Notes under the pieces: model-generated
The model's input: the letters and a program-made list of their open reading frames with translations, nothing else
Database searches by the model: none
Told to the model about the DNA's origin: nothing
Origin: a virus
IMG/VR virus record: IMGVR_UViG_3300045988_139374
Coordinates: 128,001 to 192,000 of that record
DNA: 64,000 nucleotides
Strand: one strand, 5' to 3'
In this document: positions 1 through 64,000 of the stretch, one piece after another
Position numbering within the stretch: the first letter of the stretch is position 1
Layout of the letters: each line of letters begins with the position of its first letter
Translations under genes and position numbers: made by a program

Positions 1-159
1 CATGGTATTAATTCTGAGTCCAAAAAGAAAATTCATAATATTATTTCTGATATGTTTAAATCTATTGCTAATAAGATAGATGCAAGTATATCTAAAAATT
101 ATCCAAAGCTAGAAGGTAATTCCAAAAATATCCAGAAAGCATATTCTCTAATTGGATGA
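1..159 (+). CDS. 3-prime end of a CDS that starts upstream of the window (hypothetical)
   Basis: Frame 1 is open from base 1 to TGA at 157-159 (..KAYSLIG*). No motif recognised. Confidence 0.4.
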   Translation, partial: HGINSESKKKIHNIISDMFKSIANKIDASISKNYPKLEGNSKNIQKAYSLIG

Positions 160-201
160 AGAGCTGTTATAGAAATTCTACTTTCTCTTGTATTGAATAA
201 A

Positions 202-609
202 ATGCTTGGTGGTTTTGGATATACTATTTATAGCTATATTGCTGAGCCCATTATATCTGAAGCTGCAAAAGCGATTGCTGTAAAAGGTAATTTCGATAAA
301 GAATATATTGCAGTCTGTGGCTTGTATGCAATGGCACCTATTGTGGCATTTAAGATTGCAGGTGAAAAGAAGAGTAGTATAGCAGTTTTTGCAAAGAGCA
401 CTGTTGTAAACTTTGGATTGAATGCCATCACTCAATTAATTCAGCATGTTATGAATAGTGATAAATTCAAAGATAAGTTTAATATTGATAAGAATAATAA
501 AGATAGTAATGATAAATGCACATTTGCATCTTATATTATTTCTACATTGATTCATTCTTCTTGGAAAATTATTCCCGATGCAGTTTTCCGTGCTTCGCTT
601 CATATTTAA
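202..609 (+). CDS. hypothetical protein
   Basis: ORF track 193..609 starts at TTG; the first in-frame ATG is at 202. No convincing SD. A terminator follows. Confidence 0.4.
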   Translation: MLGGFGYTIYSYIAEPIISEAAKAIAVKGNFDKEYIAVCGLYAMAPIVAFKIAGEKKSSIAVFAKSTVVNFGLNAITQLIQHVMNSDKFKDKFNIDKNNKDSNDKCTFASYIISTLIHSSWKIIPDAVFRASLHI

Positions 610-617
610 ATGAGAAT

Positions 618-655
618 AAGAGGTAGCAAAATATTTTGCTACCTCTTATTTTTTA
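618..655 (+). terminator. rho-independent terminator
   Basis: 14-bp stem AAGAGGTAGCAAAA / TTTTGCTACCTCTT followed by a T-run. Confidence 0.7.
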
Positions 656-691
656 TTGAATTTCACATTAAATTAAAAGGAGGATATCATT

Positions 692-2602
692 ATGGAATAT
701 CTTAATGAAGTGTATTTTGGTAAAGAATCTATTAAGCCTTTTCAAGATGCATTTTCCAAAGTTAGAGCTAAGCTAAGAAATAAGCCTGTTACTTCTACTA
801 CTAATCAAGATCCTGAAATTTTGAAATTTAATAGAGTAGCAGAGAATACATTTGGCTTCAGATCTTTTGCTCTATATATTCAGCCTGATAATTCTTATAA
901 TGCTGGAGCTTATCCTATTGATAATTTCTATACCGAAGAGGAAAAGAAAGAACTTCTAAAAAATCTTATTTCTAATCCTACTGGATTTAAATATAAGAAA
1001 GTATTTCCTGGAGTTTGTTTTGTTATGACTATTAATAGTGGTCTATTTAATTCTGAAGATTTTTCTGATGAAGAATTGATTGCTGTTACTCTTCATGAAG
1101 TCGGTCATAGCTTCTTTGAAGCGGTCATGAATAAAGATAGTAACTATACTTCTGCTAGACGTCTTAATGGACTAATTTCTAAGGTTAATGATCTTATCAA
1201 AGATAAGATAAAATCTGGTAAAGCTGTTACTATTGAGATTATCAATACTGAACTTAATAAATTTAACTCTGCCATTACTAGTGTAAGACGAAATCTTACT
1301 AAGCTTCTTCCTAAATTCTTTAAAGAATCTATGGAAGATAATATGAAACGATCTCGTTTTGATTATACAAATGAAAAATTTGCAGATACATTTGCTGCAA
1401 TGTTTGGATATTCCGATGAGCTTCATACATGCCTTACCAAGATTACCAATAAAGTCTATTATGATTATTATGGTATTCGTACTTATCCTAAATTTGTAGA
1501 ATACTTCAAAGCATATATTCTTTACTTTAATGATTTTCTTGCTTATGTAACTGATGTTCAAGATGAGCATCCTGCAGATCTTGCTAGAATTAAAGTTTCT
1601 ATCGAGTATCTAAAGAGAGAAGTTGCTAAAGAAGGTATCGATCCTAAAACAAAGAAGGAGCTAATTGATCAAATTAGTAAGCTAAATAAGCTTATTGATG
1701 ATTATATTAATTTCCCGAAGGATAAAGATGCAATGCGAGTTATTCGTCTCTACTATACAATGCTTTATAAGAAATTTGGTGGAGATAGGCGTGAACAAGA
1801 TACAGATAATGATGCTCTATTCCAAGGTATCGATGATAGATACGATGAAGTAAAAGAAGATGCTGTAATTGAAGCTAGTAATTATTCTGATACAGATATC
1901 TTTCTAGATGTACTTTGTGCTTCTGCAGATAATTATAATGAAGGTGCGATTGATAATATTAAGAAAGACATTCTTAATGTAACAGATCTATGGAAACAAT
2001 GGGAAAAGAGTACTGGGTCTTTCGTTAAGCATAAATGGATTTATAGATACATTGATGAAAAACAAAAAGCTGCTCTTCAAAAGCATATGGATGTTGTTTG
2101 TGCAGAGAAGCCTTTTTATAGTGCTTATAAAAGATCCTTTAATGCTATCTGTAAATTTGTTGGTCTTCCTAATGATTCTGTTATTCTTGAAAATGTAGTC
2201 TTCAAGAAAGACGAAAAGGATAAAGATCAAGATATTATTGCAGTTAAGTATTCTAAGGGTAAAGTAAAAGTTACTATTCCTGAAGGTATTCAATTGATTC
2301 ATACTACACCTGCTGCTGGAATTAAAGAACTTATTCCTTCGTTCAAATCTAAAGTTGCTGGTAAGTATATGTATCCAACTCGTAGAGTCTTCTTTTCTTG
2401 TATTAATCCTATTGCTGCAACTCAAGCAGGACTTGAGGGTAAGAAACTAGTAAGATTTACACCTAAAGAACGTATTACAACTGCTTATATTGATCCTACT
2501 TATAGTGAATTTTCTAGTAATTCTGTTTACGTAGAAACTGAAAGACCTATTCCTGTAGAATCTTTCCGTACATTCATTGATAAGCTATTTCATAAATCTT
2601 AA
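692..2602 (+). CDS. zincin-like metallopeptidase-motif protein (HExxH)
   Basis: AGGAGG lies upstream of the ATG. Contains the motif TLHEVGHSF. The C-terminal ~190 aa are paralogous to the next gene (AGIKELIP, YIDP, VYVET..PIPV). Confidence 0.65.
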   Translation: MEYLNEVYFGKESIKPFQDAFSKVRAKLRNKPVTSTTNQDPEILKFNRVAENTFGFRSFALYIQPDNSYNAGAYPIDNFYTEEEKKELLKNLISNPTGFKYKKVFPGVCFVMTINSGLFNSEDFSDEELIAVTLHEVGHSFFEAVMNKDSNYTSARRLNGLISKVNDLIKDKIKSGKAVTIEIINTELNKFNSAITSVRRNLTKLLPKFFKESMEDNMKRSRFDYTNEKFADTFAAMFGYSDELHTCLTKITNKVYYDYYGIRTYPKFVEYFKAYILYFNDFLAYVTDVQDEHPADLARIKVSIEYLKREVAKEGIDPKTKKELIDQISKLNKLIDDYINFPKDKDAMRVIRLYYTMLYKKFGGDRREQDTDNDALFQGIDDRYDEVKEDAVIEASNYSDTDIFLDVLCASADNYNEGAIDNIKKDILNVTDLWKQWEKSTGSFVKHKWIYRYIDEKQKAALQKHMDVVCAEKPFYSAYKRSFNAICKFVGLPNDSVILENVVFKKDEKDKDQDIIAVKYSKGKVKVTIPEGIQLIHTTPAAGIKELIPSFKSKVAGKYMYPTRRVFFSCINPIAATQAGLEGKKLVRFTPKERITTAYIDPTYSEFSSNSVYVETERPIPVESFRTFIDKLFHKS

Positions 2603-2622
2603 TGAAAGGAGTCTGATATATA

Positions 2623-3327
2623 ATGGAAGAGATGACTAATTATCAATCTCTTCAGGAGCTATTCGTAGATAAAGAAACTCAAGAACTCATTAAGAAATGG
2701 AAAATGTCTAATGAGAAGCAAAAGAAGGAAGTATTTAAATCTACACTTTCTGATGCTGAATATCAGAAGTTGGCTCCTATCTTTAAAACTCTTAAAGAAG
2801 AAACAGAAAACTATGCTCCTTACTATAAAGCATTTAAAGCTCTCTGCAAATTCTGCCATATCGTTCCTAATGGAACTATTATTACTAAATATAAACTTAA
2901 GAAGGGTAAAAAGGAAGATGATAGCATTATTCTAGTAGAATATACCTATAATGCTAAGCCTATTACTCTTCCTGCTGGAACTAAACTTTATCATCAGTCT
3001 GTTGTTGCTGGTATTAAAGAACTTATTCCTAAGTGGAAACTTCGTGGTAAGAGTGAGAATGGATATCTTTGTGAAGCTCCTAGGATTTATCTTACTATGA
3101 GTAAATCTCTACCTACAATTAGTACTGATAATAAATTTATGAGCAAAATGCATACTTATGAAGTGCTACGACAGCCTACAAAGGTTTATATTGATCCTCT
3201 ACTTCCTGATGTATTCCAAAAGGCTGTTTATGTAGAAACTGTTACTCCAATTCCTGTTAAGGAAATCGAAAAGGAGTCTCTAGTTAAGAAAGCTTCTGAT
3301 GCTGTAAAGAAAACTATTCTGAAATAA
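2623..3327 (+). CDS. hypothetical protein, paralogue of the C-terminal domain of 692..2602
   Basis: SD AAAGGAG. Shares the motifs YKAFKALCKF, AGIKELIP, VYIDP and VYVETVTPIPV with the upstream protein. Confidence 0.65.
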   Translation: MEEMTNYQSLQELFVDKETQELIKKWKMSNEKQKKEVFKSTLSDAEYQKLAPIFKTLKEETENYAPYYKAFKALCKFCHIVPNGTIITKYKLKKGKKEDDSIILVEYTYNAKPITLPAGTKLYHQSVVAGIKELIPKWKLRGKSENGYLCEAPRIYLTMSKSLPTISTDNKFMSKMHTYEVLRQPTKVYIDPLLPDVFQKAVYVETVTPIPVKEIEKESLVKKASDAVKKTILK

Positions 3328-3351
3328 AATATATAAAGGAGAATATTAATC

Positions 3352-4281
3352 ATGGCTTTCAAATATGATGAACCTATTAAAGAGTATATTGTAGATCAGC
3401 CTCTCACTGAAGCTCAGTGTGATCATCTTTTGCAAATTGCTATGGAAGCTGCTAAGTCTGATGATCCTAAGAAGTATATTCAAGAGGCTGGAGAAGCTCT
3501 AATGCTTGGTGGTATGGCAGTTACTGTCATTATTGCTTGGCTTATGAAGTTTCTAAAAAATAAATATACTATTAATATTAATAAGCTTTCTTCTCAATCT
3601 AAAGAGCTTAATGATATCTATACTAAGGTAAATGATCTTCTTAAGCATGATAAGATGGCTCGCTTTAAGCATCGCAATGATAAAGTCAATGCTACTATGA
3701 AGATAATTCTTCTAAGAGATAAGAATAATCCTAATACATACTACAAGCTTACAGTAGATGAACTTATTTGGAATTCTGAATATGTAGTCAATTTCATTGA
3801 TAATACTATGGCTACTGTTATCAATACCAATGATGAGAAGACTAGACAGAATATATTTGATTCTGCATATACCGATATTATTAGCCAGATTGATAGTACA
3901 TTTACTAAGAATCATGGATATATTACTTATACAGAGCCTTTTATCCAGAATACTGATTATAAGAATCAGAGGCTCGAAGATGTACTAATGATTTATAAAG
4001 ATAATATTGGTGTTGTTTATTATAATATTGCCTATATGAATAAAACTGTTTCTAGTCAGATGAAATATTTGCAGTTTGCTCAACAAGCTTATAATCGTAT
4101 GATTGGAAAGTATGGTAAAGATAAACTTGGTAAGAAAATGGTTGAAGATGTCTTTAAGAAAATACTAACATATGCTGGTATGTCTATTGATTTCAATGAT
4201 GCTATTACTGATTCTATGCTAGAAGTAATTCGTTATTATACAAATGCTCTAAATGAGCTGTATAATTTTATTAAGGATTAA
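3352..4281 (+). CDS. hypothetical protein (one predicted hydrophobic helix near aa 50-65)
   Basis: SD AAAGGAG. 309-aa ORF with no strong competing frame. Confidence 0.6.
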   Translation: MAFKYDEPIKEYIVDQPLTEAQCDHLLQIAMEAAKSDDPKKYIQEAGEALMLGGMAVTVIIAWLMKFLKNKYTININKLSSQSKELNDIYTKVNDLLKHDKMARFKHRNDKVNATMKIILLRDKNNPNTYYKLTVDELIWNSEYVVNFIDNTMATVINTNDEKTRQNIFDSAYTDIISQIDSTFTKNHGYITYTEPFIQNTDYKNQRLEDVLMIYKDNIGVVYYNIAYMNKTVSSQMKYLQFAQQAYNRMIGKYGKDKLGKKMVEDVFKKILTYAGMSIDFNDAITDSMLEVIRYYTNALNELYNFIKD

Positions 4282-4324
4282 TTTCTAATACTTCTAAATA
4301 ATTACTATAAGGAGGTAATTTATT

Positions 4325-4453
4325 ATGTGTCCTGAAAAGTCTACCGATGCAAAGTATTCTGTTATCACTGAACAGGGTGATCTGGGTCTTGGCGCAGATG
4401 TTCTGTCTGATGACGATCAGAAGATTGTCGAAGAGTCTACAGATAAGCAGTAA
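4325..4453 (+). CDS. small acidic protein (42 aa)
   Basis: Below the ORF-track length cutoff. AAGGAGG lies 8 nt upstream. Reads MCPEKSTDAKYSVITEQGDLGLGADVLSDDDQKIVEESTDKQ*. Uses CTG Leu codons. A terminator follows directly. Confidence 0.5.
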   Translation: MCPEKSTDAKYSVITEQGDLGLGADVLSDDDQKIVEESTDKQ

Positions 4454-4464
4454 TATCTAAATTG

Positions 4465-4499
4465 GGTGGATAGGATTTGCTCCTATCCACCTTTATTTT
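4465..4499 (+). terminator. rho-independent terminator
   Basis: 11-bp stem GGTGGATAGGA / TCCTATCCACC followed by TTTATTTT. Confidence 0.7.
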
Positions 4500-4567
4500 G
4501 GCTTCTCAAAACTTAATATTAATGGTGCTACTTAGTTTTTATTTTTATGAAAAGGAGGCTAAAGCAC

Positions 4568-5500
4568 ATGGCTGATAATGATAAATATATTGCCAGAATT
4601 CCAATCGTGCTTGATGAATTTAAGAATAAGAATAATCATCAAAACCATGAGCTGGTTGTAGATATTGATAATGAAGACCTATATATCAAAAATGGTAATG
4701 GATATATCAATATTACTGGTAAAATTAGAGAACAAATTAAGGAAATTCAGGATGGATCTTCCGTTATTCATGTAGTCACTGAACAGACCATTCCTCCTGT
4801 TAAGGATCGTGAGGAAAACCATTGGTATTATGTAATTACAGATACTGAAGATGCAGATGGTGGTAGTATGTCTACCACTTCTTACATCTATTATGGTCTT
4901 ATTAAGACATATGATACTTCTAAGAATTATCTTCTTATTGCACAAAATACTACTATCGGTTCTGATGTAGTTAAGATGACCATTGCTGAAGGTTATGTAC
5001 CTTGTTTCTACGTTCCTATTAACTATAATGCTAGCTTTAAGAATAATTCTACTAGTAAAACAATTACTGCTACAATAGAAGATCGTGTATATGCAATGAA
5101 CTCTGCTGCTGGCAGCTATATTGCATATGACGTTTATGTTCTTCAACTTTATGATGCTGGTGATTATAATATCAAAATCGATCTTACTGGTAGCAATAAT
5201 TTCTCCATTAACTTTGATACAAATGAAGCAAATGTTCCTGGATTGAAATTACCTGCTACAATGTCTGTTAAAGATGGAGATACTATCGGAACTATTGTAA
5301 CTCCTACATGGACCGATCCTAGATTTATTTTCAAAGGTTGGTCTACTAGTAAAATTGCTGCTACTATTATTGATCCAACTAAGTATAAGCCTAATGGAAA
5401 TATGACTTTGTTTGCTTGGTTTGAATACAATACTAGTACTACAGCTCTTGCATATTATGCTACTTGCCTATCTTCTACTAATAAAGCAGTGGAGGGTTAA
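4568..5500 (+). CDS. putative fibre/adhesin protein with a C-terminal InlB-B (Flg_new)-type repeat
   Basis: AGGAGG precedes the ATG at 4568; the track start at 4547 has no SD. The C-terminus FDTNEANVPG..FIFKGWSTS..NMTLFAWF fits the Listeria-Bacteroides repeat pattern. Confidence 0.55.
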   Translation: MADNDKYIARIPIVLDEFKNKNNHQNHELVVDIDNEDLYIKNGNGYINITGKIREQIKEIQDGSSVIHVVTEQTIPPVKDREENHWYYVITDTEDADGGSMSTTSYIYYGLIKTYDTSKNYLLIAQNTTIGSDVVKMTIAEGYVPCFYVPINYNASFKNNSTSKTITATIEDRVYAMNSAAGSYIAYDVYVLQLYDAGDYNIKIDLTGSNNFSINFDTNEANVPGLKLPATMSVKDGDTIGTIVTPTWTDPRFIFKGWSTSKIAATIIDPTKYKPNGNMTLFAWFEYNTSTTALAYYATCLSSTNKAVEG

Positions 5501-5502
5501 TT

Positions 5503-6654
5503 ATGGAAGATAATAATATTGTAATTGGATCTTTCTGCTCCACTGCAGAAAAAGATACATATGTTTATCCTAAAGAGATTCCTGGATATATAGCTCCTGA
5601 ACCTCAGATTCTGAAAGAAGATAATCAACGGTTCAATTTCATTTATACTCCTATTGAATATTCAATTGGATATAACCTAGATGGTGGTGAAATTGATGTT
5701 GATCTAAAATCTTCGTATACTATAGAAGATGATACCTATACACCTCCTATTCCTACAAGAAAAGATTTTGTATTCAATGGGTGGGAACCTAAATCTATTC
5801 CTGCTGGAACTATTGGAGATATTAATTTTACTGCCACTTGGAAATCTCTTCCGATTCTTAAAACTGGTACTGAACTTAATAAGATCTTTGAAACTATTGC
5901 TGGCAGTAAAGATAATATTCTAGGATTTAGAATTGTAGATTATATTAATAACTGTGTAGATGTATCTTCTACTATTACTCCTATTTATGCATCTTATGAT
6001 GACGGAATTATCAATCTTGCTTGTGAAGATGCAATTCATTGCAATGATGATATGAGTCATGCTTTTGAAGGTTTTTCTTCTCTCTACGATATTAGTTGCT
6101 TCTCTTACTTTATTGCAGCTAATGGAATGAATTGCAATTCAATGTTTAAAGATTGTATTGCTCTCTCAGATGTCCAATCTGTGGAGTATTGGAATAATGA
6201 TAAAACATTTGGTGATATTACTGATGCTTTCCTGAATACTAGTGCACTTGATGCTAATAGAACTCCTAATTGGTATATTTGGAATGTAAATATCAAATAT
6301 ATCTCTTCTTCTGGAAAGATTCTAAAAGATACTCATGTAAATAAGAAACCTGGAGAAATTGTATATCCTATTAGTATTGATGGATATAAATGCAATACTA
6401 ATTCTATTATCATAGATTCTTATGATAATATTTATACATTTATCTATACTCCTATTGAATATGAGATTAGATATAGTCTAGACAATGGAGTGCTTCCTTT
6501 TGCTAAAACTAATTATAATATTGAAGAGGAAGATTTCTATCCTGCTAAGCCTGTAAAGGATGGATATACTTTTACCAATTGGGATCCTGAATATATTCCT
6601 TCTGGTAGTACAGGTAATTATAATTTCATTGCAAATTATGCACCAAATAATTAA
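5503..6654 (+). CDS. putative adhesin: two InlB-B (Flg_new) repeats flanking a BspA/DUF285-like LRR region
   Basis: SD GGAGGG. Two repeats: YNLDGGEIDV..FVFNGWEP and YSLDNGVLPF..YTFTNWDP. The middle region (MFKDCIALSDV, AFEGFSSLYDIS) resembles DUF285/BspA LRRs. Confidence 0.55.
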   Translation: MEDNNIVIGSFCSTAEKDTYVYPKEIPGYIAPEPQILKEDNQRFNFIYTPIEYSIGYNLDGGEIDVDLKSSYTIEDDTYTPPIPTRKDFVFNGWEPKSIPAGTIGDINFTATWKSLPILKTGTELNKIFETIAGSKDNILGFRIVDYINNCVDVSSTITPIYASYDDGIINLACEDAIHCNDDMSHAFEGFSSLYDISCFSYFIAANGMNCNSMFKDCIALSDVQSVEYWNNDKTFGDITDAFLNTSALDANRTPNWYIWNVNIKYISSSGKILKDTHVNKKPGEIVYPISIDGYKCNTNSIIIDSYDNIYTFIYTPIEYEIRYSLDNGVLPFAKTNYNIEEEDFYPAKPVKDGYTFTNWDPEYIPSGSTGNYNFIANYAPNN

Positions 6655-6675
6655 AATAAAGGAGAGAAATAATCA

Positions 6676-7830
6676 ATGGATTCTAAGATTGAAAATCTAA
6701 TTAGTGATATTGAGAAACTCCGTGATCTTTCTACTTCAAAATCTGCTGTAGAAAATATTAGAAAAGATCTGAATCTCATTATTACTACTGGCAAGTGTAG
6801 AGAATTCATCTATACAAATAATATAGATAAGCTTCCTTTTGGATGTATTGTTTTTCCTACTTTTGCAGACTTTGATATCAATGCTTTCTTTATTGCTGGA
6901 GAGCCTTGTAAGGTTGGAGAATATAAGTGTGAAATTGATTCTAAGATGTTTGATTACGGTCTGACAAATGAAGAAGTAGCACAGATTATTCTATTTAATG
7001 CTTATCATATGACTGCTGACTCTAGACCTTCTGAAGTTGTTAGAGAGCATATTGATATTTTCTTTACTAAAGAAAATACTCAGCTGATTATTAGAGATTG
7101 TGTTCAGTATAAAACTATTCTATCCTTTGGTCTAGCTGATGCTTTGTCTACGGTTACTTCTTGCTTCGCTCTTCCTGATGATGTAGAAGCAGATGCTTAT
7201 CTATCTTCTCTTGGATTTGCAGAAGGTTCTTTTAAGATTGGTATAGATAAGCTGTTTCAAGAAATGCTTGGATGTGAAAATGAAGTTAAGCGTCAGGTTA
7301 ATCTGTCTATGCTTGATTGGTCTCTGAGACTATATTGCAACGTAGACTCTGAACGTCCTGCTGCAATTCATCTTCTTTCTAAGTGTAAAGATATTACTGC
7401 TTCTATTCTATACATTAAGAAAGTTGAATCTGTTATCAATTCTCTAAATAGAATTGATACTGACGCTTATATCACAGAAGCTGTAAATCAAATCTTTACA
7501 GAATCTAAGAAGAATGGTGGATTCCTGGGATATCTAAAATATTCTGGACTTAGAGATGTAGAGAATGATCTCTATGAATTCCAAGTCAGAGCAAAGAATG
7601 CAGAATCTGAACAAGATGTGCTATATGCTCTAAAGCAGATTAATGCTAGACTTACTATTCTATCTGACTACATCCGTGAAAATCGTAATGATCCTGATAT
7701 TGATCATTGGATTGCAGTCAAGGAAGAATATGAAGATCTTCGTATGATTCTTGCTAAGAAGAATCTACATAAGAGAGCTTATGGCATCTTTGTTGATTAC
7801 GATGCTCTCGATAATTATGAAGAATTTTAA
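6676..7830 (+). CDS. hypothetical protein
   Basis: SD AAAGGAG. 384-aa ORF with a terminator after it. Confidence 0.6.
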   Translation: MDSKIENLISDIEKLRDLSTSKSAVENIRKDLNLIITTGKCREFIYTNNIDKLPFGCIVFPTFADFDINAFFIAGEPCKVGEYKCEIDSKMFDYGLTNEEVAQIILFNAYHMTADSRPSEVVREHIDIFFTKENTQLIIRDCVQYKTILSFGLADALSTVTSCFALPDDVEADAYLSSLGFAEGSFKIGIDKLFQEMLGCENEVKRQVNLSMLDWSLRLYCNVDSERPAAIHLLSKCKDITASILYIKKVESVINSLNRIDTDAYITEAVNQIFTESKKNGGFLGYLKYSGLRDVENDLYEFQVRAKNAESEQDVLYALKQINARLTILSDYIRENRNDPDIDHWIAVKEEYEDLRMILAKKNLHKRAYGIFVDYDALDNYEEF

Positions 7831-7843
7831 TTAAAATAAATAA

Positions 7844-7880
7844 AATCCTCTATGGTTTTATGCCATAGAGGATTATTTTT
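7844..7880 (+). terminator. rho-independent terminator
   Basis: 12-bp stem AATCCTCTATGG / CCATAGAGGATT followed by a T-run. Confidence 0.7.
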
Positions 7881-7902
7881 CTATTTATTAACATTTGTTC
7901 AT

Positions 7903-7918
7903 AATTTGTTAACAAATT
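7903..7918. promoter_or_regulatory. 16-bp perfect palindrome AATTTGTTAACAAATT (candidate operator)
   Basis: Read directly from the sequence. Lies at the left edge of the large intergenic region. Confidence 0.3.
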
Positions 7919-7921
7919 TTG

Positions 7922-8017
7922 TCAAAAATACCCTATTTTTGGCAAAGTAAACTTTTTTTCAGATAGATATTTTAATAGTGTAATTTATTTAAAATTAAAA
8001 TTAATGATTATTAATAA
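7922..8017 (+). repeat. intergenic direct repeat, module A copy 1
   Basis: TCAAAAATACCCTATTTTTGGCAAAGTAAAC..TTTCAGATAGATATTTTAATAGTGTA.. recurs imperfectly at 8286-8397. Confidence 0.6.
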
Positions 8018-8191
8018 TAAAAAAGATTTATATGTTTATATATTAACTATGATTATACTACTTATATACTATGATTCGTCTTAATTCCTAAACTGATATT
8101 ATACTATTCCTCAAGCAAAAAATGATTCTATTGATAATATTGACCCTTGTTCTAAAATGATTAATCTATTTAATAATCGTTCCTTAGTATA

Positions 8192-8225
8192 GTAGATTGA
8201 TCTTATAAGCATAAGATCAATCTAC
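8192..8225. other. 15-bp perfect hairpin / inverted repeat
   Basis: GTAGATTGATCTTAT aagc ATAAGATCAATCTAC. No T-run follows, so it does not look like a typical terminator. Confidence 0.5.
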
Positions 8226-8238
8226 ACATTTACACTAT

Positions 8239-8285
8239 CAAAATAACTGTGGAGGAATTTAAAAAGTTTCACTTTTTAAGATTTT
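8239..8285 (+). repeat. intergenic direct repeat, module B copy 1
   Basis: CAAAATAACTGTGGAGGAATTTAAAAAGTTTCACTTTTTAAG recurs at 8474-8520. Confidence 0.55.
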
Positions 8286-8397
8286 TCAAAAAACCCTTAA
8301 AAATGGCAAAGTAAAAAAATTTTTCAGACATATATTTTAATATTGTATATATTAAAATTAAAATAATCTTGTTAATTTTAATGATGATTATTAAGTA
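8286..8397 (+). repeat. intergenic direct repeat, module A copy 2
   Basis: TCAAAAAACCCTTAAAAATGGCAAAGTAAAAAAATTTTTCAGACATATATTTTAATATTGTA.. Confidence 0.6.
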
Positions 8398-8473
8398 ATA
8401 TCTCACTTATTCTAATTAAGATAATACTTATCTTAAAGAAACAACAAATAATGAATATACTAGTATATCCATA

Positions 8474-8520
8474 TTAAAATAACTACGGGGGAATTTATAA
8501 AGTTTCACTTTATAAAAATT
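8474..8520 (+). repeat. intergenic direct repeat, module B copy 2
   Basis: TTAAAATAACTACGGGGGAATTTATAAAGTTTCACTTTATAAAAATT. Confidence 0.55.
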
Positions 8521-8589
8521 CTTCTTAAAAATAAGAAAAACTTCAAAATAATTATTTTTATAATCTCAAAATAAAGGAGAGAAAGAAGA

Positions 8590-9360
8590 ATGATTTTAGA
8601 AGATAATCAAATAAAAGAATTATTAGAAAAAATAAAAGATCTAGAAATTAAAAATAGTACTAAGAGCAATTATTCTATTGATGATAAAAGAGTTCCTAGG
8701 GTAACAGAAATATTATCTGCAATGATGCATGAAGACAATCTAATGAATTGGGCTAATGGTTTAGGATGGAAAAGAATATCCTATAGAGCATTTATGAAAG
8801 ATGCTCAAGATAAAGGAACTTATTCACATTTAGCAATAGAAATATTCTTAAGACAAGGAAGAATTGATCTAGATACAGATTTACAAATTCCTAATCAAAA
8901 AATTAGAGATACTGTAGAATCTTGTTTAGACGGTTTCATTCAATGGTGGGATGAATTACATAAACTTCATAAAAATATTAAATTAATCTATCTAGAAGAA
9001 ACTATGATCAATGAATATTTTGGAGGAACATGTGATTGTTTACTTCAAGTAGATGGAGAATATTGGTTATTAGACTTTAAGACTTCTAATCATATGAATT
9101 ATAAATATTCTCTACAATTAGCAGCATATCGATATCTTTTAAAAAATACAAAGAATATTAATATTTCTAAATGTATGATTTTAAGATTAGATAAACTAAA
9201 TCATTTTTATGAAACTCAAGAATTTAATCTTAGCAATAAAGATCATCTAAACTATATTGAAAATTGTGAGCAAACATTTATGATTCTTTTAACAGCATTT
9301 AAGATGAGAATGTATACTAATCTTCAATATCAAGAAATTACTAATTTAAACAAAAAATAA
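8590..9360 (+). CDS. PD-(D/E)XK (RecB/Cas4-like) family nuclease
   Basis: SD AAAGGAG. Motifs RVTEIL, GTCDCLLQVDGEYWLLDFKTS (D..D-x-K) and LQLAAYRYLL (QxxxY). Confidence 0.6.
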   Translation: MILEDNQIKELLEKIKDLEIKNSTKSNYSIDDKRVPRVTEILSAMMHEDNLMNWANGLGWKRISYRAFMKDAQDKGTYSHLAIEIFLRQGRIDLDTDLQIPNQKIRDTVESCLDGFIQWWDELHKLHKNIKLIYLEETMINEYFGGTCDCLLQVDGEYWLLDFKTSNHMNYKYSLQLAAYRYLLKNTKNINISKCMILRLDKLNHFYETQEFNLSNKDHLNYIENCEQTFMILLTAFKMRMYTNLQYQEITNLNKK

Positions 9361-9365
9361 TAACA

Positions 9366-9399
9366 TGGAGTACTACGACGTAGTACTCCATTATTTTTT
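9366..9399 (+). terminator. rho-independent terminator
   Basis: 10-bp stem TGGAGTACTA / TAGTACTCCA followed by a T-run. Confidence 0.7.
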
Positions 9400-9454
9400 C
9401 ATTATATAAAAAACTTTCTTAGTAATCATATCTATTTTGGAAGGAGTAGAAAAT

Positions 9455-10024
9455 ATGAATCTTGATATTATTAGTATTATTCGGTCATGCAACACATTGC
9501 ATGAATTGAAGGAAGAATTCAAAAAACCTTTCGGTTGGTTTAGATTCATATCTAAAAATAAAGCTAAAAAATTAGAAGATAAACTAGATTCTACTATTAA
9601 AACTATCCTGTCTAAAGATGAATGGGATGTACAATATCTTTATGATCTAGAAAGAGCAATCTTTCTTTTTTATAATAATCTAAAAGATTATATGGTAAAT
9701 GTAACAATTCCTTCTTATAATCCAAATGATAAATACAATCCTAAGAATTTTATTCCTATCTATTTTTATGATAAAATTAAAGATAGAAATATTATTGTAG
9801 AGATTGTATCTACTAATATCATATTTACAGTATTTGATAATACTACAGGAAAGAGTATTGTTATTTCTACTTCAGAATCTGTATCTAAGTCTCAAGAGAA
9901 AGTAGAAAATCAATGTAAAGAAATTCTAATAGATTTCTTTCTTAATTATCTTCATGAATATAAAATTCCAGAAGAAGAAAAAGCAATTACTCTAGCAAAT
10001 AAAATCAATGGAAAAAATAATTAA
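9455..10024 (+). CDS. hypothetical protein
   Basis: The track start (9437, TTG) lies inside the SD. GGAAGGAG precedes the ATG at 9455. Confidence 0.55.
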   Translation: MNLDIISIIRSCNTLHELKEEFKKPFGWFRFISKNKAKKLEDKLDSTIKTILSKDEWDVQYLYDLERAIFLFYNNLKDYMVNVTIPSYNPNDKYNPKNFIPIYFYDKIKDRNIIVEIVSTNIIFTVFDNTTGKSIVISTSESVSKSQEKVENQCKEILIDFFLNYLHEYKIPEEEKAITLANKINGKNN

Positions 10025-10116
10025 AACTATGATGAGATATATATTATTATCTCAAGATAATAATATCTAACTTTTTTATTTTATTTTTTAAATATTTAGA
10101 AGGAAGGTGATAAATT

Positions 10117-10359
10117 ATGAAACCATATAAAAAGAAATGGAATCCTAAATATAGACAAGCAATAACAGTAGATTGGCATAGAGCATCTAATGAACTTGAA
10201 GCTATTATGAATAGTAGACAATTCTCAAACTATTCATTTGATCATAGATTGAAAATTACAAATATTTATTTGCAAGTAAAAGATTGTGAAAGATCTGATA
10301 ATATTGAAGCTTATTTTGAATTATTAGACCAAAATAGAAAATTGATAAAAGGAGTATAG
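10117..10359 (+). CDS. hypothetical protein (80 aa)
   Basis: SD GAAGGAAGGTG. ORF from the track. Confidence 0.5.
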   Translation: MKPYKKKWNPKYRQAITVDWHRASNELEAIMNSRQFSNYSFDHRLKITNIYLQVKDCERSDNIEAYFELLDQNRKLIKGV

Positions 10360-10364
10360 ATATA

Positions 10365-11135
10365 ATGGCTAATCGAAATGCAAAGATTCGTAAATATTCA
10401 GATTTTATATTAAATTTTCTTTACTTTGTATCTGTATATATGGTATCTATTGTTTATGATTATGCAAATAATTATATTATTTTGAATAATCATGAAGCAA
10501 TGAGGCAAGTAGTAATGTGTGTCACTAAAGGATATTTGATGTTAGTACCATTCATTACTATTGTCTTAATCTCATGGAATGAAAATAGTCTCTTAGATGC
10601 AATTATTGATTCTTTTGTTTCTTTTAATGCATCTTATATTATTTGTCCATTCTTCATTTATATATCTGGATTCCTTAAGCATGAAGATTATTGGGTAGGT
10701 TCTGTAATACTCGAAAACGGTATCTTGATGAGTAAGATAAATCCATTTACGCTAATTCTAGAGATTGTCATGTATACTTGCACTGGAGTAATCTTACTTC
10801 GCTTTATTTTGGATAAAAAATTTGAATTCTTTGGTCTATGTATAACTTGTGTTGTATTTTCCTTTATTTTAAATTTCTTTAATATAATTGATCAAGTTGC
10901 AAAGCTAAGTTATATTCCTCTTTGTATTTATGCTAGAATCGATTATGCTCTAGTAGAAGAAACTCAATTACCAATGGAAAAAGTTAGTCAAATCACTTGG
11001 ATTGTTTGGTTTGTAAAATTTATAATTCCAATTGCAATTGGAGCATTTATCCCAATTGTAATTGATGCAATTATCCAAAGTGTAATTGAGTTCAAGAGAA
11101 ATAAGGAAAAACAAAACTCAGATTCAGATAAGTAA
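10365..11135 (+). CDS. multi-pass membrane protein (hypothetical)
   Basis: SD AAAGGAG. Several long hydrophobic stretches, e.g. FILNFLYFVSVYMVSIVY and WIVWFVKFIIPIAIGAFIPIVI. Confidence 0.55.
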   Translation: MANRNAKIRKYSDFILNFLYFVSVYMVSIVYDYANNYIILNNHEAMRQVVMCVTKGYLMLVPFITIVLISWNENSLLDAIIDSFVSFNASYIICPFFIYISGFLKHEDYWVGSVILENGILMSKINPFTLILEIVMYTCTGVILLRFILDKKFEFFGLCITCVVFSFILNFFNIIDQVAKLSYIPLCIYARIDYALVEETQLPMEKVSQITWIVWFVKFIIPIAIGAFIPIVIDAIIQSVIEFKRNKEKQNSDSDK

Positions 11136-11169
11136 TATAAAATCGAAAGAAAGGAAAGAATTTTCAATT

Positions 11170-11415
11170 ATGCTGCCTAAGATTTCATTGTTTAGTATTA
11201 TTGGAAAAATTGAATGTAAACCAGATGGAATACATTTAATATCTACAGATGCTACTAAATTACAGAAAGTAGATTTTGTAATTTCAATTGAAGACTTGAA
11301 AAAGATTCAAGATTATTATTTTCCCATATTTCTTGAATCTAAGGCTGATTGTCCTAAGTTTATTGAATCTCTAAAGAAGTTTGTAGAAGAGAATAGTAGT
11401 TCTGGAGGAGAATAA
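11170..11415 (+). CDS. hypothetical protein
   Basis: Start moved to the first ATG that does not overlap the previous gene; the track start is 11086. SD is weak. Confidence 0.45.
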   Translation: MLPKISLFSIIGKIECKPDGIHLISTDATKLQKVDFVISIEDLKKIQDYYFPIFLESKADCPKFIESLKKFVEENSSSGGE

Positions 11416-11718
11416 ATGATGGGAATTTATGATATGGCTCAGTATACTATTAATAGTCAATTAGATTCTGTAGTTGATAAAATTAATGATACTAGCGGTT
11501 GGCCTAAAACTGAATATACAATTTCAGATAAAGGTCTTACAGTAAAGACTCCAATGATTGGATATCATAATTCTAATATGTATAAATCTTACGATATTCC
11601 TAAGTATGTTTTTACAGAAGCTATTAAAGCATACTTACCAGAATTAATTCAGACAGATCCAGATATTAGAAATATGATTTCTAGTGTCATTAAGAAAGAA
11701 ATTAGAAAAGCTCGATAA
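11416..11718 (+). CDS. hypothetical protein (100 aa)
   Basis: GGAGGAG upstream. ORF from the track. Confidence 0.5.
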   Translation: MMGIYDMAQYTINSQLDSVVDKINDTSGWPKTEYTISDKGLTVKTPMIGYHNSNMYKSYDIPKYVFTEAIKAYLPELIQTDPDIRNMISSVIKKEIRKAR

Positions 11719-11731
11719 AGGATATATCATC

Positions 11732-12889
11732 ATGACTATTGAAGAAGAAATTGCTCAATATAAGCTCAAAGATCAAATCGATAAAGGAACTCTTATCACA
11801 GCACATATCTCCGATCTCCATTTTCCAGTAATGGATCCATATAAGCAATATAGTATTCTAGAGGATCAATTTCTTCAGAAAATAAAAAAGATGCCTAGAC
11901 TAGATCTAGTTTGTGTAAATGGAGATTTATTTGATCACAAAGTTCAGACCTCATCAGATGCTACTTTATATGCATCTATGTTTGTTGGAAGATTAGTAGA
12001 AATTTGTAGATCTCATAATGCTACTTTGATTATTCTTCAAGGTACTATGTCTCATGATTCTAATCAAATTAAAATCTATTATCACTATATGCAGAGAAAA
12101 GATGTCGATGTAAGAATAGTGACTAATATTAGATTTGAAATGGTTAAGAATGCTAGAATTCTTTGCATTCCTGAATTATATGGTGTTCCAGAAGAATACT
12201 ATCAGCATATTTTATTTGGATCTGACTTTTATGATTTGTGTATCATGCATGGTACAATTCATGGAGCAGTATATGGTGATACTGTCGGAAATGGAAGATT
12301 ATTCCATATTGAAGATTTCTTAAATTGTAAAGGTCCTATCATTTCTGGTCATATTCATAAGCCTGGAACATTTAATGATCATTTCTATTATTGCGGATCT
12401 CCATATAGATGGAGGTTCGATGACGATCATGAAAAAGGTTTTATATTAATGACTTATAATCTTAATACAAGATATTATTATCTTGATTATGAAAAGATTA
12501 TTTCAGACACTTATAAAACTATTTATCTTGATCAATTGATTAATAATGATCCAGTAGAAACCATTAACTATATTAAGAATCTAAAACAGACTCAAGGAAT
12601 TGATTATATTAGAATTAAATTCAATAGACCAATTCCAGGGGCTAGTAAAATGGCACTTAATGATTCTTTTAGACTTGATGATTCTGTTACGTTAGAATTC
12701 TATTCTCAGGAATTAGAAATTGCTAAACAAGCAGAGCAGCAAATCAAAGAAGATAATGAAAAAGTGGCATTTTTGTTAGATCCGAAGTTGACAGATGAAC
12801 AGAAATTTGTATTATGGGTTAATTATCTTAAACAAGATGAAACCTATCTTACAGTAGAAGAATTAGAAGCGTTATTGAAGAAGGAATGA
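11732..12889 (+). CDS. Mre11/SbcD-like metallophosphoesterase nuclease
   Basis: Calcineurin-fold motifs appear in the expected order: HISDLHF, NGDLFDH, GTMSHD, MHGT, GHIHKP. Start taken at ATG 11732; the track start is 11684. Confidence 0.65.
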   Translation: MTIEEEIAQYKLKDQIDKGTLITAHISDLHFPVMDPYKQYSILEDQFLQKIKKMPRLDLVCVNGDLFDHKVQTSSDATLYASMFVGRLVEICRSHNATLIILQGTMSHDSNQIKIYYHYMQRKDVDVRIVTNIRFEMVKNARILCIPELYGVPEEYYQHILFGSDFYDLCIMHGTIHGAVYGDTVGNGRLFHIEDFLNCKGPIISGHIHKPGTFNDHFYYCGSPYRWRFDDDHEKGFILMTYNLNTRYYYLDYEKIISDTYKTIYLDQLINNDPVETINYIKNLKQTQGIDYIRIKFNRPIPGASKMALNDSFRLDDSVTLEFYSQELEIAKQAEQQIKEDNEKVAFLLDPKLTDEQKFVLWVNYLKQDETYLTVEELEALLKKE

Positions 12890-13131
12890 TTATGGATATT
12901 GATAGAAAAGATTATAAAGGAACACCCATTGGATATCCAATGGGTAATAGTATCAAGAAAGAAGATGAATTATACGGCAAAAAATATCCAAATGCATATC
13001 CTCATTATGATGACGATAATTTTTATCTTCCCATGGTAATAGGAAAAAGCAATGTAGTATATTTAACAATCGATAAGTATTGTATCATGGATGCTCTTAA
13101 ACATTGGAAATTTATAAAAGAGGATGAATAA
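12886..13131 (+). CDS. small protein, tandem paralogue 1 of 3
   Basis: Shares the block YDDDNFYLP..IDKYCIMDALKHWKFIKEDE with the next two ORFs. Confidence 0.55.
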   Translation: MIMDIDRKDYKGTPIGYPMGNSIKKEDELYGKKYPNAYPHYDDDNFYLPMVIGKSNVVYLTIDKYCIMDALKHWKFIKEDE

Positions 13132-13366
13132 TGATATGAATTATTATAAAACTCCTGATGAATATCCATCATCTGAAATAATAAGACAAGCAGATCTGAT
13201 TGGAACTCCATATCCTTCAGCTCATGCCCAGTATGATGATAATTATCTCTATATTCCGATTTTTATTGGTAAAGGAGTTGCCTATCTTAAAATAGATAAG
13301 CATTGTATTATGGATGCTCTTGAACATTGGGAATCGATGGAAGAAGGTGAATCTAATGGACAATGA
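13124..13366 (+). CDS. small protein, tandem paralogue 2 of 3
   Basis: YDDNYLYIP..IDKHCIMDALEHWESMEEGE. Start is ambiguous between 13124 and 13136. Confidence 0.55.
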   Translation: MNNDMNYYKTPDEYPSSEIIRQADLIGTPYPSAHAQYDDNYLYIPIFIGKGVAYLKIDKHCIMDALEHWESMEEGESNGQ

Positions 13367-13763
13367 AAAAGTAGAAATTTCAAGAGAAGATTATCATAAA
13401 ACTCCTGATAATTTTCCACTAATTCGTATTCTTAATAATAATTCTAATTGCAAAACTGAAGATACAATGGCATATCCATGTTACGATGACAATAATTTGT
13501 ATTTACCACTTGGTATGTATTCTGGTAATAATACAAAAGGGAATATTACATATTATATGGAGATTAACAAACATTGTATCATGGATGCTCTTGAATATTG
13601 GAAATCTATTAAAGAGCATGAAGATGACGATATTCAATATTTTAGACATACTACTATTATTGAAGCTGCAAATATTGGATTTGACAATATGATTGTCAAA
13701 GGTGTTCTTGCTTTAAACAATAGAGAATATAAAGAAGAAAAGGAGATTAGTGATGATGAATGA
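13356..13763 (+). CDS. small protein, tandem paralogue 3 of 3 (with a C-terminal extension)
   Basis: YDDNNLYLP..INKHCIMDALEYWKSIKEHEDDD. ATG 13356 preferred over the track start 13314. Confidence 0.5.
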   Translation: MDNEKVEISREDYHKTPDNFPLIRILNNNSNCKTEDTMAYPCYDDNNLYLPLGMYSGNNTKGNITYYMEINKHCIMDALEYWKSIKEHEDDDIQYFRHTTIIEAANIGFDNMIVKGVLALNNREYKEEKEISDDE

Positions 13764-14214
13764 AGAAAACAATATGGTGGCTAACAACGATACTGCCAAT
13801 GAAAATGGATTTGTGGAAAATGAGACTGGAAATAGTAATCCTGAATCTGAGGTTAACAAGGAGCAAAACGAGAACGGAAATACTGAAGCTTCAAATAGCA
13901 ATTCTGAAGAAGCAGGCGGAGCACCGTTAACGAATGATGAGATTAGAGAGCTTATGAAGCATGGTGGAGGATTTAATAATGGAATGAATCCTGAAGTTCT
14001 TAATAGACTTATGAATCAGCCTGGTCCCGATACTAAAGCTCTTCTTGAAAGAATTTCTGATGTATTAAAGATTCAAGATGAAAATATTGGTAAAGCCTTT
14101 ACTAAGATTAATGACCTTGAACTGAAAGTATCTTCTCTTATGGTCACTAATAAATTTACTACTATTATTGCTATTGCTTCTATTATCGTATCTATTGTTG
14201 CTATTATTCTGTAA
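13753..14214 (+). CDS. N/E-rich protein with a C-terminal transmembrane anchor
   Basis: AAGGAG lies 7 nt upstream of ATG 13753. The C-terminus FTTIIAIASIIVSIVAIIL is hydrophobic. Confidence 0.5.
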   Translation: MMNEENNMVANNDTANENGFVENETGNSNPESEVNKEQNENGNTEASNSNSEEAGGAPLTNDEIRELMKHGGGFNNGMNPEVLNRLMNQPGPDTKALLERISDVLKIQDENIGKAFTKINDLELKVSSLMVTNKFTTIIAIASIIVSIVAIIL

Positions 14215-14226
14215 AGGAGAATAGCT

Positions 14227-14565
14227 ATGAGATTTATAGGTATAGAATTTGATAATAAAGTAAATAATACTCATGTAGAAGGATATGCTATTATTCCTGA
14301 GAGTTTAAGTTCTATTTGGCAAGTAGGATTTAGAAAGTATTTATTCAATACTTATAAAGCTCAGAATATTAGTATTTATAATCTAAATGTAGCTTCTGGA
14401 GTAAATGCTACAGACTATATGCTTAGTCTAAGAGGAAAGACTAATCTAGAAGAAGATCTAGATAAAGCTATTACTTGTACTAAAGCATTTCCTAGAAATG
14501 ATGAAAATGATTCTCTTAGAAGGCAATGGCAATCAATGTATTCTTTAAATCATAAATATATTTGA
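14227..14565 (+). CDS. hypothetical protein
   Basis: SD AAAGGAG. ORF from the track. Confidence 0.5.
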   Translation: MRFIGIEFDNKVNNTHVEGYAIIPESLSSIWQVGFRKYLFNTYKAQNISIYNLNVASGVNATDYMLSLRGKTNLEEDLDKAITCTKAFPRNDENDSLRRQWQSMYSLNHKYI

Positions 14566-14648
14566 AATAATTCTTTTAAGATTTTGGGTTTCTATTTTGA
14601 TCAAAACTACCAAGTACTAAATCAAAATAGCAACGGAGAAATTGTGTT

Positions 14649-16571
14649 ATGAATATCAGTAGAAAGATTAATAATAATACTCGTTCCGTTAAATCAAATA
14701 CAGAGTCTATTAAGCCTCTATTCGATATCAAAACTCTAGAATTCTATTGTAGATATGTAATCTCAATGAATCAGAATATTAGAATTAGTAATCTAAATCT
14801 AATTAGAGATCTTTTTGATAGAGTGGATGAAAATCAATATGGAAATGATATTGATCGTATTACTCGTATTAGATTTATCAAACGAGGGTTAGATGCAAGA
14901 ATTTCTAAGAAATTAACTAATAAAGATATGATCATTCAATATATCAATGGTGGTATTGGAGATAAACCTTTATTAGATGCTTCTACATTAGAAGAAATTT
15001 CTGATGAAGATCTTGCATATCTTAATGAACAAGCAAATGAACTTGTAAAATCATATTTTGTTGATGAAAGATATGATGAAATTCTTAATTTAGCAGCAAA
15101 TCTTCACAATGCAAATTATGGAAGAAGATCTGATGTTGTTAATCAGATTCAACAGCTTACTGCAGATTTAAATATGCAGTTTAATAAGATGGATGAATCT
15201 ATTAGCCAATCCCAGATGTTTAGCCTATTGCCCCAAGAATTCGAAAGTGTAATGTCTGACATTCATGCAAGACAGACAAGTCCTTCAAGAGTTCTTCGAA
15301 CTGGTATGACTGGATTAAATGCAATGCTAGATGGAGGATTTCAAGCAGATAGAGTCTATATCATTTTTGCACAAGCTGCTGGTGGTAAATCTTTTACTAT
15401 GCTTGATCTTGCGATGCAAATTAAGAAATATAATAAAGATTATATTCCTCATGATCCTACCAAGATTCCTACTATTGTATTTCTTACTATGGAAAACTCA
15501 GAAGATGAAAATATTGGAAGAATGTTAAGTATGGTCTCTGATGGTAAAACATTTGGAGATTGTTCTCTTGAAGATTCTATTAATATTTTTAGAACTAGTG
15601 GATTGGGATATGATAAAGATACTGATCCAATCGATATAGTAATGATTTATAAGCCTAATCTGTCTGTAAATACAGATTATATGTACACATTGACAGATAA
15701 GCTTAGAGAGTCTGGTAGAGAACCAATATGTTTTTTCCAGGATCATATTAAAAGAATTAGACCAGTTAATAAGAGAAATGATATTAGACTTGACTTAGGT
15801 GAAGTTGTAAATGAATTCAAAGCTTTTGCAACTGCTACTAATATTCCTGTTATTACTGACTCTCATTTGAACAGAGATGCATCTAAAGTTCTAGATGACA
15901 ATTCTGGCTCAAATAAAAAAGATCTTATCAGATCTCTTGGTAGTTTTAATGTATCAGAATCTTATTTGATGATTGATAACTGTGATCTTGGTATTATTAT
16001 CAATAAAGAGAATGATTCTCATGATAATCTCTATATGGGATTTAAGTGTATTAAGACTAGAACTAAGTGTACTCTTGATTTATTTTATCAGCCATATATG
16101 ATGACTAATGAAATTAAATTAGTAGAAGATCTTTATTCTCCGGTACCTTCTTTTAAGAGACAACTCAAGGAAGATAAGAATACTGGTATGAAGATTTCTA
16201 AGAGAGTTAATAGATCTGATGACGATGATTTGTTTAGTTTGAATACTATCTCTGATAATATGGAACCTGGGAGAAAAGTAGATCCTGGTATTGGAGCAGT
16301 TCCTGTAGATCCGAGTAGTATTCTTTATCCTAGAAATGAAAATCAGAGTCAGTTTGTTACTTCTGGTATGCCATCTGAACCTGTATTGCCAATGCCAGCA
16401 ATGATTCCTGATGCATTTGCAAATACTAGTCCTATTAAGAGTGATCCTTGGGAAACTGAATTAATTAGTAGAAGTATTATTAATAGCGGTCTTGATAAAC
16501 CAGCCATTAGATTCTTAGATGATGATGGTGTATCTATTAATAATGGTTTACTTCCTTATGAACCTAAATAA
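14649..16571 (+). CDS. DnaB / T7 gp4-like replicative helicase (RecA-fold)
   Basis: Walker A-like AQAAGGKSF, FQDHIKRIRP, and VITDSHLNRD (DnaB-type H4 motif). The C-terminal ~130 aa are low complexity. Confidence 0.55.
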   Translation: MNISRKINNNTRSVKSNTESIKPLFDIKTLEFYCRYVISMNQNIRISNLNLIRDLFDRVDENQYGNDIDRITRIRFIKRGLDARISKKLTNKDMIIQYINGGIGDKPLLDASTLEEISDEDLAYLNEQANELVKSYFVDERYDEILNLAANLHNANYGRRSDVVNQIQQLTADLNMQFNKMDESISQSQMFSLLPQEFESVMSDIHARQTSPSRVLRTGMTGLNAMLDGGFQADRVYIIFAQAAGGKSFTMLDLAMQIKKYNKDYIPHDPTKIPTIVFLTMENSEDENIGRMLSMVSDGKTFGDCSLEDSINIFRTSGLGYDKDTDPIDIVMIYKPNLSVNTDYMYTLTDKLRESGREPICFFQDHIKRIRPVNKRNDIRLDLGEVVNEFKAFATATNIPVITDSHLNRDASKVLDDNSGSNKKDLIRSLGSFNVSESYLMIDNCDLGIIINKENDSHDNLYMGFKCIKTRTKCTLDLFYQPYMMTNEIKLVEDLYSPVPSFKRQLKEDKNTGMKISKRVNRSDDDDLFSLNTISDNMEPGRKVDPGIGAVPVDPSSILYPRNENQSQFVTSGMPSEPVLPMPAMIPDAFANTSPIKSDPWETELISRSIINSGLDKPAIRFLDDDGVSINNGLLPYEPK

Positions 16572-16583
16572 AGAATAAATAAT

Positions 16584-16608
16584 GTAGTAGGGACAAAATC
16601 CCTACTAC
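16584..16608. terminator. bidirectional terminator between convergent genes
   Basis: 9-bp stem GTAGTAGGG / CCCTACTAC with A/T runs on both sides. Confidence 0.6.
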
Positions 16609-16623
16609 ATTAAATTTTATTTT

Positions 16624-17097
16624 TTAAACATTCCAAACTTCATTTCCGTCATTATTCTTAAAATCAATTTTAAGTTTATTTCTATTATTGTTTATATAGT
16701 CTTCATTTACTGCTTGAATTCTATTAAGAATAGTGGACAGTTGACCAGGATCTATTACTTTTACTTTATCAAAATCGAATTCTTTAGGATCGATGATTCC
16801 ATTCATCATCATTACTAAAAATTGAGATTCCGTAGATCCATATACATCATAAGCGAATAGCCATGGCTTATACTTGTATTTTGCTTTCTCTCTAGCATTT
16901 AAAGCAATAGTAGTAGATATGTCTTGTAATTCATCTTCATAATCATATAGAAGATTAGTAATAAACATATCAAATCCATGTAGATATTCTACGATAGAGT
17001 AATTGTAATAGGTTACATCATCTGTAGTTCTAATAGCAATAAACTCTTGAACAGTAATAGTTTTATCTGCAGAACCTGCATATCCTACATTAGCCAT
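16624..17097 (-). CDS. hypothetical protein
   Basis: GAGGAG upstream on the minus strand. ORF from the track. Confidence 0.55.
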   Translation of the reverse strand: MANVGYAGSADKTITVQEFIAIRTTDDVTYYNYSIVEYLHGFDMFITNLLYDYEDELQDISTTIALNAREKAKYKYKPWLFAYDVYGSTESQFLVMMMNGIIDPKEFDFDKVKVIDPGQLSTILNRIQAVNEDYINNNRNKLKIDFKNNDGNEVWNV

Positions 17098-17103
17098 TTA
17101 TTA

Positions 17104-17505
17104 TCACTCCTCTACACCAATAATTCTAGGAGTATCAATATTACCACCCATATTTACTACAATAAATTTTGTTCCTGAAGTATATTGCTTTCTATATACT
17201 AATTGTTTAGGCTCACATGTCATTATTCCACCAACAGCATCAGGAGTTGTTATTTTAACAGTTTTAATTCCATCAGGTTGATAATCTCCATAAGGCATAA
17301 TATAGAAGAAAAATTTAGGAACAGTAAGTTCTATTGTATTTTCACCTTTGATCTTTGATTCTCCATTAGGATTTACATAATCAAGTTTAAATTTACCTTT
17401 AGGATTATCAAAAGAAACAGTTCCTTGTAGAATTGCATAATGCGCTCCATATAGCAATTCTGGACTGTTTGCATAAGAGTTAGGATTCATATTGTTTGCA
17501 TTCAT
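17104..17505 (-). CDS. hypothetical protein
   Basis: AAAGGAG upstream on the minus strand. ORF from the track. Confidence 0.55.
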   Translation of the reverse strand: MNANNMNPNSYANSPELLYGAHYAILQGTVSFDNPKGKFKLDYVNPNGESKIKGENTIELTVPKFFFYIMPYGDYQPDGIKTVKITTPDAVGGIMTCEPKQLVYRKQYTSGTKFIVVNMGGNIDTPRIIGVEE

Positions 17506-17615
17506 ATTATCACTCCTTTTATATATGAGTTTTTAAGCGCTAAAAATACCCATAAGTAGATATTATAAATATGATCAATAGGTATTGGTCTATATATTTT
17601 TTGGAGGTTTTAATT

Positions 17616-18110
17616 ATGTTCGATCGAAATGAAAGTGTCAATGTAACTCGTAAATTCCTTATTGCTCTTGGCATGGAGCTTCAGCCTAGTACTAATACTC
17701 TTGTAGATCAGGAGACTAAGAGCCCTATTTACTTTGAGGGAAAAATTGTAAAAGCAAATAATGATCCTGATAAAGCATTGTATATCTCTGATTACGATGT
17801 AAAACTTGATCCTTTGGATCCTAAGTGTACAAAGATTGTTGAAAGACTCTTTGGAAAGTTTCTTGATGATAATAGTTCTCCTGAGATGCAAAACATTCCT
17901 GAAGTATTAGCATATTTCTTTGATAAAAATGAAGAAGATAGATTGTATCGTTTGAATATTAAGTATGAAGACGGTACTAAATGGATTGGAAATTGGTTCC
18001 TTAATAAGATTCTTTGCTATTTGGAAGCTATCTTTAGTATTGATGGAACATTTGATGATATCGATTTAAAGATCTACGATGTAGATCAAGATGAAGAGGA
18101 GAATAAATGA
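17616..18110 (+). CDS. hypothetical acidic protein
   Basis: GGAGG precedes ATG 17616; the track start 17571 has no SD. Confidence 0.5.
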   Translation: MFDRNESVNVTRKFLIALGMELQPSTNTLVDQETKSPIYFEGKIVKANNDPDKALYISDYDVKLDPLDPKCTKIVERLFGKFLDDNSSPEMQNIPEVLAYFFDKNEEDRLYRLNIKYEDGTKWIGNWFLNKILCYLEAIFSIDGTFDDIDLKIYDVDQDEEENK

Positions 18111-19315
18111 TAGTTTTAAATAAAGAACAGGAAGAAGCTGCTAATAGAGCAGTATATTGGTTTCATTATTCATCACAACAATACTTTTCTATTGTGGGAT
18201 ATGCGGGAACTGGTAAAAGTGTAGTTATTTCTGAGATTATTAGAAGATTAAGACTTAAACCAGAAGAAGTATTACCCATAGCTTATACTGGACAAGCATG
18301 TACAATTATGCGAACAAAAGGATTTGTTAATGCTTGTACTTGTCATGCTGGATTATTTAATCCTGTAAAAGTACCAATGAAAGATAATTTGGGCCATGTA
18401 ATTATAGATAAGCAATTTAATACTCCTAAAACTACATGGAGTTATATTCCAAAAAGTTTTAGTGGAACAAAGATTAAATTGATTGTTCTAGATGAAGCAT
18501 GGATGGCACCTGAATTTATTAGAAAAGTATTAGACGATACGGGAATCAAAGTACTAGCTGCTGGAGATCCAGGACAGTTGCCTCCAATAGGTGGCAAACC
18601 TGCATTCTTAATGGATGGAATCATTTGTAGACTTACTGAACTAATGAGGCAATCAGAAAATTCTCCTATTGTTTATCTTGCCAATAGAGCAAGAAATGGA
18701 GAACCAATTTGCCCAGGAGTTTATGGAAATTCTGTATTCGTTATCTTTGATGATGAATTGAATAATGAAATATTATCTAGATCTCATATAGTAATTTGTG
18801 CAAAAAATGCTACTAGAGATTATCTAAATAATAGAGTAAGACATGAGATTCTTCACAAATTTTCTAATTATCCAGATTATGGTGAGCGTATAATTTGTAG
18901 ACACAATAACTGGGATAAATCTGTTGGAAATATTCCATTAGTAAATGGATTAGTAGGAACAGTGATTTCTCTTCCAGATGTAAGTAGAGTAGATAAAGAT
19001 ACTTTAAAATTAGATTTCTTACCAGATCTTACTAATGAAAAATTTAGTAATCTAGAAATCAATATAAAGTATTTAAATATGGCTTACAAAGATAGAGAAT
19101 TCTATTCTAGAAATCCATATTTTCAGGGTGAACAATTCGAATATGCATATGCTTCTACGGTACATTTAGCACAAGGATCTGAATATCTTTGCGGCACTTA
19201 TATTGAAGAAGCAATGAATCCTCAATTGGTAAAAGCAGCGAATTATACAGCTATTACAAGATTTAAACAACAGATGGTATATGTTATGCATAAACCTAAA
19301 TTCTGGAGCATATAA
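18107..19315 (+). CDS. Dda / RecD-like superfamily 1 helicase
   Basis: GYAGTGKS (Walker A), VLDEAWM (Walker B), AGDPGQLPPIG, STVHLAQGSEY. Confidence 0.7.
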   Translation: MIVLNKEQEEAANRAVYWFHYSSQQYFSIVGYAGTGKSVVISEIIRRLRLKPEEVLPIAYTGQACTIMRTKGFVNACTCHAGLFNPVKVPMKDNLGHVIIDKQFNTPKTTWSYIPKSFSGTKIKLIVLDEAWMAPEFIRKVLDDTGIKVLAAGDPGQLPPIGGKPAFLMDGIICRLTELMRQSENSPIVYLANRARNGEPICPGVYGNSVFVIFDDELNNEILSRSHIVICAKNATRDYLNNRVRHEILHKFSNYPDYGERIICRHNNWDKSVGNIPLVNGLVGTVISLPDVSRVDKDTLKLDFLPDLTNEKFSNLEINIKYLNMAYKDREFYSRNPYFQGEQFEYAYASTVHLAQGSEYLCGTYIEEAMNPQLVKAANYTAITRFKQQMVYVMHKPKFWSI

Positions 19316-19329
19316 AAGGAGAATAAAAT

Positions 19330-19812
19330 ATGTATCAACAGTATCCTGATATGTATGTATTTAATCCTGGAGGAGTAACTTCTATTCCTTCTACAATGGT
19401 TAGTACAAATATTTTACACCCGGAACTTGTAGGTAATCTTAATAGAGACAATACTGGTGTATTATGGATGACTCTGATGTATAAATCAGGAGTCAGATCT
19501 TATGTTCTAAGCTATAATATCATGAATGTTTTCATGTATGCTTATAGTAATAAGAACTCTGATAAAAAGTTTGTTACTTTTATTCTTGGAAATCGTAGAA
19601 TAAATGTAAAGTATAGTGATATTAGAGGATATAAGTTACTCGATAAACTTACTATGCTTGGAGTTGAATTTGCTATTGATGCTCCTAAGAATAAGAAAGC
19701 AGATACTTTAAATACCTTAGTAATTAAATCTATTCTTCAAAATGGATTCATTACTTTGGATGATGATACTTTTAAATCTGAATACAAAAAGGAGGATGTT
19801 GAATTTGTATAA
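19330..19812 (+). CDS. hypothetical protein
   Basis: SD AAAGGAG. ORF from the track. Confidence 0.55.
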   Translation: MYQQYPDMYVFNPGGVTSIPSTMVSTNILHPELVGNLNRDNTGVLWMTLMYKSGVRSYVLSYNIMNVFMYAYSNKNSDKKFVTFILGNRRINVKYSDIRGYKLLDKLTMLGVEFAIDAPKNKKADTLNTLVIKSILQNGFITLDDDTFKSEYKKEDVEFV

Positions 19813-20266
19813 CATGGATTCAGATGAAGATTTAATGAGAATCATTCAGCAAGTAGAAGAAGAAAACGGCGCTACTCTAGCAATGGCAATTCCTGCCGTT
19901 ACCTTTGATGACGATCCTGACGAAAAGATATATATTCTTCTCCTTACAACATATGATTCAGAATATAATTCTAGAGATTGGTCTGTTAGTAAGGGCAGAC
20001 AGAACACTTATAACTATCTCAAAGGATTAATCAAGGACGAAATAATCGATCCTAATCTATCTTTTATTATTGTATGTGATACAGATACTACAAATCCTAT
20101 TAAGCCTAATGCTGTTCCTAATTCTAAACCTATTACAGTATTTAGATTTATGAAAGTTATGCTTGATAATATGAAGGTAATCGATGATATGGATGGATTC
20201 GATATCAATGATTTTAATCCATCTGAACAAGTAGGAGATAAAACTATTCTTGAGGAGATATTATAA
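19796..20266 (+). CDS. hypothetical acidic protein
   Basis: Start is ambiguous: ATG 19796 abuts the SD, and TTG 19805 and ATG 19814 are in frame. The track start 19742 overlaps the previous gene. Confidence 0.45.
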   Translation: MLNLYNMDSDEDLMRIIQQVEEENGATLAMAIPAVTFDDDPDEKIYILLLTTYDSEYNSRDWSVSKGRQNTYNYLKGLIKDEIIDPNLSFIIVCDTDTTNPIKPNAVPNSKPITVFRFMKVMLDNMKVIDDMDGFDINDFNPSEQVGDKTILEEIL

Positions 20267-20296
20267 TAATAGAAAGGCATGAAAGGAGTAAATATT

Positions 20297-21169
20297 ATGT
20301 CTTATTTTGCACCAAATTATAATGTATATCAAGCGCTAGTGAATGGATCGTTACCTGTAATTAACGATAATGAATCCAAAGTAAGTATTCCTGAGAGTTT
20401 TAATCTTCCCACTTATGCTACTCAGGAAAAGAAATCTGTAGCTCCTAATTTCAAATCTGCAATTATCGAAGAGAAACCTATTACTGAAGCTTCTATTGAT
20501 TTTTCTAGTCTTGTGTCAAATGTTCCTATGGAGGATTATGTAAGACAACAGTTTGAGATCTCTCCTGTAAATGATCCTCATGATGTTATTGTCTATAATC
20601 AAATTCCTCAGGTGCCCGTTGCAGGCTCACTTATTAATAATCCCATTCCTGACAGTATCTGTAATGGTAGAAAAATGTCTAACTGGTTTACTAGAATGAT
20701 TGATCAGCGAGGCGAGGATTTCATTACTATTGGAAAAATTTCCGTAGATGAAGTTGGTAAGAATGTAGATAAAATTATTGATGATATCATTGCTGGCAGA
20801 GTAGATTTCTCTAAGCATGGTAAATATATTATTGAACCTATCATCATTGATACGATTCTTGATTATTGTGCTAATAAGGTTAATCTTAATACTGCTAATC
20901 TTTATACTCAGAATTATTTCTATTCTGATTATGTCAATCGTATTAAGTATATGCAAACAGATCCTGAAAGATTTGGTATTCTGAATACCAATGATAATAT
21001 GATTAGAAATATTGTGAGATCCATGAGCATGGCTGATCGGGATATTGGTATTTATACGATTCTGTATAACAAGTTTATGACTGTTAAGAATACTAAGAAT
21101 GCAATGGTTCTTATTAGTCTTAACAGCGAGCTTAATGCTTATAGAAAACTTGCTAAAAATAATAAATAA
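20297..21169 (+). CDS. hypothetical protein
   Basis: GAAAGGAG precedes ATG 20297. Confidence 0.55.
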   Translation: MSYFAPNYNVYQALVNGSLPVINDNESKVSIPESFNLPTYATQEKKSVAPNFKSAIIEEKPITEASIDFSSLVSNVPMEDYVRQQFEISPVNDPHDVIVYNQIPQVPVAGSLINNPIPDSICNGRKMSNWFTRMIDQRGEDFITIGKISVDEVGKNVDKIIDDIIAGRVDFSKHGKYIIEPIIIDTILDYCANKVNLNTANLYTQNYFYSDYVNRIKYMQTDPERFGILNTNDNMIRNIVRSMSMADRDIGIYTILYNKFMTVKNTKNAMVLISLNSELNAYRKLAKNNK

Positions 21170-21183
21170 AGGAGATAATTTAT

Positions 21184-21696
21184 ATGAATAAAGAAGAAGT
21201 GCTTTATCTGTTTGATAAATATAAGGATCGTCCTATTGAAATTGATACCGGCGACTCTGCTGCAGTCCTTCGTGGAAATATTGATGGTCATTGGCTCTTT
21301 CTGAAGGGCGATTCTGTTGTCGAGGTTAAGAAGAATACTCCTGATGGATCTTTTAATATTGCTAATACTAATCAGCCTCAGTGTCCTTTTAAGGTTACTA
21401 TGCTAAGCTTTGGCGATATTGCATATATTAGATCCTTCATTAATTCTGATCCTGGTGATGTACAGAAACAAATTGGTGATCTTGAGCCCATTGGCACTTC
21501 TAAGAATATGGCAGATATTCTTAAAGAAATCAAAACCGATACTATTTATAATGCATCCTCTGCAACTGGATCCTTGAATACTGAAGCTACTGCACCTGGC
21601 ACTATGTATGGTAACTTTAAAGGAACTGTTCTCTCTACTGAAATTGGAGGCATTCCTCAAAATGTTGTAGATAAGGTTCTTACTCCTAAAGAGTAA
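21184..21696 (+). CDS. hypothetical protein
   Basis: SD AAAGGAG. ORF from the track. Confidence 0.55.
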   Translation: MNKEEVLYLFDKYKDRPIEIDTGDSAAVLRGNIDGHWLFLKGDSVVEVKKNTPDGSFNIANTNQPQCPFKVTMLSFGDIAYIRSFINSDPGDVQKQIGDLEPIGTSKNMADILKEIKTDTIYNASSATGSLNTEATAPGTMYGNFKGTVLSTEIGGIPQNVVDKVLTPKE

Positions 21697-21884
21697 GTAT
21701 AGATTTACACCTCCTGCAACATAAAAATACTGATTATGATTGTGCCTAATTTTCGTTTGCTAAAATGAAAATTGAGCATATATTATAATAATGAACAAAA
21801 GCAATATCTCACTTGCTTAAGTTCATGTCCGATCTTCCACACTTTTAATTTGCGCAAATTAAAAAGACAAAGGAGTAAACAACA

Positions 21885-22775
21885 ATGATGAACAACATGT
21901 ATCCGAATGGTTATGCAATGCCCATGGGTGCTGGCTATCCTCAGCCCGCTGCACAGCAGACCGGTGGTAACACTAACTGGCTGAGTCCTGATAAGGTCGC
22001 TCGTCTGAAGAAGGATAATACTCAGTTTTCTCTGAGTGTTTCTGATGAAGAGCTTCTGCGTGGCCAGTGCAATCATTATAACTCTGATCGTACCTCTGCT
22101 CTGGTTGAGAATCCTGATGGTAGTTATACTTGCTCTATCTGCGGTACTACTTTCAATGTTCATACTGGTACTACTGAAGATGTCAAGACTGCAGTTCAGC
22201 TGGTTCTGGATTATATGAACACCTGCAAAACTAGCTATCTGTCTCTGAGCCCTGATGCTGCTCTGACCTATTTCCAGATTATTCCGTTCCTGGAGAAGTT
22301 CCCTGGCCTGTATGATCTGGCTATTAAGGATTATGCAAAGCATAATAACATCAATCCGATGCAGGCTCAGAATGGTATGAACACTTTTGCAATGTATGCA
22401 AATCTGATCAACAGCCCGATGTATGCTCAGCCTGGTATGATGGGTGGTATGCCGATGGGTGGTTATCCCCAGCAGCCTTATGCTTATGGTGCTCCTGTCC
22501 AGCAGCCTGTCATGAACACCAATATGCCTCAGCAGCCTGGTTATAATCCGATGTATGCTCAGCCCATGCAGCCTGCAGCTCCTGTCCAGCAGCCTGTTGC
22601 TCAGACTGGTTATCAGCCTGCACAGACCGGTTATGCATTCAACCCTCAGGGTCCTGCACAGCCGATCAATACTAATATGCCTCAGCAGCCTGCTCCTGCA
22701 GCAGCTCCTCAGGCACCTGCTGCTCAGCCTGCAGTTACCGAAGCAGTAAAGGTTCCTGAAACTTTCCAGAAGTAA
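21885..22775 (+). CDS. CTG-codon-rich protein with a Cx..CxxC motif and a Q/P/M/A-rich low-complexity C-terminal half
   Basis: SD AAAGGAG. Codon style differs from neighbouring genes (CTG, GGT, CAG). C-terminal repeats MPQQPGYNPMYAQP.. The antisense ORF 21783..22343 is an artefact. Confidence 0.6.
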   Translation: MMNNMYPNGYAMPMGAGYPQPAAQQTGGNTNWLSPDKVARLKKDNTQFSLSVSDEELLRGQCNHYNSDRTSALVENPDGSYTCSICGTTFNVHTGTTEDVKTAVQLVLDYMNTCKTSYLSLSPDAALTYFQIIPFLEKFPGLYDLAIKDYAKHNNINPMQAQNGMNTFAMYANLINSPMYAQPGMMGGMPMGGYPQQPYAYGAPVQQPVMNTNMPQQPGYNPMYAQPMQPAAPVQQPVAQTGYQPAQTGYAFNPQGPAQPINTNMPQQPAPAAAPQAPAAQPAVTEAVKVPETFQK

Positions 22776-22825
22776 TTTCTAAGTAAAGTTCATATAGCAA
22801 CAATCGCATCGTCATAATAAATATT

Positions 22826-22866
22826 GGAGTGGAGGATTCATGTCCTCCACTCCTTTATTTATTATT
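22826..22866 (+). terminator. rho-independent terminator
   Basis: 11-bp stem GGAGTGGAGGA / TCCTCCACTCC followed by TTTATTT. Confidence 0.7.
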
Positions 22867-23062
22867 TTTAATACTAATAGATTATAGAACAATCATTTAC
22901 CAAAATATAAAATTTGGTAAATGATCTTATGTAGAACTCAACAATAATCCGAAATTGGGTATCCAAGGAAAGATTATTTTCATATAAAGCAAAATTAATT
23001 TTTTAATGAACATGTACACATAATTATGAGAAAAAGAATCTAGAGAAAGGAAAAGACTGAGA

Positions 23063-24253
23063 ATGATTAAGAATAATATCAATTGTGAAGATATGCCTTA
23101 TGAAGCTATCGATGTTATGAGTGATCATAACTACGTAGATTATATGGGCAAAACAATTGGTAATGCTTATGTGCTAGGAAAAACTACTCCACATGTAAAA
23201 CCAGATGGTAGTATAAAAATTAGATATCTTTGCAAGTGTAATCTTTGTGGTAAAAAGTTTATTGCTTATAGAGATGCCCTTACAAATCATATTAAAGGAA
23301 AATATATTCGTCCTTTATCTTGCGGATGTGATATAGAAAGAAAGCCTATTACTTCAGGAGAGAAAATTGGTAAACTTACAGTAGAAAGATTAATAAAAGA
23401 TGGAAAATCTTCAGAAGATAGATTCTGGATTTGTAAATGTGAATGTGGACGAGAAGTTGAAAAGAGAGAAAGCAATCTTTTAAATAGAACAATTAAAGAT
23501 TGTGGAATGTGCGGTAAAATTAAATCTGTACATGAGCCATATAAAGTAGGACAAAAACTTGGAATGCTTACAATCCGAGAAGTGCATAATGCTGGAATTG
23601 TAAGTACAGAATATTATATTTGTGATTGTGACTGCGGTACAAAAGGAGTTGTAAAGAAATATACCCAGCTTAATTATAAAGATGCATCTTTAAATTGTGG
23701 ATGTGTTAATGTTCAAAAAATGAAGAACCTTCATGATAAAACTAGAAAGCATGGTTTATCTGATACTAGAATTTATAATACGTATAAAGATATGATTAGA
23801 CGCTGTTATTGTAAAACAGATGATCATTATAAAGATTATGGTGGCAGAGGTATTTATGTTTGCGACGAATGGCAGAAGAAAGATAATTATAGTGGGTTAA
23901 AAGCGTTTGTTGATTGGGCATATAAAAATGGATATAATGATAATTTGTATATTGATCGTATTGATGTAAATGGCCCATATTCTCCTAGTAATTGTAGATG
24001 GGTATCAATGATTATTCAAGCAAATAATAAAAGAGATAGCGTATATATCACCGCTAATGGAGAAACATATACATTAGCGCAATGGGAAGCAGCTTCTGGC
24101 ATTAATCAAAATACTATTAGAAGAAGGTGTGAAAAAGGATATGATCCTCATACTGCAGTATATACTCCTACACCTACAAACCATGATTGTGTAAATGCAA
24201 TCTATTTTGTAGATGAGTATAATAATCCTATAAGTCAATTCGATAAAGAATAA
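23063..24253 (+). CDS. multi-zinc-ribbon repeat protein with a C-terminal HNH_3-like (IDRID..NCRW) module; possible free-standing homing-endonuclease-like gene
   Basis: Repeated G.K.G.LT...W.C.C.CG modules (CKCNLCG, CKCECG, CDCDCG, LNCGC). C-terminus: TRIYNTYKDMIRRCY..YGGRGIYVCDEW..IDRIDVNGPYSPSNCRWVS. Confidence 0.45.
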   Translation: MIKNNINCEDMPYEAIDVMSDHNYVDYMGKTIGNAYVLGKTTPHVKPDGSIKIRYLCKCNLCGKKFIAYRDALTNHIKGKYIRPLSCGCDIERKPITSGEKIGKLTVERLIKDGKSSEDRFWICKCECGREVEKRESNLLNRTIKDCGMCGKIKSVHEPYKVGQKLGMLTIREVHNAGIVSTEYYICDCDCGTKGVVKKYTQLNYKDASLNCGCVNVQKMKNLHDKTRKHGLSDTRIYNTYKDMIRRCYCKTDDHYKDYGGRGIYVCDEWQKKDNYSGLKAFVDWAYKNGYNDNLYIDRIDVNGPYSPSNCRWVSMIIQANNKRDSVYITANGETYTLAQWEAASGINQNTIRRRCEKGYDPHTAVYTPTPTNHDCVNAIYFVDEYNNPISQFDKE

Positions 24254-24273
24254 ATGAGAGGAGTTAATAATTA

Positions 24274-26643
24274 ATGGCAAAACTTACCGCTGAACAAATC
24301 AAGAATATTGATAGCTATGATAAGGACATTACCCATATTGAAGGTACGATCAATGCTATTCGAGCCCGTGCGGGCATGTACGTTGGCGCACTTGAGCAGT
24401 TTGCCGCGATAACAATGTTTAGAGAGATTTTTCAGAACTCTGTTGATCAGATGCTTTATGATAAATCTCCTTGCAACTTTATTTCTATTCTTTTTGATGA
24501 GAGAGATACTAAATTTATTATTACAGATAATGGACTGGGGATTCCATATGATAAGCTTGTGGCCGTATTTACGGAGGGACACACAGGCAAGAACCTCACA
24601 GAGAAAAAAGAAGGAGATTATTCTGCTGGATTAAATGGTATTGGTGCTAAAGCAACTAATGCATTGTCTGAGTATTTCGATGTCAAGTCTTATCGCTATG
24701 ATGGTACTTGTAAGCATGCTTTGTTTAAGAAAGGTGTCTTGAAGAAAGAAGAGATTATTAAGAATCCTGAAAAACTTCAAGGTACTAGAACAGAATTTAC
24801 TCCTGATCATAGTATTGTAGGTCCGACTCCTGTTGAACCTGCAGAAGTTTATACTCTTGTAAGAGATACTCTATCTCTGCTGCCTATTGGTGTTACTGTT
24901 GACTATACTTCTATTAATAAGCGTGGTAAGACTTATCATGAGAAGATGGTCAATGAAGATGGTATTGCTACCAATATTCTTGGTAAATGCGCTAGTATGC
25001 TAGTGTCTCCTATTATCATTAAAAATGATAATGGCCATATGAAACTAGAGTGTGCATTTACTTTTGACCAACAGGATCTTGGCGGTGAAGATGTCACTGC
25101 ATATGCTAATATGTGTCCTACGAGTAGTAGCGTATTGAATACTCATGTTACTGGTACTTTGGATGGTATTTGCACATGGTTTGGAAATTATATTAATAAG
25201 ATTTATTTGACAGATAGAGAGAAGAATAAGATTAAGATTGTTCCTAACGATGTCAAGATGGGTCTTAAGGTAATGATTTCTGCATGGCATTTGGAACCTC
25301 AATTTACTGGACAGGCAAAAGAAGTTTTAAGCAATCAAGACTTTAAGCCTTTTGCAAAAGAGACTATTATTAATGGTCTAGATGCATGGGCTAAAGCAAA
25401 ACCTCAAGATTTGCTGAAAGTTTGTAAATTCCTGAAGGATTTGGCACTTGTAAGAATTAAAGCAGATAGTGAAAAGGTTAAAGTAACCGCTAAGTATGCT
25501 ACTAGTGCTACTACTGGATTACCTGCTAAATATGTAAAGCCTTCTACCAAAGATCCTAGTAAGATTGAGCTCTTTATTGTAGAGGGCGATTCTGCATTAG
25601 GCTCTGCAAGATCCGCAAGAAATGTTGAAACACAGGGTATTTTCCCGATTCGAGGTAAGATTCTAAATGTCTTTCAAGCAAGTCCTCAAAAGATTGCCGC
25701 AAATAATGAGGTTATGGCAATCACTCAAATTCTGGGAGCCGGGTATGGTAAGCACTTCGATATCTCAAAACTTAAGGTATCGAAAGTTATTTTTATGACG
25801 GATGCCGATTCAGACGGATCTCATATTGCAGACCTTCTTCTGCTTGTATGTCTGAAGATGTTCCCTGGCTTAGTTGAATCTGGTAGAGTCTATAAAGCAG
25901 TTCCTCCGCTTTATGGTATTCCTATGGGAAAAAATCGTATGAAGTATTTTGCAGAGCGTGTTGACTTTGTAAGATATATGCAGAAGGAATATTATAAGAA
26001 GAATTCTGTTACAGATCTTAAGGGTAAACCGATTGATTCTGCTACCTTTACTAGAATTCTAATTGAGAATTCCGATTATATTTATGACTTCTCTACGATT
26101 GCTGAAAGATATAAGGTTAATCCTATTCTATTGGAAATTGTTATATCTTCCTATATCAAGAAGGAGAAGTTTGAAACTCTGCGTAAGAGAATTACTTCTG
26201 AATTCAGATTTATGGAGAATGACAATGTCACTAAGATGGGTGATACTATTAGAATCAAAGGTTTGATTAATGGAAGAATTGAAACTATCTTCTATAATCA
26301 GAGATTTATCGAAGATTGTGATCCTTTGATTAGACCTATTAAAAAGGCAATGAGTGAAGATCATATGAGATTTATTGTCAATGGTCAGAAAGTTGGTTTG
26401 TATGATATGGTATCAATGGCTATGAATACTATTGGCAATATGAACCGATTTAAAGGTCTGGGTGAGATGAATGCTGACCAGTTGGCTGAATCTACTATGA
26501 GTCCTAATACTCGTACTTTGATTCAGTATACTGTCGATGATATTAATGAAACTACTAAGATCATTCGCCAGTATGATTCTAATAAGAAACTCATTCTTCA
26601 AGAAACTGGTGTTGTTGATCGTAGTGCGCTGATCGGTTTGTAA
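24274..26643 (+). CDS. type II DNA topoisomerase, ATPase/Toprim subunit (GyrB/ParE / T4 gp39-like)
   Basis: GHKL region (GLGIPYD, GLNGIGAKA). Toprim motifs LFIVEGDSALGSA, FPIRGKILNV and MTDADSDGSHI. Confidence 0.8.
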   Translation: MAKLTAEQIKNIDSYDKDITHIEGTINAIRARAGMYVGALEQFAAITMFREIFQNSVDQMLYDKSPCNFISILFDERDTKFIITDNGLGIPYDKLVAVFTEGHTGKNLTEKKEGDYSAGLNGIGAKATNALSEYFDVKSYRYDGTCKHALFKKGVLKKEEIIKNPEKLQGTRTEFTPDHSIVGPTPVEPAEVYTLVRDTLSLLPIGVTVDYTSINKRGKTYHEKMVNEDGIATNILGKCASMLVSPIIIKNDNGHMKLECAFTFDQQDLGGEDVTAYANMCPTSSSVLNTHVTGTLDGICTWFGNYINKIYLTDREKNKIKIVPNDVKMGLKVMISAWHLEPQFTGQAKEVLSNQDFKPFAKETIINGLDAWAKAKPQDLLKVCKFLKDLALVRIKADSEKVKVTAKYATSATTGLPAKYVKPSTKDPSKIELFIVEGDSALGSARSARNVETQGIFPIRGKILNVFQASPQKIAANNEVMAITQILGAGYGKHFDISKLKVSKVIFMTDADSDGSHIADLLLLVCLKMFPGLVESGRVYKAVPPLYGIPMGKNRMKYFAERVDFVRYMQKEYYKKNSVTDLKGKPIDSATFTRILIENSDYIYDFSTIAERYKVNPILLEIVISSYIKKEKFETLRKRITSEFRFMENDNVTKMGDTIRIKGLINGRIETIFYNQRFIEDCDPLIRPIKKAMSEDHMRFIVNGQKVGLYDMVSMAMNTIGNMNRFKGLGEMNADQLAESTMSPNTRTLIQYTVDDINETTKIIRQYDSNKKLILQETGVVDRSALIGL

Positions 26644-26649
26644 AAGCAA

Positions 26650-26695
26650 AGGAGAGACTAGTAGCACCAAATAACTAGTCTCTCCTTATTTTTAT
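26650..26695 (+). terminator. rho-independent terminator
   Basis: 13-bp stem AGGAGAGACTAGT / ACTAGTCTCTCCT followed by a T-run. Confidence 0.7.
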
Positions 26696-26711
26696 TTAAG
26701 GAGAAGATGGT

Positions 26712-27308
26712 ATGTATATTGAATATCAACGTATGCATCTTGGAAAAGAACCTATCACTTTTATCACTGAAGAGTTTTGTGATTCTTATCGTAACAGCGG
26801 ATATTTATCAACAAGGCTTCAATATGGAGCTATTCTAGCTTTTATTAAAGATTTCTTTAAAGATACAGATATCTTTAAGTATTATGAATATAATATTGAA
26901 ATTAAGCATATCAATACTAATAAACTTTCATCTAAATCTATTATAGATAGCTATAAAGAGAAGTCTGAATGCTCATCTTCACGGGTTGAAAAGTTTAAAG
27001 TACGTATAAGATCTGCTGAATATGGCAGTGAGGATTACGAATGTGCAAATTTTAAATTTTGGCTTAGTGGAACTTATATTGTAAAATACGAATTCTGTAA
27101 TCCAGACTATATGAAGCAGCTCTTTAGAGATAAATGGCCTATTGAAGAAAAGGTAAAAAATAATTCTTCAGATGACAATATTGGTACAGTTACCATAAGT
27201 GATAAAGATCAAACTGTAAATGGTACAAGTTTAGTTATTGAAAATCAAGCTAATGAATTCATGCAAACGATGAATTCTAAATTCATTAGAAAGAAAGGAG
27301 AAAATTAA
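26712..27308 (+). CDS. hypothetical protein
   Basis: SD AAGGAG. ORF from the track. Lies between the two topoisomerase genes. Confidence 0.5.
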   Translation: MYIEYQRMHLGKEPITFITEEFCDSYRNSGYLSTRLQYGAILAFIKDFFKDTDIFKYYEYNIEIKHINTNKLSSKSIIDSYKEKSECSSSRVEKFKVRIRSAEYGSEDYECANFKFWLSGTYIVKYEFCNPDYMKQLFRDKWPIEEKVKNNSSDDNIGTVTISDKDQTVNGTSLVIENQANEFMQTMNSKFIRKKGEN

Positions 27309-27310
27309 TT

Positions 27311-27799
27311 ATGGAAGCAAAATGGGTTGAGAATGAAAATGGTAGAGTAAGCATTGCTACTTATACTAGAGAAGATATGTATATGAGGCCTTGCGTACAA
27401 GATATCTATGATAATCTTCCTGAGTTTAATGATCCTATTCAATGGATTATGTATATTCATCCCAATGCAGATTGTACAGTTCAGGATGTCCTTGACTGTC
27501 TAATCAATGATTATTCTAATATTGACACTTTGCTATTTGCTCAAGCTGGTACTATTTGCCCTATTCCTGCTAGTGGGTCTATTGCAGAAGGCAAAGAATT
27601 TATCTCTAACCAAAAGAATCTTTTGACAAATTCTATGTTTGATCGAATTTCGTTTAATCGTTGCATGGAGCATTCTTATGGAAATGATTGCATTTATCTC
27701 TTCCATAATGATACTGCAGAAAATTGGATTAAAAATAATACTGGAGAGAACAAGATTATTGATTATTCCTCTGGAGAATTTGCAGAATATAATAAATGA
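27311..27799 (+). CDS. hypothetical protein
   Basis: SD AAAGGAG. ORF from the track. Confidence 0.5.
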   Translation: MEAKWVENENGRVSIATYTREDMYMRPCVQDIYDNLPEFNDPIQWIMYIHPNADCTVQDVLDCLINDYSNIDTLLFAQAGTICPIPASGSIAEGKEFISNQKNLLTNSMFDRISFNRCMEHSYGNDCIYLFHNDTAENWIKNNTGENKIIDYSSGEFAEYNK

Positions 27800-27819
27800 A
27801 AGTCGGGTGCAAATAAATA

Positions 27820-30189
27820 ATGGCCGAAGTAATTCGTCAAAATACAGCTCATAAGCAGTATATCGAAGATCTGGCTCTATATACTATTGCAACTAACTTG
27901 GTTCGTGCATTACCTGATGTGCGAGATGGATTGAAACCTGTTGCAAGACGTATTCTTTATACTCTTATGAATGATGAGAAAGCTATCGATCCTGCTCATC
28001 AGGTTAAGTCTGCTGCAGTAGAAGGTACCGTTATGAAGAAATATCATCCTCATAGTGGAACTTATCCTACGTTCAAGACTATGGTAAACTGGTTTGAAAT
28101 TAAACAACCTATGATGATCGGACAAGGATCATTTGGTACAGTTTCTGGTGAAGTAGCATCTGCACAAAGATATACTGAGTGTTGCCTTAGTCCTTTTGGT
28201 CTTGAATGTGTTTGTGGAGCATTGTTCAATAGCAATGAAGTTGTTGACTGGAATCCCACTTATGATAATAAGAACTATGAACCTCAGTATCTTCCAGTGA
28301 AAGTTCCTCTGCTTCTTATTAACGGTATTCTTGGTGGTATTGGTACTGGTATCAAAGCAGATCTTCCTTCTCATAATATGGGAGAGGTTATCGATGCTAC
28401 ACTAAGATTGATTGATGATCCTAAAGCAGATGTAATTCTGATTCCTGATCATTGCTTACCTTGTGAAATCATTGATACTGATTGGAAAAATATCTGTAAT
28501 AAAGGATATGGATCTTATCGTGCTAGAGCAACTATGAGTGTTTCTCATGATAAGAATGATTATCCTTATATTACGATTACCTCTCTTCCTATATATGGCA
28601 CTAATAATGTCGTAAATAAGATTGATGAAGGAATTGCAGCAGGTAAATTTCCTCAGATTCTTGATGTCAACGATGAATCTAAGAATGACTATGGTGTAAG
28701 AATCGTCATCAAGTTGAAAAAGGGTACTGACGTAAACTTCGTTAAAGAAGCTCTATATAAGTATACTCCTTGCGAGCAATCTTTTAGAGTTAACTTTGAA
28801 GCGGTCTATGGTACTGAGCTGGTTCGTCTGTCTTATAAGGAATATTTGAATCTGTTTATTAGATTTACTACTGATAATAAGATTAAAGAATATTCTGCGA
28901 GACATTATGTAATCTCTACCAGATTGCATAAGTTGGATGCATTCATCAAGATTGTAGGATCTCCTGATATTGATAAGATTATTAATCTTATCAAGAAAGG
29001 AAAAGCTAGTTCTGATAATGAATTAATTGAGCTTTTGATTAGTAAATATAAGCTGACCGATATTCAGGCATCTTATATTATCAATGCTCAGCTTAAGCAG
29101 CTATCTAAATCTTATCTTGATAGATATAAGGCAGACTTTAAGAAACTAAGTGAAGAAGAAACATGGCTAGAAGGTAGAATTGCTAATAATAATCTTATTC
29201 TTCAAGATGTTAAGGATGAACTGATTGCTATTAGAAATAAATATGCTACTCCTAGATTGTGTAAAGTTATTAAGGTTAGTAATCTTGGAAATATCCCTGA
29301 AGGAACATTCAAGTTTGTTATTACTGAAAACAATTATGTCCGTAAGATTGGTGAGAATGAAAATGTGAATGTAATTAAGGGAGATAGACCTAAGTTTATT
29401 ATGACTGTAAGTAACTTGGAGAATATTCTTCTCTTTGATAATAAGGGAAGAGTATTTAAACTTCCGATTCACAAGATTCCCATCATGGCAAAGAATGATC
29501 CTGGCATTGATGTCAAGGGTATTATTAAAGGATTGACTGCTGATATTATTTCTGTACTTTATGAGCCTATGGTTATTAAACTTGCAGCTTTAAAACAGAA
29601 AGTATATGTTGCAATTCTATCTAAGAATAATACTATTAAGAAACTTGATATTCAGGATTTCCTTAATGTACCTCCTTCTGGTATCATCTATTCTAAGATT
29701 ACTCAGGATGATGATATCGTAGATACTCAGCTTGTATCTGATAATATGGATCTGGTTCTATATAGTGACACGAAAGCTCTAAGAATTGCTTCTACGGATA
29801 TTACTCTTCTTAAACGTAACACTATCGGAACTCTGGGAATGGGAGGACAGCATGGACCCATGGAAGGAATGAGTATTATCTATACAGATAAGAAAAATCC
29901 TTCTAAGTATATTCTTGTCATTACTGAATCTGGTAAGGTTAATAAATTCTCTGCTAGTGGATTTGAAAGAAGTCAAAGAAATAAAGCTGGTAGTAAAGTT
30001 ATTGATCTTGCTAGAGGTGACCGTATTAAGACTATCTTTGGAGTTTCTGATAATAATGTTTTGAATATCGTTACTACAGGAACTAATTATAGTCTGCCGA
30101 TTTCTGAGATGCAGATGATGAGTTCTGTAAGCAAGGGAATTAAGGTTACTGGTAAGAATGAGATTGTTGTAAGAGCTACGATTTCCTAA
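27820..30189 (+). CDS. type II DNA topoisomerase, breakage-reunion subunit (GyrA/ParC / T4 gp52-like)
   Basis: RDGLKPVARRILY, KYHPHSGT, and AQRYTECCL (position of the active-site Tyr). Confidence 0.8.
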   Translation: MAEVIRQNTAHKQYIEDLALYTIATNLVRALPDVRDGLKPVARRILYTLMNDEKAIDPAHQVKSAAVEGTVMKKYHPHSGTYPTFKTMVNWFEIKQPMMIGQGSFGTVSGEVASAQRYTECCLSPFGLECVCGALFNSNEVVDWNPTYDNKNYEPQYLPVKVPLLLINGILGGIGTGIKADLPSHNMGEVIDATLRLIDDPKADVILIPDHCLPCEIIDTDWKNICNKGYGSYRARATMSVSHDKNDYPYITITSLPIYGTNNVVNKIDEGIAAGKFPQILDVNDESKNDYGVRIVIKLKKGTDVNFVKEALYKYTPCEQSFRVNFEAVYGTELVRLSYKEYLNLFIRFTTDNKIKEYSARHYVISTRLHKLDAFIKIVGSPDIDKIINLIKKGKASSDNELIELLISKYKLTDIQASYIINAQLKQLSKSYLDRYKADFKKLSEEETWLEGRIANNNLILQDVKDELIAIRNKYATPRLCKVIKVSNLGNIPEGTFKFVITENNYVRKIGENENVNVIKGDRPKFIMTVSNLENILLFDNKGRVFKLPIHKIPIMAKNDPGIDVKGIIKGLTADIISVLYEPMVIKLAALKQKVYVAILSKNNTIKKLDIQDFLNVPPSGIIYSKITQDDDIVDTQLVSDNMDLVLYSDTKALRIASTDITLLKRNTIGTLGMGGQHGPMEGMSIIYTDKKNPSKYILVITESGKVNKFSASGFERSQRNKAGSKVIDLARGDRIKTIFGVSDNNVLNIVTTGTNYSLPISEMQMMSSVSKGIKVTGKNEIVVRATIS

Positions 30190-30200
30190 ATGCAATATAA

Positions 30201-30237
30201 ATGGGTAAGGGAGTAAATCCCTTACCCATTATTTTTT
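30201..30237. terminator. terminator between convergent genes
   Basis: 12-bp stem ATGGGTAAGGGA / TCCCTTACCCAT followed by a T-run. Confidence 0.65.
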
Positions 30238-30265
30238 ACTTAAATAATCTTTAGACTAAGAAGTT

Positions 30266-30391
30266 TTAGCGAGGAATCTTCTTAATCTTCTCACTCTGAG
30301 CAGCAGTAATCCAATTAAGCTGGACAGCCTTATCGACGCCCTTTTCATCAATCATATGCTTCTTCCACATACGTACGACAGAATTATACAT
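30266..30391 (-). CDS. xkdX: XkdX-like small protein (41 aa)
   Basis: Below the track cutoff. CAGGAGG lies 9 nt upstream. MYNSVVRMWKKHMIDEKGVDKAVQLNWITAAQSEKIKKIPR* fits the XkdX pattern (W..., V..g.ITaaq...I). Confidence 0.45.
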   Translation of the reverse strand: MYNSVVRMWKKHMIDEKGVDKAVQLNWITAAQSEKIKKIPR

Positions 30392-30427
30392 AGTATAAAT
30401 CCTCCTGATTTGTATTATTATTTTGAA

Positions 30428-30928
30428 TTACTGAACAGCCTGAGCATCGGAATCATCGCCACCAGCCATCTGCATATTCAGCAGGGTGCTGCCCAGCATA
30501 TCGACGCTAGACTCCAGACTAGACAGACGCTCGTTAACATCAGGAGCACCGACATTGACAACGAAGATGGTAGCAGTGACTTCCTTCATAGTAGGACCAT
30601 CAAAGGTTGCATTGCAAGCAGTACAAGTAGTTGCAGTATTCTCGACATCTGCACCACACTCAGGGCAGACATACTTGGTCTCGATAACAAAGTTAGGAAC
30701 CAGCTGAACATTGCGAACAACAGTCTTACCAGTAATAATCTGGATAGCAGTGTCATCGACCTTAGCAGTAATTGTATCATTACCAGTAAAGTCTGCCAGG
30801 ACCTCTTCAGCAGTCTTGGTGACACCTTCCATAGGACGAACCTTGAAAGTTGCAACGTCGTTGTACTGATTTACGCCGTCAGTGCACAGAAGATACTCAG
30901 CGCCATTGGACAGAACTAGCTTTTCCAT
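30428..30928 (-). CDS. CTG-codon-rich protein with a CPEC..CTAC zinc-ribbon motif (fibre-module accessory?)
   Basis: AAGGAGG precedes the ATG at 30928; the track start 30952 lies upstream of the SD. The antisense ORF 30356..30919 is an artefact. Confidence 0.6.
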   Translation of the reverse strand: MEKLVLSNGAEYLLCTDGVNQYNDVATFKVRPMEGVTKTAEEVLADFTGNDTITAKVDDTAIQIITGKTVVRNVQLVPNFVIETKYVCPECGADVENTATTCTACNATFDGPTMKEVTATIFVVNVGAPDVNERLSSLESSVDMLGSTLLNMQMAGGDDSDAQAVQ

Positions 30929-30977
30929 AGAAAAGTCCTCCTTAATGTACATTAATTTTTGATTGGAGTGAATAGAA

Positions 30978-31967
30978 ATGACAAATGTAGAGATGATCTT
31001 AAAATTAATGGAACCAGAGCTCGATACTATTCAACTAGCTAAATTGAAGAACGTGCTTGACACAATCTTAAGAACATCAAGAAACGTCCTACCAAATGAA
31101 GAATTGATAGAACGATTCAAACAACAGAAGAGCTTAGTAGGATTGAAACCATCTTCATTAAATGGATATGTAACAGAGGTTAGAGCAATGGCAAGATACT
31201 ATAATGATAAAAGCTATTGCGATATTACTACTGCTGATATGAAGGATTATCTTGCTTATATGGTTAAAGCAAGAAATCTTCAAGCTGCTACATTACAGAC
31301 TAAGATTAGAGCTATTAGCTCTTTCTATGAATTCTTAGTAAATGAAGAATTTATTGATAAGAATCCTACTAATAAGATTGAAAGAGTCTTGTGTGAAAAG
31401 AAGATCAAGAAAGCTTTCTCTAATGCTGAGATGGATGCTATGAGAGCAGAATGCTTAACAAAGAGAGATAGAGCATTCTTTGAGTTCCTTTATTCTACTG
31501 GAACTAGACTTGCAGAAGTCATTGCCCTTAATGTAAAGGATATCAATTTCTCAGAAGGAGAAGTTATTGTCTTCGGTAAAGGACATAAGGAAAGAGTTGT
31601 TTATCTAAGTAACATTTGCATGAAATATTTACAAGAATACTTAGAAGAACGATATGCTCAACCAGATGAACCTTTATTTACACACTTGACAAATGGTCAT
31701 AGATTGACTCCTAGAGCAGCAGAATTAATTCTTAAAGATATTGGCGATAGAGTAGGAGTAGAAAATGTGCATCCTCACCGATTCCGTAGAACTTGTGCTA
31801 CTCACTTGATGGACAGAGGAATGCCTGTTGAACAGATTCGAGAAGTACTCGGTCACGCCAAGTTAGAGACTACTATGATTTATTGTAATGTGAATAGCAG
31901 TAAAGTTAAAGCTAGTTTTAAAGAAGCATTTAATAGAGATACATATTTTAATGATGTAAATATTTGA
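30978..31967 (+). CDS. tyrosine recombinase (XerC/D / Rci-like); candidate invertase of the fibre cassette locus
   Basis: SAM-like N-domain. Catalytic signature TGTRLAEV (R), GKGHKERVV (K), HPHRFRRT (HxxR), LGHAKLETTMIY (H..Y). Confidence 0.8.
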   Translation: MTNVEMILKLMEPELDTIQLAKLKNVLDTILRTSRNVLPNEELIERFKQQKSLVGLKPSSLNGYVTEVRAMARYYNDKSYCDITTADMKDYLAYMVKARNLQAATLQTKIRAISSFYEFLVNEEFIDKNPTNKIERVLCEKKIKKAFSNAEMDAMRAECLTKRDRAFFEFLYSTGTRLAEVIALNVKDINFSEGEVIVFGKGHKERVVYLSNICMKYLQEYLEERYAQPDEPLFTHLTNGHRLTPRAAELILKDIGDRVGVENVHPHRFRRTCATHLMDRGMPVEQIREVLGHAKLETTMIYCNVNSSKVKASFKEAFNRDTYFNDVNI

Positions 31968-31980
31968 TTAGATATTATAA

Positions 31981-32020
31981 CTCTGATAGGAATACAAGAT
32001 GTCCTATCAGAGAATTTTTA
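31981..32020 (+). terminator. rho-independent terminator
   Basis: 11-bp stem CTCTGATAGGA / TCCTATCAGAG. Confidence 0.6.
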
Positions 32021-32041
32021 ATCAAAAAGGAGTAGTCTATT

Positions 32042-33250
32042 ATGATGACGAAAAAAGAATTAATTGACTTTTTAGTTGTATCTGGATACACTAGTAAGTT
32101 AATTAAAAAGATCAAATATGTTGGAGTAAATTATAAAGGAGAAGATATATTTGAATTTACCCACATTGGTCGCACGATATTGATCAATGCTACCGATCTA
32201 GCAAACTATCTCAGAGAATATGGTAGCTATATTAGTAGATATGAAGATGAAGAGAAAGATAGCTTTAAATATTTGTGCCAAAAGTATAGTTCTCATATTC
32301 TTGAACCTATTGTAAGATATTGTGATAATATCTTTGATCCAAATGATTATATTGGGTATAGACATGCAGATGATCATTATACATTTGGAAGTTGCACTAT
32401 TTTAAAGAATCTTGCAAGTAAAGATTGGAAGTATAAAACTATCAATGCAGAATTTACTCCAAATAATGCAATAAAGTTCTTGACTACTACATATGTATAT
32501 ACAATGTGTAGATGCGGAACTGTTAATTATATTACATTAGACGATGCAATGTCTCAATACCCTACATGTACCAAATGTAGTTTGATCAGCCACATTACTT
32601 ATCAATTGAATCATGATAGAAGTGAATCTAATTCTAGTATTCACTTCTATGATGCAATTGATATTAATCATTGTAGATTTAAATGTATTAATTGCGGTAC
32701 TATATACACTGAAAATATGGAAAGTGTTGTGGTACAAAATAGGAGATATGGTAAATGCGTAGCTTGCTATGCTAAAGAGCAGATTCCGAAAATTATTGGA
32801 AAGAAGCATGGCAAACTTACAATAGTTGATGCAGTTCCTGTAATTGATGAGAATGATCATCATATATCTTACTATAATGCAAAATGCAAATGCAAGTGTG
32901 GAAGAACTGTATACGCTAAATATGAAATTAGACCTTCTGGGAACAAATTATACGGAACCAGCTGCAAATATTGCGATAAGAAATATCCTGGGTCCATGGA
33001 GGGTATTGATGCTCGTAAAGGAGAGAAGCATGGTAAGTTAAAAATCATAAAGAAAGCATATACATATTACAATGCTGATGGCATTAAAGATTTTAATACT
33101 GTGCAACGTGTAATCTGTCAATGTGAATGTGGAAACTTTACCATAGTTCCATTTAGTGCTCTTAAATTAGGTAAAGTAAAATCTTGTGGTCATTGCGGAA
33201 AGAAAATAACTCTTCCTTTCCCTTATGATTTGTCATTTTATGAAATGTAG
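32042..33250 (+). CDS. multi-zinc-ribbon repeat protein (paralogue family of 23063 and 62393)
   Basis: SD AAAGGAG. Repeated modules: G.KHGKLTIV..C.C.CG, CxxC pairs, and KSCGHCG. Confidence 0.5.
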   Translation: MMTKKELIDFLVVSGYTSKLIKKIKYVGVNYKGEDIFEFTHIGRTILINATDLANYLREYGSYISRYEDEEKDSFKYLCQKYSSHILEPIVRYCDNIFDPNDYIGYRHADDHYTFGSCTILKNLASKDWKYKTINAEFTPNNAIKFLTTTYVYTMCRCGTVNYITLDDAMSQYPTCTKCSLISHITYQLNHDRSESNSSIHFYDAIDINHCRFKCINCGTIYTENMESVVVQNRRYGKCVACYAKEQIPKIIGKKHGKLTIVDAVPVIDENDHHISYYNAKCKCKCGRTVYAKYEIRPSGNKLYGTSCKYCDKKYPGSMEGIDARKGEKHGKLKIIKKAYTYYNADGIKDFNTVQRVICQCECGNFTIVPFSALKLGKVKSCGHCGKKITLPFPYDLSFYEM

Positions 33251-33281
33251 TATAATAAAGAAGGTAAATAATCTTTAATAT

Positions 33282-33324
33282 AAAAGGAGTGGATTCCATT
33301 CGCCCACTCCTTTTATTTTTTTTT
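33282..33324 (+). terminator. rho-independent terminator
   Basis: Stem AAAAGGAGTGG / CCACTCCTTTT followed by a long T-run. Confidence 0.7.
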
Positions 33325-33394
33325 CAAAAAGTAGATTAAAATTCAACTTCATAGTAATCCATATTGTGATAATGGTAGAATGGGGGTTAAAATA

Positions 33395-34218
33395 ATGGCT
33401 ACAATTAGGCAAATTAAAGTTAAAGATACATTGTATGATATTTCACCGTCTCCTAGTGGTACGCTTGATACCACTACTAAAGATAATGCATTTGCTTCTA
33501 GTGATGTTGCTCAAGCAAGTGCAACTTCTTGGACTGATGTAGCTGCTCTTGCTGCAACTGAAACTAACAAGAGCATGTTCACAAAAGCTACTCAGATGAT
33601 GAAAAATACCAGATACCTATATAATATTATTGGTACTGGTTTTAGTACTTCTAGTACTATTAAGAAAGCTATTGATGGAAAAGCAGCATCTAATCATAGT
33701 CATGATCTGAGTGCTATGATCAATGGACTTTCTGTTGGATCTGCTACTCCTCAAGATGCGGATTATTATGTGTGCCAATATGCGGGGGGGGGAACACCAC
33801 TTCCACATATCATAGAAGGCCGATGACTGCTCTTTGGGATTATATTAAGTCTAAAGGAAATAGTACTTGGCAACCTAAAGGAAGCTATGCTGCTGCAAAC
33901 CATAGTCACAATTATGCAGGATCTGGAAGTGCTGGTGGATCTGCAAATAGTGCAGTAAAGTTGGATACAGCAACTGCTGGTTCTACTACTCAACCTGTAT
34001 ACTTTAGTGGTGGTAAACCTGTAGCAATTGGATATACTATTGCTAAGAGCGTTCCTGCTGATGCTAATTTTAGTAATACTTGGCGTGGAATTCAGAATAA
34101 TCTTACTTCTACAGCAACAGATCAGTCCCTATCTGCTGCTCAGGGTAAAATTTTGAAAGATGCTCTTGATAAAAAGACTGGAGTTAGTGTATCTGGTACC
34201 ACTGTAGTATTTGGATAA
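33395..34218 (+). pseudogene. tail-fibre paralogue A, split into two frames by a G9 tract
   Basis: ORFs 33380..33826 and 33772..34218 overlap at the G-run. One extra G (G10) gives a single product, ..YYVCQYAGGGNTTSTYHRRPMTALWDYIKSK..GTTVVFG*. The N-terminus is homologous to fibre B (FASSDVAQ, RYLYN..GTGFST, IDGKAA.NHSH). Confidence 0.7.
33784..33792 (+). repeat. G9 homopolymer (candidate phase-variation / slippage tract)
   Basis: Counted directly: tgc GGGGGGGGG aac. It is the only long G/C run I found in this AT-rich window. Confidence 0.85.
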
Positions 34219-34238
34219 TAAATATTATAAATAAAATT

Positions 34239-34275
34239 CCCATAGGATTTTTATATCCTATGGGATTCTTTTATA
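34239..34275 (+). terminator. terminator after fibre A (duplicated at 43769)
   Basis: 10-bp stem CCCATAGGAT / ATCCTATGGG followed by ATTCTTTTATA. Confidence 0.6.
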
Positions 34276-34276
34276 A

Positions 34277-34570
34277 TCTGACGCTTCTATTAAGATCAAA
34301 ACAAAGTCTGGAAAATTTTCATATAGTAGCACTTACGGAAGAAATTATACATTTTATGATTATGAAGGAATATTTATTTCTGCATCAATTGACGGTATTG
34401 CATTTAACAATGATAATTATTTGTATAATTTGTATTATCCATCATTATATTCAATTCGTGTTAGTGATAAATATATTATTAAATCTTTCAATATTATAAG
34501 TTCTGATTCAGGAGGAAATAATATTTCTGGTATTGGAGATAATTTAAACATTATTATTTGCTATATTTAA
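34277..34570 (+). other. start-less fibre C-terminal cassette (97 codons)
   Basis: Core TGACGCT at 34279-34285 is preceded by an in-frame TAA. Reads SDASIKIKTKSGKFSYSS..NLNIIICYI*. Contains no Met codon and has no SD. Its own terminator follows. Confidence 0.55.
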
Positions 34571-34577
34571 AATTATT

Positions 34578-34612
34578 CAATAGAGAAATCTCTATTGGTT
34601 TTATTTTTTTTT
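34578..34612 (+). terminator. rho-independent terminator after the cassette
   Basis: 9-bp stem CAATAGAGA / TCTCTATTG followed by a long T-run. Confidence 0.65.
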
Positions 34613-34638
34613 GTAGAATATATTAAAATACAATAATC

Positions 34639-34645
34639 TGACGCT
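34639..34645 (+). repeat. TGACGCT core site with only a stub (TAA-SDAITK*)
   Basis: AATAATCTGACGCTATTACGAAGTAG. Confidence 0.5.
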
Positions 34646-34675
34646 ATTACGAAGTAGTCTGAGAAATCTGCCAAA

Positions 34676-34720
34676 CCTCTATAAAAGGGCCTAAAATGGG
34701 CATTTTAAGAGGGTAAAATC
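34676..34720 (+). repeat. orphan copy of the fibre B leader/promoter-like sequence
   Basis: CTATAAAAGGGCCTAAAATGGGCATTTTAAGAGGGTAAAAT here, versus CTATAAATAGCCCAAAATGGGTAATTTTAAGAAAGGAAAT at 35123-35162 just upstream of the fibre B ATG. Confidence 0.5.
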
Positions 34721-34880
34721 GAGTGATTTTACACTTATTTTCAGTACTAAAAATTCAATTCAAGATAATAAATGTTTGATCAATAATCAATCTTAATTTA
34801 AAATATATAACAATATGGTAATGAAAGATGGTAGAAAAATCTTTTACCTTTAACAGCAGACACACAAACTATCTTTCATA

Positions 34881-35067
34881 CATGAAGCATTCGATTTAAG
34901 ATTTATTGTGAAGACCGCTTTTAAGAGAGTCCCTTGGACTATAAACTGTGAAGACTTCGTTTAAGAAAATCAGATAAATCCATATCCAAGCCATTAAATG
35001 TAGTAGCGTCAGATTAAAATTGTGAAGCCTGCTTATATAGATTTTTGTGAAGACGACGGTTAAGATT
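34881..35067 (+). promoter_or_regulatory. five direct repeats TGTGAAGMC-N-TTTAAGA flanking a core site
   Basis: Copies start at 34881 (CATGAAGCATTCGATTTAAGA), 34907, 34947, 35021 and 35046. The minus-orientation core at 35005-35011 lies between copies 3 and 4. Confidence 0.5.
35005..35011 (-). repeat. TGACGCT core site (minus orientation) with a 24-codon stub
   Basis: The reverse complement reads TAA TCT GAC GCT ACT ACA.. = SDATTFNGLDMDLSDFLKRSLHSL*. Confidence 0.5.
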
Positions 35068-35171
35068 ATTACTCGGTGTGGTCTTTATGATCACCCCGGA
35101 ATTTCTTTTTTAACAAAATATCACTATAAATAGCCCAAAATGGGTAATTTTAAGAAAGGAAATTTAATTTT

Positions 35172-36431
35172 ATGGCTATAATTGATAAAATTAAGGTTGG
35201 TAGCACTACCTATGATGTGTCGCCTTCTGCTTCTGGTACTCTGAACACTACTGGCACTACTAAGTTTGCTTCTAGTGACGTTGCTCAGGGAAATGCAACT
35301 GGCTGGACTAATGTAGATCAGATGACCACTGCTGATAACCATGCTACTCTGTTTACTAAGATCACTCAGATGGCAAAGAACGTCCGCTATCTGTACAATG
35401 TTCTTGGTACTGGCTTCTCCACTGGTTCTACTGTTAAGGGTCAGATTGATGGAAAAGCAGCAGCTAATCACTCTCACAAGGTTGCTCAACTGCCTACTTC
35501 TAGTACTCAAGTTAACTCCAATGACTATATTCCTACTTCTGCTCTGATCTATTCTATGAATCAGACTCTAACTTCGCTAAATGACGCTAGTAATAAACTT
35601 GGAGTCAGGATTTATAATACTAAATATGCAGTTGGAGGTATTCCTACCAAATCCCAATTTGCTGCAACTGACACTGTACAAAGCATTATTATTAAAATGC
35701 TAGGAGATATGGGTCAGAAACCCATTGACTCTTCTACACCTAATACAAGATATAAGTCTCAGAATCTTGGTACTTGGTCTAGTGTTAGTGATGTAGATAA
35801 TTTTCTTTATAGTTGTTGTCATGATACTGGTTATTATGGTGCTACTATTGGTAGTTATGTTACGATTAAAGATGGTGTATATAATAAAGAATGGATTATT
35901 GCTGGTTTTGATTGTGAAAAGAATCATAAAGCTTCCGATGGCAATACAAAGGATAATGGATATGGTATATGCTTAATACCTAAGAAGAGCTTAGGTAATT
36001 ATGTATGGGATTCTAATTCTATTATAAATGGATACAACGGATCTGAAATGCATAAGTCTACATTACCTGTAGTTGCGAATAATCTTAGAAAAGTATTAGG
36101 AAATCATCTTGTACAGCGTAATGTCCTTCTGAGTAATGCTGTAGATTCTAACTATTATGCTAAAGGCTATTTTTGGACTACTGCATATTGTACTCTTATG
36201 AGTACAGGACAAGTAACTGGTACATTTGCTTCTAATAGAAACAAGTATGATGATGGAGAAGCTAATTATAAACTTCCTTTGTTTAATTATGAAATATGGA
36301 GTTTTGATACCTGGGCCTGGTTGCGAGGGCTATTCGGCTACGGTGTCTATGGCCTTACCACTTCTGGTGGTTCTGGTTATGACATCTGTTACGTTAGTCA
36401 CGGTCTTCGCCCGCTCATTTATATTAGGTAA
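35172..36431 (+). CDS. tail-fibre paralogue B: constant N-terminal part, NDAS junction, and a C-terminal receptor-binding domain ending in the DGR variable region
   Basis: The N-terminal ~105 aa are homologous to fibre A. The in-frame core is at 35582-35588 (LNDASNK). The C-terminus WAWLRGLFGYGVYGLTTSGGSGYDICYVSHGLRPLIYIR* matches TR apart from changes at adenines. Confidence 0.8.
   Translation: MAIIDKIKVGSTTYDVSPSASGTLNTTGTTKFASSDVAQGNATGWTNVDQMTTADNHATLFTKITQMAKNVRYLYNVLGTGFSTGSTVKGQIDGKAAANHSHKVAQLPTSSTQVNSNDYIPTSALIYSMNQTLTSLNDASNKLGVRIYNTKYAVGGIPTKSQFAATDTVQSIIIKMLGDMGQKPIDSSTPNTRYKSQNLGTWSSVSDVDNFLYSCCHDTGYYGATIGSYVTIKDGVYNKEWIIAGFDCEKNHKASDGNTKDNGYGICLIPKKSLGNYVWDSNSIINGYNGSEMHKSTLPVVANNLRKVLGNHLVQRNVLLSNAVDSNYYAKGYFWTTAYCTLMSTGQVTGTFASNRNKYDDGEANYKLPLFNYEIWSFDTWAWLRGLFGYGVYGLTTSGGSGYDICYVSHGLRPLIYIR
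35580..35597 (+). repeat. in-frame core site inside fibre B (putative expression-site crossover)
   Basis: AAT GAC GCT AGT AAT AAA at codons 137-142. Shares AATGACGCT with the cassette heads. Confidence 0.55.
36317..36417 (+). repeat. DGR variable region (VR)
   Basis: 101 nt aligning to TR 37379-37497. There are 12 mismatches, all at TR adenines, plus one 18-nt gap. A GC-rich 3-prime end, GGTCTTCGCCCG, is shared (IMH-like). Confidence 0.85.
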
Positions 36432-36468
36432 TGGAACTAGCCACCTTGTGTGGCTAAGTGGAATTACC
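36427..36468 (+). promoter_or_regulatory. hairpin immediately 3-prime of VR (candidate DGR target-recognition structure and/or terminator)
   Basis: Inner stem TAGCCAC / GTGGCTA nested in outer stem GGTAAT / ATTACC. Overlaps the stop codon. Confidence 0.5.
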
Positions 36469-36537
36469 GTAATATAAATGAAAGGTGAAGGCTTAACGAG
36501 TAAATATATTATTAATATAAAATAAGAGGTGGTTTGT

Positions 36538-37347
36538 GTGTCTGTCGTTAAGGGTAAAAGAAATCAATCTGATGTTGAATATTTTGATTATGCATATAAA
36601 GTTGTGGAGCATATAACTAAATTTCTTTTATCTGATCTTGGGATTAAGAAAACTTATAGAGACTTAAAAGTTTTTACTTATAAATCTCATATGGAGGAAG
36701 CTGATAAAGAAGAATTTGAGCATTTAGTAAATAAGTATGATTTGGAATTGGAAACAGATTTTCCTAATTGGCTAATGTGCTATTATAGAGAAACATTATT
36801 AACAATCATGAGAGATCTAATCAATAATATATCTGCAGCTTATACACTATATCCAAATTCTGTTTATGAATTTAATATCAAGAAACAGTATATTTCTGAT
36901 TCTATAGCTAATTGTTTCGATTTAAAACATCAACTCCAATTAGTAATTAGAATATTTCCAGCAAATATGAAGAAATATATTCCATTTGTAAAAGAAATCG
37001 ATAAGGAAATAGAGCTTCTTAAACAGTGGCGAAAGAACTTTACAGGAATTTCTAAGAAGCATTGCTACAATCAAGATGAAATCGCTAAGAGAGATGCTAT
37101 TAAGAGAGTAAATAAGATTGAAGCAAAGAATGAGCGTAAACTTCAAGTGAACAATAATTTCCTTGTAGAATATATGAAAGCAGTTTACACTCAACAAGTG
37201 CTTATGGATAATCTATATCATACAACCTTCTATTATAATCAGCAAAATCAGTATTGCTCCGAACTGCCTATTGCAGCTTGTACATTCTTTGATCAAAATG
37301 GATATTATATTGGAGATTCTGCTCATGATTTTGTTACAACTAACTAA
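36538..37347 (+). CDS. avd: DGR accessory protein (Avd-like by position; longer than canonical Avd)
   Basis: Lies between the target gene and TR. Helical, basic/acidic composition. AAGAGG lies 8 nt before the in-frame GTG at 36538 (track start GTG 36529). Confidence 0.45.
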   Translation: MSVVKGKRNQSDVEYFDYAYKVVEHITKFLLSDLGIKKTYRDLKVFTYKSHMEEADKEEFEHLVNKYDLELETDFPNWLMCYYRETLLTIMRDLINNISAAYTLYPNSVYEFNIKKQYISDSIANCFDLKHQLQLVIRIFPANMKKYIPFVKEIDKEIELLKQWRKNFTGISKKHCYNQDEIAKRDAIKRVNKIEAKNERKLQVNNNFLVEYMKAVYTQQVLMDNLYHTTFYYNQQNQYCSELPIAACTFFDQNGYYIGDSAHDFVTTN

Positions 37348-37378
37348 ATAGTAAGGTGACTCTCTATAAATAATCTCG

Positions 37379-37497
37379 CTGGTTGCGAGGGCTATACGGC
37401 AACAACAACCTCAACAACAACAATGTCTATGGCCTTACCACTTCTGGTGGTTCTGATTATAACAACTGTAACAATAGTAACGGTCTTCGCCCGATCA
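37379..37497 (+). repeat. DGR template repeat (TR)
   Basis: 119 nt, rich in AAC/AAT codons in the VR frame (LRGLYGNNNLNNNNVYGLTTSGGSDYNNCNNSNGLRPI). Non-coding location upstream of RT. Confidence 0.85.
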
Positions 37498-37651
37498 ACA
37501 GCATCTTGGCAATTTAAGGATCGAAAGATCTGGCCAGGATGTCTGTATGAGGAGGGAGTTCCCTTTCCGAAAGGAAGAAACAATAAAGCTGGCTACGGTT
37601 CTGGCATTACGATGCTGAATCTATTGGGCTGGTATATTTTTTTTTATTTTT

Positions 37652-38938
37652 ATGATTATTGATTTTAGTAATGAAGATTGGGGCGAAAATCCCTGTGAAT
37701 ATACTGAAGGAAAATTAGATTCTATTGCAGATCCAGATAAATTATATCAATCTTATAGAAAAGCTTCTAAACCAATTTATTATAAAGCATCTACTCAAAG
37801 ATATGGATTAAATCTATTATCTAATATTGCTATTGCAAATGAAGCATTAAATAATGGATCTTATAAAATTGGAGATCCATATGAATTTATTCTCACAGAA
37901 CGCGGTAGAATTAGATATGTAAAAGCATTATATATGTTTGATCAAGTAGTGCAGAGATCTTTCAATGATAATGTATTAAATCCTGCTATTGCTAATAAGA
38001 TGATTTATGATAATGGAGCTTGTGTAAAAGGAAAAGGTGTTGCTTTTACAAGAATGAGATTTAAGCAGCATCTACAACAAGCATATTATCAATTTGGATA
38101 TGATGGTTATATAATGATCATCGATTTTTCTAAATATTTTGATAATATTCTTCATCAAGAAGCTTTAAAACAATTCGAACCTCTATTAACGCCAGAAGAA
38201 TACAATTTTCTTAAAATTACTTTTGATACATTCAAACTAGATGTATCTTATATGTCAGATGCAGAATATCTAGAAGCTAGAGATTCTCTGTTTAATCTTC
38301 TAGAATATTCTATGATGGCAAAAGAAAATTTCAAAGGATTAAAGCTTCTTGAAAAGTCTGTTGGAATTGGTAATCAAACTTCTCAAGGAACTGGAATGTA
38401 CTATCCTCATGAAATAGACAATTATGTGACTATAGTAAGAGGATATGGATTATATGGAAGGCATATGGATGATACATATGTATTTGCTAAAACTAAAGAA
38501 GAATTACAACAACTTCTTGAAGAAATAAAAGAATTGTGTAAGAATCTTGGAATTCATATTAATCTTAAGAAAACTAGAATAGAACCCATCAAGAATACAA
38601 TTTCATATCTTAAAATAAATTATAAAATTATTGAAACTGGAAGAGTATTTGAATTAGTCCCAAATAAAGTATTTAAAAGAGAAAAAGATAAATTAACAAA
38701 ATATAGGGATCTTTGCATTCAATATAAAATGACTGCTATTACAGTTCTTCAATGTTATCTTAGTTGGAGAGGTGTATATAATAAATTTGATTCTAAAAGA
38801 AAAATATATGCACTGGATTGCTATTTTAAAGATCTTTATTGTTTAGGATTTAGAGATACAAATCTATATGATTTGTTGCATTTCTATATGCGTGTAGAAA
38901 GAGAGAAATTAAATAACTATCCAGTCATGAAATATTAA
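37652..38938 (+). CDS. DGR reverse transcriptase
   Basis: IGNQTSQ (the DGR-RT hallmark) and YGRHMDDTYVF (YxDD box). No SD before the ATG. Confidence 0.85.
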   Translation: MIIDFSNEDWGENPCEYTEGKLDSIADPDKLYQSYRKASKPIYYKASTQRYGLNLLSNIAIANEALNNGSYKIGDPYEFILTERGRIRYVKALYMFDQVVQRSFNDNVLNPAIANKMIYDNGACVKGKGVAFTRMRFKQHLQQAYYQFGYDGYIMIIDFSKYFDNILHQEALKQFEPLLTPEEYNFLKITFDTFKLDVSYMSDAEYLEARDSLFNLLEYSMMAKENFKGLKLLEKSVGIGNQTSQGTGMYYPHEIDNYVTIVRGYGLYGRHMDDTYVFAKTKEELQQLLEEIKELCKNLGIHINLKKTRIEPIKNTISYLKINYKIIETGRVFELVPNKVFKREKDKLTKYRDLCIQYKMTAITVLQCYLSWRGVYNKFDSKRKIYALDCYFKDLYCLGFRDTNLYDLLHFYMRVEREKLNNYPVMKY

Positions 38939-38943
38939 AATAC

Positions 38944-38980
38944 TAGGTAAGGAATTTATTTCCTTACCTATTTTATTTTT
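38944..38980 (+). terminator. rho-independent terminator
   Basis: 10-bp stem TAGGTAAGGA / TCCTTACCTA followed by TTTTATTTTT. Confidence 0.7.
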
Positions 38981-39026
38981 AATTTTTTATTTGACAATTA
39001 ATTACTAAATTTAAGGAGGCTTATAT

Positions 39027-39617
39027 ATGTCCGACAAACGTACTGATTACATTTCTAAAGATCAAATGTATATGGGAATTGCTCAACTTGCTGCAATGAG
39101 ATCTAAAGATCCTAATTCTCAAGTTGGTGCAGTTTTTGTATCTTCTAATGATCGTATCCTTAGCATTGGTTATAATGGATTTCCTAATGGAATTTCTGAT
39201 GATGAATTCCCTTGGGCAAGAGAAGCTGAATCTGAAGAGAATACTAAATATCCTTATGTAGTTCATGCAGAAGAAAATGCTATTCTTAACTTCCGTGGAG
39301 ACCTTTCTGCTTTTAAAGGCTCTACTCTTTACGTAACAATGTTTCCTTGCCATAACTGTACGAAGGCTCTTATTCAAGTTGGCGTTAAGCATATTTATTA
39401 TGGTATTAATAAATATCCTGATACGGCAGATTTTAGAGAAGCTACTAGAATGCTTGATGCTGTTGGAATCAAGTATGAACAACTGGTCAATGATATGATT
39501 ATTATATCAACAAAAGATTTTATTGATGCTTTTAATAATCTATCAGATAAATCAAGAGATTTAACAGATCTAACAGGGTTTGTTGATAGGATGAATTTTC
39601 CTGAGTATTATAAATAA
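39027..39617 (+). CDS. dCMP deaminase (ComEB/T4 Cd-like) with a C-terminal extension
   Basis: HAEENAI and PCHNCTKALIQVG zinc-binding motifs. AAGGAGG upstream. Confidence 0.8.
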   Translation: MSDKRTDYISKDQMYMGIAQLAAMRSKDPNSQVGAVFVSSNDRILSIGYNGFPNGISDDEFPWAREAESEENTKYPYVVHAEENAILNFRGDLSAFKGSTLYVTMFPCHNCTKALIQVGVKHIYYGINKYPDTADFREATRMLDAVGIKYEQLVNDMIIISTKDFIDAFNNLSDKSRDLTDLTGFVDRMNFPEYYK

Positions 39618-39747
39618 TTCTTAAAATTTCTTTTGAGGATATATTATAATATTGATAGAAAGGAGTGGTAATATGATTAGGCCACCGTAACAATAGTATT
39701 CTTAAATCTCCAAAAGTATAAAATCACTAAGGAGGATAATTTCAAAC

Positions 39748-41463
39748 ATGGAAAACAATAATGTCAATCTATCTAAATATGGATATCAAGAGCAAAGATA
39801 TCCTATTGATACTACTGGCTATAAGCAACTTCATGACTATAACATCGAGTATCAGATGGCACATCAGAAGGAGTTTAACTTCCTTCAGCCTCTTCCTAAT
39901 GATCTTATGTCTACTACTAAGACATATCCTCATTCTGATGAGTTTGAGTTTTCTGGACAGCTTGAAATCATTAATTATGATAAAGCTTGTGAAGAAGACC
40001 TTAGGGAAGGAAATGGTTTTATTGTAGAACCAGCTGGTAGAAATATCAAGAAAGATCTTCATGCTGAGGATGGTATTTTCTCTCCTAAGTTTGGACAAAC
40101 CTTGGCTGATACTAATCCTTTTATGGATCGTTATCGTTGTCGGTGTAAAGAAGGAGGGCTTCGTGGCCGTAATAATGCCGGTTTGCGTTGTCCAAAATGT
40201 GGTCATCTATGTTCTTATGTAGATGATAATTTTAATTATCGTGGATGGATTAAACTTTCTGAGCCTTATAAGTTTATTCATCCTACCTTCTACACTTATA
40301 TCGATTCTATCCTTGGTAAAGGTATCTATATCCAGGGTAATAAGCGTACTAAGCTTGAAAATATTCTTGACGTTACTGATACTCAATTGGTTCTTAATTC
40401 TATTAAGATTGATGATCCCAAACTTAAAGATGAACCGTTCTTTGGTATTGGAATGATTGCTTTTGTCGAACGCTTTGATGAGATCATGGATTATTATATC
40501 AAGAAGCGCCCTAATAAGCGTAATTATTATGATGCCATTTATCAGTCTCGTGATTCTGTATTTTCATCTTCGCTTCCTGTCATCACTACATTGCTTCGTC
40601 CGTTCGATATAGATGGCAACAACATGACCTATGAGCCAACGAATGCAATGTATACAATGATTAATAAACTTGCTACTTCTATTAATAAGAATAAAACTGC
40701 TATCCAGAGAGAACCTAAAATCAAGAACCAGCAGCTTTATAATCTTCAAAAGAAGTTTATGGAAATTTATGCTGAACAAATTTCTATTCTAGCAGGTAAG
40801 AAGGGAGATTTTAGATGTCTACTTGGTGGACGTTATAACTTCTCTTCTCGTTGTGTTATTGTTCAAAATCCTAATCTTCGTATTGATGAGATTACTATGC
40901 CTGCTGTAGCATTGACTGTTATGCTTGAGCAAAGAATTAAAAATATTCTCTGCCGTATGCATGGTATGACTCCTACACAAGCACATGATATTTGGTATAA
41001 AGCTACTATTGAGCCTAATAAACGTATAAATACCATTATTCAATCCATCATCGATGATTTTAAACACAAAGGCATGCGTGGGCTTCCGGTTATCATTGGA
41101 CGAAATCCTACACTTGCTTATGGCTCTATTCTGCAAATGTTCTGTGTTGGGATTACTGATTCTTATACCTTAGCAGTTCCTCTACAGATCTTAAAATTCT
41201 TGGCTGCTGACTTCGACGGCGACGTTATATATTGCTTGGTTCCGATGAATCAGACTTTTATTCGTCTTGCTTGGGAAAAATTCAATCCTAGGAATGCTAT
41301 GTATATTTCTAGAGATAATGGATATTTCAATCCCAATGCATTGATGCAAAGAGATACACTTATTAATGCTAATACTTTAGCAAGATTAGGAAGGGAGAAT
41401 TACACACAAGAAGATCTTAATAAGTTCGATAGAATTCAGAAAGCTATTAAAGCAGCTGGTTAA
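39748..41463 (+). CDS. multisubunit RNA polymerase beta-prime-like subunit, N-terminal fragment
   Basis: Zn-ribbon CRCKEGG..CPKCGH. LLGGRYNFSSRCVIVQNP (compare LLGKRVDYSGRSVIV). IIGRNPTLAYGSILQ (compare NRAPTLHRLGIQ). AADFDGD metal-binding motif. The ORF ends ~85 aa after DFDGD. Confidence 0.75.
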   Translation: MENNNVNLSKYGYQEQRYPIDTTGYKQLHDYNIEYQMAHQKEFNFLQPLPNDLMSTTKTYPHSDEFEFSGQLEIINYDKACEEDLREGNGFIVEPAGRNIKKDLHAEDGIFSPKFGQTLADTNPFMDRYRCRCKEGGLRGRNNAGLRCPKCGHLCSYVDDNFNYRGWIKLSEPYKFIHPTFYTYIDSILGKGIYIQGNKRTKLENILDVTDTQLVLNSIKIDDPKLKDEPFFGIGMIAFVERFDEIMDYYIKKRPNKRNYYDAIYQSRDSVFSSSLPVITTLLRPFDIDGNNMTYEPTNAMYTMINKLATSINKNKTAIQREPKIKNQQLYNLQKKFMEIYAEQISILAGKKGDFRCLLGGRYNFSSRCVIVQNPNLRIDEITMPAVALTVMLEQRIKNILCRMHGMTPTQAHDIWYKATIEPNKRINTIIQSIIDDFKHKGMRGLPVIIGRNPTLAYGSILQMFCVGITDSYTLAVPLQILKFLAADFDGDVIYCLVPMNQTFIRLAWEKFNPRNAMYISRDNGYFNPNALMQRDTLINANTLARLGRENYTQEDLNKFDRIQKAIKAAG

Positions 41464-41591
41464 TGCTAAATGCGCAATAGTAGTAGCCAGCATTTCTGAA
41501 TGAATGCTATACTCTATCATTGATATTATCAGTATATAGGCAGTACTGATGATATAAGTCAATCTCCTATTTTATAAATCTCTTAAAGAGG

Positions 41592-41634
41592 GCCGGTAGA
41601 GATTTGATTCTCTACCGGCTTTTCTTTTTTTTTT
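41592..41634 (+). terminator. rho-independent terminator
   Basis: 10-bp stem GCCGGTAGAG / CTCTACCGGC followed by a long T-run. Confidence 0.75.
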
Positions 41635-41641
41635 ATTTATT

Positions 41642-41875
41642 TTAGATATAAAATATTCTTACATTATATTTTACTATAGAAATAAGTTGTTTATTTAGAT
41701 CGATATTAAATGTAACGATTACATAATTTAAATAATCAGGGACGTAATATATGGCAACATATGGAAATCCAGAGATTGAATTTATGTCTGCACATATTGC
41801 AGATATTACAATTATATTGTTAAATGATTTCATTTCTGAAATATACATATCTCTTTGCTTAATAGAAGCGTCATT
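41642..41875 (-). other. start-less fibre cassette (77 codons), last of the minus-strand array
   Basis: Core at 41867-41873. Reads NDASIKQRDMYISEMK..NVRIFYI*. Confidence 0.55.
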
Positions 41876-42168
41876 TACATATCAAAATACCAACATTTGC
41901 ATGTAATAGGATTTTTACCATCGGTATATATTTCATTATCTGCAAGCCTTCCGACTTTTGTCATATAAACTTCACAGTTAGTAACTTTAAATGTACCATC
42001 ATCAAAATATCCACTGGCAGCTATTACAGGAAATGTATAATATCCAGCATTTCCTTTTGGATATAGTATTGGCATTGCTTGAATTATATATGCTTTAGAT
42101 AAGTACCCGCATGATGCATATTCACTATATGGAACTTTACAAGTATTAGTTTTAAGAGAAGCGTCATT
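41875..42168 (-). other. start-less fibre cassette (97 codons)
   Basis: Core at 42160-42166. Reads NDASLKTNTCKVPYSEY..CKCWYFDM*. Confidence 0.55.
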
Positions 42169-42496
42169 GTGCTTTACCTTTAATATAAAATATATTAATG
42201 ATGACTTCTGCATTTGATAAAGATGTTTTGTTAAAAGGCATAATTTTTTCATGCAATGTATCAATACCTAGTATATATAATTTTCTGCCAGTTGTCCAAA
42301 TACCAGTATTTGGATCTTGTGTTGAATCGATACTTGTAGATAGGAAAGTTAAATACATTCTAACAGTATTACTACAATATGCATAGTGAGCTATAATATC
42401 ATCATCAGTAACAGAAATATCTGTATCAAGAATAAAATAAGAAATATCATTCTTTACTCTACCTTGCTTCATTTTAATTTTAGTAGAAGCGTCATT
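42164..42496 (-). other. start-less fibre cassette (110 codons)
   Basis: Core at 42488-42494. Reads NDASTKIKMKQGRVKND..NIFYIKGKAQ*. Its TGA stop lies inside the next core. Confidence 0.55.
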
Positions 42497-42506
42497 TATA
42501 TTGGTA

Positions 42507-42767
42507 TTATAGATTTTTTAAATAAAATACAATTAATCTTCTAATAGATGAATGCATTGTTAAAGTATTATTAGGGAATCCTCTTATATCTATATAATAA
42601 CATGAATCATCTTCATCATACCATATATCTACATATTCAGCTTGCTCAGTTTTACCTGTTATTTTAGATTCAATATAAAGTCCAACAATTGGAATTCCTA
42701 AATAAAAAGCTTGTTTACTACTTTTTGGAAGAGTTAATTCTATATTATATATAATAGAAGCGTCATT
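42507..42767 (-). other. start-less fibre cassette (86 codons)
   Basis: Core at 42759-42765. Reads NDASIIYNIELTLPKSS..LIVFYLKNL*. Confidence 0.55.
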
Positions 42768-43065
42768 TACCAAAATAATAATATATTTTTATATTAAATG
42801 CTGTATTTACTTTTATTAATTTATAATCATTAATTTCAAACAATTGAATTATAGAATAAAAACTACCCTTTTCATATATTCCTTGATACATTGCTGGAAA
42901 TATATACTTAGGAGAATAATTGATAGGAAATAATGTTTGATTATACGTGGTACTATACACAGCAAATATTATATATGCTGATAGCCCAGATGGCACATCA
43001 TATCTTTCTTTATATATTCCATTCTCATCAGTTGTTACATCTTTACTCTTAATAGAAGCGTCATT
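42763..43065 (-). other. start-less fibre cassette (100 codons)
   Basis: Core at 43057-43063. Reads NDASIKSKDVTTDENGIYK..NIKIYYYFGK*. Its TGA stop lies inside the next core. Confidence 0.55.
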
Positions 43066-43384
43066 CACTAATATAATAGTATATTTTAATACCAATTTTA
43101 TCTGATGGCTTTATAAGCTGTCCATTGTCATTTATTTTATATACTTGAATTACAATATATCTATTAACAGCATCTGCAATTTTTCCATATGAGCCAGAAT
43201 ATATTGCAGGAATTATATATATTGGAACATTCATTTGATTTACTAGATTTCCAGTCATTGTGGATGTATTACTATATATCGCTAAAATATTTTTATGAGA
43301 ACTAATTCCAAATACGCCTAATGCAATTTTATATTCTCCACTGCTATCAGTTTCCACTATTTCATGTTTAATAGAAGCGTCAGA
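43061..43384 (-). other. start-less fibre cassette (107 codons)
   Basis: Core at 43376-43382. Reads SDASIKHEIVETDSSGEYK..GIKIYYYISE*, paralogous to the 42763 cassette. Its TGA stop lies inside the next core. Confidence 0.55.
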
Positions 43385-43388
43385 CTTG

Positions 43389-43673
43389 TTAAATATAATA
43401 TATAATAATTGAAACATTACGTCCATTACGAGATGCCGTGCTGCCATTAATATCTGATGTATATACAAGAATAGTTCTAATTACCCATTCAACATCTGTA
43501 GTTTTAAATATTTGAATTAATGGAATAGATGAACTGGTATTTACAGCTGGATTTATGTATGCATTTATTAAAATTCCATTAGTAAATTTATATAAGTAAT
43601 CATTGTCATTTAAACCATTTGAATATTTTCTAGGATATACGGTATCAGTTTTAATCTTAATAGAAGCGTCAAA
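43389..43673 (-). other. start-less fibre cassette (94 codons), first of the minus-strand array
   Basis: Core at 43665-43671, with TAA directly 5-prime. Reads FDASIKIKTDTVYPRKYS..NVSIIIYYI*. It contains no Met codon, so it is absent from the ORF track. I translated it by hand and found no internal stop. Confidence 0.55.
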
Positions 43674-43680
43674 TTATTAG

Positions 43681-43704
43681 ATATTAAAATACTAGGTAAG
43701 GAAT
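43681..43704 (+). repeat. 24-nt exact copy of the RT gene 3-prime end plus half of its terminator (recombination scar)
   Basis: ATATTAAAATACTAGGTAAGGAAT occurs at both 38932-38955 and 43681-43704. Confidence 0.7.
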
Positions 43705-43724
43705 CTACTAATGTTACAGTCGAT

Positions 43725-43805
43725 GGTACCACTATAGTATTTGGATAATAAATATTATAAATAAAATTCCCATAGGATTTTTATATCCTATGGGATTCTT
43801 TTATA
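43725..43805 (+). repeat. 81-nt copy of the fibre A 3-prime end plus terminator (compare 34195-34275)
   Basis: One mismatch across 81 nt. Preceded by the remnant coding sequence ..TNVTVDGTTIVFG*. An 8-nt insertion GTCTTATA lies before the core site. Confidence 0.75.
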
Positions 43806-43814
43806 GTCTTATAA

Positions 43815-44393
43815 TCTGACGCTACTAAGAATTTTGGAAATGGAAGTCTAATTAAATCTATTACTTATGAAGGATCCTATACTACAAGTACTGTTTATTC
43901 ATATCAAATCGATGATTGGCTAAAAGTAAATTGTACTTCTACTAATCCTATTAGAACAAAAATATCTAGATTATATGATATTGTATTTTTCTTCGATACA
44001 GATGTTGAGGAGTTAGCTATAAATATGCTTAGACATTTATTTGCTGTTGGAGCTGACTATAAGTATCTTGGTGGATTTATACTCATGAAGAAAATATCAA
44101 ATGAATGGACACCTGGTAGATCTCTTTCTCAGGCTAGCTTTGATTATTTTTTAGGCCCATATATAGAATATGGATTGGCACCTAAACAATTTGTTAAATA
44201 TCGAGTAATTAGAGAGAATAATGCATATTATATAGATAGATATGTTGATACATCAGAGAAAAACTACAAAAATGATAATATTTCCTATCAGATATTATAT
44301 AGGAATACAGAACCGCATAAATATTTAATATATGGAATAGATTTTGAAGATCATGTATCTGATGTTGTGAATAGTAAGCCAGTAGATCAGTAA
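43815..44393 (+). other. start-less fibre cassette (192 codons)
   Basis: Core at 43817-43823, preceded by an in-frame TAA. Reads SDATKNFGNGSLIKSITYEG.. and continues into track ORF 44025..44393 in the same frame with no intervening stop (checked codon by codon). Confidence 0.55.
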
Positions 44394-44404
44394 ATATAGT
44401 ATAC

Positions 44405-44679
44405 AATGACACTTCTAAAATAAAAACAATATACATGGATTAGGTAATGTAAAAACAACAACTAGGTATATAGATAATCAATATGGTAGTTATTATGAAA
44501 AATGCTATTATCTAGCTTCTGGAATTATGGTTGGGTATATGCTTGATCAAAGTACAATAGGATTATTATCTACATTCTTAACACAAGTAGGTAAATATAT
44601 AATGGCATTTAGATATGATAACACTGCAAAATCAATGAATACGATAGAGTGCACTATATCTATGCTTTATTATATTTAA
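44405..44679 (+). pseudogene. decayed fibre cassette (mutated core TGACACT plus a frameshift)
   Basis: Reads NDTSKIKTIYMD then TAG. An 80-codon frame (GLGNVKTTTRYIDNQYG..ISMLYYI*) continues in a different frame and has the family-typical ..YYI* ending. Confidence 0.45.
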
Positions 44680-44730
44680 ACTTTAATTCCCCCTAAACAA
44701 TATATTACAAAATATTGTAGGAGGAATATT

Positions 44731-44898
44731 ATGGACAAATCTGATTTTTATAAAATTCTTTGTTCATCTACACCTGAAGAAATTAATCACTTTATTTCTT
44801 CTAAAGGCAAGATTAAAAATGTAAATGCTATTACATTTTTAGATGATCAAACTTTACAAGATCTACATTCTAATACGGATTCGAATCAATCTAATTAA
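44731..44898 (+). CDS. small hypothetical protein (55 aa)
   Basis: Below the track cutoff. AGGAGG lies 7 nt upstream. Reads MDKSDFYKILCSSTPEEINHFISSKGK.. Confidence 0.5.
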   Translation: MDKSDFYKILCSSTPEEINHFISSKGKIKNVNAITFLDDQTLQDLHSNTDSNQSN

Positions 44899-44919
44899 GT
44901 TATTAGCTCTTTTATATTT

Positions 44920-45001
44920 GCAGGAATGGTGGAATGGCAGACACGCTAGACTTAGGATCTAGTTCTTCGGAGTGAGGGTTCAAGTCCCTTTTCCTGCACC
45001 A
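44920..45001 (+). tRNA. trnL: tRNA-Leu (anticodon UAG), class II with a long variable arm, encoded CCA
   Basis: Acceptor GCAGGAA / TTCCTGC. Anticodon stem CTAGA / TCTAG with loop CTTAGGA. T-arm GAGGG TTCAAGT CCCTT. 3-prime ACCA. Confidence 0.85.
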
Positions 45002-45033
45002 TGTAGAATTATCTCCCCTAATTCTACTCATAA

Positions 45034-45110
45034 GGGCTATTAGCTTAGTTGGTCAGAGCTTCTGGCTCATAACCGGATGGTCGTAGGTTCGAGTCCTACA
45101 TGGCCCACCA
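45034..45110 (+). tRNA. trnM: tRNA with CAU anticodon (elongator Met or lysidine-modified Ile2), encoded CCA
   Basis: Acceptor GGGCTAT / ATGGCCC. Anticodon stem TCTGG / CCGGA with loop CTCATAA. T-arm GTAGG TTCGAGT CCTAC. The 1-72 pair is G-C, so it is not initiator-like. Confidence 0.8.
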
Positions 45111-46050
45111 TTAGAGATTAAGATACCACACACGCTAACGCTATTTTAATCTCTTTTCTTTCTTGTGTATAGAGGGTGGAAGAAACACAAGATAGAGATT
45201 CAAGTTCATTTCTTTCTTTCTTCTTGAATCTCGAAGCGAGGTTCGATTCATTAGTTCCGCAACCTAATGATGGTGCAGTACGATTCTGCAGGGGATAAAT
45301 AGATTTGGCCACTCCTTTCAATTTATTCCTAACGCTTAGATCCATTTGATCTAGCCTGCGTGCCTATTTGATCGGTTACGTAAAGATTCCTGACGGGAAC
45401 TACGTTTAATTTGAAATACAATAGCCGCGTATAAAAATTGTATTTATTATTTCTTTTCTTTCTGATCAATAGAATTAAATTATAAATGCAATGGAGGATT
45501 AGATGGCCCAAATAATGACTACTGGGAGAATGTAGTAAGTCTCGAAAGTATCTACCGAGACGGGAGAATATAATGTGGCTCATATAACTATTCCTTCTGT
45601 AGGCTAGTTATTATTGCCACATTATGAATGGACATAGATACTCTTGTAAATTCTAAGGAGGCTAAGTTATACTTGTTACTACTGATCATAGTGGGTATAA
45701 CTTTATTAATGGTGGCCGCAGATGTAAAGAATTTACTGGATCTAATGTAAATCATCTAGCATTAGATTAAGAAAATAATTATGTATTTATATTGTGCGAT
45801 ATAAATATCTTAATTAAGATGAGCTGTGGGTATGAGATTGGATTATTGACCCTCTATACTACCATCTAAAGCATCCTTTTGGTAGTGAAGTTAGATGCCT
45901 TTTTCTGGTATTGGTTTTCGAAGGAAGAATAGATGTGCTCGGGCAGAACGAGCGGAATAACCTATACCCTCCTAACTAAGATTGTGGTGGACATTTATCA
46001 AGTTCGAGCCTTGAATCTTGGACAATAAGAATGATTCTATTTGAGAAAAA
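45111..46050 (+). ncRNA. candidate large structured ncRNA(s), unclassified
   Basis: About 0.95 kb with no plus-strand ORF of 60 aa or more. Visibly richer in G+C than the flanks. Lies directly 3-prime of two tRNAs. Contains many perfect local stems, e.g. 45113-21/45146-54 (9 bp), 45195-204/45223-32 (10 bp), 45414-22/45437-45 (9 bp), 45570-79/45616-25 (10 bp). T-loop-like GGTTCGATTC and CAAGTTCGAGCCTTG are present. Confidence 0.4.
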
Positions 46051-46069
46051 GAAAGAGAGATGACCGATC

Positions 46070-46573
46070 ATGACAAGTGCATATGATATCATTAAAGATG
46101 TCAAAAGTAATGTCACCCAGTGCTCTTCATCTAAAAAGGATGAGATTACTGTTATGCAGGCTATGATGAATGATACTAACTTTTCAGTTGATGTTTATTC
46201 TAAGGGTGGCAAGGTTGATGAGTACTATCCTTCTCGTGAGTTGAGAAAGGTAGTAACTAACGTAGTAGCTTCTACTACTCATATTCCTGTTAAGGAAGCT
46301 ACTGAACTTGTTAATGCTTATGAATTCACTAGAGTAGATGCGGCTGCTATGGTGAATATGTCTAAGGAATTTGTTAATACTTATCTTCAGACTGGTAGAA
46401 AACTTCCTCTTGGAGGCCGTAAGAATTCTGATATTGAACTCATGTGGAAGAACATTGAAGATCGTACTACAGAAATTCCTATTAAATCTGAAACTGGTGA
46501 ACGTCTGAATACGTTCATTCCCGCTCATGGTGGCATTAAGGCTATCAATCCTTGCCCTGAGTGGTTGAAATAA
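46070..46573 (+). CDS. hypothetical protein
   Basis: ORF from the track. SD is weak. A terminator follows. The antisense ORF 46184..46633 is an artefact. Confidence 0.55.
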   Translation: MTSAYDIIKDVKSNVTQCSSSKKDEITVMQAMMNDTNFSVDVYSKGGKVDEYYPSRELRKVVTNVVASTTHIPVKEATELVNAYEFTRVDAAAMVNMSKEFVNTYLQTGRKLPLGGRKNSDIELMWKNIEDRTTEIPIKSETGERLNTFIPAHGGIKAINPCPEWLK

Positions 46574-46587
46574 ATTTTTAAGATTCT

Positions 46588-46622
46588 GGGGAAGGCCATT
46601 TAGGTCTTCCCCGCTTCTTTTG
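46588..46622 (+). terminator. rho-independent terminator
   Basis: Stem GGGGAAGGCC / GGTCTTCCCC (one G-U pair) followed by a T-rich tail. Confidence 0.6.
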
Positions 46623-46672
46623 TATAAACTCAACTTTAGTATAATACTTTTATATGTAAGGAGGTAATCAAG

Positions 46673-49600
46673 ATGGCTAAGTCTAAAAACAAAGACAACA
46701 ATAAAACTGGCCCTATTGCATATGCCAAAAATGTAGTAAAGTCTGCTAAGTATATTGCTGTTGAGACTGCCAAGGGTGTTAATCCTACACTTACTAGCTA
46801 TATTGCTGATAATGCTTCTGCTGCAAAGGATATGTACAATGCAGCGAAGGATTATAAAGGAACTATTCGTAAGAAGCTAGAAGACTCTATTGGATCTAAA
46901 AATACCGATCAACTTGGACAAATTAAGAAAGATATTTTTAGTGATCTAAAATCTGGTAAATTCTACAATCCTGAACGTGAAGCAGAGTCCATGAACAAAC
47001 TAGCAGAATCTTGGGGAATGACTTCCTTTGATTTTGATATGGATGATGATTTCGATCTAGATTCTGATAATGATGACGATACTGATAGCTCTACTACATC
47101 TTCTAAATCTAATGATATAGATGTAGTTACTGGAGCTATCCATGGTCTTGGAAATCAGATTTCTTATCACCAGCTTATTACTGGTGAGGGAATTGCTGGT
47201 AAGATCGGTGGAGCTAATATCAAGAATACTAGAGCAATGATGACAAATAATAATAGACTCGCTGGAATGTTGAATAATTCCTTGTCTGTTATTAATACTT
47301 CTATTCTTGATCTTCATAAGGATCTAGTAGAACCTCTCAATGGACACATTCAGAATTCTACTAGTTTTTATCAAACAGCTACATCTGAGCTGGCTAAGCA
47401 AACTAGTTATTTGGAGACTATCACTAAACTACTAACAGATAGATTTGCTCCCGTTGCCACTAGTAAAGGTAGTGGAATTAAAGAGACTCCTTGGGAAGCA
47501 GTTATGGGTGGAGATTTGCCGAATCTAGGTAACTGGATTAAGCATGCCAAGAATAAATCAATGGAAGATTCTGGAATGGACTCCCTTGCTGCTATTATGA
47601 ATCCTGAGATGCTGGAGACTTTACTAGGTGCTGGTATGCATTCTCCTATTGCATTGGCAATTACTATGGCTCTTACATCTAAGATTCAAAATGGCCCTAC
47701 CGGTAAAGCTCTAGATAGAACTGTCAATATTTTTAGAGATGGTATGATGAAGGTCGCTGGACAGATTCATAAAGCATCTAAGAATGATGGTATTCTAGGT
47801 ACCATTGCTAGTTTCTTTGACATTACTCCTCATTTTAATCCTAAGATGAATTTCGGTAATTATAATAAGGGACGAGTAGATTGGACTGGTAAGGACTCTA
47901 AAGCACTGAGAGATGTTATTCCTACTTATCTAGCAAATATTGAAGCTTTGCTATCTGGCAGAGAAGCTAAAGTATTTAACTATGAAACTGGTAGATTTAC
48001 ATCTGCAAGTAATGGCTTTAATGAATTTAAGAAATCTAGACAGGCTAATATCGGTAATGCTTCTAAGGGTATGAAGGAAGAACTTCTTCAAGAATTTATC
48101 GATGAAGATAAAGAGAAGTATAAGAATGATGAAAACCATATTGCTTATACTAGAGAATCTAGAGCTGTTAGAAATCTATCTGATGATTATGATAAGATGA
48201 TGTCTCTTATTACTCTAAATCATATTGATCCTTCTAAATTTGATTCTGCTCAGAGTATGCTTACTCTTCTTCGTCAAAGAGGATGGATTAATGATGATCC
48301 TACTAAGGGATTCATTTCTAACAAGAATGCTCGTGCTATTGCTAGACTTATTTTCAAGAAAAAGTCTGGTGTTGGTAAAATGAATAATGCTATCTATTCT
48401 GGACAGATTGCAAATGCTAGATTTGTTGATACTATCAATGAAACTAATCCTATGTTTGCTGCAGTGGCAAATGGATCTGGTATGACTAATACTCACAAAC
48501 TAAAAAGCAATCTAAATAAGAATAGTGCAGATGCTGTTACTATGGCACTTGATGATCATGGTAATAATATTTTCTTCTATCTGCAAGATTATTATAAGCA
48601 AATTAGAGTTATGGTAGACTCTATGTCTGCATCTAACTTTAATTTGTCTACTATCAAGAATGAAATTATTAGTAGATTTAATGGAGGATTTGGTAATACA
48701 GAAAACTCCACTGGAACTTCTGGTAATAGACGCCAGCCTAAGAAGAGAAAAGAATCTTCTAGAGCAAGTAGAGCAGCTGCTGCAGATGCTGGAGCTGGCG
48801 GCTCAGACTCTGGATTTAGATCTCTATATAATTTCAATTACGACGTTCCTAACAATATAGCTCCTGAGATTATTACTCCTGAAATGGCCGAAGCTTCTGC
48901 TGGAGCTTCGGAGAGAGAAGCTGCAATTGAAGATCCTGAAGGAAGAATGGTATATAATTCCTCTACTAAGCGATATGAAGCTCCTAAGGCTTCTTCTAGA
49001 GGATCTTTCCTAAAGTTTAAGGAAAATGCTAAAGATCATAGTATCCTATCTATCATCGTTGATAAATTCAATGATTTTATGGATAATACGCTCTTCGGTA
49101 ATGCGCCTGCTGCATTTAAGCAGAAGATTGACGAAGAAGGTGGTCTGTTCGGATACCTGCAATCTTTGCCCAATAAGATTGCTACAGGTCTACAGGATCT
49201 TCCTGATAAAATTGCAAATAAAACTAGTGAATTATGGAAGAAGTTCCAGGAATCTGATTTTGGCAAGAAATTCATGGAATCTTCTAAGAATATTATTTCT
49301 AGTTTCTTTAAAGATACAGAACAATATGCTGAAAGAAAAGCTCAGGGTACTTTAAAGTATCTATTTAAGAATACTAGATTTGATCTCGATAAGAAAGAAA
49401 AAGAAAACGAAGAGGCAATTAATGGACCTATTGCTCTATTACCTCAACATGCTGAATCTTTAATTCCTGAAGATGCTAATCCTGAAGGATCTTATAGAGG
49501 TGGATTAGTTAATAAATCTGGAATGGTTTCTGTTTCTAAAGGTGAATTGATTGTTCCTGCAAAATATAATCCTCTTTATAATGGTGGATTGTCTGATAAA

Positions 49601-52600
49601 CAGAGAGAACAGATTGAGCATAGAAACTATAGAAACTGGAAAAAGGCTGGTGGCAAGGGTAAGTTCTTTGGATTCTTTGCTGAAGGCGGTACTGTTGGAG
49701 AAGCGGATAATTCTCCAAATCTAACTGATGAACAGGCTAATATTATTCTTAATGGATTTAAGAATAACAAGCCTACTGTAGATATTGCTAATGAAGCTGG
49801 AATTGATGAAAAAGTCATTCAAGACATGAGAGTTGAGTATGAGAAAGATAAACTCAATGCAAGTCTTGAATCTATGAAAAAGAGTTTCAAGAAATTTGCT
49901 AAAGTAGCATCTAAAGTTGGCAATGCTGTTAAGAATCAAGCAAAGAAAACTTCCGTGTATCAAACTATTGAGCACGGAGTTAAATATGTATATGAAAGAG
50001 CAAAGCAATCTTCTGACTATATTTTTGGCGATTCTGATGTATATAAAAATATCAAGAAAACTGGAAATGAAGTTGTAAAGGCTGCTAAAGCTGATCTTCC
50101 TAAGGTTGCTGCTGGTGGTGCACTGGGTGCACTTGCAGGTGCTGCTCTAACTGGATCTGGATTGGGTCTAGTTGGTGGTATGGCCATTGGTGCTGGTAGC
50201 ATTATTCTTAAGAATTCTGATACTCTATCTGAAGCACTGTTTGGTAAATTTGATGAAAATGATAAGCTAGTTAAGAAGGGAATCTTACCTCCTAAACTTT
50301 CTAAATTCATTACTGATAAACTTCCAGATGCTGCTAAAGCTGGTGCTATTGGTGCAACGCTTGGTACCTTTGGATTAGCTCCTGGAGGTATCATGGGAGG
50401 CTTTGTACTTGGAGCTGGACTTGATCTAGTTTCTAATACAAATGCTTTCCAAAACATTATGTTTGGACCTAAAGGTGCAGATGGAGAAAGACACGGTGGC
50501 ATCGCTGGATCTATCAAGAATAGAGTTGTTGATCCTCTTATTGCATTTACTGAAAATGGAATGGAGAAGATCAAGAATTTCTTTACTACTAATTTTGTAG
50601 ATCCTGTAAAGAGATTTGTTAATCCTCTAATAGACTATGTCAAGGGTAAAGCTAAGAGTATTGTATCAGATTTTATTGATAGTGCTAAAGATATTGTCAA
50701 GCGCACTATCGGTGAAAAGTTTGATATTCTATTTGGACCTCTTGTAAATCTTGCTAAAGGATTAGGTAAGAAAGCCTTTAGACTAGCAAAGGGTGTAGTT
50801 ACTGCTCCTTTTAAAGCTCTTGGTGGTGTTGGTGATGCTCTGCAAAGACACAATATCAATGCAGGCTATACTAGACTATCTGTTGAAGAACGTGAATATT
50901 GGCGCAAAGAGCATAATAAGAATAAATTCTTTGGACTCAGAGGAAAGAAGATTAAAGAATCTGCTCTTGATAAGTGGGAACTCAGCCTTGATGAGAATAA
51001 GAGAGGCGATCTCATTAGAGAAGCAAATGATTATCTTAATTCTCCTACTGAGCTAAAGAATCAGAAGCATAAAGCTCGTCAGGAATTAAGGGATAAGATC
51101 ACTGCTTCTATGCCTAATGCTGGACTTGGTGAAGATCATGCACTAGGTAAAAAACTCAATAGACTGATGAATAGTGAAGACGTTGTAAAAAATAATGACT
51201 ACACTAAAGTCAGAAAATTTGTCGAAGGGCTGAATATCAGTGATGAAGACAAAGAGAAACTTAAGAAGTCTATTATTGATACAACTGCTAAAACAACTAA
51301 AATTACTGATAAGATTGCTAATTTTGATGTCAATAAAGAGCAATTCTTTAGAGAACAAGGTCTAGATATCAATAACATGTCTAGTAAAGAACTCAGAAGA
51401 ATGAGAAATCAGCTAGGTATTGATGTCAAGAATGAAGATGAGAAAGCAAAAGCTAAATCTGAGGATAGACTCAAAGAGCTCAAAGAAAAGGATGAAAAGG
51501 CTAAGAAGCTAGCAGAAGAAAAGCGTATGAATATGATTGGCAATATTGTCGATTATGTTTCCATTATCGCTGGATACGTTGAAACTCTAATGGGTAAGAC
51601 TAAATCTTCTGTTACTGGAAAGCCTTTTGAATCTCCTAGTGAGAATTTTGAGACCTCTCTAATGACTAATGAACAAGCTAAAGCTGAAGAAGCTAAATCT
51701 AGAATTGGTAAAGATACAGCAATAGATGCTGAATTTACTGAAGTTAAAGATGATAAGAAGAAGCCTGAAATTGCTATTAATGCAGATGCTATTGATAGAG
51801 TAGTAAATCTTGCTACAAGAGGAGTATCTGTAGCAATAATTGCTAAACGACTCAGTATTTCTGTAGATAAAGTAAAAGAGATTATTGCTAATAATAGAGC
51901 TGCTATTCTTGCTGCTAAAGCTACTGGACAACTAGATGGAGTTGGAAAGGCTGGCGCATCTGTAAAAGATGGTGGTAAGCTTATTGGGAACAATTCTCAA
52001 GATGATGGCGAACAAGGAATCATTACTAAGATAGATGCAGATGGCAATCCTATGCAATACATGCGTAATGCCAAAGGAGAGCTCGTTCTTAATACTGCCG
52101 ATGCTGCTACCAAAACTGCATCTGAAGAAAAGAAAAAGTCTAATGAACTAAGAGATAGATTCTATGGAATGTGGGTCAATGGAGGAATCCTCGGAAAACT
52201 CAAAGATCTACTATCTCCTAAACAGGAAAAAGAAAAGAAGAAAACTCTACTGGATACTATTAAGGAGAAACTTGCCGATGCTGCAGGCGCAGTTGGCGGA
52301 GCAGTTTCGAATTTCTTAGGATCTAGTATCGGAACTTCTCTTACATCTTTCCTTGGATCTCTAGGTAAAGATATTATCACTAATCTTCCTTCTATTCTAG
52401 GAACTGCTGCTACAGTAGCTGGTGCTGTTTACCTTGGTAAGAATGCTGCTGGTACAAATAACGATTCCGGAATGCGTAAAGGAATGGATCCTGAAGAACG
52501 TAAGAAGGAAGTAGAGAATTCCAGCCTCTTTAATAAATTCACTCTTGGCGTAGATTCTCTAGAAACTAGAATTAGTGGCAAAAAGATGACCACCTATGAT

Positions 52601-55600
52601 CAAGATGATCATGTGAGTGAATTCTTCACTTCTAAGTGGAAAAAGAGAATTGGAAAGAATGCTCTCATGAGCTTTAATCCTGAGACAGCCGCATCTGCTA
52701 CTGCTGCTTCTAAGCTTATTAGTAAGATTCCTATTGTAGGAAAGACTTTTGGTAAACCTCTAGAAGCTGGCGCTAATGCTGCATCCATTGTTGGTAAAGC
52801 AGGAAAGGCTCTAACTGGTAATTTCTCTATCATTGATCCAGATAAGGCATCCACTGCTGATAAGGGTCTAGAACTAGTTTCTAAGATTTCTAGTAAGGCT
52901 CTTGGTTCTGTTAAACAAATTCTAAAACTTATATCTAAGAAGCTTGGAAATTCTGGAGAATGGGTAGATTCTGCTGCTGAGAGTATTTCTACTGCTTTGG
53001 GCAAAGCTGGATCTAAAGTATCTGGAGTGCTATCCAAGCTTACTGGTGTTATCTATATTGCACAAATTGCACTCGCTGTTGAAGATGGCTTTGAAGATGC
53101 AAGAGCTATGAGCATCTTGGGTATCATTGAAAAGCCTTCTCTTGGCGAAAAGTGTCTAGCTGCTGCATGTAATGGTATTAACTATGCTATTCCTGGTATT
53201 GGTGGTATTATTGGTACTTCCACTATCTTTAATATCGTATTTAATGTCCTTTCTAATTTTATTAAGTTTGGTACTCTTGCTACTAAGAGAGCTGAAGCTC
53301 AAGAGACTGTTAAGCAATATAATGAGGAAACTGGTCATACATACAATGTAGAAGAGTACATCTACAATGTATTGAATATGAGCACTACTCAGGATAAGGT
53401 TAAGTCTTGGGCAAAGAATACTGTAAGTTCTGTTAAGAACACTATTACAGATATCAAAGAAGGTAAACTTACTGTTGGACAAGCAGCAGCAAAGGTAGGT
53501 AAAGGTATTGTAAATGCTGGAAAATCTGCTGGACATTGGATTGCCGGTGTTGGTAAATCTGCAGTTAATGCTCTTGATAGTACTAAGATAGGGCACAAAG
53601 TAGTTTCTGGAGTTAAGACAGTTGCTAAAGCTGCTGGAGAGAAAATCTCTAGTGGTGTTGATGTAGTTAAGGATGCTGTATCTGCATTTAATAAAATGCA
53701 AGATAAGCTGAAAGCTACATTTAAGAGCAAGGATACTACATTTGCTGATATGGTAAATACCCATGTTGATATCGATGAAGATAATCCTCTTGCTGGATTT
53801 ACCAAGGGTGTAGGTGAAGTATCTAAGGTTGTTATGATTCCTAGCCTCTACATTGGAGCTATCGGAAGAAAACTATATAATGACGTTTTGAAACCTACTG
53901 GGCAATCTCTATTACAGGCCGGTACTGATACTCTTGAAACTTTGAAGTCTGATGGACAACTTGCACTACAAGGAGATCTGATTGGACTCTGGAAAAATTC
54001 TACTACTGCAAGTCAAGACAACGATATGTGGTTCATTCCTGGAATGGCTAATATCGGAGCTAAGGTTGCACTTACTGGGCCTACTATGATATTCGGAGCT
54101 GCTAAGCAAGCTTGGGGAGTCATTAAGGGTATTGGCAGCGGAATTAAAGCTGCTGCTGATACACTAGGTGCTAGTTATGATGCAGCTAAGGGTTATTGCT
54201 CTAATGGCGATATGGGAGGTCTATGGACCAAGACTGATTCCGATAAGGGTGAAGAAGGTCAAACTGCTCTAGGCTCTATTCTATCTGCAACTTCTGATTC
54301 TGTCATGAAGGTTGCATTGACTATACCTACTGCTGTAAACTGGGTTGGAAAGAAACTCGGTGGACTGTTCAGCAACATAGCAGCTGCAATGCCTGATGTT
54401 GGTGTAATGGTTGATGATCTTTGGTCTTTCACATCTTCTGATAAGAACATGGATGATTTCTCTAAGACTGTTGATTCTTATAAGTCTAAAGACACTGGTG
54501 TATTTAGTCTCATTGGTAATGGCATAACTACTATTATTGGTGGTATTATGCACCTAGCAGTTGGTTTCTTAAAGCCTTTTATTTCTCTTGGAAATAAATT
54601 CTCCAATGTGGTTAATTCCGCTGGAGATTGGGTTAATAGTAAACTTACTAGCTTTAAGAATTGGCTAAATGGAGACGATGATGATTCTGATTCTAAAGAA
54701 GCATCTGGATCTGGCTCTGGAATTCATACTGAGCAAAAGGGTAACTATACTAAGTTTGGCAATAGTACAATTGATGCAGATGGATGTGGTCCTGCTGTAG
54801 CTTCTACTGTTCTTAAAGCTTGGGGTAAGAAGTCCAATATTTACAGTGCTGCAAAGTATGCTGAAAAGATGGGCTATGTAGCTGGAAGTTCTAAGGTAGT
54901 AGATAGAGGTACTAAGGCATCTTACTTTGGAGATATCTTCAGTAAGAATGGAATTAGTACTAGATATACAGATAATCAATCTGATATTAATTCCGCTATT
55001 GCATCTGGTAATCCTACTGTCTTGCTTGGTAAAGATTCTCAGAATACTTCCAAGTCTAATAGTCCGTTTGGACCTAATCCTCATTATGTCGTAGCACGTG
55101 GTGAAGATAATAAGGGAAATGTTATTGTTGATGATCCTGAGCTGAAAGGAACTGCACTTTATAAAAAGAGCATTCTTAAGAATGTTAAACTTGGTGCTGT
55201 TACCGGTGGTGCATCTGGAGCAACTGATATTATTAATACTGGACTAAATGCTGGATTTAATGCTATGGCTAATAATTCTAGTGGACCTATGTCTAGTATT
55301 ATTAAGACAATCTTTAGTGGATTTAGTTCCTCCTCTACTGATGCTTCTGGTGATTCCTATGGAGATAGTAGTGCAGGATATGTTTATTCTGGAGATTCTC
55401 CGTTCCCCATTGTTACATCTAAACCTAGTGCTGGTGATCCTTATATTTCTTATTATAATAACTCCAATCGTGGTGGGCAGAATACTTGTATCAATGGATC
55501 TCCTACAGACCCTGTATGCAATGTCTTGTCTAACTGTGTTGGCTGGGTTTCTGGTCGTTTCAATCATATATATAGCGTACTATCTGGTGATAAGACCATG

Positions 55601-56971
55601 AAGTATAAAGCATTCCATAGCAATGCTGGTGATATGTATGAAAAGGCTGCTTCTTTCGGACTTAAAACTGGTTCTACTCCTCAAGCTGGCGCTATCATGG
55701 TTTGGGGTAAACAAGGTGGAGCTGGTCACGTTGCTATTGTAGAAAAGGTTATATCTAGTGATGAAGTCATGACCTCTGAATCTGGATATAATTCTTATGC
55801 ATTTAGAAACAAGAATCGTAAGAAGGGTAATGGAAATTGGGGATCTAATTCTCCTTATTATTTCAAGGGATTTGTTTATAATCCTGCTGTTCAAGATTAT
55901 TATGCTACTCATTCTACTTCTGGCTCTACTAGTAAGAATGCTAAAACTATCTGGCAGAGACTTAAGACTAAGGGAATGTCTGAAAATGGTATTGCTGGTC
56001 TTATGGGATGCTGGAAGAATGAATCGAATTTTAACCCCATTAATTTGGAGAATAAATTCGAAAAGAAGTATGGTAATGATCAGCAATACACTCAGTACGT
56101 TGATACAAATAATAAATGGCCTGATTCTCCTAATGATCATGTCGGATATGGTTTGGCTCAATGGACAGGTGCAAATGGAAATGCTACTTCTGGTAATCGT
56201 AAGCATAATCTACTTGCATACGCTAAGAGTAAAGGAACATCTGTTGGTGATCTGAATACTCAGGTTGATTTTGCTTATGATGAGGTCAAGAATAATTATC
56301 CTAAGGCTTATAGTGCATTGATGAGTGCTTCTAGTCCTTCGGATGGTGCTGCAGCAGCTCTTGGACTTTATGAAATGCCTGGTTGGGGTGTTGATAGAGC
56401 TAAGAGAGATACTAAGTATTATCCGAAACGTAATCAAGCTGCAAATGAGCTTTACAACTCTCTACATGGAACTGCTACTCTTACCGGTACGATTGGTGGT
56501 TCTGGTAGTGCACTTGATACATTGGATAAAGAGGCTCAAGCAATTGAAGCTTCTAGAAGAAACTCTGTATCTAAGAAACCTATTCCTGTTTCTTATGACT
56601 TTACTAAGTCTAAGAATACAGCAAAGAAATTCTCTATTAAGAAGAAAGCAATTTCTAGAGGTTCTGCATCTGATATACCTGAGAATCAAGACATCAATAC
56701 TTCTTCTATGAGTAATGATGAACTTATGCAGGCTATTATACAGTATCTACAGCAAATTGCTAATAATACTTCCAATAATAATACTCTACCTGCAATTCAA
56801 AGTATCTTGAGTGGAATTATCTCGAATATGGGTAGCCTTGCTCAACTAGCAACTTCTGCTGCTTCTAGTGGTGGAAATCTATCTGATAAAGCTGCTCAAA
56901 TGAAAGATAATATCGAACAAGAACTGAATGCAATGAGATCTAAAATGGAAGCATTAGCATCTACTCCGTAA
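46673..56971 (+). CDS. giant virion protein (3432 aa; tape-measure-like or ejected internal protein) with three peptidoglycan-hydrolase-type modules
   Basis: AAGGAGG upstream and an uninterrupted ORF. Gly-zipper hydrophobic segments (AAGGALGALAGAALTGSGLGLVGG). C39/papain-like module at ~54700-55150 (DADGCGPAV..NPHYVVARG). CHAP-like module at ~55480-55870 (SNCVGWVSGRF..GAGHVAIVE). Phage-tail-lysozyme-like module at ~55940-56440 (GLMGCWKNESNF..GYGLAQWTG). Confidence 0.8.
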   Translation: MAKSKNKDNNKTGPIAYAKNVVKSAKYIAVETAKGVNPTLTSYIADNASAAKDMYNAAKDYKGTIRKKLEDSIGSKNTDQLGQIKKDIFSDLKSGKFYNPEREAESMNKLAESWGMTSFDFDMDDDFDLDSDNDDDTDSSTTSSKSNDIDVVTGAIHGLGNQISYHQLITGEGIAGKIGGANIKNTRAMMTNNNRLAGMLNNSLSVINTSILDLHKDLVEPLNGHIQNSTSFYQTATSELAKQTSYLETITKLLTDRFAPVATSKGSGIKETPWEAVMGGDLPNLGNWIKHAKNKSMEDSGMDSLAAIMNPEMLETLLGAGMHSPIALAITMALTSKIQNGPTGKALDRTVNIFRDGMMKVAGQIHKASKNDGILGTIASFFDITPHFNPKMNFGNYNKGRVDWTGKDSKALRDVIPTYLANIEALLSGREAKVFNYETGRFTSASNGFNEFKKSRQANIGNASKGMKEELLQEFIDEDKEKYKNDENHIAYTRESRAVRNLSDDYDKMMSLITLNHIDPSKFDSAQSMLTLLRQRGWINDDPTKGFISNKNARAIARLIFKKKSGVGKMNNAIYSGQIANARFVDTINETNPMFAAVANGSGMTNTHKLKSNLNKNSADAVTMALDDHGNNIFFYLQDYYKQIRVMVDSMSASNFNLSTIKNEIISRFNGGFGNTENSTGTSGNRRQPKKRKESSRASRAAAADAGAGGSDSGFRSLYNFNYDVPNNIAPEIITPEMAEASAGASEREAAIEDPEGRMVYNSSTKRYEAPKASSRGSFLKFKENAKDHSILSIIVDKFNDFMDNTLFGNAPAAFKQKIDEEGGLFGYLQSLPNKIATGLQDLPDKIANKTSELWKKFQESDFGKKFMESSKNIISSFFKDTEQYAERKAQGTLKYLFKNTRFDLDKKEKENEEAINGPIALLPQHAESLIPEDANPEGSYRGGLVNKSGMVSVSKGELIVPAKYNPLYNGGLSDKQREQIEHRNYRNWKKAGGKGKFFGFFAEGGTVGEADNSPNLTDEQANIILNGFKNNKPTVDIANEAGIDEKVIQDMRVEYEKDKLNASLESMKKSFKKFAKVASKVGNAVKNQAKKTSVYQTIEHGVKYVYERAKQSSDYIFGDSDVYKNIKKTGNEVVKAAKADLPKVAAGGALGALAGAALTGSGLGLVGGMAIGAGSIILKNSDTLSEALFGKFDENDKLVKKGILPPKLSKFITDKLPDAAKAGAIGATLGTFGLAPGGIMGGFVLGAGLDLVSNTNAFQNIMFGPKGADGERHGGIAGSIKNRVVDPLIAFTENGMEKIKNFFTTNFVDPVKRFVNPLIDYVKGKAKSIVSDFIDSAKDIVKRTIGEKFDILFGPLVNLAKGLGKKAFRLAKGVVTAPFKALGGVGDALQRHNINAGYTRLSVEEREYWRKEHNKNKFFGLRGKKIKESALDKWELSLDENKRGDLIREANDYLNSPTELKNQKHKARQELRDKITASMPNAGLGEDHALGKKLNRLMNSEDVVKNNDYTKVRKFVEGLNISDEDKEKLKKSIIDTTAKTTKITDKIANFDVNKEQFFREQGLDINNMSSKELRRMRNQLGIDVKNEDEKAKAKSEDRLKELKEKDEKAKKLAEEKRMNMIGNIVDYVSIIAGYVETLMGKTKSSVTGKPFESPSENFETSLMTNEQAKAEEAKSRIGKDTAIDAEFTEVKDDKKKPEIAINADAIDRVVNLATRGVSVAIIAKRLSISVDKVKEIIANNRAAILAAKATGQLDGVGKAGASVKDGGKLIGNNSQDDGEQGIITKIDADGNPMQYMRNAKGELVLNTADAATKTASEEKKKSNELRDRFYGMWVNGGILGKLKDLLSPKQEKEKKKTLLDTIKEKLADAAGAVGGAVSNFLGSSIGTSLTSFLGSLGKDIITNLPSILGTAATVAGAVYLGKNAAGTNNDSGMRKGMDPEERKKEVENSSLFNKFTLGVDSLETRISGKKMTTYDQDDHVSEFFTSKWKKRIGKNALMSFNPETAASATAASKLISKIPIVGKTFGKPLEAGANAASIVGKAGKALTGNFSIIDPDKASTADKGLELVSKISSKALGSVKQILKLISKKLGNSGEWVDSAAESISTALGKAGSKVSGVLSKLTGVIYIAQIALAVEDGFEDARAMSILGIIEKPSLGEKCLAAACNGINYAIPGIGGIIGTSTIFNIVFNVLSNFIKFGTLATKRAEAQETVKQYNEETGHTYNVEEYIYNVLNMSTTQDKVKSWAKNTVSSVKNTITDIKEGKLTVGQAAAKVGKGIVNAGKSAGHWIAGVGKSAVNALDSTKIGHKVVSGVKTVAKAAGEKISSGVDVVKDAVSAFNKMQDKLKATFKSKDTTFADMVNTHVDIDEDNPLAGFTKGVGEVSKVVMIPSLYIGAIGRKLYNDVLKPTGQSLLQAGTDTLETLKSDGQLALQGDLIGLWKNSTTASQDNDMWFIPGMANIGAKVALTGPTMIFGAAKQAWGVIKGIGSGIKAAADTLGASYDAAKGYCSNGDMGGLWTKTDSDKGEEGQTALGSILSATSDSVMKVALTIPTAVNWVGKKLGGLFSNIAAAMPDVGVMVDDLWSFTSSDKNMDDFSKTVDSYKSKDTGVFSLIGNGITTIIGGIMHLAVGFLKPFISLGNKFSNVVNSAGDWVNSKLTSFKNWLNGDDDDSDSKEASGSGSGIHTEQKGNYTKFGNSTIDADGCGPAVASTVLKAWGKKSNIYSAAKYAEKMGYVAGSSKVVDRGTKASYFGDIFSKNGISTRYTDNQSDINSAIASGNPTVLLGKDSQNTSKSNSPFGPNPHYVVARGEDNKGNVIVDDPELKGTALYKKSILKNVKLGAVTGGASGATDIINTGLNAGFNAMANNSSGPMSSIIKTIFSGFSSSSTDASGDSYGDSSAGYVYSGDSPFPIVTSKPSAGDPYISYYNNSNRGGQNTCINGSPTDPVCNVLSNCVGWVSGRFNHIYSVLSGDKTMKYKAFHSNAGDMYEKAASFGLKTGSTPQAGAIMVWGKQGGAGHVAIVEKVISSDEVMTSESGYNSYAFRNKNRKKGNGNWGSNSPYYFKGFVYNPAVQDYYATHSTSGSTSKNAKTIWQRLKTKGMSENGIAGLMGCWKNESNFNPINLENKFEKKYGNDQQYTQYVDTNNKWPDSPNDHVGYGLAQWTGANGNATSGNRKHNLLAYAKSKGTSVGDLNTQVDFAYDEVKNNYPKAYSALMSASSPSDGAAAALGLYEMPGWGVDRAKRDTKYYPKRNQAANELYNSLHGTATLTGTIGGSGSALDTLDKEAQAIEASRRNSVSKKPIPVSYDFTKSKNTAKKFSIKKKAISRGSASDIPENQDINTSSMSNDELMQAIIQYLQQIANNTSNNNTLPAIQSILSGIISNMGSLAQLATSAASSGGNLSDKAAQMKDNIEQELNAMRSKMEALASTP

Positions 56972-56980
56972 ATATTTAAT

Positions 56981-57020
56981 GGGAGTTGGGTGTAATAGCC
57001 CAACTCCCTATTAATATTTT
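56981..57020 (+). terminator. hairpin after the giant gene (probable terminator or attenuator)
   Basis: 10-bp stem GGGAGTTGGG / CCCAACTCCC. The downstream tail is only moderately T-rich. Confidence 0.5.
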
Positions 57021-57041
57021 ATCTGAAAGGAGAATAATATT

Positions 57042-58550
57042 ATGGCAGTCGTAAGCACAGTTGGTGGAACACTAGAAGTGCCTGAATTCACAGAAGATGA
57101 AAGGGCTGGAATGTCGGCTAATGAACTTACAGAAACTGAAAAGTTTCTTGGAGATATTCAGAAAACTACCCAACAACCTAATTTCCATTCTATGTCTACT
57201 AATATTGCTGGTATATTTGGAATGCCTTACCAGTTTTCTGATTATGTAGATCCTTGTATTAAGCTAAATGGAAAAGATACTCATATTGGACGTAAGTTTA
57301 ATGAAAAAATATTTTCCATTATGCCTATTCTATTTTTGACTCCTGGTGAACCTAAATTTATGGCTGACTATGGAAATAAAAAATATAAAGCTGTAAAGCA
57401 ACAGACAGCTGCTAGACTTGCTGGTATGCTAGATGATCCTGGTGATGATGAGTCTAATGAATATGATGAAGGAAGATATTATTCTTTTGAATCCAACTTT
57501 CAAGAATATAAAAAGTATGCTAATGTTTCTTTAAGAGCACTAGCTCTATATATGGGAATTGATAAAGTCAGAATACCTGTTCCTGGTGGAAATAAAACTG
57601 TTAAATTAGGAAAGCTTAATATAGAAGATTTTCTTAATAGTAGTTTTGCAAAACTATTTGGGTCTCAAGTAACAGTTCCTTTTTTCCTTGATGCAGAAAC
57701 TGCTATAAGTGAATCATTCTCTAATGGAACTACTGAATCTGCACTTTCTCAAACTGTAAATCAATTTTCTCAGAATGCTAGAGAAATTCAATTTATTATG
57801 GGATCTAAAGACTTTGGTGGATTAATGGGAAATGTTCAAGATGCAGTTACTGATGTTTCTCAAGCAGTTACTGGAGCAATGTCTGGCATTAGTGATGCTC
57901 TTATGGGAAAAAATATGATTAGTAGGGTTGCTGGAGAATTGACTACTATTGTTACTGGTGGTAAGATCGTTTTCCCTGAGATCTGGTCAGATTCTGATTA
58001 TGATAGATCTTATGATATTAATATTAAACTCAGATCTCCTGACCCTGATCCTGTAAGTATATTCCTTAATGTTTATATGCCTATAGTTCTTTTGGTCTCT
58101 ATGACAGCTCCTAGACAGATTGGAAATAGCTCTAATTCTTATGAAGCACCTTTCATTGTAAGAGCGACTTATAAATCTATCTTTAGCTGTGATATGGGAA
58201 TTATTACTAGCCTATCTATTAATAAAGGTGGATCTGGTAACTGGAACTCTATGGGTATGCCTACATCTGCAGATGTCACTATTAGTCTAAAAGATCTTTA
58301 TGGATCTATGCAAATTTCTAAGAGAATGGGTCTATTGACAAATACTGCTCAGATGGATTATCTTGCTACAATGGCTGGTGTAGACCTTAATGAATTTGAG
58401 CCTACACGACAAATTAGACTTGCATCTCAAATCATTGGTAATACATTTAATGATTGGGGTGATTATGCATGGGGTGGTATTAAAGCAACAGCAAATAAAG
58501 CTGGTGGTAAAATATTCTCTAGATTTACAGACACAAGATATTTGACATAA
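57042..58550 (+). CDS. hypothetical virion-module protein (502 aa)
   Basis: SD AAAGGAG. ORF from the track. Confidence 0.6.
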   Translation: MAVVSTVGGTLEVPEFTEDERAGMSANELTETEKFLGDIQKTTQQPNFHSMSTNIAGIFGMPYQFSDYVDPCIKLNGKDTHIGRKFNEKIFSIMPILFLTPGEPKFMADYGNKKYKAVKQQTAARLAGMLDDPGDDESNEYDEGRYYSFESNFQEYKKYANVSLRALALYMGIDKVRIPVPGGNKTVKLGKLNIEDFLNSSFAKLFGSQVTVPFFLDAETAISESFSNGTTESALSQTVNQFSQNAREIQFIMGSKDFGGLMGNVQDAVTDVSQAVTGAMSGISDALMGKNMISRVAGELTTIVTGGKIVFPEIWSDSDYDRSYDINIKLRSPDPDPVSIFLNVYMPIVLLVSMTAPRQIGNSSNSYEAPFIVRATYKSIFSCDMGIITSLSINKGGSGNWNSMGMPTSADVTISLKDLYGSMQISKRMGLLTNTAQMDYLATMAGVDLNEFEPTRQIRLASQIIGNTFNDWGDYAWGGIKATANKAGGKIFSRFTDTRYLT

Positions 58551-58556
58551 ATAATG

Positions 58557-58588
58557 TCCAGAAGGTATTTAATACCTTCTGGATTTTT
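58557..58588 (+). terminator. rho-independent terminator
   Basis: 13-bp stem TCCAGAAGGTATT / AATACCTTCTGGA followed by TTTTT. Confidence 0.75.
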
Positions 58589-58697
58589 AATTTAATATTG
58601 GAAATAAATGGATATTATAAAAATGAATATAAAGGAGGATATTCAAATAAATATGAATAATTCGTTTTAGATCAATTATATAATAAAGGAGTTGCAT

Positions 58698-59438
58698 ATG
58701 GATTATAATAGACCTGGTAAGCATAATCTTGAAGATTTATATTATTCACTTGATGTTTATTGCTCTGATAATTTTTATCTATTTGATAATGTACCAAGTG
58801 TAATAAGAGTATATGGAATGGAGGGATTTGTAGATCCGCATATTCATATTTGCACAGATGGTCGTCCAGATATATGTATTAAGCTTTATACAAATGAATA
58901 TTTTGGAAGGCCAACTACTATTTTAAATACAAATCAATGTAGTATCTTAAATGAGTTTATTAATAGCCATTGGGATGAATTAATAGATGCATGGGATTCT
59001 AGTGATGGAAATATTGTATATTCTAAATGGGAAAGTGTTAATACTTGTCCAAATTATCTATATATAGAATTGGATAAAAAGTTTAGTATTTTCATTTCTG
59101 ATACAATTGATTTGCCATTTGGAATTGGGCATTTTAGCATTATTAATTCTAACCTTGATGGAATCTGTGTATCTATTGATGTTTCTGGATATAATACAAT
59201 TTATATCGGTTTGATATCTAGAATTGCTATTATCAAGGATAATAAAATTGATAAATCATTTAGAAGTGAGATTTATGATGCAATTAATAATAAAATTAGG
59301 TGGAGAGCTCCAATAAGTAATCCATATCTATATTTGTATCAATATCTTATAATGCATTCAATGCATATTGGTATGAATGTAGGAAATGATTATCAAAAAT
59401 ATTATTACGATAATAAAAAGATTAAAATTATATATTAA
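58698..59438 (+). CDS. hypothetical protein
   Basis: AAAGGAG lies 7 nt before ATG 58698; the track start is TTG 58692. Confidence 0.5.
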   Translation: MDYNRPGKHNLEDLYYSLDVYCSDNFYLFDNVPSVIRVYGMEGFVDPHIHICTDGRPDICIKLYTNEYFGRPTTILNTNQCSILNEFINSHWDELIDAWDSSDGNIVYSKWESVNTCPNYLYIELDKKFSIFISDTIDLPFGIGHFSIINSNLDGICVSIDVSGYNTIYIGLISRIAIIKDNKIDKSFRSEIYDAINNKIRWRAPISNPYLYLYQYLIMHSMHIGMNVGNDYQKYYYDNKKIKIIY

Positions 59439-59452
59439 GGAGAATTTTTATC

Positions 59453-59920
59453 ATGGCTATATTTACTGAAGATTATTGTAATGAGTATCTAAATAATAAA
59501 CCTGTTGTAATTGGTACGATTAGAATTCCGATTGAAGAAGCTATTACTGAAGATAAAATAAACAATCCTAAGAAATTCTCTCCATTGGAATCTTTACCTG
59601 GATATGATGATCTAGTGATTAAGGTTTGGCCAAATGATGATGGAAATATTCCTCATTTCCATGTAGAAAGATCTAATAAGTCTCATGATTGCGCAATAAT
59701 GATCATGGATAATCAATACTTTTCTCATGGAATTCATGATGCTGAACTTTCAGGAAAAGGTCCCAAAATTTTAAATAAATGGCTGATGCAAGTTAGGAAT
59801 GGAAAGACTCCATGGGATGCAATTAAAGAGGCATGGCAAAAGTCTAATGCAAGAAATGGTAAAGTTCCTGATGATTGGCCTCAGCCCGATTATTCTTATA
59901 TTAAGCCTTATAAGGGCTAA
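59453..59920 (+). CDS. hypothetical protein (IPHFHVE motif, possibly DUF4160-like)
   Basis: SD AAGGAG. The motif assignment comes from memory of the family pattern only. Confidence 0.5.
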   Translation: MAIFTEDYCNEYLNNKPVVIGTIRIPIEEAITEDKINNPKKFSPLESLPGYDDLVIKVWPNDDGNIPHFHVERSNKSHDCAIMIMDNQYFSHGIHDAELSGKGPKILNKWLMQVRNGKTPWDAIKEAWQKSNARNGKVPDDWPQPDYSYIKPYKG

Positions 59921-59929
59921 ATAATGTAC

Positions 59930-59975
59930 AGGAGGAGTAGGATACTAATATCCTTACTCCTCTTTATTTTTTTTT
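59930..59975 (+). terminator. rho-independent terminator
   Basis: Stem GAGGAGTAGGATA / TATCCTTACTCCTC (one bulge) followed by a long T-run. Confidence 0.65.
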
Positions 59976-60033
59976 ATTTTTAAATTAGCGATAACGGTAC
60001 AATAAAGAATTTCTGAAAGGAGGTGTGTTTCTT

Positions 60034-60759
60034 TTGAGTAAATCTAGAAAAGAAAAATCAGAAGAATATGATCAAAAATATGGATGTATTCCAAGAGATA
60101 ATGACGAACGATTAGCTTGGCTAATTGATCAATTCAAATTATCTCCAGTAAGAATGAATGATATTATTGAGAAGAAAAGAAATATGGAAACTTTTCTTCA
60201 ATATTATGAATATAAACTCATTCTGTATGAAGATCCAGAAGGTGCTAAGAGACCTAGATTTAGATTAGTAAATAGAAAGAATTATATGAACGTAGCAATT
60301 CAAGCAAAAGATTTCGTTCATGTATATTCTCCTAATGCTGCAGATGATCATAGATTTATGCATAGATTAGTGGATCAAGAGTTAATTCAGTTAAATGGAC
60401 TCATTTCTACACCTATGCAAGTATCAATAAACACATTTTCGCGTACACCGTCTTATTTCAATCAAGCAGATACTATACTTGCCGAAATTGGTCTTCATAG
60501 ACCAATGCAGAAGCCAGATGTAGACAATATTGAGAAAAAATATTATGATGCATTCAATTATAATATTTGGCTAGATGATAGTCTTATTATAGATGCAGAC
60601 ATACATAAATATTATTCAGTATTGCCAAGACTTGAAATATATATTCGATATTTAAATTATATTACCAATGCTTATCAATATAATCAGATAATCAATAGAA
60701 AAGATTATAAACCTGAATTTGGTGTAAGTTATCTAGATAGCATGGGTAATCCAGTATAG
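60034..60759 (+). CDS. rusA: RusA-like Holliday-junction resolvase domain protein
   Basis: QKPDVDNIEKKYYDAF..WLDDSLIIDADIHKYY matches the RusA pattern KPD.DN..K...D....DD......K. Start is uncertain: TTG 60034 has good SD spacing, while the track start GTG 60025 abuts the SD. Confidence 0.5.
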   Translation: MSKSRKEKSEEYDQKYGCIPRDNDERLAWLIDQFKLSPVRMNDIIEKKRNMETFLQYYEYKLILYEDPEGAKRPRFRLVNRKNYMNVAIQAKDFVHVYSPNAADDHRFMHRLVDQELIQLNGLISTPMQVSINTFSRTPSYFNQADTILAEIGLHRPMQKPDVDNIEKKYYDAFNYNIWLDDSLIIDADIHKYYSVLPRLEIYIRYLNYITNAYQYNQIINRKDYKPEFGVSYLDSMGNPV

Positions 60760-60771
60760 GAGTGAATTATA

Positions 60772-61335
60772 ATGGCTATTCCTTTTAGTAAAAGTGCTCT
60801 CAGAAATGAAAAAGATAAAATGGCTAAAGAACTATATGAACAGAAAAAAGCAGCTATAAATAATAATACTCATACTTATGATGAGGATACATCTTCTCTA
60901 AGTGGAACAGCTACTGAATTTAAATTTAGAAAGAATCCAGTAGATGAAGATAAATCTACTGTTCTATCTAAGAATATTCAGTGTGCTAAAGCAGACAAAG
61001 GTAAGTTGCCTATTTCTTTGGTTCCGATGTTTATTATCAAATGTATTGCAGCTATTCGTAAGTATGGTGAAGAAAAATACCATGCTCCTAATAACTGGGT
61101 TCTAGTAGACAAACAAAGATATGTAGATGCAATGTGGAGGCATCTAATTGCATATCAAGAGGGAGAAATATATGATAAAGAATCTGGTCTTCCTCATCTC
61201 TGGCATGCTGCCTGTAATATGGCATTTATCCTTGAAATGGAATCTCCTGATTGGGATGTCCGTAAACAACAGCTAATTGCATCTGATCCTAAACTGCAGG
61301 AACAGCTGAAGAAATATATGGAGGATAATAAGTAA
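60772..61335 (+). CDS. DUF5664-like (dATP/dGTP diphosphohydrolase N-terminal-like) protein
   Basis: ISLVPMFIIKCIAAIRKYGEEKY..NNW....YVDAMWRHL....D.ESGLPHLWHAACNMAFILE fits my recollection of that family. Not verified. Confidence 0.4.
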   Translation: MAIPFSKSALRNEKDKMAKELYEQKKAAINNNTHTYDEDTSSLSGTATEFKFRKNPVDEDKSTVLSKNIQCAKADKGKLPISLVPMFIIKCIAAIRKYGEEKYHAPNNWVLVDKQRYVDAMWRHLIAYQEGEIYDKESGLPHLWHAACNMAFILEMESPDWDVRKQQLIASDPKLQEQLKKYMEDNK

Positions 61336-61674
61336 ATGAACGCAACTTATACTGATGAGATTACTAGTATGATTAGTAATCTTCGAAATAGTATTTATAA
61401 CTCCGATGCTTTTATTCAGAATACTATTAATAAGCTAAATGTTTCTGGATATAATCCTGTATTTAGCTATGATCCTGCTGGTGGTATTAATATCCTAATT
61501 ACTATTGATGGCTTTAATATTAATGCTATCAATGAGTATATCATTGAGATTAAATCTGCTATCTATTCTGCTATTCGAATTGTTAATCCTGATATGACTA
61601 TTACTAATGATATTCTTAGTATTCTATTCAATATAATCTATGCAGGAAATAATACATTAATGGTGAAGCTATGA
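61336..61674 (+). CDS. hypothetical protein
   Basis: ORF from the track. Its ATG abuts the upstream stop. Confidence 0.5.
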   Translation: MNATYTDEITSMISNLRNSIYNSDAFIQNTINKLNVSGYNPVFSYDPAGGINILITIDGFNINAINEYIIEIKSAIYSAIRIVNPDMTITNDILSILFNIIYAGNNTLMVKL

Positions 61675-62273
61675 AACTTATTGCATCTAAAGGTTCTAAA
61701 ACTAAAGCATTCCATTATGCCTATTGCAAATGTGCTAAGAATATTAAGAGTAGTAATATTATAGAATTTAACAGTATTGATGAAGCAGAAGAACAAGGAT
61801 ATTATCAATGCCCTATATGCTCTAGAATTATTGTAAAATATAATGAAGATAGAGTAAATATAGATAATTATTTATGCTCTCATTATCTGAAAATGTATAT
61901 TGAAGGTGGATCGATGTACATTGATAATGTATTTTCTTCTTGGAAAATATGTGCAAGACCTAAAGCAATGGATCTTATGCTATATCATGCAAATACTGAA
62001 AATTATGGTGAGCTACCAATTAAGAATGGCCATCTAATTCATCATTATCATATTCAGAAATATCGTGGTAAATCTGATATTCTGAGTATGCTAAAATATA
62101 TTGTAGCTCATGATAAGTATAAGGTAAAAGTTCTAAATGATTTTAGAAGACTTCCTTGCCATACTCATAAACAGAGACTTATTCATGATGCAGAGATGAA
62201 AAAGTCTCGTAAACTCCAAGAAGTATACAAGAGAAACTTTATTCTTAAAGTAAAGCTAGAATCTGATGAATAA
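61671..62273 (+). CDS. hypothetical protein with a CxxC..CPIC motif
   Basis: ORF from the track, overlapping the upstream stop by 4 nt. Confidence 0.5.
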   Translation: MKLIASKGSKTKAFHYAYCKCAKNIKSSNIIEFNSIDEAEEQGYYQCPICSRIIVKYNEDRVNIDNYLCSHYLKMYIEGGSMYIDNVFSSWKICARPKAMDLMLYHANTENYGELPIKNGHLIHHYHIQKYRGKSDILSMLKYIVAHDKYKVKVLNDFRRLPCHTHKQRLIHDAEMKKSRKLQEVYKRNFILKVKLESDE

Positions 62274-62278
62274 GAATA

Positions 62279-62316
62279 GGAGTAGATCGTAATGATCTAC
62301 TCCTTTTATTTTATTT
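62279..62316 (+). terminator. rho-independent terminator
   Basis: 11-bp stem AGGAGTAGATC / GATCTACTCCT followed by a T-rich tail. Confidence 0.7.
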
Positions 62317-62392
62317 CAAATAGATATTATAAAATTGATAAGAATGAAATCTCTTATCAAAAAATATTAAAAAGAAAGAAGAGAAATATTAT

Positions 62393-63142
62393 ATGAGTAA
62401 GAAGTTAGATTTAAATGACTTTATTGGTAAAAAATATGGATGCTTAACTATTATTGGAATTGCAGAACCGAATACATCTGTTAGGCAATCAAAAGTAAAA
62501 GTTAAATGTGATTGTGGAAATGAATCTGTTAAAGTGTTAGAAAATGTGTTACATTCACTTAGCAGATGCTCAAAAGAGTGTGGAATATTTGCTGATGATC
62601 AAATCATAAAAATGGTAGATAAATATATTGGCAAAAAATACAATCATTTAACAATACGATCATTTGTAAGAAAAATAGAAAATCCTTCTTACAGTGACTG
62701 TTATGGTGCAAAACGGTATATTGTAAGATGCAAATGCGATTGTGGTCGGACGATAGATCTTAATTTATATAGCGTTATTTATGGAGTTAAAACTACATGC
62801 GGGCAATGTAGGCTTTCAATAGTAAGGCATTTAGAATCTCGTAATAAAGATAACGATCCAGTTGTATCAAAATTATATGGTATATATAATCATATGGTTA
62901 AGCATGCTCGCACGTCCACAGGATTTCTCTCTAAAGAATGGTTCAATGATAAAGATCCTGTACCTGCTATTCATAACTTTATGAATTATTGTAGACCACT
63001 ATATGAAAAGACTATGAATGATGGTAATAATAAAAATGTTTTTATTCATAGGATAGACATCAATAAGCCATTAGGACCTGATAATGTATATTTTGATCAC
63101 CATATATTTAATATTCATTATTCTGGTAGAGTGTATTATTAA
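62393..63142 (+). CDS. zinc-ribbon repeat protein with a degenerate HNH_3-like C-terminus (paralogue of 23063)
   Basis: GKKYGCLTIIG..CDCGN, KCDCGR..CGQC, and C-terminal KLYGIYNHMVKHAR..IHRIDINKPLGPDNVYF. Confidence 0.45.
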   Translation: MSKKLDLNDFIGKKYGCLTIIGIAEPNTSVRQSKVKVKCDCGNESVKVLENVLHSLSRCSKECGIFADDQIIKMVDKYIGKKYNHLTIRSFVRKIENPSYSDCYGAKRYIVRCKCDCGRTIDLNLYSVIYGVKTTCGQCRLSIVRHLESRNKDNDPVVSKLYGIYNHMVKHARTSTGFLSKEWFNDKDPVPAIHNFMNYCRPLYEKTMNDGNNKNVFIHRIDINKPLGPDNVYFDHHIFNIHYSGRVYY

Positions 63143-63148
63143 AAAAAT

Positions 63149-63190
63149 AAGGCCGAGTGGACTAAATATCCACCCGGCTTTATTTTTTTT
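63149..63190. terminator. terminator between convergent genes
   Basis: Stem AAGGCCGAGTGGA / TCCACCCGGCTT (one mismatch) followed by a T-run. Confidence 0.6.
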
Positions 63191-64000
63191 AATACTTAAT
63201 AGACTTCAGTGTATCTTCAATGTACTTATTATCAACCTTTTCCAGTTGAATAGTACCAATAGTTTCCAGCAAAGAATACATGCAGCGAGCAGATTCAACA
63301 ATAGAATCCATATTCAGCTTGCCATTCTCATCAATCAGAGAACCCTTTGCATCCTTATTCTTAACAGCTGCTTCAGACAGGTTACGAACCATACGATCAA
63401 AGACACTACGATAGCCTTCATGTTGAATCTTGTAGATCTTATCTTTAGCAATACGAGTTTCAGATTCCTCTACACTCTCAGCATAATCATTATCATTAGT
63501 ATCCTTAGCCATCTGAACACGATCAGCAGTCTGCTTTAGAACAGTCTTTACATTCTCCTTATCCTGCTGGTTTCTATTAACAAAATTCTCTTCTGCATTA
63601 GAAACACGCATTCTAATAAGGTTAGTGATATCGTCAACGTCTTCAGTATTATCGACATCCTTCCAGAAATCATCAAGACTTCCAGAATCAATATACTGAG
63701 TATCTTCATCACGAGTAGCATCCTCAGTAATAGTCTTATAATGACTATTAATTTCAGACCAGCAAGTACGCAGGAATCCATTCTCAGAGAAACGCATATT
63801 CTTTAGCAGAGTAGTTTCTCCAACCTCGGAGATATAATTCTCAATAAGATTCTCACAAATAGAATACTCACGATGAGTATAGTTGGGAATAGAACCAACA
63901 CAGAGTTCCATAAGCATCTTTTTAATCAGAGACTTCTTTACATTAGCCTTGAATTCGAAGAGCTTATCCACACTCTTATTGAATGCTATCTTCTGATTTT
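63189..64000 (-). CDS. hypothetical acidic protein, 5-prime end outside the window
   Basis: The frame stays open past the track start (GTG 63971) to the window edge. Codon style is CTG/GAC-rich. The antisense ORF 63084..63539 is an artefact. Confidence 0.55.
   Translation of the reverse strand, partial: NQKIAFNKSVDKLFEFKANVKKSLIKKMLMELCVGSIPNYTHREYSICENLIENYISEVGETTLLKNMRFSENGFLRTCWSEINSHYKTITEDATRDEDTQYIDSGSLDDFWKDVDNTEDVDDITNLIRMRVSNAEENFVNRNQQDKENVKTVLKQTADRVQMAKDTNDNDYAESVEESETRIAKDKIYKIQHEGYRSVFDRMVRNLSEAAVKNKDAKGSLIDENGKLNMDSIVESARCMYSLLETIGTIQLEKVDNKYIEDTLKSIKY

Follow-up and report, generated by a model that had tools for sequence, protein, structure and literature searches.

The window, a stretch of 64,000 nucleotides (positions 128,001 to 192,000 of IMG/VR virus record IMGVR_UViG_3300045988_139374), carries a library of promoterless tips that is probably switched onto one short tail fibre by recombination between copies of a short core, likely through an Xer-like tyrosine recombinase. 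Judged from its sequence, the locus is a host-range switching library of alternative tips for a single tail-fibre gene, because related phages fuse the constant half of the fibre to dozens of tips at the core. The phage that carries it is a gut jumbo phage of roughly 250 kb.

Seven start-less cassettes on the minus strand

The sequence-only reading had described seven head-to-tail frames on the minus strand, and when each core was translated onward until a stop was met, all seven were reproduced at 94, 107, 100, 86, 110, 97 and 77 codons. The core (..TGACGCTTCT.., read as xDAS) was observed at the head of every frame (7 of 7). The spacing between a cassette and the next core was 0-10 nt, within the 0-20 nt first given, and the TGA inside the next core does supply the stop codon of three cassettes, c2, c3 and c5.

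43389..43673, minus strand: c1, 94 codons, head FDASIK; 38% identity to the expressed tip of P0039
43061..43384, minus strand: c2, 107 codons, head SDASIK; terminated by the TGA of the c3 core
42763..43065, minus strand: c3, 100 codons, head NDASIK; 37% identity to the P0008 tip
42507..42767, minus strand: c4, 86 codons, head NDASII
42164..42496, minus strand: c5, 110 codons, head NDASTK; 36% identity over 110 aa to the expressed P0003 tip
41875..42168, minus strand: c6, 97 codons, head NDASLK; 45% identity to the P0012 and P0024 tips
41642..41875, minus strand: c7, 77 codons, head NDASIK; 37% identity to the P0058 tip

The array ends with c7, and a terminator at 41588-41623 comes next. With random open runs averaging 10 codons, 671 codons would all stay open with a probability of about 3e-28, and the core, allowing up to 3 mismatches, occurred 10 times against 0.53 expected; chance is thus excluded. 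The codon-usage score was best in the named frame among the six frames for all seven cassettes. A Shine-Dalgarno (SD) sequence and a usable start codon had been reported missing, and both are indeed absent from all cassettes, although most genuine neighbouring genes do have an SD-like motif. The cassette c1 is without any in-frame ATG, GTG or TTG, and the ORF calls had rightly been called misleading, the gene caller having placed their starts upstream or out of frame. When promoters were sought with a generic sigma-70 model, 80 sites were found against 77 expected, which in DNA this AT-rich is uninformative either way. Rfam analysis of 33-46 kb returned two tRNAs and nothing else, and a Pfam search of all cassettes gave no match. 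The supposed paralogues c2 and c3 share 43% amino-acid identity; this pair excepted, no similarity beyond the 5' core could be detected among the cassettes or to the expressed tip.

Further cassettes and a long direct repeat were located on the plus strand. The full library amounts to about ten cassettes (at least 10); they form three groups that extend over 10 kb and are separated by essential genes and by a diversity-generating retroelement (DGR).

34183..34279, plus strand: left copy of a 97-nt direct repeat, which takes in the last 12 codons of fibre 1 with their stop, the hairpin CCCATAGGATTTTTATATCCTATGGG and also the first core
34277..34570, plus strand: p8, silent cassette, 97 codons, head SDASIK; 73% identity to the expressed P0005 tip
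43713..43809, plus strand: right copy of the repeat, 93% identical to the left copy, between c1 and cas9
43815..44393, plus strand: cas9, silent long cassette, 192 codons, head SDATKN, variant core TGACGCTACTAAGAAT
44407..44679, plus strand: decayed pseudo-cassette, degenerate core AATGACACTTCT, frameshifted; homologous to the expressed P0006 tip

The stop of fibre 1 and its hairpin precede the p8 cassette, which is followed by a terminator of its own (34577-34598). Ribosomal bypass across this stop and hairpin into the 34277 cassette was considered and rejected, since a TAA stands immediately before the cassette frame. The hairpin (34239/43769) was also considered as a lox-like site and set aside, a two-way terminator being the simpler reading. 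In the right repeat copy the 3' end of a long-fibre gene is left as an orphan; the intact long-fibre gene in the related locus L003 ends in the repeat. A homologue of cas9 is also present in L003, and an expressed relative, P0203, has the N-terminus joined to NDASKNFGNGSF...

The expression module and the currently expressed fibre

The fibre gene at 35172-36431 contains a core at 35580, after a 136-codon N-terminus and in the same frame as in the cassettes (NDASNK). This core lies on the plus strand, opposite to all seven cores of the minus-strand cassettes; their relative orientation is inverted. A core was observed on both sides of the module that holds the promoter and the N-terminus.

34633..35596, plus strand: expression module, with left core, 515-nt leader, N-terminus (35172-35579) and right core; about 0.95 kb when taken as 34633-35588
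35001..35019, minus strand: inverted core in the module leader, identical to the 43815 cassette core in opposite orientation; conserved in L112, L113 and L114
35580..36431, plus strand: expressed tip, a 283-aa C-terminal domain; DGR target, with VR at about 36317-36417

The left core of the module is ATAATCTGACGCTATTACGAAGTAG, which reads SDAITK-stop, and the right core is AATGACGCTAGTAATAA, NDASNK. The domain of the expressed tip occurs as a silent, start-less cassette with a canonical core (..TGACGCTTCTAATAAA) in three related loci (L131, L133 and L134). Template adenines account for 8 of the 8 DGR mismatches at the expressed tip, and none of the array cassettes appeared among the repeats of the DGR template. 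The DGR is a separate system that adjoins the cassette array. Since the same gene is also diversified by this retroelement, coarse cassette switching and fine mutagenesis may combine in one locus.

Constraint on the core at the DNA level

The consensus of the core is TAAT[C/A]TGACGCTTCT[A/C]TTAA, with a length of 17-22 bp. The 7-bp block TGACGCT is invariant and the 10 flanking nucleotides are nearly so. When heads were collected by protein motif, GAC-GCT-TCT was used in 40 of 44, in a genome whose Asp codons are 89% GAT and 11% GAC. This usage indicates that the core is constrained at the DNA level. A scan of IMG/VR for an exact 15-mer of the core gave a single match per locus, mostly chance-like, and a re-scan with a looser pattern yielded four real loci.

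Fusion proteins and tips in related phages

The cassettes had been taken to be silent until relocated beside the N-terminus of a fibre, and related genomes encode exactly such fusions. The N-terminus had 80 matches, of which at least 61 are proteins of 205-250 aa from gut metagenomes that keep it up to ..SLNDA. When 19 sequences were aligned, N137, D138 and A139 alone were invariant. In these fusion proteins an N-terminus of 75-97% identity is followed by differing tips of 70-110 aa. The N-terminus was found joined at N-D-A to homologues of c1, c2/c3, c5, c6, c7 and the plus-strand cassettes. The pool of tips came to 111, 67 expressed and 44 silent, in 23 families. Expressed relatives were present for 6 of the 7 window cassettes, and the c2 family includes the expressed members P0008, P0015, P0019, P0021 and P0055. 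For c4, alone among the window cassettes, the data contain no expressed relative; those it has are short ORFs only (P0208-P0211), of 39-48% identity in nearly full-length alignment.

Arrays riddled with stops in relatives would have counted against the proposal, and those that were found are open. Both orientations are mixed in them. The cassette c6 has 89% nucleotide identity to a silent plus-strand cassette in L111, and a homologue of c7 lies in plus orientation in L003. The locus itself had no match by megablast against 50,697 phage records, and the sole match to the N-terminus in the corresponding protein search was a hypothetical protein of Roseburia phage Jekyll.

The AlphaFold model of c3 is all-beta with 7 strands (pLDDT 71), and the P0012 tip was modelled as a beta domain with pLDDT 84-92. 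In the predicted structures the beta domains of the tips come after a helix that ends at NDA. A search for receptor-binding tip domains had been proposed as a check, and it gave no support: Foldseek comparison of two tip models with PDB and BFVD returned no match at E <1e-3, and so none of significance to a known receptor-binding tip. For c3 the top-ranking hits, at E 0.1-0.4, were tailspikes 4ru5 and 4y9v, matched in their C-terminal domains. The tips are probably small, all-beta, receptor-binding domains, an assignment that depends on models without a significant structural match to known receptor-binding domains.

The frames remain open over dS 0.2-1.1. In one pair of silent cassettes dN was 0.104 vs a dS of 0.007, with the changes clustered in three patches, and several pairs had a near-neutral dN/dS of 0.5-0.95. 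For sequences such as these, dN/dS alone cannot separate relaxed from diversifying selection.

Rearrangement breakpoints at the core

Breakpoints of homology between related genomes fall exactly on TGACGCT, with precision in at least 7 independent comparisons. The module is 94-96% identical in L111 and L112 and homology stops at both cores; these two loci (94% identical) have the same flanks, with the module before different cassettes. The left boundary of the module was seen joined at TGACGCT to six different sequences. In L130, 97% identical to the window, the p8 segment is exactly absent and both breakpoints lie in cores; in L131, 97.5% identical, the expressed tip of the window is a silent cassette at the same place. 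The 1085-nt MEGAHIT contig L114 has ends that repeat over exactly k = 141 nt, which implies a 944-bp circle or tandem with AAATGACGCT joined to ATTACGAAG at the junction. The evidence for a module circle is this single contig, and the circle junction was not found when it was sought in JGI metagenomes.

Same-species relatives differ by segment indels and by module position, not by clean inversions, and the module position differs between near-identical genomes within co-oriented arrays. Recombination is not limited to inversion, as indicated by the 944-bp circle or tandem, the precise one-cassette indel and the module at varied places. The relocation that had been postulated is supported as far as cassettes are found fused to the N-terminus; changes in the position of the module are documented at least as clearly as movement of cassettes.

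A model for tip switching

The seven frames would be promoterless, start-less alternative C-terminal tips of one short tail fibre. The module provides the promoter region, the leader and the 136-codon N-terminus, and ends in the same core that heads every cassette. Core-to-core recombination would fuse N-terminus and cassette in frame at Asn-Asp-Ala, where the predicted neck helix ends. The exchange point is inferred to lie inside the invariant TGACGCT. At present the module stands before the large DGR-diversified tip, with the seven cassettes inverted 6-8 kb downstream. Which geometry is used is likewise a matter of inference. In one route, an inversion would run from 35.59 kb to the core of the chosen cassette (41.87-43.67 kb); in the other, the module would leave as a circle of about 0.94 kb and reinsert before a cassette.

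A bolder form of the second route makes the 0.94-kb module, not the cassette, the mobile unit, which would be excised as a circle when its two cores recombine and reinserted before any silent tip in either orientation, coupled to the DGR. This is put forward only tentatively, as a possibility that falls short of an even chance. If it is true, the locus resembles an integron turned inside out, and the DGR fine-tunes whichever large tip is expressed.

Evidence for continued switching

It is possible that the library is a fossil in the window strain. A right-side mutation of its core would have locked the module at the DGR tip, with the DGR in charge of diversification and the cassettes inherited but no longer usable. 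The expression-site core of the window does deviate on the right (AGTAATAA instead of TCTATTAA) at 3 of 8 right-arm positions, with Ser encoded by AGT and not TCT, and may therefore recombine poorly. Decay of cassettes is documented, at 44407 and in L129 at 4035. Furthermore, no rearrangement was seen within the strain: its four assemblies (from three samples) are collinear, without inversion isomers, and vary in the DGR variable region only, apart from a G-run and one SNP. With one arrangement in all four, switching in the window strain is inferred and was not seen, and exact-protein look-ups found no alternative arrangements of the strain. The end of contig L108, 46 nt before the expression-site core, was considered as a sign of heterogeneity and rejected, since coverage is low (3.6x) and the contig stops short of the core.

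However, the seven frames and their seven cores are all intact, and the degenerate-core cassette at 44407 is the one that is frameshifted. Both module cores have TGACGCTA in common, so that excision of the module is still possible. Moreover, same-species relatives differ by whole cassettes, which speaks for recent activity. A fossil library is thought rather improbable.

The recombinase

30978..31967, plus strand: Xer-like tyrosine recombinase, Pfam Phage_integrase 4e-39, no arm-binding domain

The best NCBIfam models for this protein were XerA, XerC and XerD, all below their cut-offs, and the closest PDB entry was 4a8e. It failed as an IntI-type integrase, the integron-integrase models scoring 100 and 69 bits vs cut-offs of 265 and 435. 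Copies at 91-99% identity were found in all 4 array-bearing IMG/VR contigs, and in all five genomes of the clade that were examined the first core lies 1.3-3.3 kb downstream of the recombinase gene. The phage Xer-like tyrosine recombinase is the most likely enzyme to act on the cores; its role is inferred and the link is circumstantial.

The same library might instead be shuffled without a dedicated enzyme, the core serving as microhomology for general recombination during replication or co-infection. For T4-type phages, one report (PMC2839356) proposes that conserved regulatory cassettes flanking modules act as microhomology and give mini-circles. Recombinase homologues of 62-70% identity occupy the same post-gyrA place in other jumbo phages, where no cores are nearby, and no integrase was detected within 10 kb of the arrays in L111-L113. 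Some heads have up to 30 nt in common, and an inversion in L029 has one breakpoint about 25 nt inside a cassette and not at the core. However, an invariant 7-bp block with 10 near-invariant nucleotides, maintained against the codon bias, fits a protein-binding site better than drifting microhomology. The precision of the breakpoints in at least seven comparisons and the presence of the recombinase beside the cores in 5 of 5 clade genomes also argue for an enzyme, and recombination without one is judged unlikely.

That the cassettes are small proteins translated on their own, whether from cryptic internal starts or through translational coupling, is hardly tenable: gene callers do annotate ORFs of 88-121 aa at the array, but these begin out of frame or upstream, c1 has no start, no start has an SD sequence, the frames open exactly at the core, and the homologues are the C-terminus of a 205-250 aa protein. 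Equally hard to sustain is a role as gene-conversion donors of the vls/pilS type, copied into the expression site while remaining in place; a promoterless array that runs head to tail on the strand opposite to the expressed gene, its cassettes bounded by 17-bp repeats, would suit such donors, but beyond the 5' core (c2/c3 excepted) the dissimilar cassettes offer no second homology anchor, and relatives show reciprocal products (presence or absence of segments, the module circle) and not patchwork.

Implications

Tail-fibre tips determine which bacteria a phage infects. The clade consists of abundant, uncultured human-gut jumbo phages of about 240-280 kb with at least 23 interchangeable tip families on one stem, and switching of the library onto the fibre offers a testable account of how such phages track changing hosts. 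The junction of helix..NDA with the beta domain is a natural plug-in site for host-range engineering. Site-specific recombination may also take a new form at the locus, one that moves the promoter and the gene head and leaves the cassettes in place.

Comparison with known systems

Integrons resemble the locus in their one-orientation arrays of promoterless cassettes, circular excised units and tyrosine recombinase. In an integron every cassette is a whole gene that carries a structured attC of 60-140 nt and inserts at attI, beside a fixed promoter. Here the units are start-less gene fragments with a duplex-type core of about 20 bp, the 0-10 nt between cassettes leave no room for attC, the circle unit is the promoter/N-terminus module, and the recombinase is closest to the Xer models. 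The vsa system of Mycoplasma pulmonis (HvsR) varies surface lipoproteins of a bacterium and rearranges by inversion alone. Common to it and the locus are a single expression site with promoter, start and 5' end, and many silent genes that lack these and begin at an in-frame recombination site; there is no sequence relationship.

In the R64/IncI shufflon the tyrosine recombinase Rci only inverts between inverted sfx sites, and the target is the pilus adhesin pilV. Many short asymmetric in-coding sites, each heading an alternative C-terminus, are common to both systems. However, the sites of the array are mostly direct repeats, deletion and insertion products occur, and the target is a phage fibre and not a pilus adhesin.

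In Min (p15B), Cin (P1) and Gin (Mu), as is inferred for the window, the host-range C-terminal part of a fibre is swapped onto a constant N-terminus by DNA rearrangement. Min has multiple crossover sites. All three rely on serine invertases with an enhancer and Fis, produce inversions only and have their segments in convergent pairs, in which a gene for an assembly chaperone is included. The window differs in its tyrosine recombinase candidate, head-to-tail arrays and absence of chaperone genes. The account of C-terminal swapping by Min, Cin and Gin and of the crossover sites of Min is drawn partly from the summary in PMC6109161.

The Rin shufflon of Bifidobacterium prophages has about five segments between the constant gene and the recombinase, and its inversion isomers were directly observed (Mavrich et al. 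2018, PMC6109161). Like Rin, the locus has a constant N-terminal segment of a receptor-binding protein, several small, tandemly oriented, dissimilar C-terminal segments with a short asymmetric repeat before each, and a predicted Xer-like tyrosine recombinase without an arm-binding domain. Unlike Rin, it has at least 10 cassettes in three groups over 10 kb, interspersed with essential genes and a DGR; its constant part is bounded by cores and changes position, and recombination between direct repeats has left visible products. Neither its core sequence nor its proteins are related to their Rin counterparts, and it belongs to a jumbo phage of about 250 kb. Phage tail-fibre shufflons such as Min and Rin are the closest known systems, and the locus is a novel form of them.

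Silent cassettes on the minus strand

Seven consecutive open frames of 94, 107, 100, 86, 110, 97 and 77 codons (cassettes c1 to c7) occupy the minus strand at 41642-43673, as the sequence-only reading had described. Each opens at ..TGACGCTTCT.., read (F/S/N)-D-A-S, within the core, the short repeated site containing TGACGCT. The following core begins 0-10 nt after each cassette end, and its TGA serves as the stop codon of three cassettes, the same count as before. When up to three mismatches were allowed, the window contained 10 cores, where 0.53 were expected. Random sequence of the same composition has a mean open run of 10 codons; the probability of 671 open codons is therefore approximately 3e-28. 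The codon-usage score identified the named frame as the best of six in all seven cassettes (7/7), although the scores were somewhat lower than those of bona fide genes. The earlier claim that translation signals are lacking was borne out: c1 has no ATG, GTG or TTG in frame, and the Shine-Dalgarno motif, present at most neighbouring genes, is absent before every in-frame start of all cassettes.

The other features of the locus are as follows.

Features outside the minus-strand array
30978-31967: Xer-like tyrosine recombinase
33380-34218: second fibre gene (fibre 1), its first ~100 residues in common with the fibre at 35172-36431
34277-34570, plus strand: cassette of 97 codons, opened by the same head
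34633-35588: module, consisting of a left core (reads SDAITK-stop), a 515-nt leader, the fibre N-terminus and a right core
35172-36431: fibre gene, 419 aa, with a core in the same frame (AAT GAC GCT AGT = NDAS) after 136 codons
35172-38938: complete DGR, whose target is the expressed fibre tip
about 36317-36417: variable region (VR) in the expressed tip
36529-37347: unannotated 272-aa ORF in the accessory-gene position of the DGR
about 37379-37497: template repeat (TR)
37652-38938: reverse transcriptase, IGNQTSQ motif
43815-44393, plus strand: cassette of 192 codons, variant core
44407-44679, plus strand: frameshifted cassette relic

The DGR, a dCMP deaminase and an RNA polymerase beta' fragment lie between the expressed fibre and the array. 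The phage originates from human-gut metagenomes, and its RNA polymerase places it as a distant relative of the jumbo phages phiR1-37, AR9 and PBS1.

Several further observations were made on the locus. Because of a run of 9 G at 33785-33793, fibre 1 reads as two overlapping frames; the run has 8 G in another same-strain assembly, and a length of 10 or 7, or else a -1 frameshift, would be needed to give an intact frame. Fibre 1 homologues from other metagenomes (P0068-P0074) likewise end just past GGG or GG, a Gly-rich stretch at the corresponding position. The run could reflect phase variation, programmed slippage or a homopolymer sequencing error. Two fragments are found at 43669-43809, between c1 and the cassette at 43815: one is similar to the reverse transcriptase 3' end with its terminator (38920-38958, 85%), the other is the orphan last 12 codons of a fibre gene with stop and hairpin. 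In L104/L003, a same-species relative, this place holds an intact long-fibre gene. The cassette region is followed directly by genes for tRNA-Leu (anticodon TAG) and tRNA-Met (44920-45110), and then by a weak, sub-threshold RAGATH-36 match (45271-45404). The 3432-aa protein encoded at 46673-56971 combines domains of the peptidase C39-like, CHAP and lysozyme types. Its probable role is that of a giant virion-associated cell-wall hydrolase, and its gene has a 15-nt deletion (48856-48870) in one same-strain assembly.

The core as a DNA site

Judged from its sequence, the core is a DNA site. GAC-GCT-TCT is used in 40 of the 44 cassette heads, in a genome where the codon shares are 11% (GAC among Asp), 56% (GCT among Ala) and 61% (TCT among Ser). 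The test is not circular, because the heads were found by protein motif alone. The consensus of 44 cassettes from eight loci is TAAT[C/A]TGACGCTTCT[A/C]TTAA.

Cassette homologues are expressed as fibre tips

A search with the first 156 fibre residues returned 80 proteins. At least 61 of these N-terminus matches are 205-250 aa long, with N-terminus identities of 75-97%; they are common up to ..YSMNQTLTSLNDA and diverge completely beyond it. Some derive from contigs of 220-277 kb. The sole invariant columns of a 19-sequence alignment, which included relatives at ~50% identity, are N-D-A. The proposal that the cassettes need relocation beside a fibre N-terminus was supported, since relatives encode this N-terminus fused to tips homologous to those in the window.

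Expressed relatives (metagenome proteins) of window cassettes
c1: P0039, 38% identity
c3: P0008, 37% identity
c5: P0003, 36% identity
c6: P0012 and P0024, 45% identity
c7: P0058, 37% identity
cassette 34277 (plus strand): P0005, 73% identity
cassette 43815 (plus strand): P0203, identity not quantified
relic 44407: P0006, identity not quantified

Clustering of 111 tips (67 expressed, 44 silent) gave 23 families, one of which contains c2, c3 and five expressed members. For every window cassette but c4 an expressed relative exists; the four relatives found for c4 are short ORFs, 39-48% identical.

In the AlphaFold models the junction falls where a helix (residues 122-138) ends; the c6-like tip is predicted as a beta domain (pLDDT 84-92), and c3 as a beta domain of seven strands (pLDDT 71). 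A comparison with receptor-binding tips had been proposed; Foldseek gave no significant match for the tip models, the best for c3 being the C-terminal domains of two phage tailspikes (E 0.1-0.4). Receptor binding by the tips is thus only inferred, from their position in the fibre and their variability, and has not been shown.

Rearrangements at the cores

In the related contigs L111 and L112 the module is 94-96% identical, with homology ending at the core on either side. TGACGCT joins its left end to six different sequences: four unrelated upstream flanks (window, L111, L112, L113), the end of a different fibre N-terminus (L115) and the module's own right end (L114). Two further left-end joins involve sequences already known from other places: in L127 the flank found before a cassette of L112, and in L130 the fibre-1 hairpin. 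L114 is a 1085-nt MEGAHIT contig with ends identical over exactly 141 nt, the k-mer size, a pattern characteristic of either a 944-bp circle or a tandem array.

L111 and L112 are 94% identical, with both flanks in common. The module lies directly before one particular cassette in L112; in L111 three others precede this cassette, which is silent, and the module is 2.3 kb further on, before a different cassette. Three comparisons within the species agree with this picture. Exactly the 360-nt segment of cassette 34277 is missing from L130 (97% identical to the window), both breakpoints being in ATAAT(C/A)TGACGCT. The window's expressed large tip is silent in L131 (97.5% identical), at the same position after the recombinase operon, where it begins ..TTTGACGCTTCTAATAAA without a start codon, N-terminus or DGR. 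L131, L104 and L003 are neighbouring stretches of one contig, and after the beta' terminator this genome carries three minus-strand cassettes unrelated to the window's seven. Events between direct cores are directly supported by these comparative data. Inversion between cores is suggested by the geometry and by the mixture of both cassette orientations in arrays of relatives; the inversion in L029 and L033 has one breakpoint ~25 nt inside a cassette.

The 515-nt leader contains three copies of TGTGAAGAC-N5-TT(T)AAGA (34903-35065) and a duplicated CCYAAAATGGG..TTTTAAGA motif (34690/35134), the second copy of which includes the fibre-gene ribosome-binding site. These repeats could be regulator or recombinase accessory sites. 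An inverted core within the leader (35001-35019), identical to that of cassette 43815, and the left core flank ~350 bp in a layout that resembles an invertible element; the segment had one orientation in all five genomes seen. A 40-nt inverted copy (34840-34879), 83% complementary to the 5' end of the ORF at 36529 (36522-36561), may be the scar of an earlier rearrangement.

Selection on the cassettes

Where both members of a homologous cassette pair are silent in their genomes, the frames remain open at dS 0.2-1.1, with dN/dS of 0.34-0.95. The arrays of relatives are open; many stops there would have counted against the sequence-only reading. One silent pair, L112 14898(-) and L029 5891(-), has dN 0.104 and dS 0.007: the DNA is identical outside three short patches, and each patch change alters the protein. 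The pattern resembles loop-targeted diversification in which no template repeat takes part. The data fit, without proving, occasional expression of the tips with selection for change. Decayed cassettes also exist, namely 44407 (degenerate core and frameshift) and L129 4035 (truncated).

The present state of the window strain

In the most likely reading, the module currently drives the large tip (35580-36431), and this tip is also mutated by the adjacent DGR. All eight VR/TR mismatches (8/8) are at TR adenines. The window and L107, another assembly of the strain, show eight differences, six of them in the variable region (36376-36394). Expression of c1-c7 would require either inversion of the segment from 35580 to a minus-strand core, or module excision followed by reinsertion. 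The window's expression-site core has an atypical right arm (AGTAATAA) and four assemblies of the strain are all collinear, suggesting that this strain may switch rarely or not at all.

The candidate recombinase

The recombinase at 30978-31967, which has core-binding and catalytic domains only, matched the XerA, XerC and XerD models with scores below the cut-offs. Copies with 91-99% identity are present in all four array-carrying IMG/VR contigs (4/4), and the first core lies 1.3-3.3 kb downstream of the gene in five genomes of the clade. Homologues with 62-70% identity occupy the same place after gyrA in other jumbo phages. That this enzyme acts on the cores is plausible. The assignment remains unproven because no cores were found near these distant homologues and the arrays of L111-L113 have no integrase within 10 kb.

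Between the recombinase and fibre genes, 32042-33250 encodes a 402-aa protein with many CxxC pairs and only a weak zinc-ribbon match; L131 has a 395-aa counterpart in the same position. It might be an accessory factor for recombination.

Comparison with known systems

The cassette system was absent from the 50,697 phage records searched, and no description of it was found in the literature searched. Phage tail-fibre shufflons are the closest known systems, with Rin the nearest. The Min, Cin and Gin tail-fibre systems use serine invertases. Rin of Bifidobacterium prophages pairs a Xer-like recombinase with a constant receptor-binding N-terminus and small variable segments in tandem, each with an 11-bp site in front (PMC6109161). 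A shufflon has also been described recently in BV01-like Phocaeicola phages. The Mycoplasma vsa locus follows the same logic as the phage locus, and integrons are alike in their arrays and circles. In contrast to known shufflons, the locus described here is larger in scale, is dispersed over 10 kb and resides in a jumbo phage. It further differs in its head-to-tail arrays of direct sites, the evidence of excision and insertion products, the core-bounded promoter/N-terminus module and the coupling to a DGR.

What the first reader, a model, noticed from the sequence alone, without database searches (positions are those of the whole stretch)
45111..46069. 0.95-kb ORF-free, hairpin-dense region immediately 3-prime of two tRNAs: candidate large ncRNA
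This is the longest non-coding stretch in a tightly packed genome. It is richer in G+C than its surroundings and has no plus-strand ORF of 60 aa or more. It contains at least nine perfect local stems of 6-10 bp, including AGAGATTAA/TTAATCTCT, GAGATTCAAG/CTTGAATCTC, AAATACAAT/ATTGTATTT, ATAATGTGGC/GCCACATTAT, GTCTCG/CGAGAC and ACTACCA/TGGTAGT. T-loop-like elements (GGTTCGATTC, CAAGTTCGAGCCTTG) are also present. Large ornate RNAs found in phages and prophages (GOLLD, ROOL) are typically located next to tRNA genes. Alternatives are a group I intron remnant, a cluster of sRNAs or tRNA-like elements, or a packaging or replication cis element.
Basis: partly seen in the sequence, partly recalled or inferred. 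Interest (0 to 1): 0.65.

Follow-up and report, generated by a model that had tools for sequence, protein, structure and literature searches.

The report
Large structured RNA beside phage tRNAs
The 0.95-kb gap after two tRNA genes in this human-gut jumbo phage most likely encodes one large, intricately folded non-coding RNA, built on a small RNA motif (RAGATH-36) that many gut phages carry inside their tRNA gene clusters and whose function is unknown.

Summary
Window 45111-46069 has no conserved ORF, all the listed stems are present, and it folds better than shuffled sequence (z about -4).

It is not GOLLD, ROOL, an intron, tmRNA or a tRNA: Rfam and ARAGORN find nothing there at threshold.

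Fifteen distinct copies from human-gut contigs fall into two lineages about 61% identical. They share a consensus fold of 190 pairs, 55 of them with compensatory changes. Column-shuffled alignments give 11-25 such pairs.

G·U pairs outnumber A·C pairs 391 to 6, so the RNA is on the + strand, like the tRNAs.

Positions 45234-45337 form a four-way junction with two T-loop-like elements. This is the conserved 5' half of Rfam RAGATH-36. A model built without this lineage scores it 73 bits. In the phage and gut Clostridia contigs examined, the motif usually has tRNA genes nearby on the same strand.

The remaining ~680 nt are specific to this clade. They form two large domains closed by long-range helices and end in a tRNA-like acceptor/T-arm minihelix.

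A relative whose flanking protein is 80% identical has the tRNAs and core only. More distant relatives have neither.

Function is inferred, not shown. No transcript data could be obtained.

The parts
44920..45001 (+). tRNA-Leu (anticodon UAG), first gene of the tRNA + RNA module
   Evidence: ARAGORN; Rfam tRNA 58.5 bits. Present in all relatives that carry the RNA.
45034..45110 (+). tRNA-Met (anticodon CAU) with encoded CCA. Its 3' end abuts the RNA region.
   Evidence: ARAGORN; Rfam tRNA 66.9 bits.
45113..45232 (+). Leader made of three hairpins: 45113-45154, about 45161-45192 and 45195-45232. U/C-rich tracts lie at 45155-45164 and in the loop of the third hairpin.
   Evidence: Local fold z = -3.5. 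Hairpin 1 has 2 compensated pairs, and the third hairpin is replaced in lineage B by a different but still complementary stem. L154 has a homologous leader.
45234..45337 (+). Core four-way junction of RAGATH-36 type. P1 is AAGCG 45234-38 / CGCUU 45333-37. J1/2 is AGGUUCGAU. P2 is 45248-54 / 45264-70. The linker is UGG. P3 is 45274-78 / 45286-90 with a UACGAUU loop (T-arm look-alike). P4 is 45291-99 / 45322-30.
   Evidence: Rfam RAGATH-36 sub-threshold hit of 29 bits, E 0.0014. Independent model R2 scores 73.4 bits, E about 3e-20, the only hit in 64 kb. On 23 distinct sequences, 17 of 26 pairs covary and 94% of cells are paired against 34-47% for slid controls.
45342..45506 (+). Domain 2, about 165 nt, closed by the long-range helix CCAUUUGA 45342-49 / UUAGAUGG 45499-506. 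It starts 4 nt after the core.
   Evidence: The closing helix has 8 pairs, 3 with changes on both sides and 2 with one-sided changes, and none broken in 15 sequences. Inner helices 12-15 carry 12 more compensated pairs.
45518..45561 (+). Two hairpins. H16 is 45518-36. H17 is 45539-61 with an invariant 11-nt loop AAAGUAUCUAC. Loop bases 45547-54 are perfectly complementary to the invariant UAGAUACU at 45635-42, a candidate pseudoknot.
   Evidence: H16 has 4 of 6 pairs compensated. H17 pair 438/452 occurs as C-G, U-A and U-G, including a C-G to U-A swap within lineage A. The complementarity is shown. The pseudoknot itself is an inference, because neither partner varies.
45562..45973 (+). Domain 3, about 410 nt, closed by the long-range helix GGGAG 45562-66 / CUCCU 45969-73. 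It contains about ten helices and several invariant single-stranded blocks, such as GUAAAUCAUCUAGCA and AGAUGAGCUGU.GGUAUGAGA.
   Evidence: The closing helix has 2 compensated pairs. Helices 21-28 carry about 21 compensated pairs. Natural indels sit at or near predicted loops: L176 lacks the tip of helix 28, and L170/L174 have an insertion in the helix 26 loop.
45976..46021 (+). tRNA 'top-half'-like minihelix. It has a 7-bp acceptor-like stem CUAAGAU 45976-82 / AUCUUGG 46015-21. A 5-bp arm UCAAG/CUUGA with the 7-nt loop UUCGAGC (45998-46014) abuts the 3' strand, as a T arm does in tRNA.
   Evidence: Read directly from the sequence. It is almost invariant in all 15 copies, so covariation cannot test it. 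RNAalifold predicts the outer stem but a different inner hairpin. ARAGORN and Rfam do not call it a tRNA.
46022..46069 (+). Purine-rich linker to the next gene, containing its presumed ribosome-binding site. AAGAAAGAG 46049-57 is predicted to pair with UUCUUUCUU 45156-64.
   Evidence: Helix 2 has 8 pairs with no change on both sides and is low-complexity, so the pairing is unproven. L154 has a homologous linker directly after the core.
46070..46573 (+). 167-aa ORF of unknown function. It is the downstream neighbour and was used to find syntenic relatives. A terminator-like hairpin follows at 46587-46613.
   Evidence: ORF list. It has 237 homologues with no Pfam or PHROG family. The terminator scan is.

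Best explanation
Shown: window 45111-46069 is a conserved, non-coding sequence under selection for RNA secondary structure. The structure signal favours the + strand, the strand of the two tRNA genes it follows. Its helices abut one another with 0-4 nt linkers. Two long-range helices enclose domains of about 165 and 410 nt. The simplest reading is therefore one large RNA of roughly 0.8-0.95 kb rather than a string of small ones.

Its 5' domain (45234-45337) is a member of a family of four-way-junction RNAs that includes the conserved 5' half of Rfam RAGATH-36. The defining parts are an invariant P1 (AAGCG/CGCUU), a junction strand AGGUUCGAU, a variable hairpin, UGG, a 5-bp hairpin with loop UAMGAUU (10 of 11 positions of a canonical tRNA T arm), a variable hairpin, and CCUAACGCUUAG. 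In the gut phage and prophage-like contigs examined, this core usually has tRNA genes nearby on the same strand. It occurs alone, with a short 3' domain (classical RAGATH-36), or with a 0.7-0.8 kb extension. The window is of the last kind. Its ~680-nt extension is clade-specific and ends in an acceptor-stem/T-arm minihelix.

Inferred: the RNA is co-transcribed with tRNA-Leu and tRNA-Met. It is probably cut out of the precursor by the host tRNA-processing enzymes. The 3' processing of tRNA-Met would define its 5' side, and RNase P-type recognition of the 3' minihelix would define its 3' side, as happens for MALAT1/mascRNA.

Inferred: the product acts as a stable, folded RNA in tRNA-related biology during infection. 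The two T-loop signatures plus the invariant UGG are the features that RNase P RNA, T-box leaders and the ribosome use to grip the tRNA elbow and CCA end. My working mechanism is therefore that the core docks onto tRNA, or imitates it towards a tRNA-binding protein, and that the extension is an accessory scaffold.
For: Non-coding: no ORF is shared by the 15 copies.

Conservation: three IMG/VR relatives and 16 gut metagenome contigs carry the region. Invariant blocks alternate with variable stems.

Structure: RNAalifold gives 190 pairs, 55 of them compensated, at -126 kcal/mol. With 3' partners slid by 1-3 columns, only 2-8 pairs are compensated and 41-50% of cells are paired, against 99.3%. 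Twelve column shuffles give 77-117 pairs, 11-25 compensated pairs and -26 to -46 kcal/mol.

Strand: there are 391 G·U cells against 6 A·C cells. The reverse complement gives only 35 compensated pairs and -80 kcal/mol.

Core family: Rfam gives a RAGATH-36 hit with E 0.0014. Bona fide RAGATH-36 in other loci shares the same upstream AAGCGAGGUUCGAU + P2. Core covariation is 17 of 26 pairs. The lineage-independent model R2 scores 73.4 bits.

tRNA linkage: 15 of 21 core copies have same-strand tRNAs within the fetched locus, often within 33-400 nt.

Modularity: L154 has the tRNAs plus the core only. L004, L155, L157, L160 and L161 have neither. A second phage group has the core plus about 770 nt between tRNA-Leu/Gly and tRNA-Glu.

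Established knowledge: tRNA-elbow recognition by T-loops in RNase P and T-box RNAs (reviewed in PMC4810234 and PMC4919913, found; I saw only their abstracts).
Against: A single discrete RNA, its ends and its stability are therefore all inferred.

The 15 copies are effectively two lineages plus recombinants, so most compensatory changes trace to one split. An independent test using only the window's own MFE structure is much weaker. Of pairs changed on both sides in L002, 62% stay canonical, against 31-56% for slid controls, and many single-sequence pairs are broken.

P1, both T-loop elements and the 3' minihelix never vary, so covariation says nothing about them.

The Rfam RAGATH-36 score is far below the gathering cut-off (29 against 70 bits).

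No homologue of the extension was found outside this clade.

The tRNA-docking or tRNA-mimicry function rests on sequence signatures and genomic context only.
Confidence: 0.6

Rival explanations
1. The region is a long structured 5' leader that controls, in cis, the translation or stability of the downstream 167-aa gene and the giant virion-protein gene. It might work by pairing its U/C-rich tracts with the purine-rich ribosome-binding region.
For: No strong intrinsic terminator lies between the tRNAs and the 167-aa gene. The only consensus terminator is after that gene, at 46587-46613. RNAalifold pairs 45156-64 with 46049-57, just upstream of the start codon. In L154 the core sits 45 nt from the start codon, like a riboswitch aptamer.
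Against: In most other phages the same core is followed by tRNA genes or other RNAs, not by a particular ORF. The predicted 5'-3' pairing is low-complexity and shows no change on both sides. Relatives express the same gene without any leader.
Confidence: 0.15
2. The region is not one RNA. It is a row of independent small RNAs and processing hairpins: a RAGATH-36-like sRNA, several hairpin sRNAs and a tRNA-like fragment, released from the tRNA operon transcript.
For: The core exists on its own in L154. In other phages it is a separate ~100-190 nt element between ORFs and tRNAs. The extension is absent or unrelated elsewhere. A hairpin followed by a U/C tract occurs twice, at 45113-45164 and 45414-45463 (repeat D11).
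Against: Two long-range helices with compensatory changes enclose 165 and 410 nt. Linkers between consecutive domains are only 0-4 nt, and no consensus promoters or terminators separate them.
Confidence: 0.15
3. The region is decayed tRNA genes, or otherwise neutral spacer, whose hairpins and T-loop-like strings are remnants without present function.
For: There are T-arm-like strings at 45240, 45274-90 and 45998-46014. The region sits next to tRNA genes. The module is dispensable in relatives.
Against: Invariant blocks persist between lineages that are only ~61% identical overall. Structure and compensatory signal lie far above shuffled alignments. The core is conserved across unrelated phages. 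ARAGORN and the Rfam tRNA model find nothing in the region.
Confidence: 0.04
4. The region is a DNA-level cis element, such as a replication origin or a packaging or recombination site made of DNA hairpins, or else a group I/II intron or intron remnant.
For: The region is hairpin-dense and both strands fold better than shuffles. It lies at the border between replication/transcription genes and virion genes.
Against: 391 G·U cells against 6 A·C cells show that pairing is selected on one strand as RNA. There is no repeat array or iterons. Composition and GC skew are given. No Rfam intron family matches even at E<=10. No gene is interrupted: the flanks are a complete tRNA and a complete ORF, and relatives lacking the element have the same intact neighbours.
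Confidence: 0.03

Closest known systems
RAGATH-36 RNA motif (Rfam RF03104; a candidate structured RNA of unknown function, found by comparative genomics near genes that accompany twister/hammerhead ribozymes; origin recalled from my own knowledge)
   Same: It shares the UGG, the 5-bp hairpin with loop UAMGAUU, the adjacent variable hairpin, and CCUAACGCUUAG (alignment). It shares the same unmodelled upstream part, AAGCGAGGUUCGAU plus a hairpin, in all bona fide members examined. It has the same setting in phage or prophage-like contigs, with tRNA genes, RAGATH-4, RAGATH-16 and pistol ribozymes in the same loci.
   Different: It scores 29 bits against a cut-off of 70. The classical ~60-nt 3' domain and terminal GNRA hairpin are not recognisably present. 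In their place are ~680 nt of clade-specific structured RNA. The host phage is a jumbo phage unrelated to the ~65-145 kb contigs that carry the classical form.
GOLLD and ROOL large ornate RNAs
   Same: Like them it is large (>500 nt), multi-domain, phage-borne and next to tRNA genes. That background comes from my own knowledge and from PMC12286853, listed (abstract only).
   Different: There is no match to either covariance model at the gathering threshold or at E<=10, and I found no shared motifs. Nothing is known about oligomerisation here.
tRNA-like structures that are processed by tRNA enzymes (MALAT1 mascRNA, the tmRNA tRNA-like domain, bacterial YrlA Y RNAs)
   Same: There is an acceptor-like 7-bp stem with a 5-bp/7-nt T-arm look-alike abutting its 3' strand at 45976-46021, at the 3' end of a long RNA. 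The core also has a GGUACGAUUCC T-arm look-alike.
   Different: tRNA and tmRNA finders do not recognise it. It has no CCA and no anticodon or D arm. Processing has not been tested. The resemblance comes from sequence reading and memory, not from a model match.
T-loop platforms of RNase P RNA, T-box stem I and the ribosomal L1 stalk (a functional analogy only)
   Same: Two pentanucleotides fit the T-loop signature (UUCGA in J1/2, UACGA in the P3 loop). An invariant UGG could pair with a tRNA 3' CCA. The element is strongly linked to tRNA genes. Background is in PMC4810234 and PMC4919913 (abstracts only).
   Different: There is no sequence or secondary-structure homology. Interdigitation of the two T-loops and any tRNA binding are untested.

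Membership tests
RAGATH-36 (Rfam RF03104) | Score at or above the curated gathering threshold (70 bits) | tested here: not met
   29.0 bits, E 0.0014 in a 1.5-kb search. There was no hit at the gathering threshold. Relatives L002 and L003 score 29.6 and 29.1 bits.
RAGATH-36 (Rfam RF03104) | 5' half: UGG, a 5-bp hairpin with loop UAMGAUU, an adjacent hairpin, then CCUAACGCUUAG | tested here: met
   All these blocks align with compensating stem changes (alignment).
RAGATH-36 (Rfam RF03104) | 3' half: a ~60-nt three-tier stem with GAAGGUAAGUGAGG...CUGAAAG internal loops, and a terminal hairpin with a GAAA loop | tested here: not met
   cmscan skips this part (54 model positions against 36 bases) and places the last hairpin inside domain 2. 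The nhmmer profile of the region matches other phages only over positions ~131-237.
Extended RAGATH-36-type core (four-way junction defined here, models R1/R2) | Significant score with a covariance model built only from other lineages | tested here: met
   R2, built from 26 sequences none from this clade, scores window 45230-45344 at 73.4 bits, E about 3e-20. This is the only hit in the 64-kb window.
Extended RAGATH-36-type core (four-way junction defined here, models R1/R2) | P2, P3 and P4 supported by covariation; P1 and the junction strands invariant | tested here: met
   17 of 26 pairs change on both sides, and 94.3% of cells are paired against 34-47% for slid controls. P1 has no change on both sides, so it is untested by covariation.
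Extended RAGATH-36-type core (four-way junction defined here, models R1/R2) | Location beside or within tRNA gene clusters of phages, on the same strand | tested here: met
   In the window it lies 119 nt downstream of tRNA-Met. 15 of 21 copies have same-strand tRNAs in the fetched locus. The GTDB hits also lie among tRNAs, and one lies next to a tmRNA.
GOLLD / ROOL | Match to the Rfam covariance models | tested here: not met
   There is no hit at the gathering threshold over the whole window and none at E<=10 over 44800-46300.
Group I / group II introns | Match to Rfam intron models, and interruption of a host gene | tested here: not met
   There is no Rfam hit. The flanks are an intact tRNA and an intact ORF. 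Relatives lacking the element have the same ORFs uninterrupted.
tRNA / tmRNA | Recognition by ARAGORN or the Rfam tRNA/tmRNA models | tested here: not met
   Only the two upstream tRNAs are found, and nothing is found in 45111-46069.
HDV-like (theta) ribozymes that follow phage tRNAs | A nested double-pseudoknot HDV fold directly 3' of a tRNA | tested here: inconclusive
   No HDV-type Rfam family matched at E<=10. I did not verify that a theta-specific model is in the library, and I did not search for the fold by hand. The sequence after tRNA-Met forms a simple long hairpin.
Interdigitated T-loop tRNA-elbow binders (RNase P, T-box) | Two T-loops that interdigitate in 3D and stack on the tRNA elbow | not testable with these tools
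   Only the sequence signatures UUCGA and UACGA and an invariant UGG are seen.

The most novel reading that the evidence does not exclude
A previously undescribed class of giant phage RNAs of about 0.9 kb, built by adding large lineage-specific domains to the twin-T-loop RAGATH-36 core. The RNA would grip tRNA at the elbow and CCA end as RNase P and T-box RNAs do, or would imitate tRNA. Either way the phage would use an RNA rather than a protein to manage, protect or hijack the tRNA pool, for example as a decoy for tRNA-cleaving defence nucleases or as a chaperone or processing platform for its own tRNAs.
Probability: 0.12. Interest if true: 0.85.

Novelty: new variant of a known kind. Interest (0 to 1): 0.6.

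Why it matters
Bacterial and phage RNAs longer than ~500 nt with complex conserved folds are rare (GOLLD, ROOL, OLE, raiA, HEARO). Each has proved structurally or mechanistically unusual.

This analysis adds three things:
- It extends RAGATH-36 into a complete four-way junction with two T-loop elements.
- It shows that this core is usually accompanied by same-strand tRNA genes in gut Clostridia phages.
- It shows that at least two phage groups have independently attached 0.7-0.8 kb of further ORF-free RNA to the core.

This gives concrete, testable objects: a ~105-nt core and a ~0.9-kb full form. They bear on an open question, namely what phage tRNA-cluster RNAs other than tRNAs do during infection.

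Tried and rejected
- Rfam at the gathering threshold on the whole window found only the two tRNAs.
- blastn of the region against 50,697 phage records matched only tRNAs.
- tblastn of the 167-aa neighbour against those phage records found nothing.
- blastn of a bona fide RAGATH-36 against the same phage records found nothing.
- Exact-block scans of IMG/VR with five extension blocks returned either the three relatives only or chance hits. nhmmer rejected all the chance hits.
- The GTDB scan gave 72 pattern hits, of which only 8 are true cores by the covariance model.
- I looked for RAGATH-36 in the literature. No paper in the library names it, and the 2017 paper on 224 motifs does not use the word in its main text.
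- A link to the nearby diversity-generating retroelement was rejected, because no repeat is shared with the region.
- Pairing of the leader UAGAGGGU with ACCCUCUA at 45848-55 was rejected in favour of helix 26, which has a compensated pair.
- A conserved small ORF was rejected.
- Pfam on genes next to a classical RAGATH-36 gave only a radical-SAM protein, which is not informative.
Full report
**Observation**

The region is as described. tRNA-Leu(UAG) at 44920-45001 and tRNA-Met(CAU) at 45034-45110 lie on the + strand. They are followed by 959 nt up to the ATG of a 167-aa ORF at 46070.

The longest + strand ORF in the region is 40 aa. Minus-strand ORFs of 84, 75 and 55 aa exist but are not conserved in homologous copies.

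The + strand folds to -254.4 kcal/mol against -222.7 +/- 7.3 for dinucleotide shuffles, z = -4.35. The - strand gives -223.1, z = -4.0.

The G+C claim is only half right. The region is 35.6% G+C, richer than the 26.9% upstream but not richer than the genes downstream at 36.7%.

**Genome context**

The window is part of a jumbo phage from the human gut.
- It encodes a phiKZ-type RNA polymerase beta subunit, a two-subunit topoisomerase II, a reverse transcriptase and a 3432-aa protein with peptidase, CHAP and lysozyme domains.
- A virion protein is 25-28% identical to proteins of jumbo phages of Bacillus, Staphylococcus and Listeria.
- Near-identical contigs of 190-270 kb occur in IMG/VR and in human-gut assemblies.

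**Known families**

Rfam at curated thresholds finds only the two tRNAs in all 64 kb. A permissive scan of 44800-46300 finds nothing for GOLLD, ROOL, group I or II introns, tmRNA, HDV-type ribozymes or riboswitches.

It gives one suggestive sub-threshold hit: RAGATH-36 (RF03104) at 45271-45404, 29 bits against a cut-off of 70, E = 0.0014. Two conserved blocks match almost perfectly and the stem between them changes in a compensating way.

**Relatives and presence/absence**

The 167-aa neighbour has 237 homologues of graded identity.
- Contigs whose copy is at least 89% identical carry tRNA-Leu, tRNA-Met and the whole 0.92-0.98 kb region.
- The relative at 80% identity (L154) carries the two tRNAs, a homologous ~120-nt leader and then only a ~105-nt element. 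Its start codon lies 45 nt further on.
- Relatives at 42-68% identity have no tRNAs and no spacer. A small ORF abuts the gene directly.

So the tRNAs plus RNA are an accessory module. Within it, about 680 nt (roughly 45340-46022) are a further addition or, in L154, a loss.

**The core**

A pattern taken from the RAGATH-36-like blocks found 35 IMG/VR contigs. Three of these appear, from their flanking sequence, to be chance matches.

In all the true ones the conserved sequence extends upstream of the Rfam model. The layout is AAGCG-AGGUUCGAU-(hairpin)-UGG-(5-bp stem, loop UAMGAUU)-(hairpin)-CCUAA-CGCUU-AG. AAGCG can pair with CGCUU, which closes a four-way junction.

Several of these loci contain bona fide RAGATH-36 at 73-133 bits, together with RAGATH-4, RAGATH-16, a pistol ribozyme and many tRNAs.

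On 23 distinct sequences aligned to a covariance model, 17 of 26 pairs show changes on both sides. 94.3% of cells are paired, against 34-47% when partners are slid. P1 shows no change on both sides.

A second model, built only from 26 sequences outside the window's clade, finds a single hit in the window. It covers 45230-45344 at 73.4 bits, E about 3e-20. That is independent evidence of membership in this extended core family, even though the Rfam model's threshold is not met.

In GTDB genomes the true hits are confined to gut Clostridia bins (Oscillospiraceae, Acutalibacteraceae, Herbinix, Clostridiales) and one Prevotella bin. Most again have tRNA genes in the same locus, and one lies beside a tmRNA. 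Of 21 core copies, 15 have same-strand tRNAs within the fetched locus, often within a few hundred bases.

**The whole region**

Fifteen distinct full-length copies fall into lineage A (window-like, 94-99% identical to one another), lineage B (89-97%) and two recombinants. A and B are about 61% identical. Invariant blocks alternate with diverged stems.

RNAalifold predicts 190 pairs in 31 helices, 55 of them compensated, at -126 kcal/mol. Three controls bear on this:
- Sliding the 3' partners by 1-3 columns gives 2-8 compensated pairs and 41-50% of cells paired, against 99.3%.
- Twelve column-shuffled alignments give 77-117 pairs, 11-25 compensated pairs and -26 to -46 kcal/mol.
- The reverse complement gives 35 compensated pairs and -80 kcal/mol.

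The pairs contain 391 G·U cells but only 6 A·C cells. Pairing is therefore selected at the RNA level on the + strand.

Some changes are independent events within a lineage. One example is C-G to U-A in the 45539-61 hairpin. Natural indels fall at or near predicted loops.

A stricter test used only the window's own minimum-energy fold. It is weaker: 62% of doubly changed pairs stay canonical in L002, against 31-56% for slid controls. Many single-sequence pairs are not conserved. The consensus fold, not the single-sequence fold, is what the data support. Because there are effectively two lineages, individual helices remain provisional.

**Architecture** (window coordinates)

| Part | Coordinates | Note |
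|---|---|---|
| Leader | 45113-45232 | Three hairpins |
| Core junction | 45234-45337 | Four-way junction |
| Domain 2 | 45342-45506 | Closed by an 8-bp helix with 3 compensated pairs |
| Hairpin H16 | 45518-45536 | |
| Hairpin H17 | 45539-45561 | Invariant loop AAAGUAUCUAC |
| Domain 3 | 45562-45973 | Closed by a 5-bp helix with 2 compensated pairs |
| Minihelix | 45976-46021 | Acceptor-like stem plus T-arm-like hairpin |
| Linker | 46022-46069 | Purine-rich, contains the presumed ribosome-binding site |

Eight bases of the H17 loop (45547-54) are perfectly complementary to the invariant UAGAUACU at 45635-42. This is a candidate pseudoknot.

The minihelix reads as a 7-bp acceptor-like stem with a 5-bp/7-nt T-arm look-alike (UCAAG-UUCGAGC-CUUGA) directly abutting its 3' strand. 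It is almost invariant and therefore untested by covariation.

Consecutive elements are separated by 0-4 nt. No consensus promoter or terminator divides them. This favours one RNA.

**A second example of the same design**

In phages L021, L032, L034 and L036 the same core is followed by about 770 nt without credible ORFs. The whole 870-906 nt lies between tRNA-Leu or tRNA-Gly and tRNA-Glu. That extension shares no detectable sequence with the window's extension.

The core thus occurs alone (L154), with the short classical RAGATH-36 3' domain, or with large lineage-specific extensions.

**How it probably works**

Shown: a conserved, non-coding, + strand RNA structure with a RAGATH-36-type core, linked to tRNA genes.

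Inferred:
- It is co-transcribed with the two tRNAs. All features share a strand, and the only consensus terminator follows the next gene.
- It is released by tRNA-processing enzymes, with the 3' minihelix serving as an RNase P-type signal in the way mascRNA does for MALAT1.
- It acts as a folded RNA in tRNA-related biology.

The last point rests on the P3 arm, which matches 10 of 11 positions of a canonical T arm. It also rests on the tRNA-identical GGUUCGAU in the junction, the invariant UGG, and the tRNA-cluster context. T-loops and a CCA-pairing GG are how RNase P and T-box RNAs hold tRNA (PMC4810234 and PMC4919913, abstracts only).

I put about 0.6 on "one large structured RNA with this core". 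I put much less, about 0.1-0.3, on any specific tRNA-docking or mimicry function.

**Rivals**

- A cis-acting leader for the 167-aa gene is possible. It does not explain the core's usual position before tRNAs in other phages.
- A row of separate small RNAs is possible. It is disfavoured by the long-range helices and the tight spacing.
- Decayed tRNA genes, a DNA cis element and an intron are each contradicted. The evidence is the conservation pattern, the G·U asymmetry, the lack of model matches and the intact flanking genes.

**Novelty**

The core is a known motif of unknown function. New here are three things: its extension to a full four-way junction, its link to tRNA clusters of gut Clostridia phages, and the finding that it anchors ~0.9-kb structured RNAs. 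I rate the finding a new variant of a known kind, of moderate to high interest. It lacks expression data and has limited phylogenetic depth for the extension.

Noticed in passing
window 35172-38938: A complete diversity-generating retroelement. The variable repeat is at 36317-36417, at the 3' end of ORF 35172-36431. The template repeat is at 37379-37497. Over the 74-nt aligned segment (36344-36417 against 37424-37497) every difference falls at an A of the template. The reverse transcriptase is ORF 37652-38938 (phrog_1423, RVT_1). ORF 36529-37347 lies between target and template and may be an accessory protein.
   Followed up: partly
window 41642-43700, minus strand: The motif TAATAGAAGCGTCATTT recurs every ~270-330 nt. 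It marks a run of back-to-back minus-strand ORFs of 68-135 aa that look like paralogous ~100-aa domains (shared ...NDASIK..., ...IKIYYY...). This is either a tandem gene family or one repeat protein broken by stops or frameshifts. The stretch is very A+T-rich (23-29% G+C).
   Followed up: no
window 34570-35172: A second ORF-poor stretch of about 600 nt lies just upstream of the gene targeted by the retroelement. It was not examined for RNA structure.
   Followed up: no
L213 4198-6761 (a 213-kb contig binned as Herbinix sp.): A phage-like tRNA cluster holds two copies of the RAGATH-36-type core (4316-4408 and 5357-5445) and a full-length tmRNA (6222-6609, 93 bits) among tRNAs.
   Followed up: partly
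L033 5521-5590; L007 13942-14249; L024, L039, L025, L204: In other phages the tRNA clusters that carry the core also carry a pistol ribozyme (L033), or RAGATH-4 and RAGATH-16 motifs 2-3 kb upstream on the same strand. This suggests a recurrent set of RNAs travelling together.
   Followed up: partly
L003 and L176 versus lineages A and B (alignment A5): Two copies are recombinants. Their first ~190 nt (leader, P1-P3 of the core) are lineage-A-like and the rest lineage-B-like, with the switch inside P4 of the core.
   Followed up: no
window 45154-45164, 45206-45222, 45448-45463 and 46045-46059: Three U/C-rich tracts (UUUCUUUCUU-like) and one complementary purine tract at the ribosome-binding site of the next gene. 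Two of the tracts follow hairpins in the same arrangement (repeat D11). Their meaning is unclear.
   Followed up: partly
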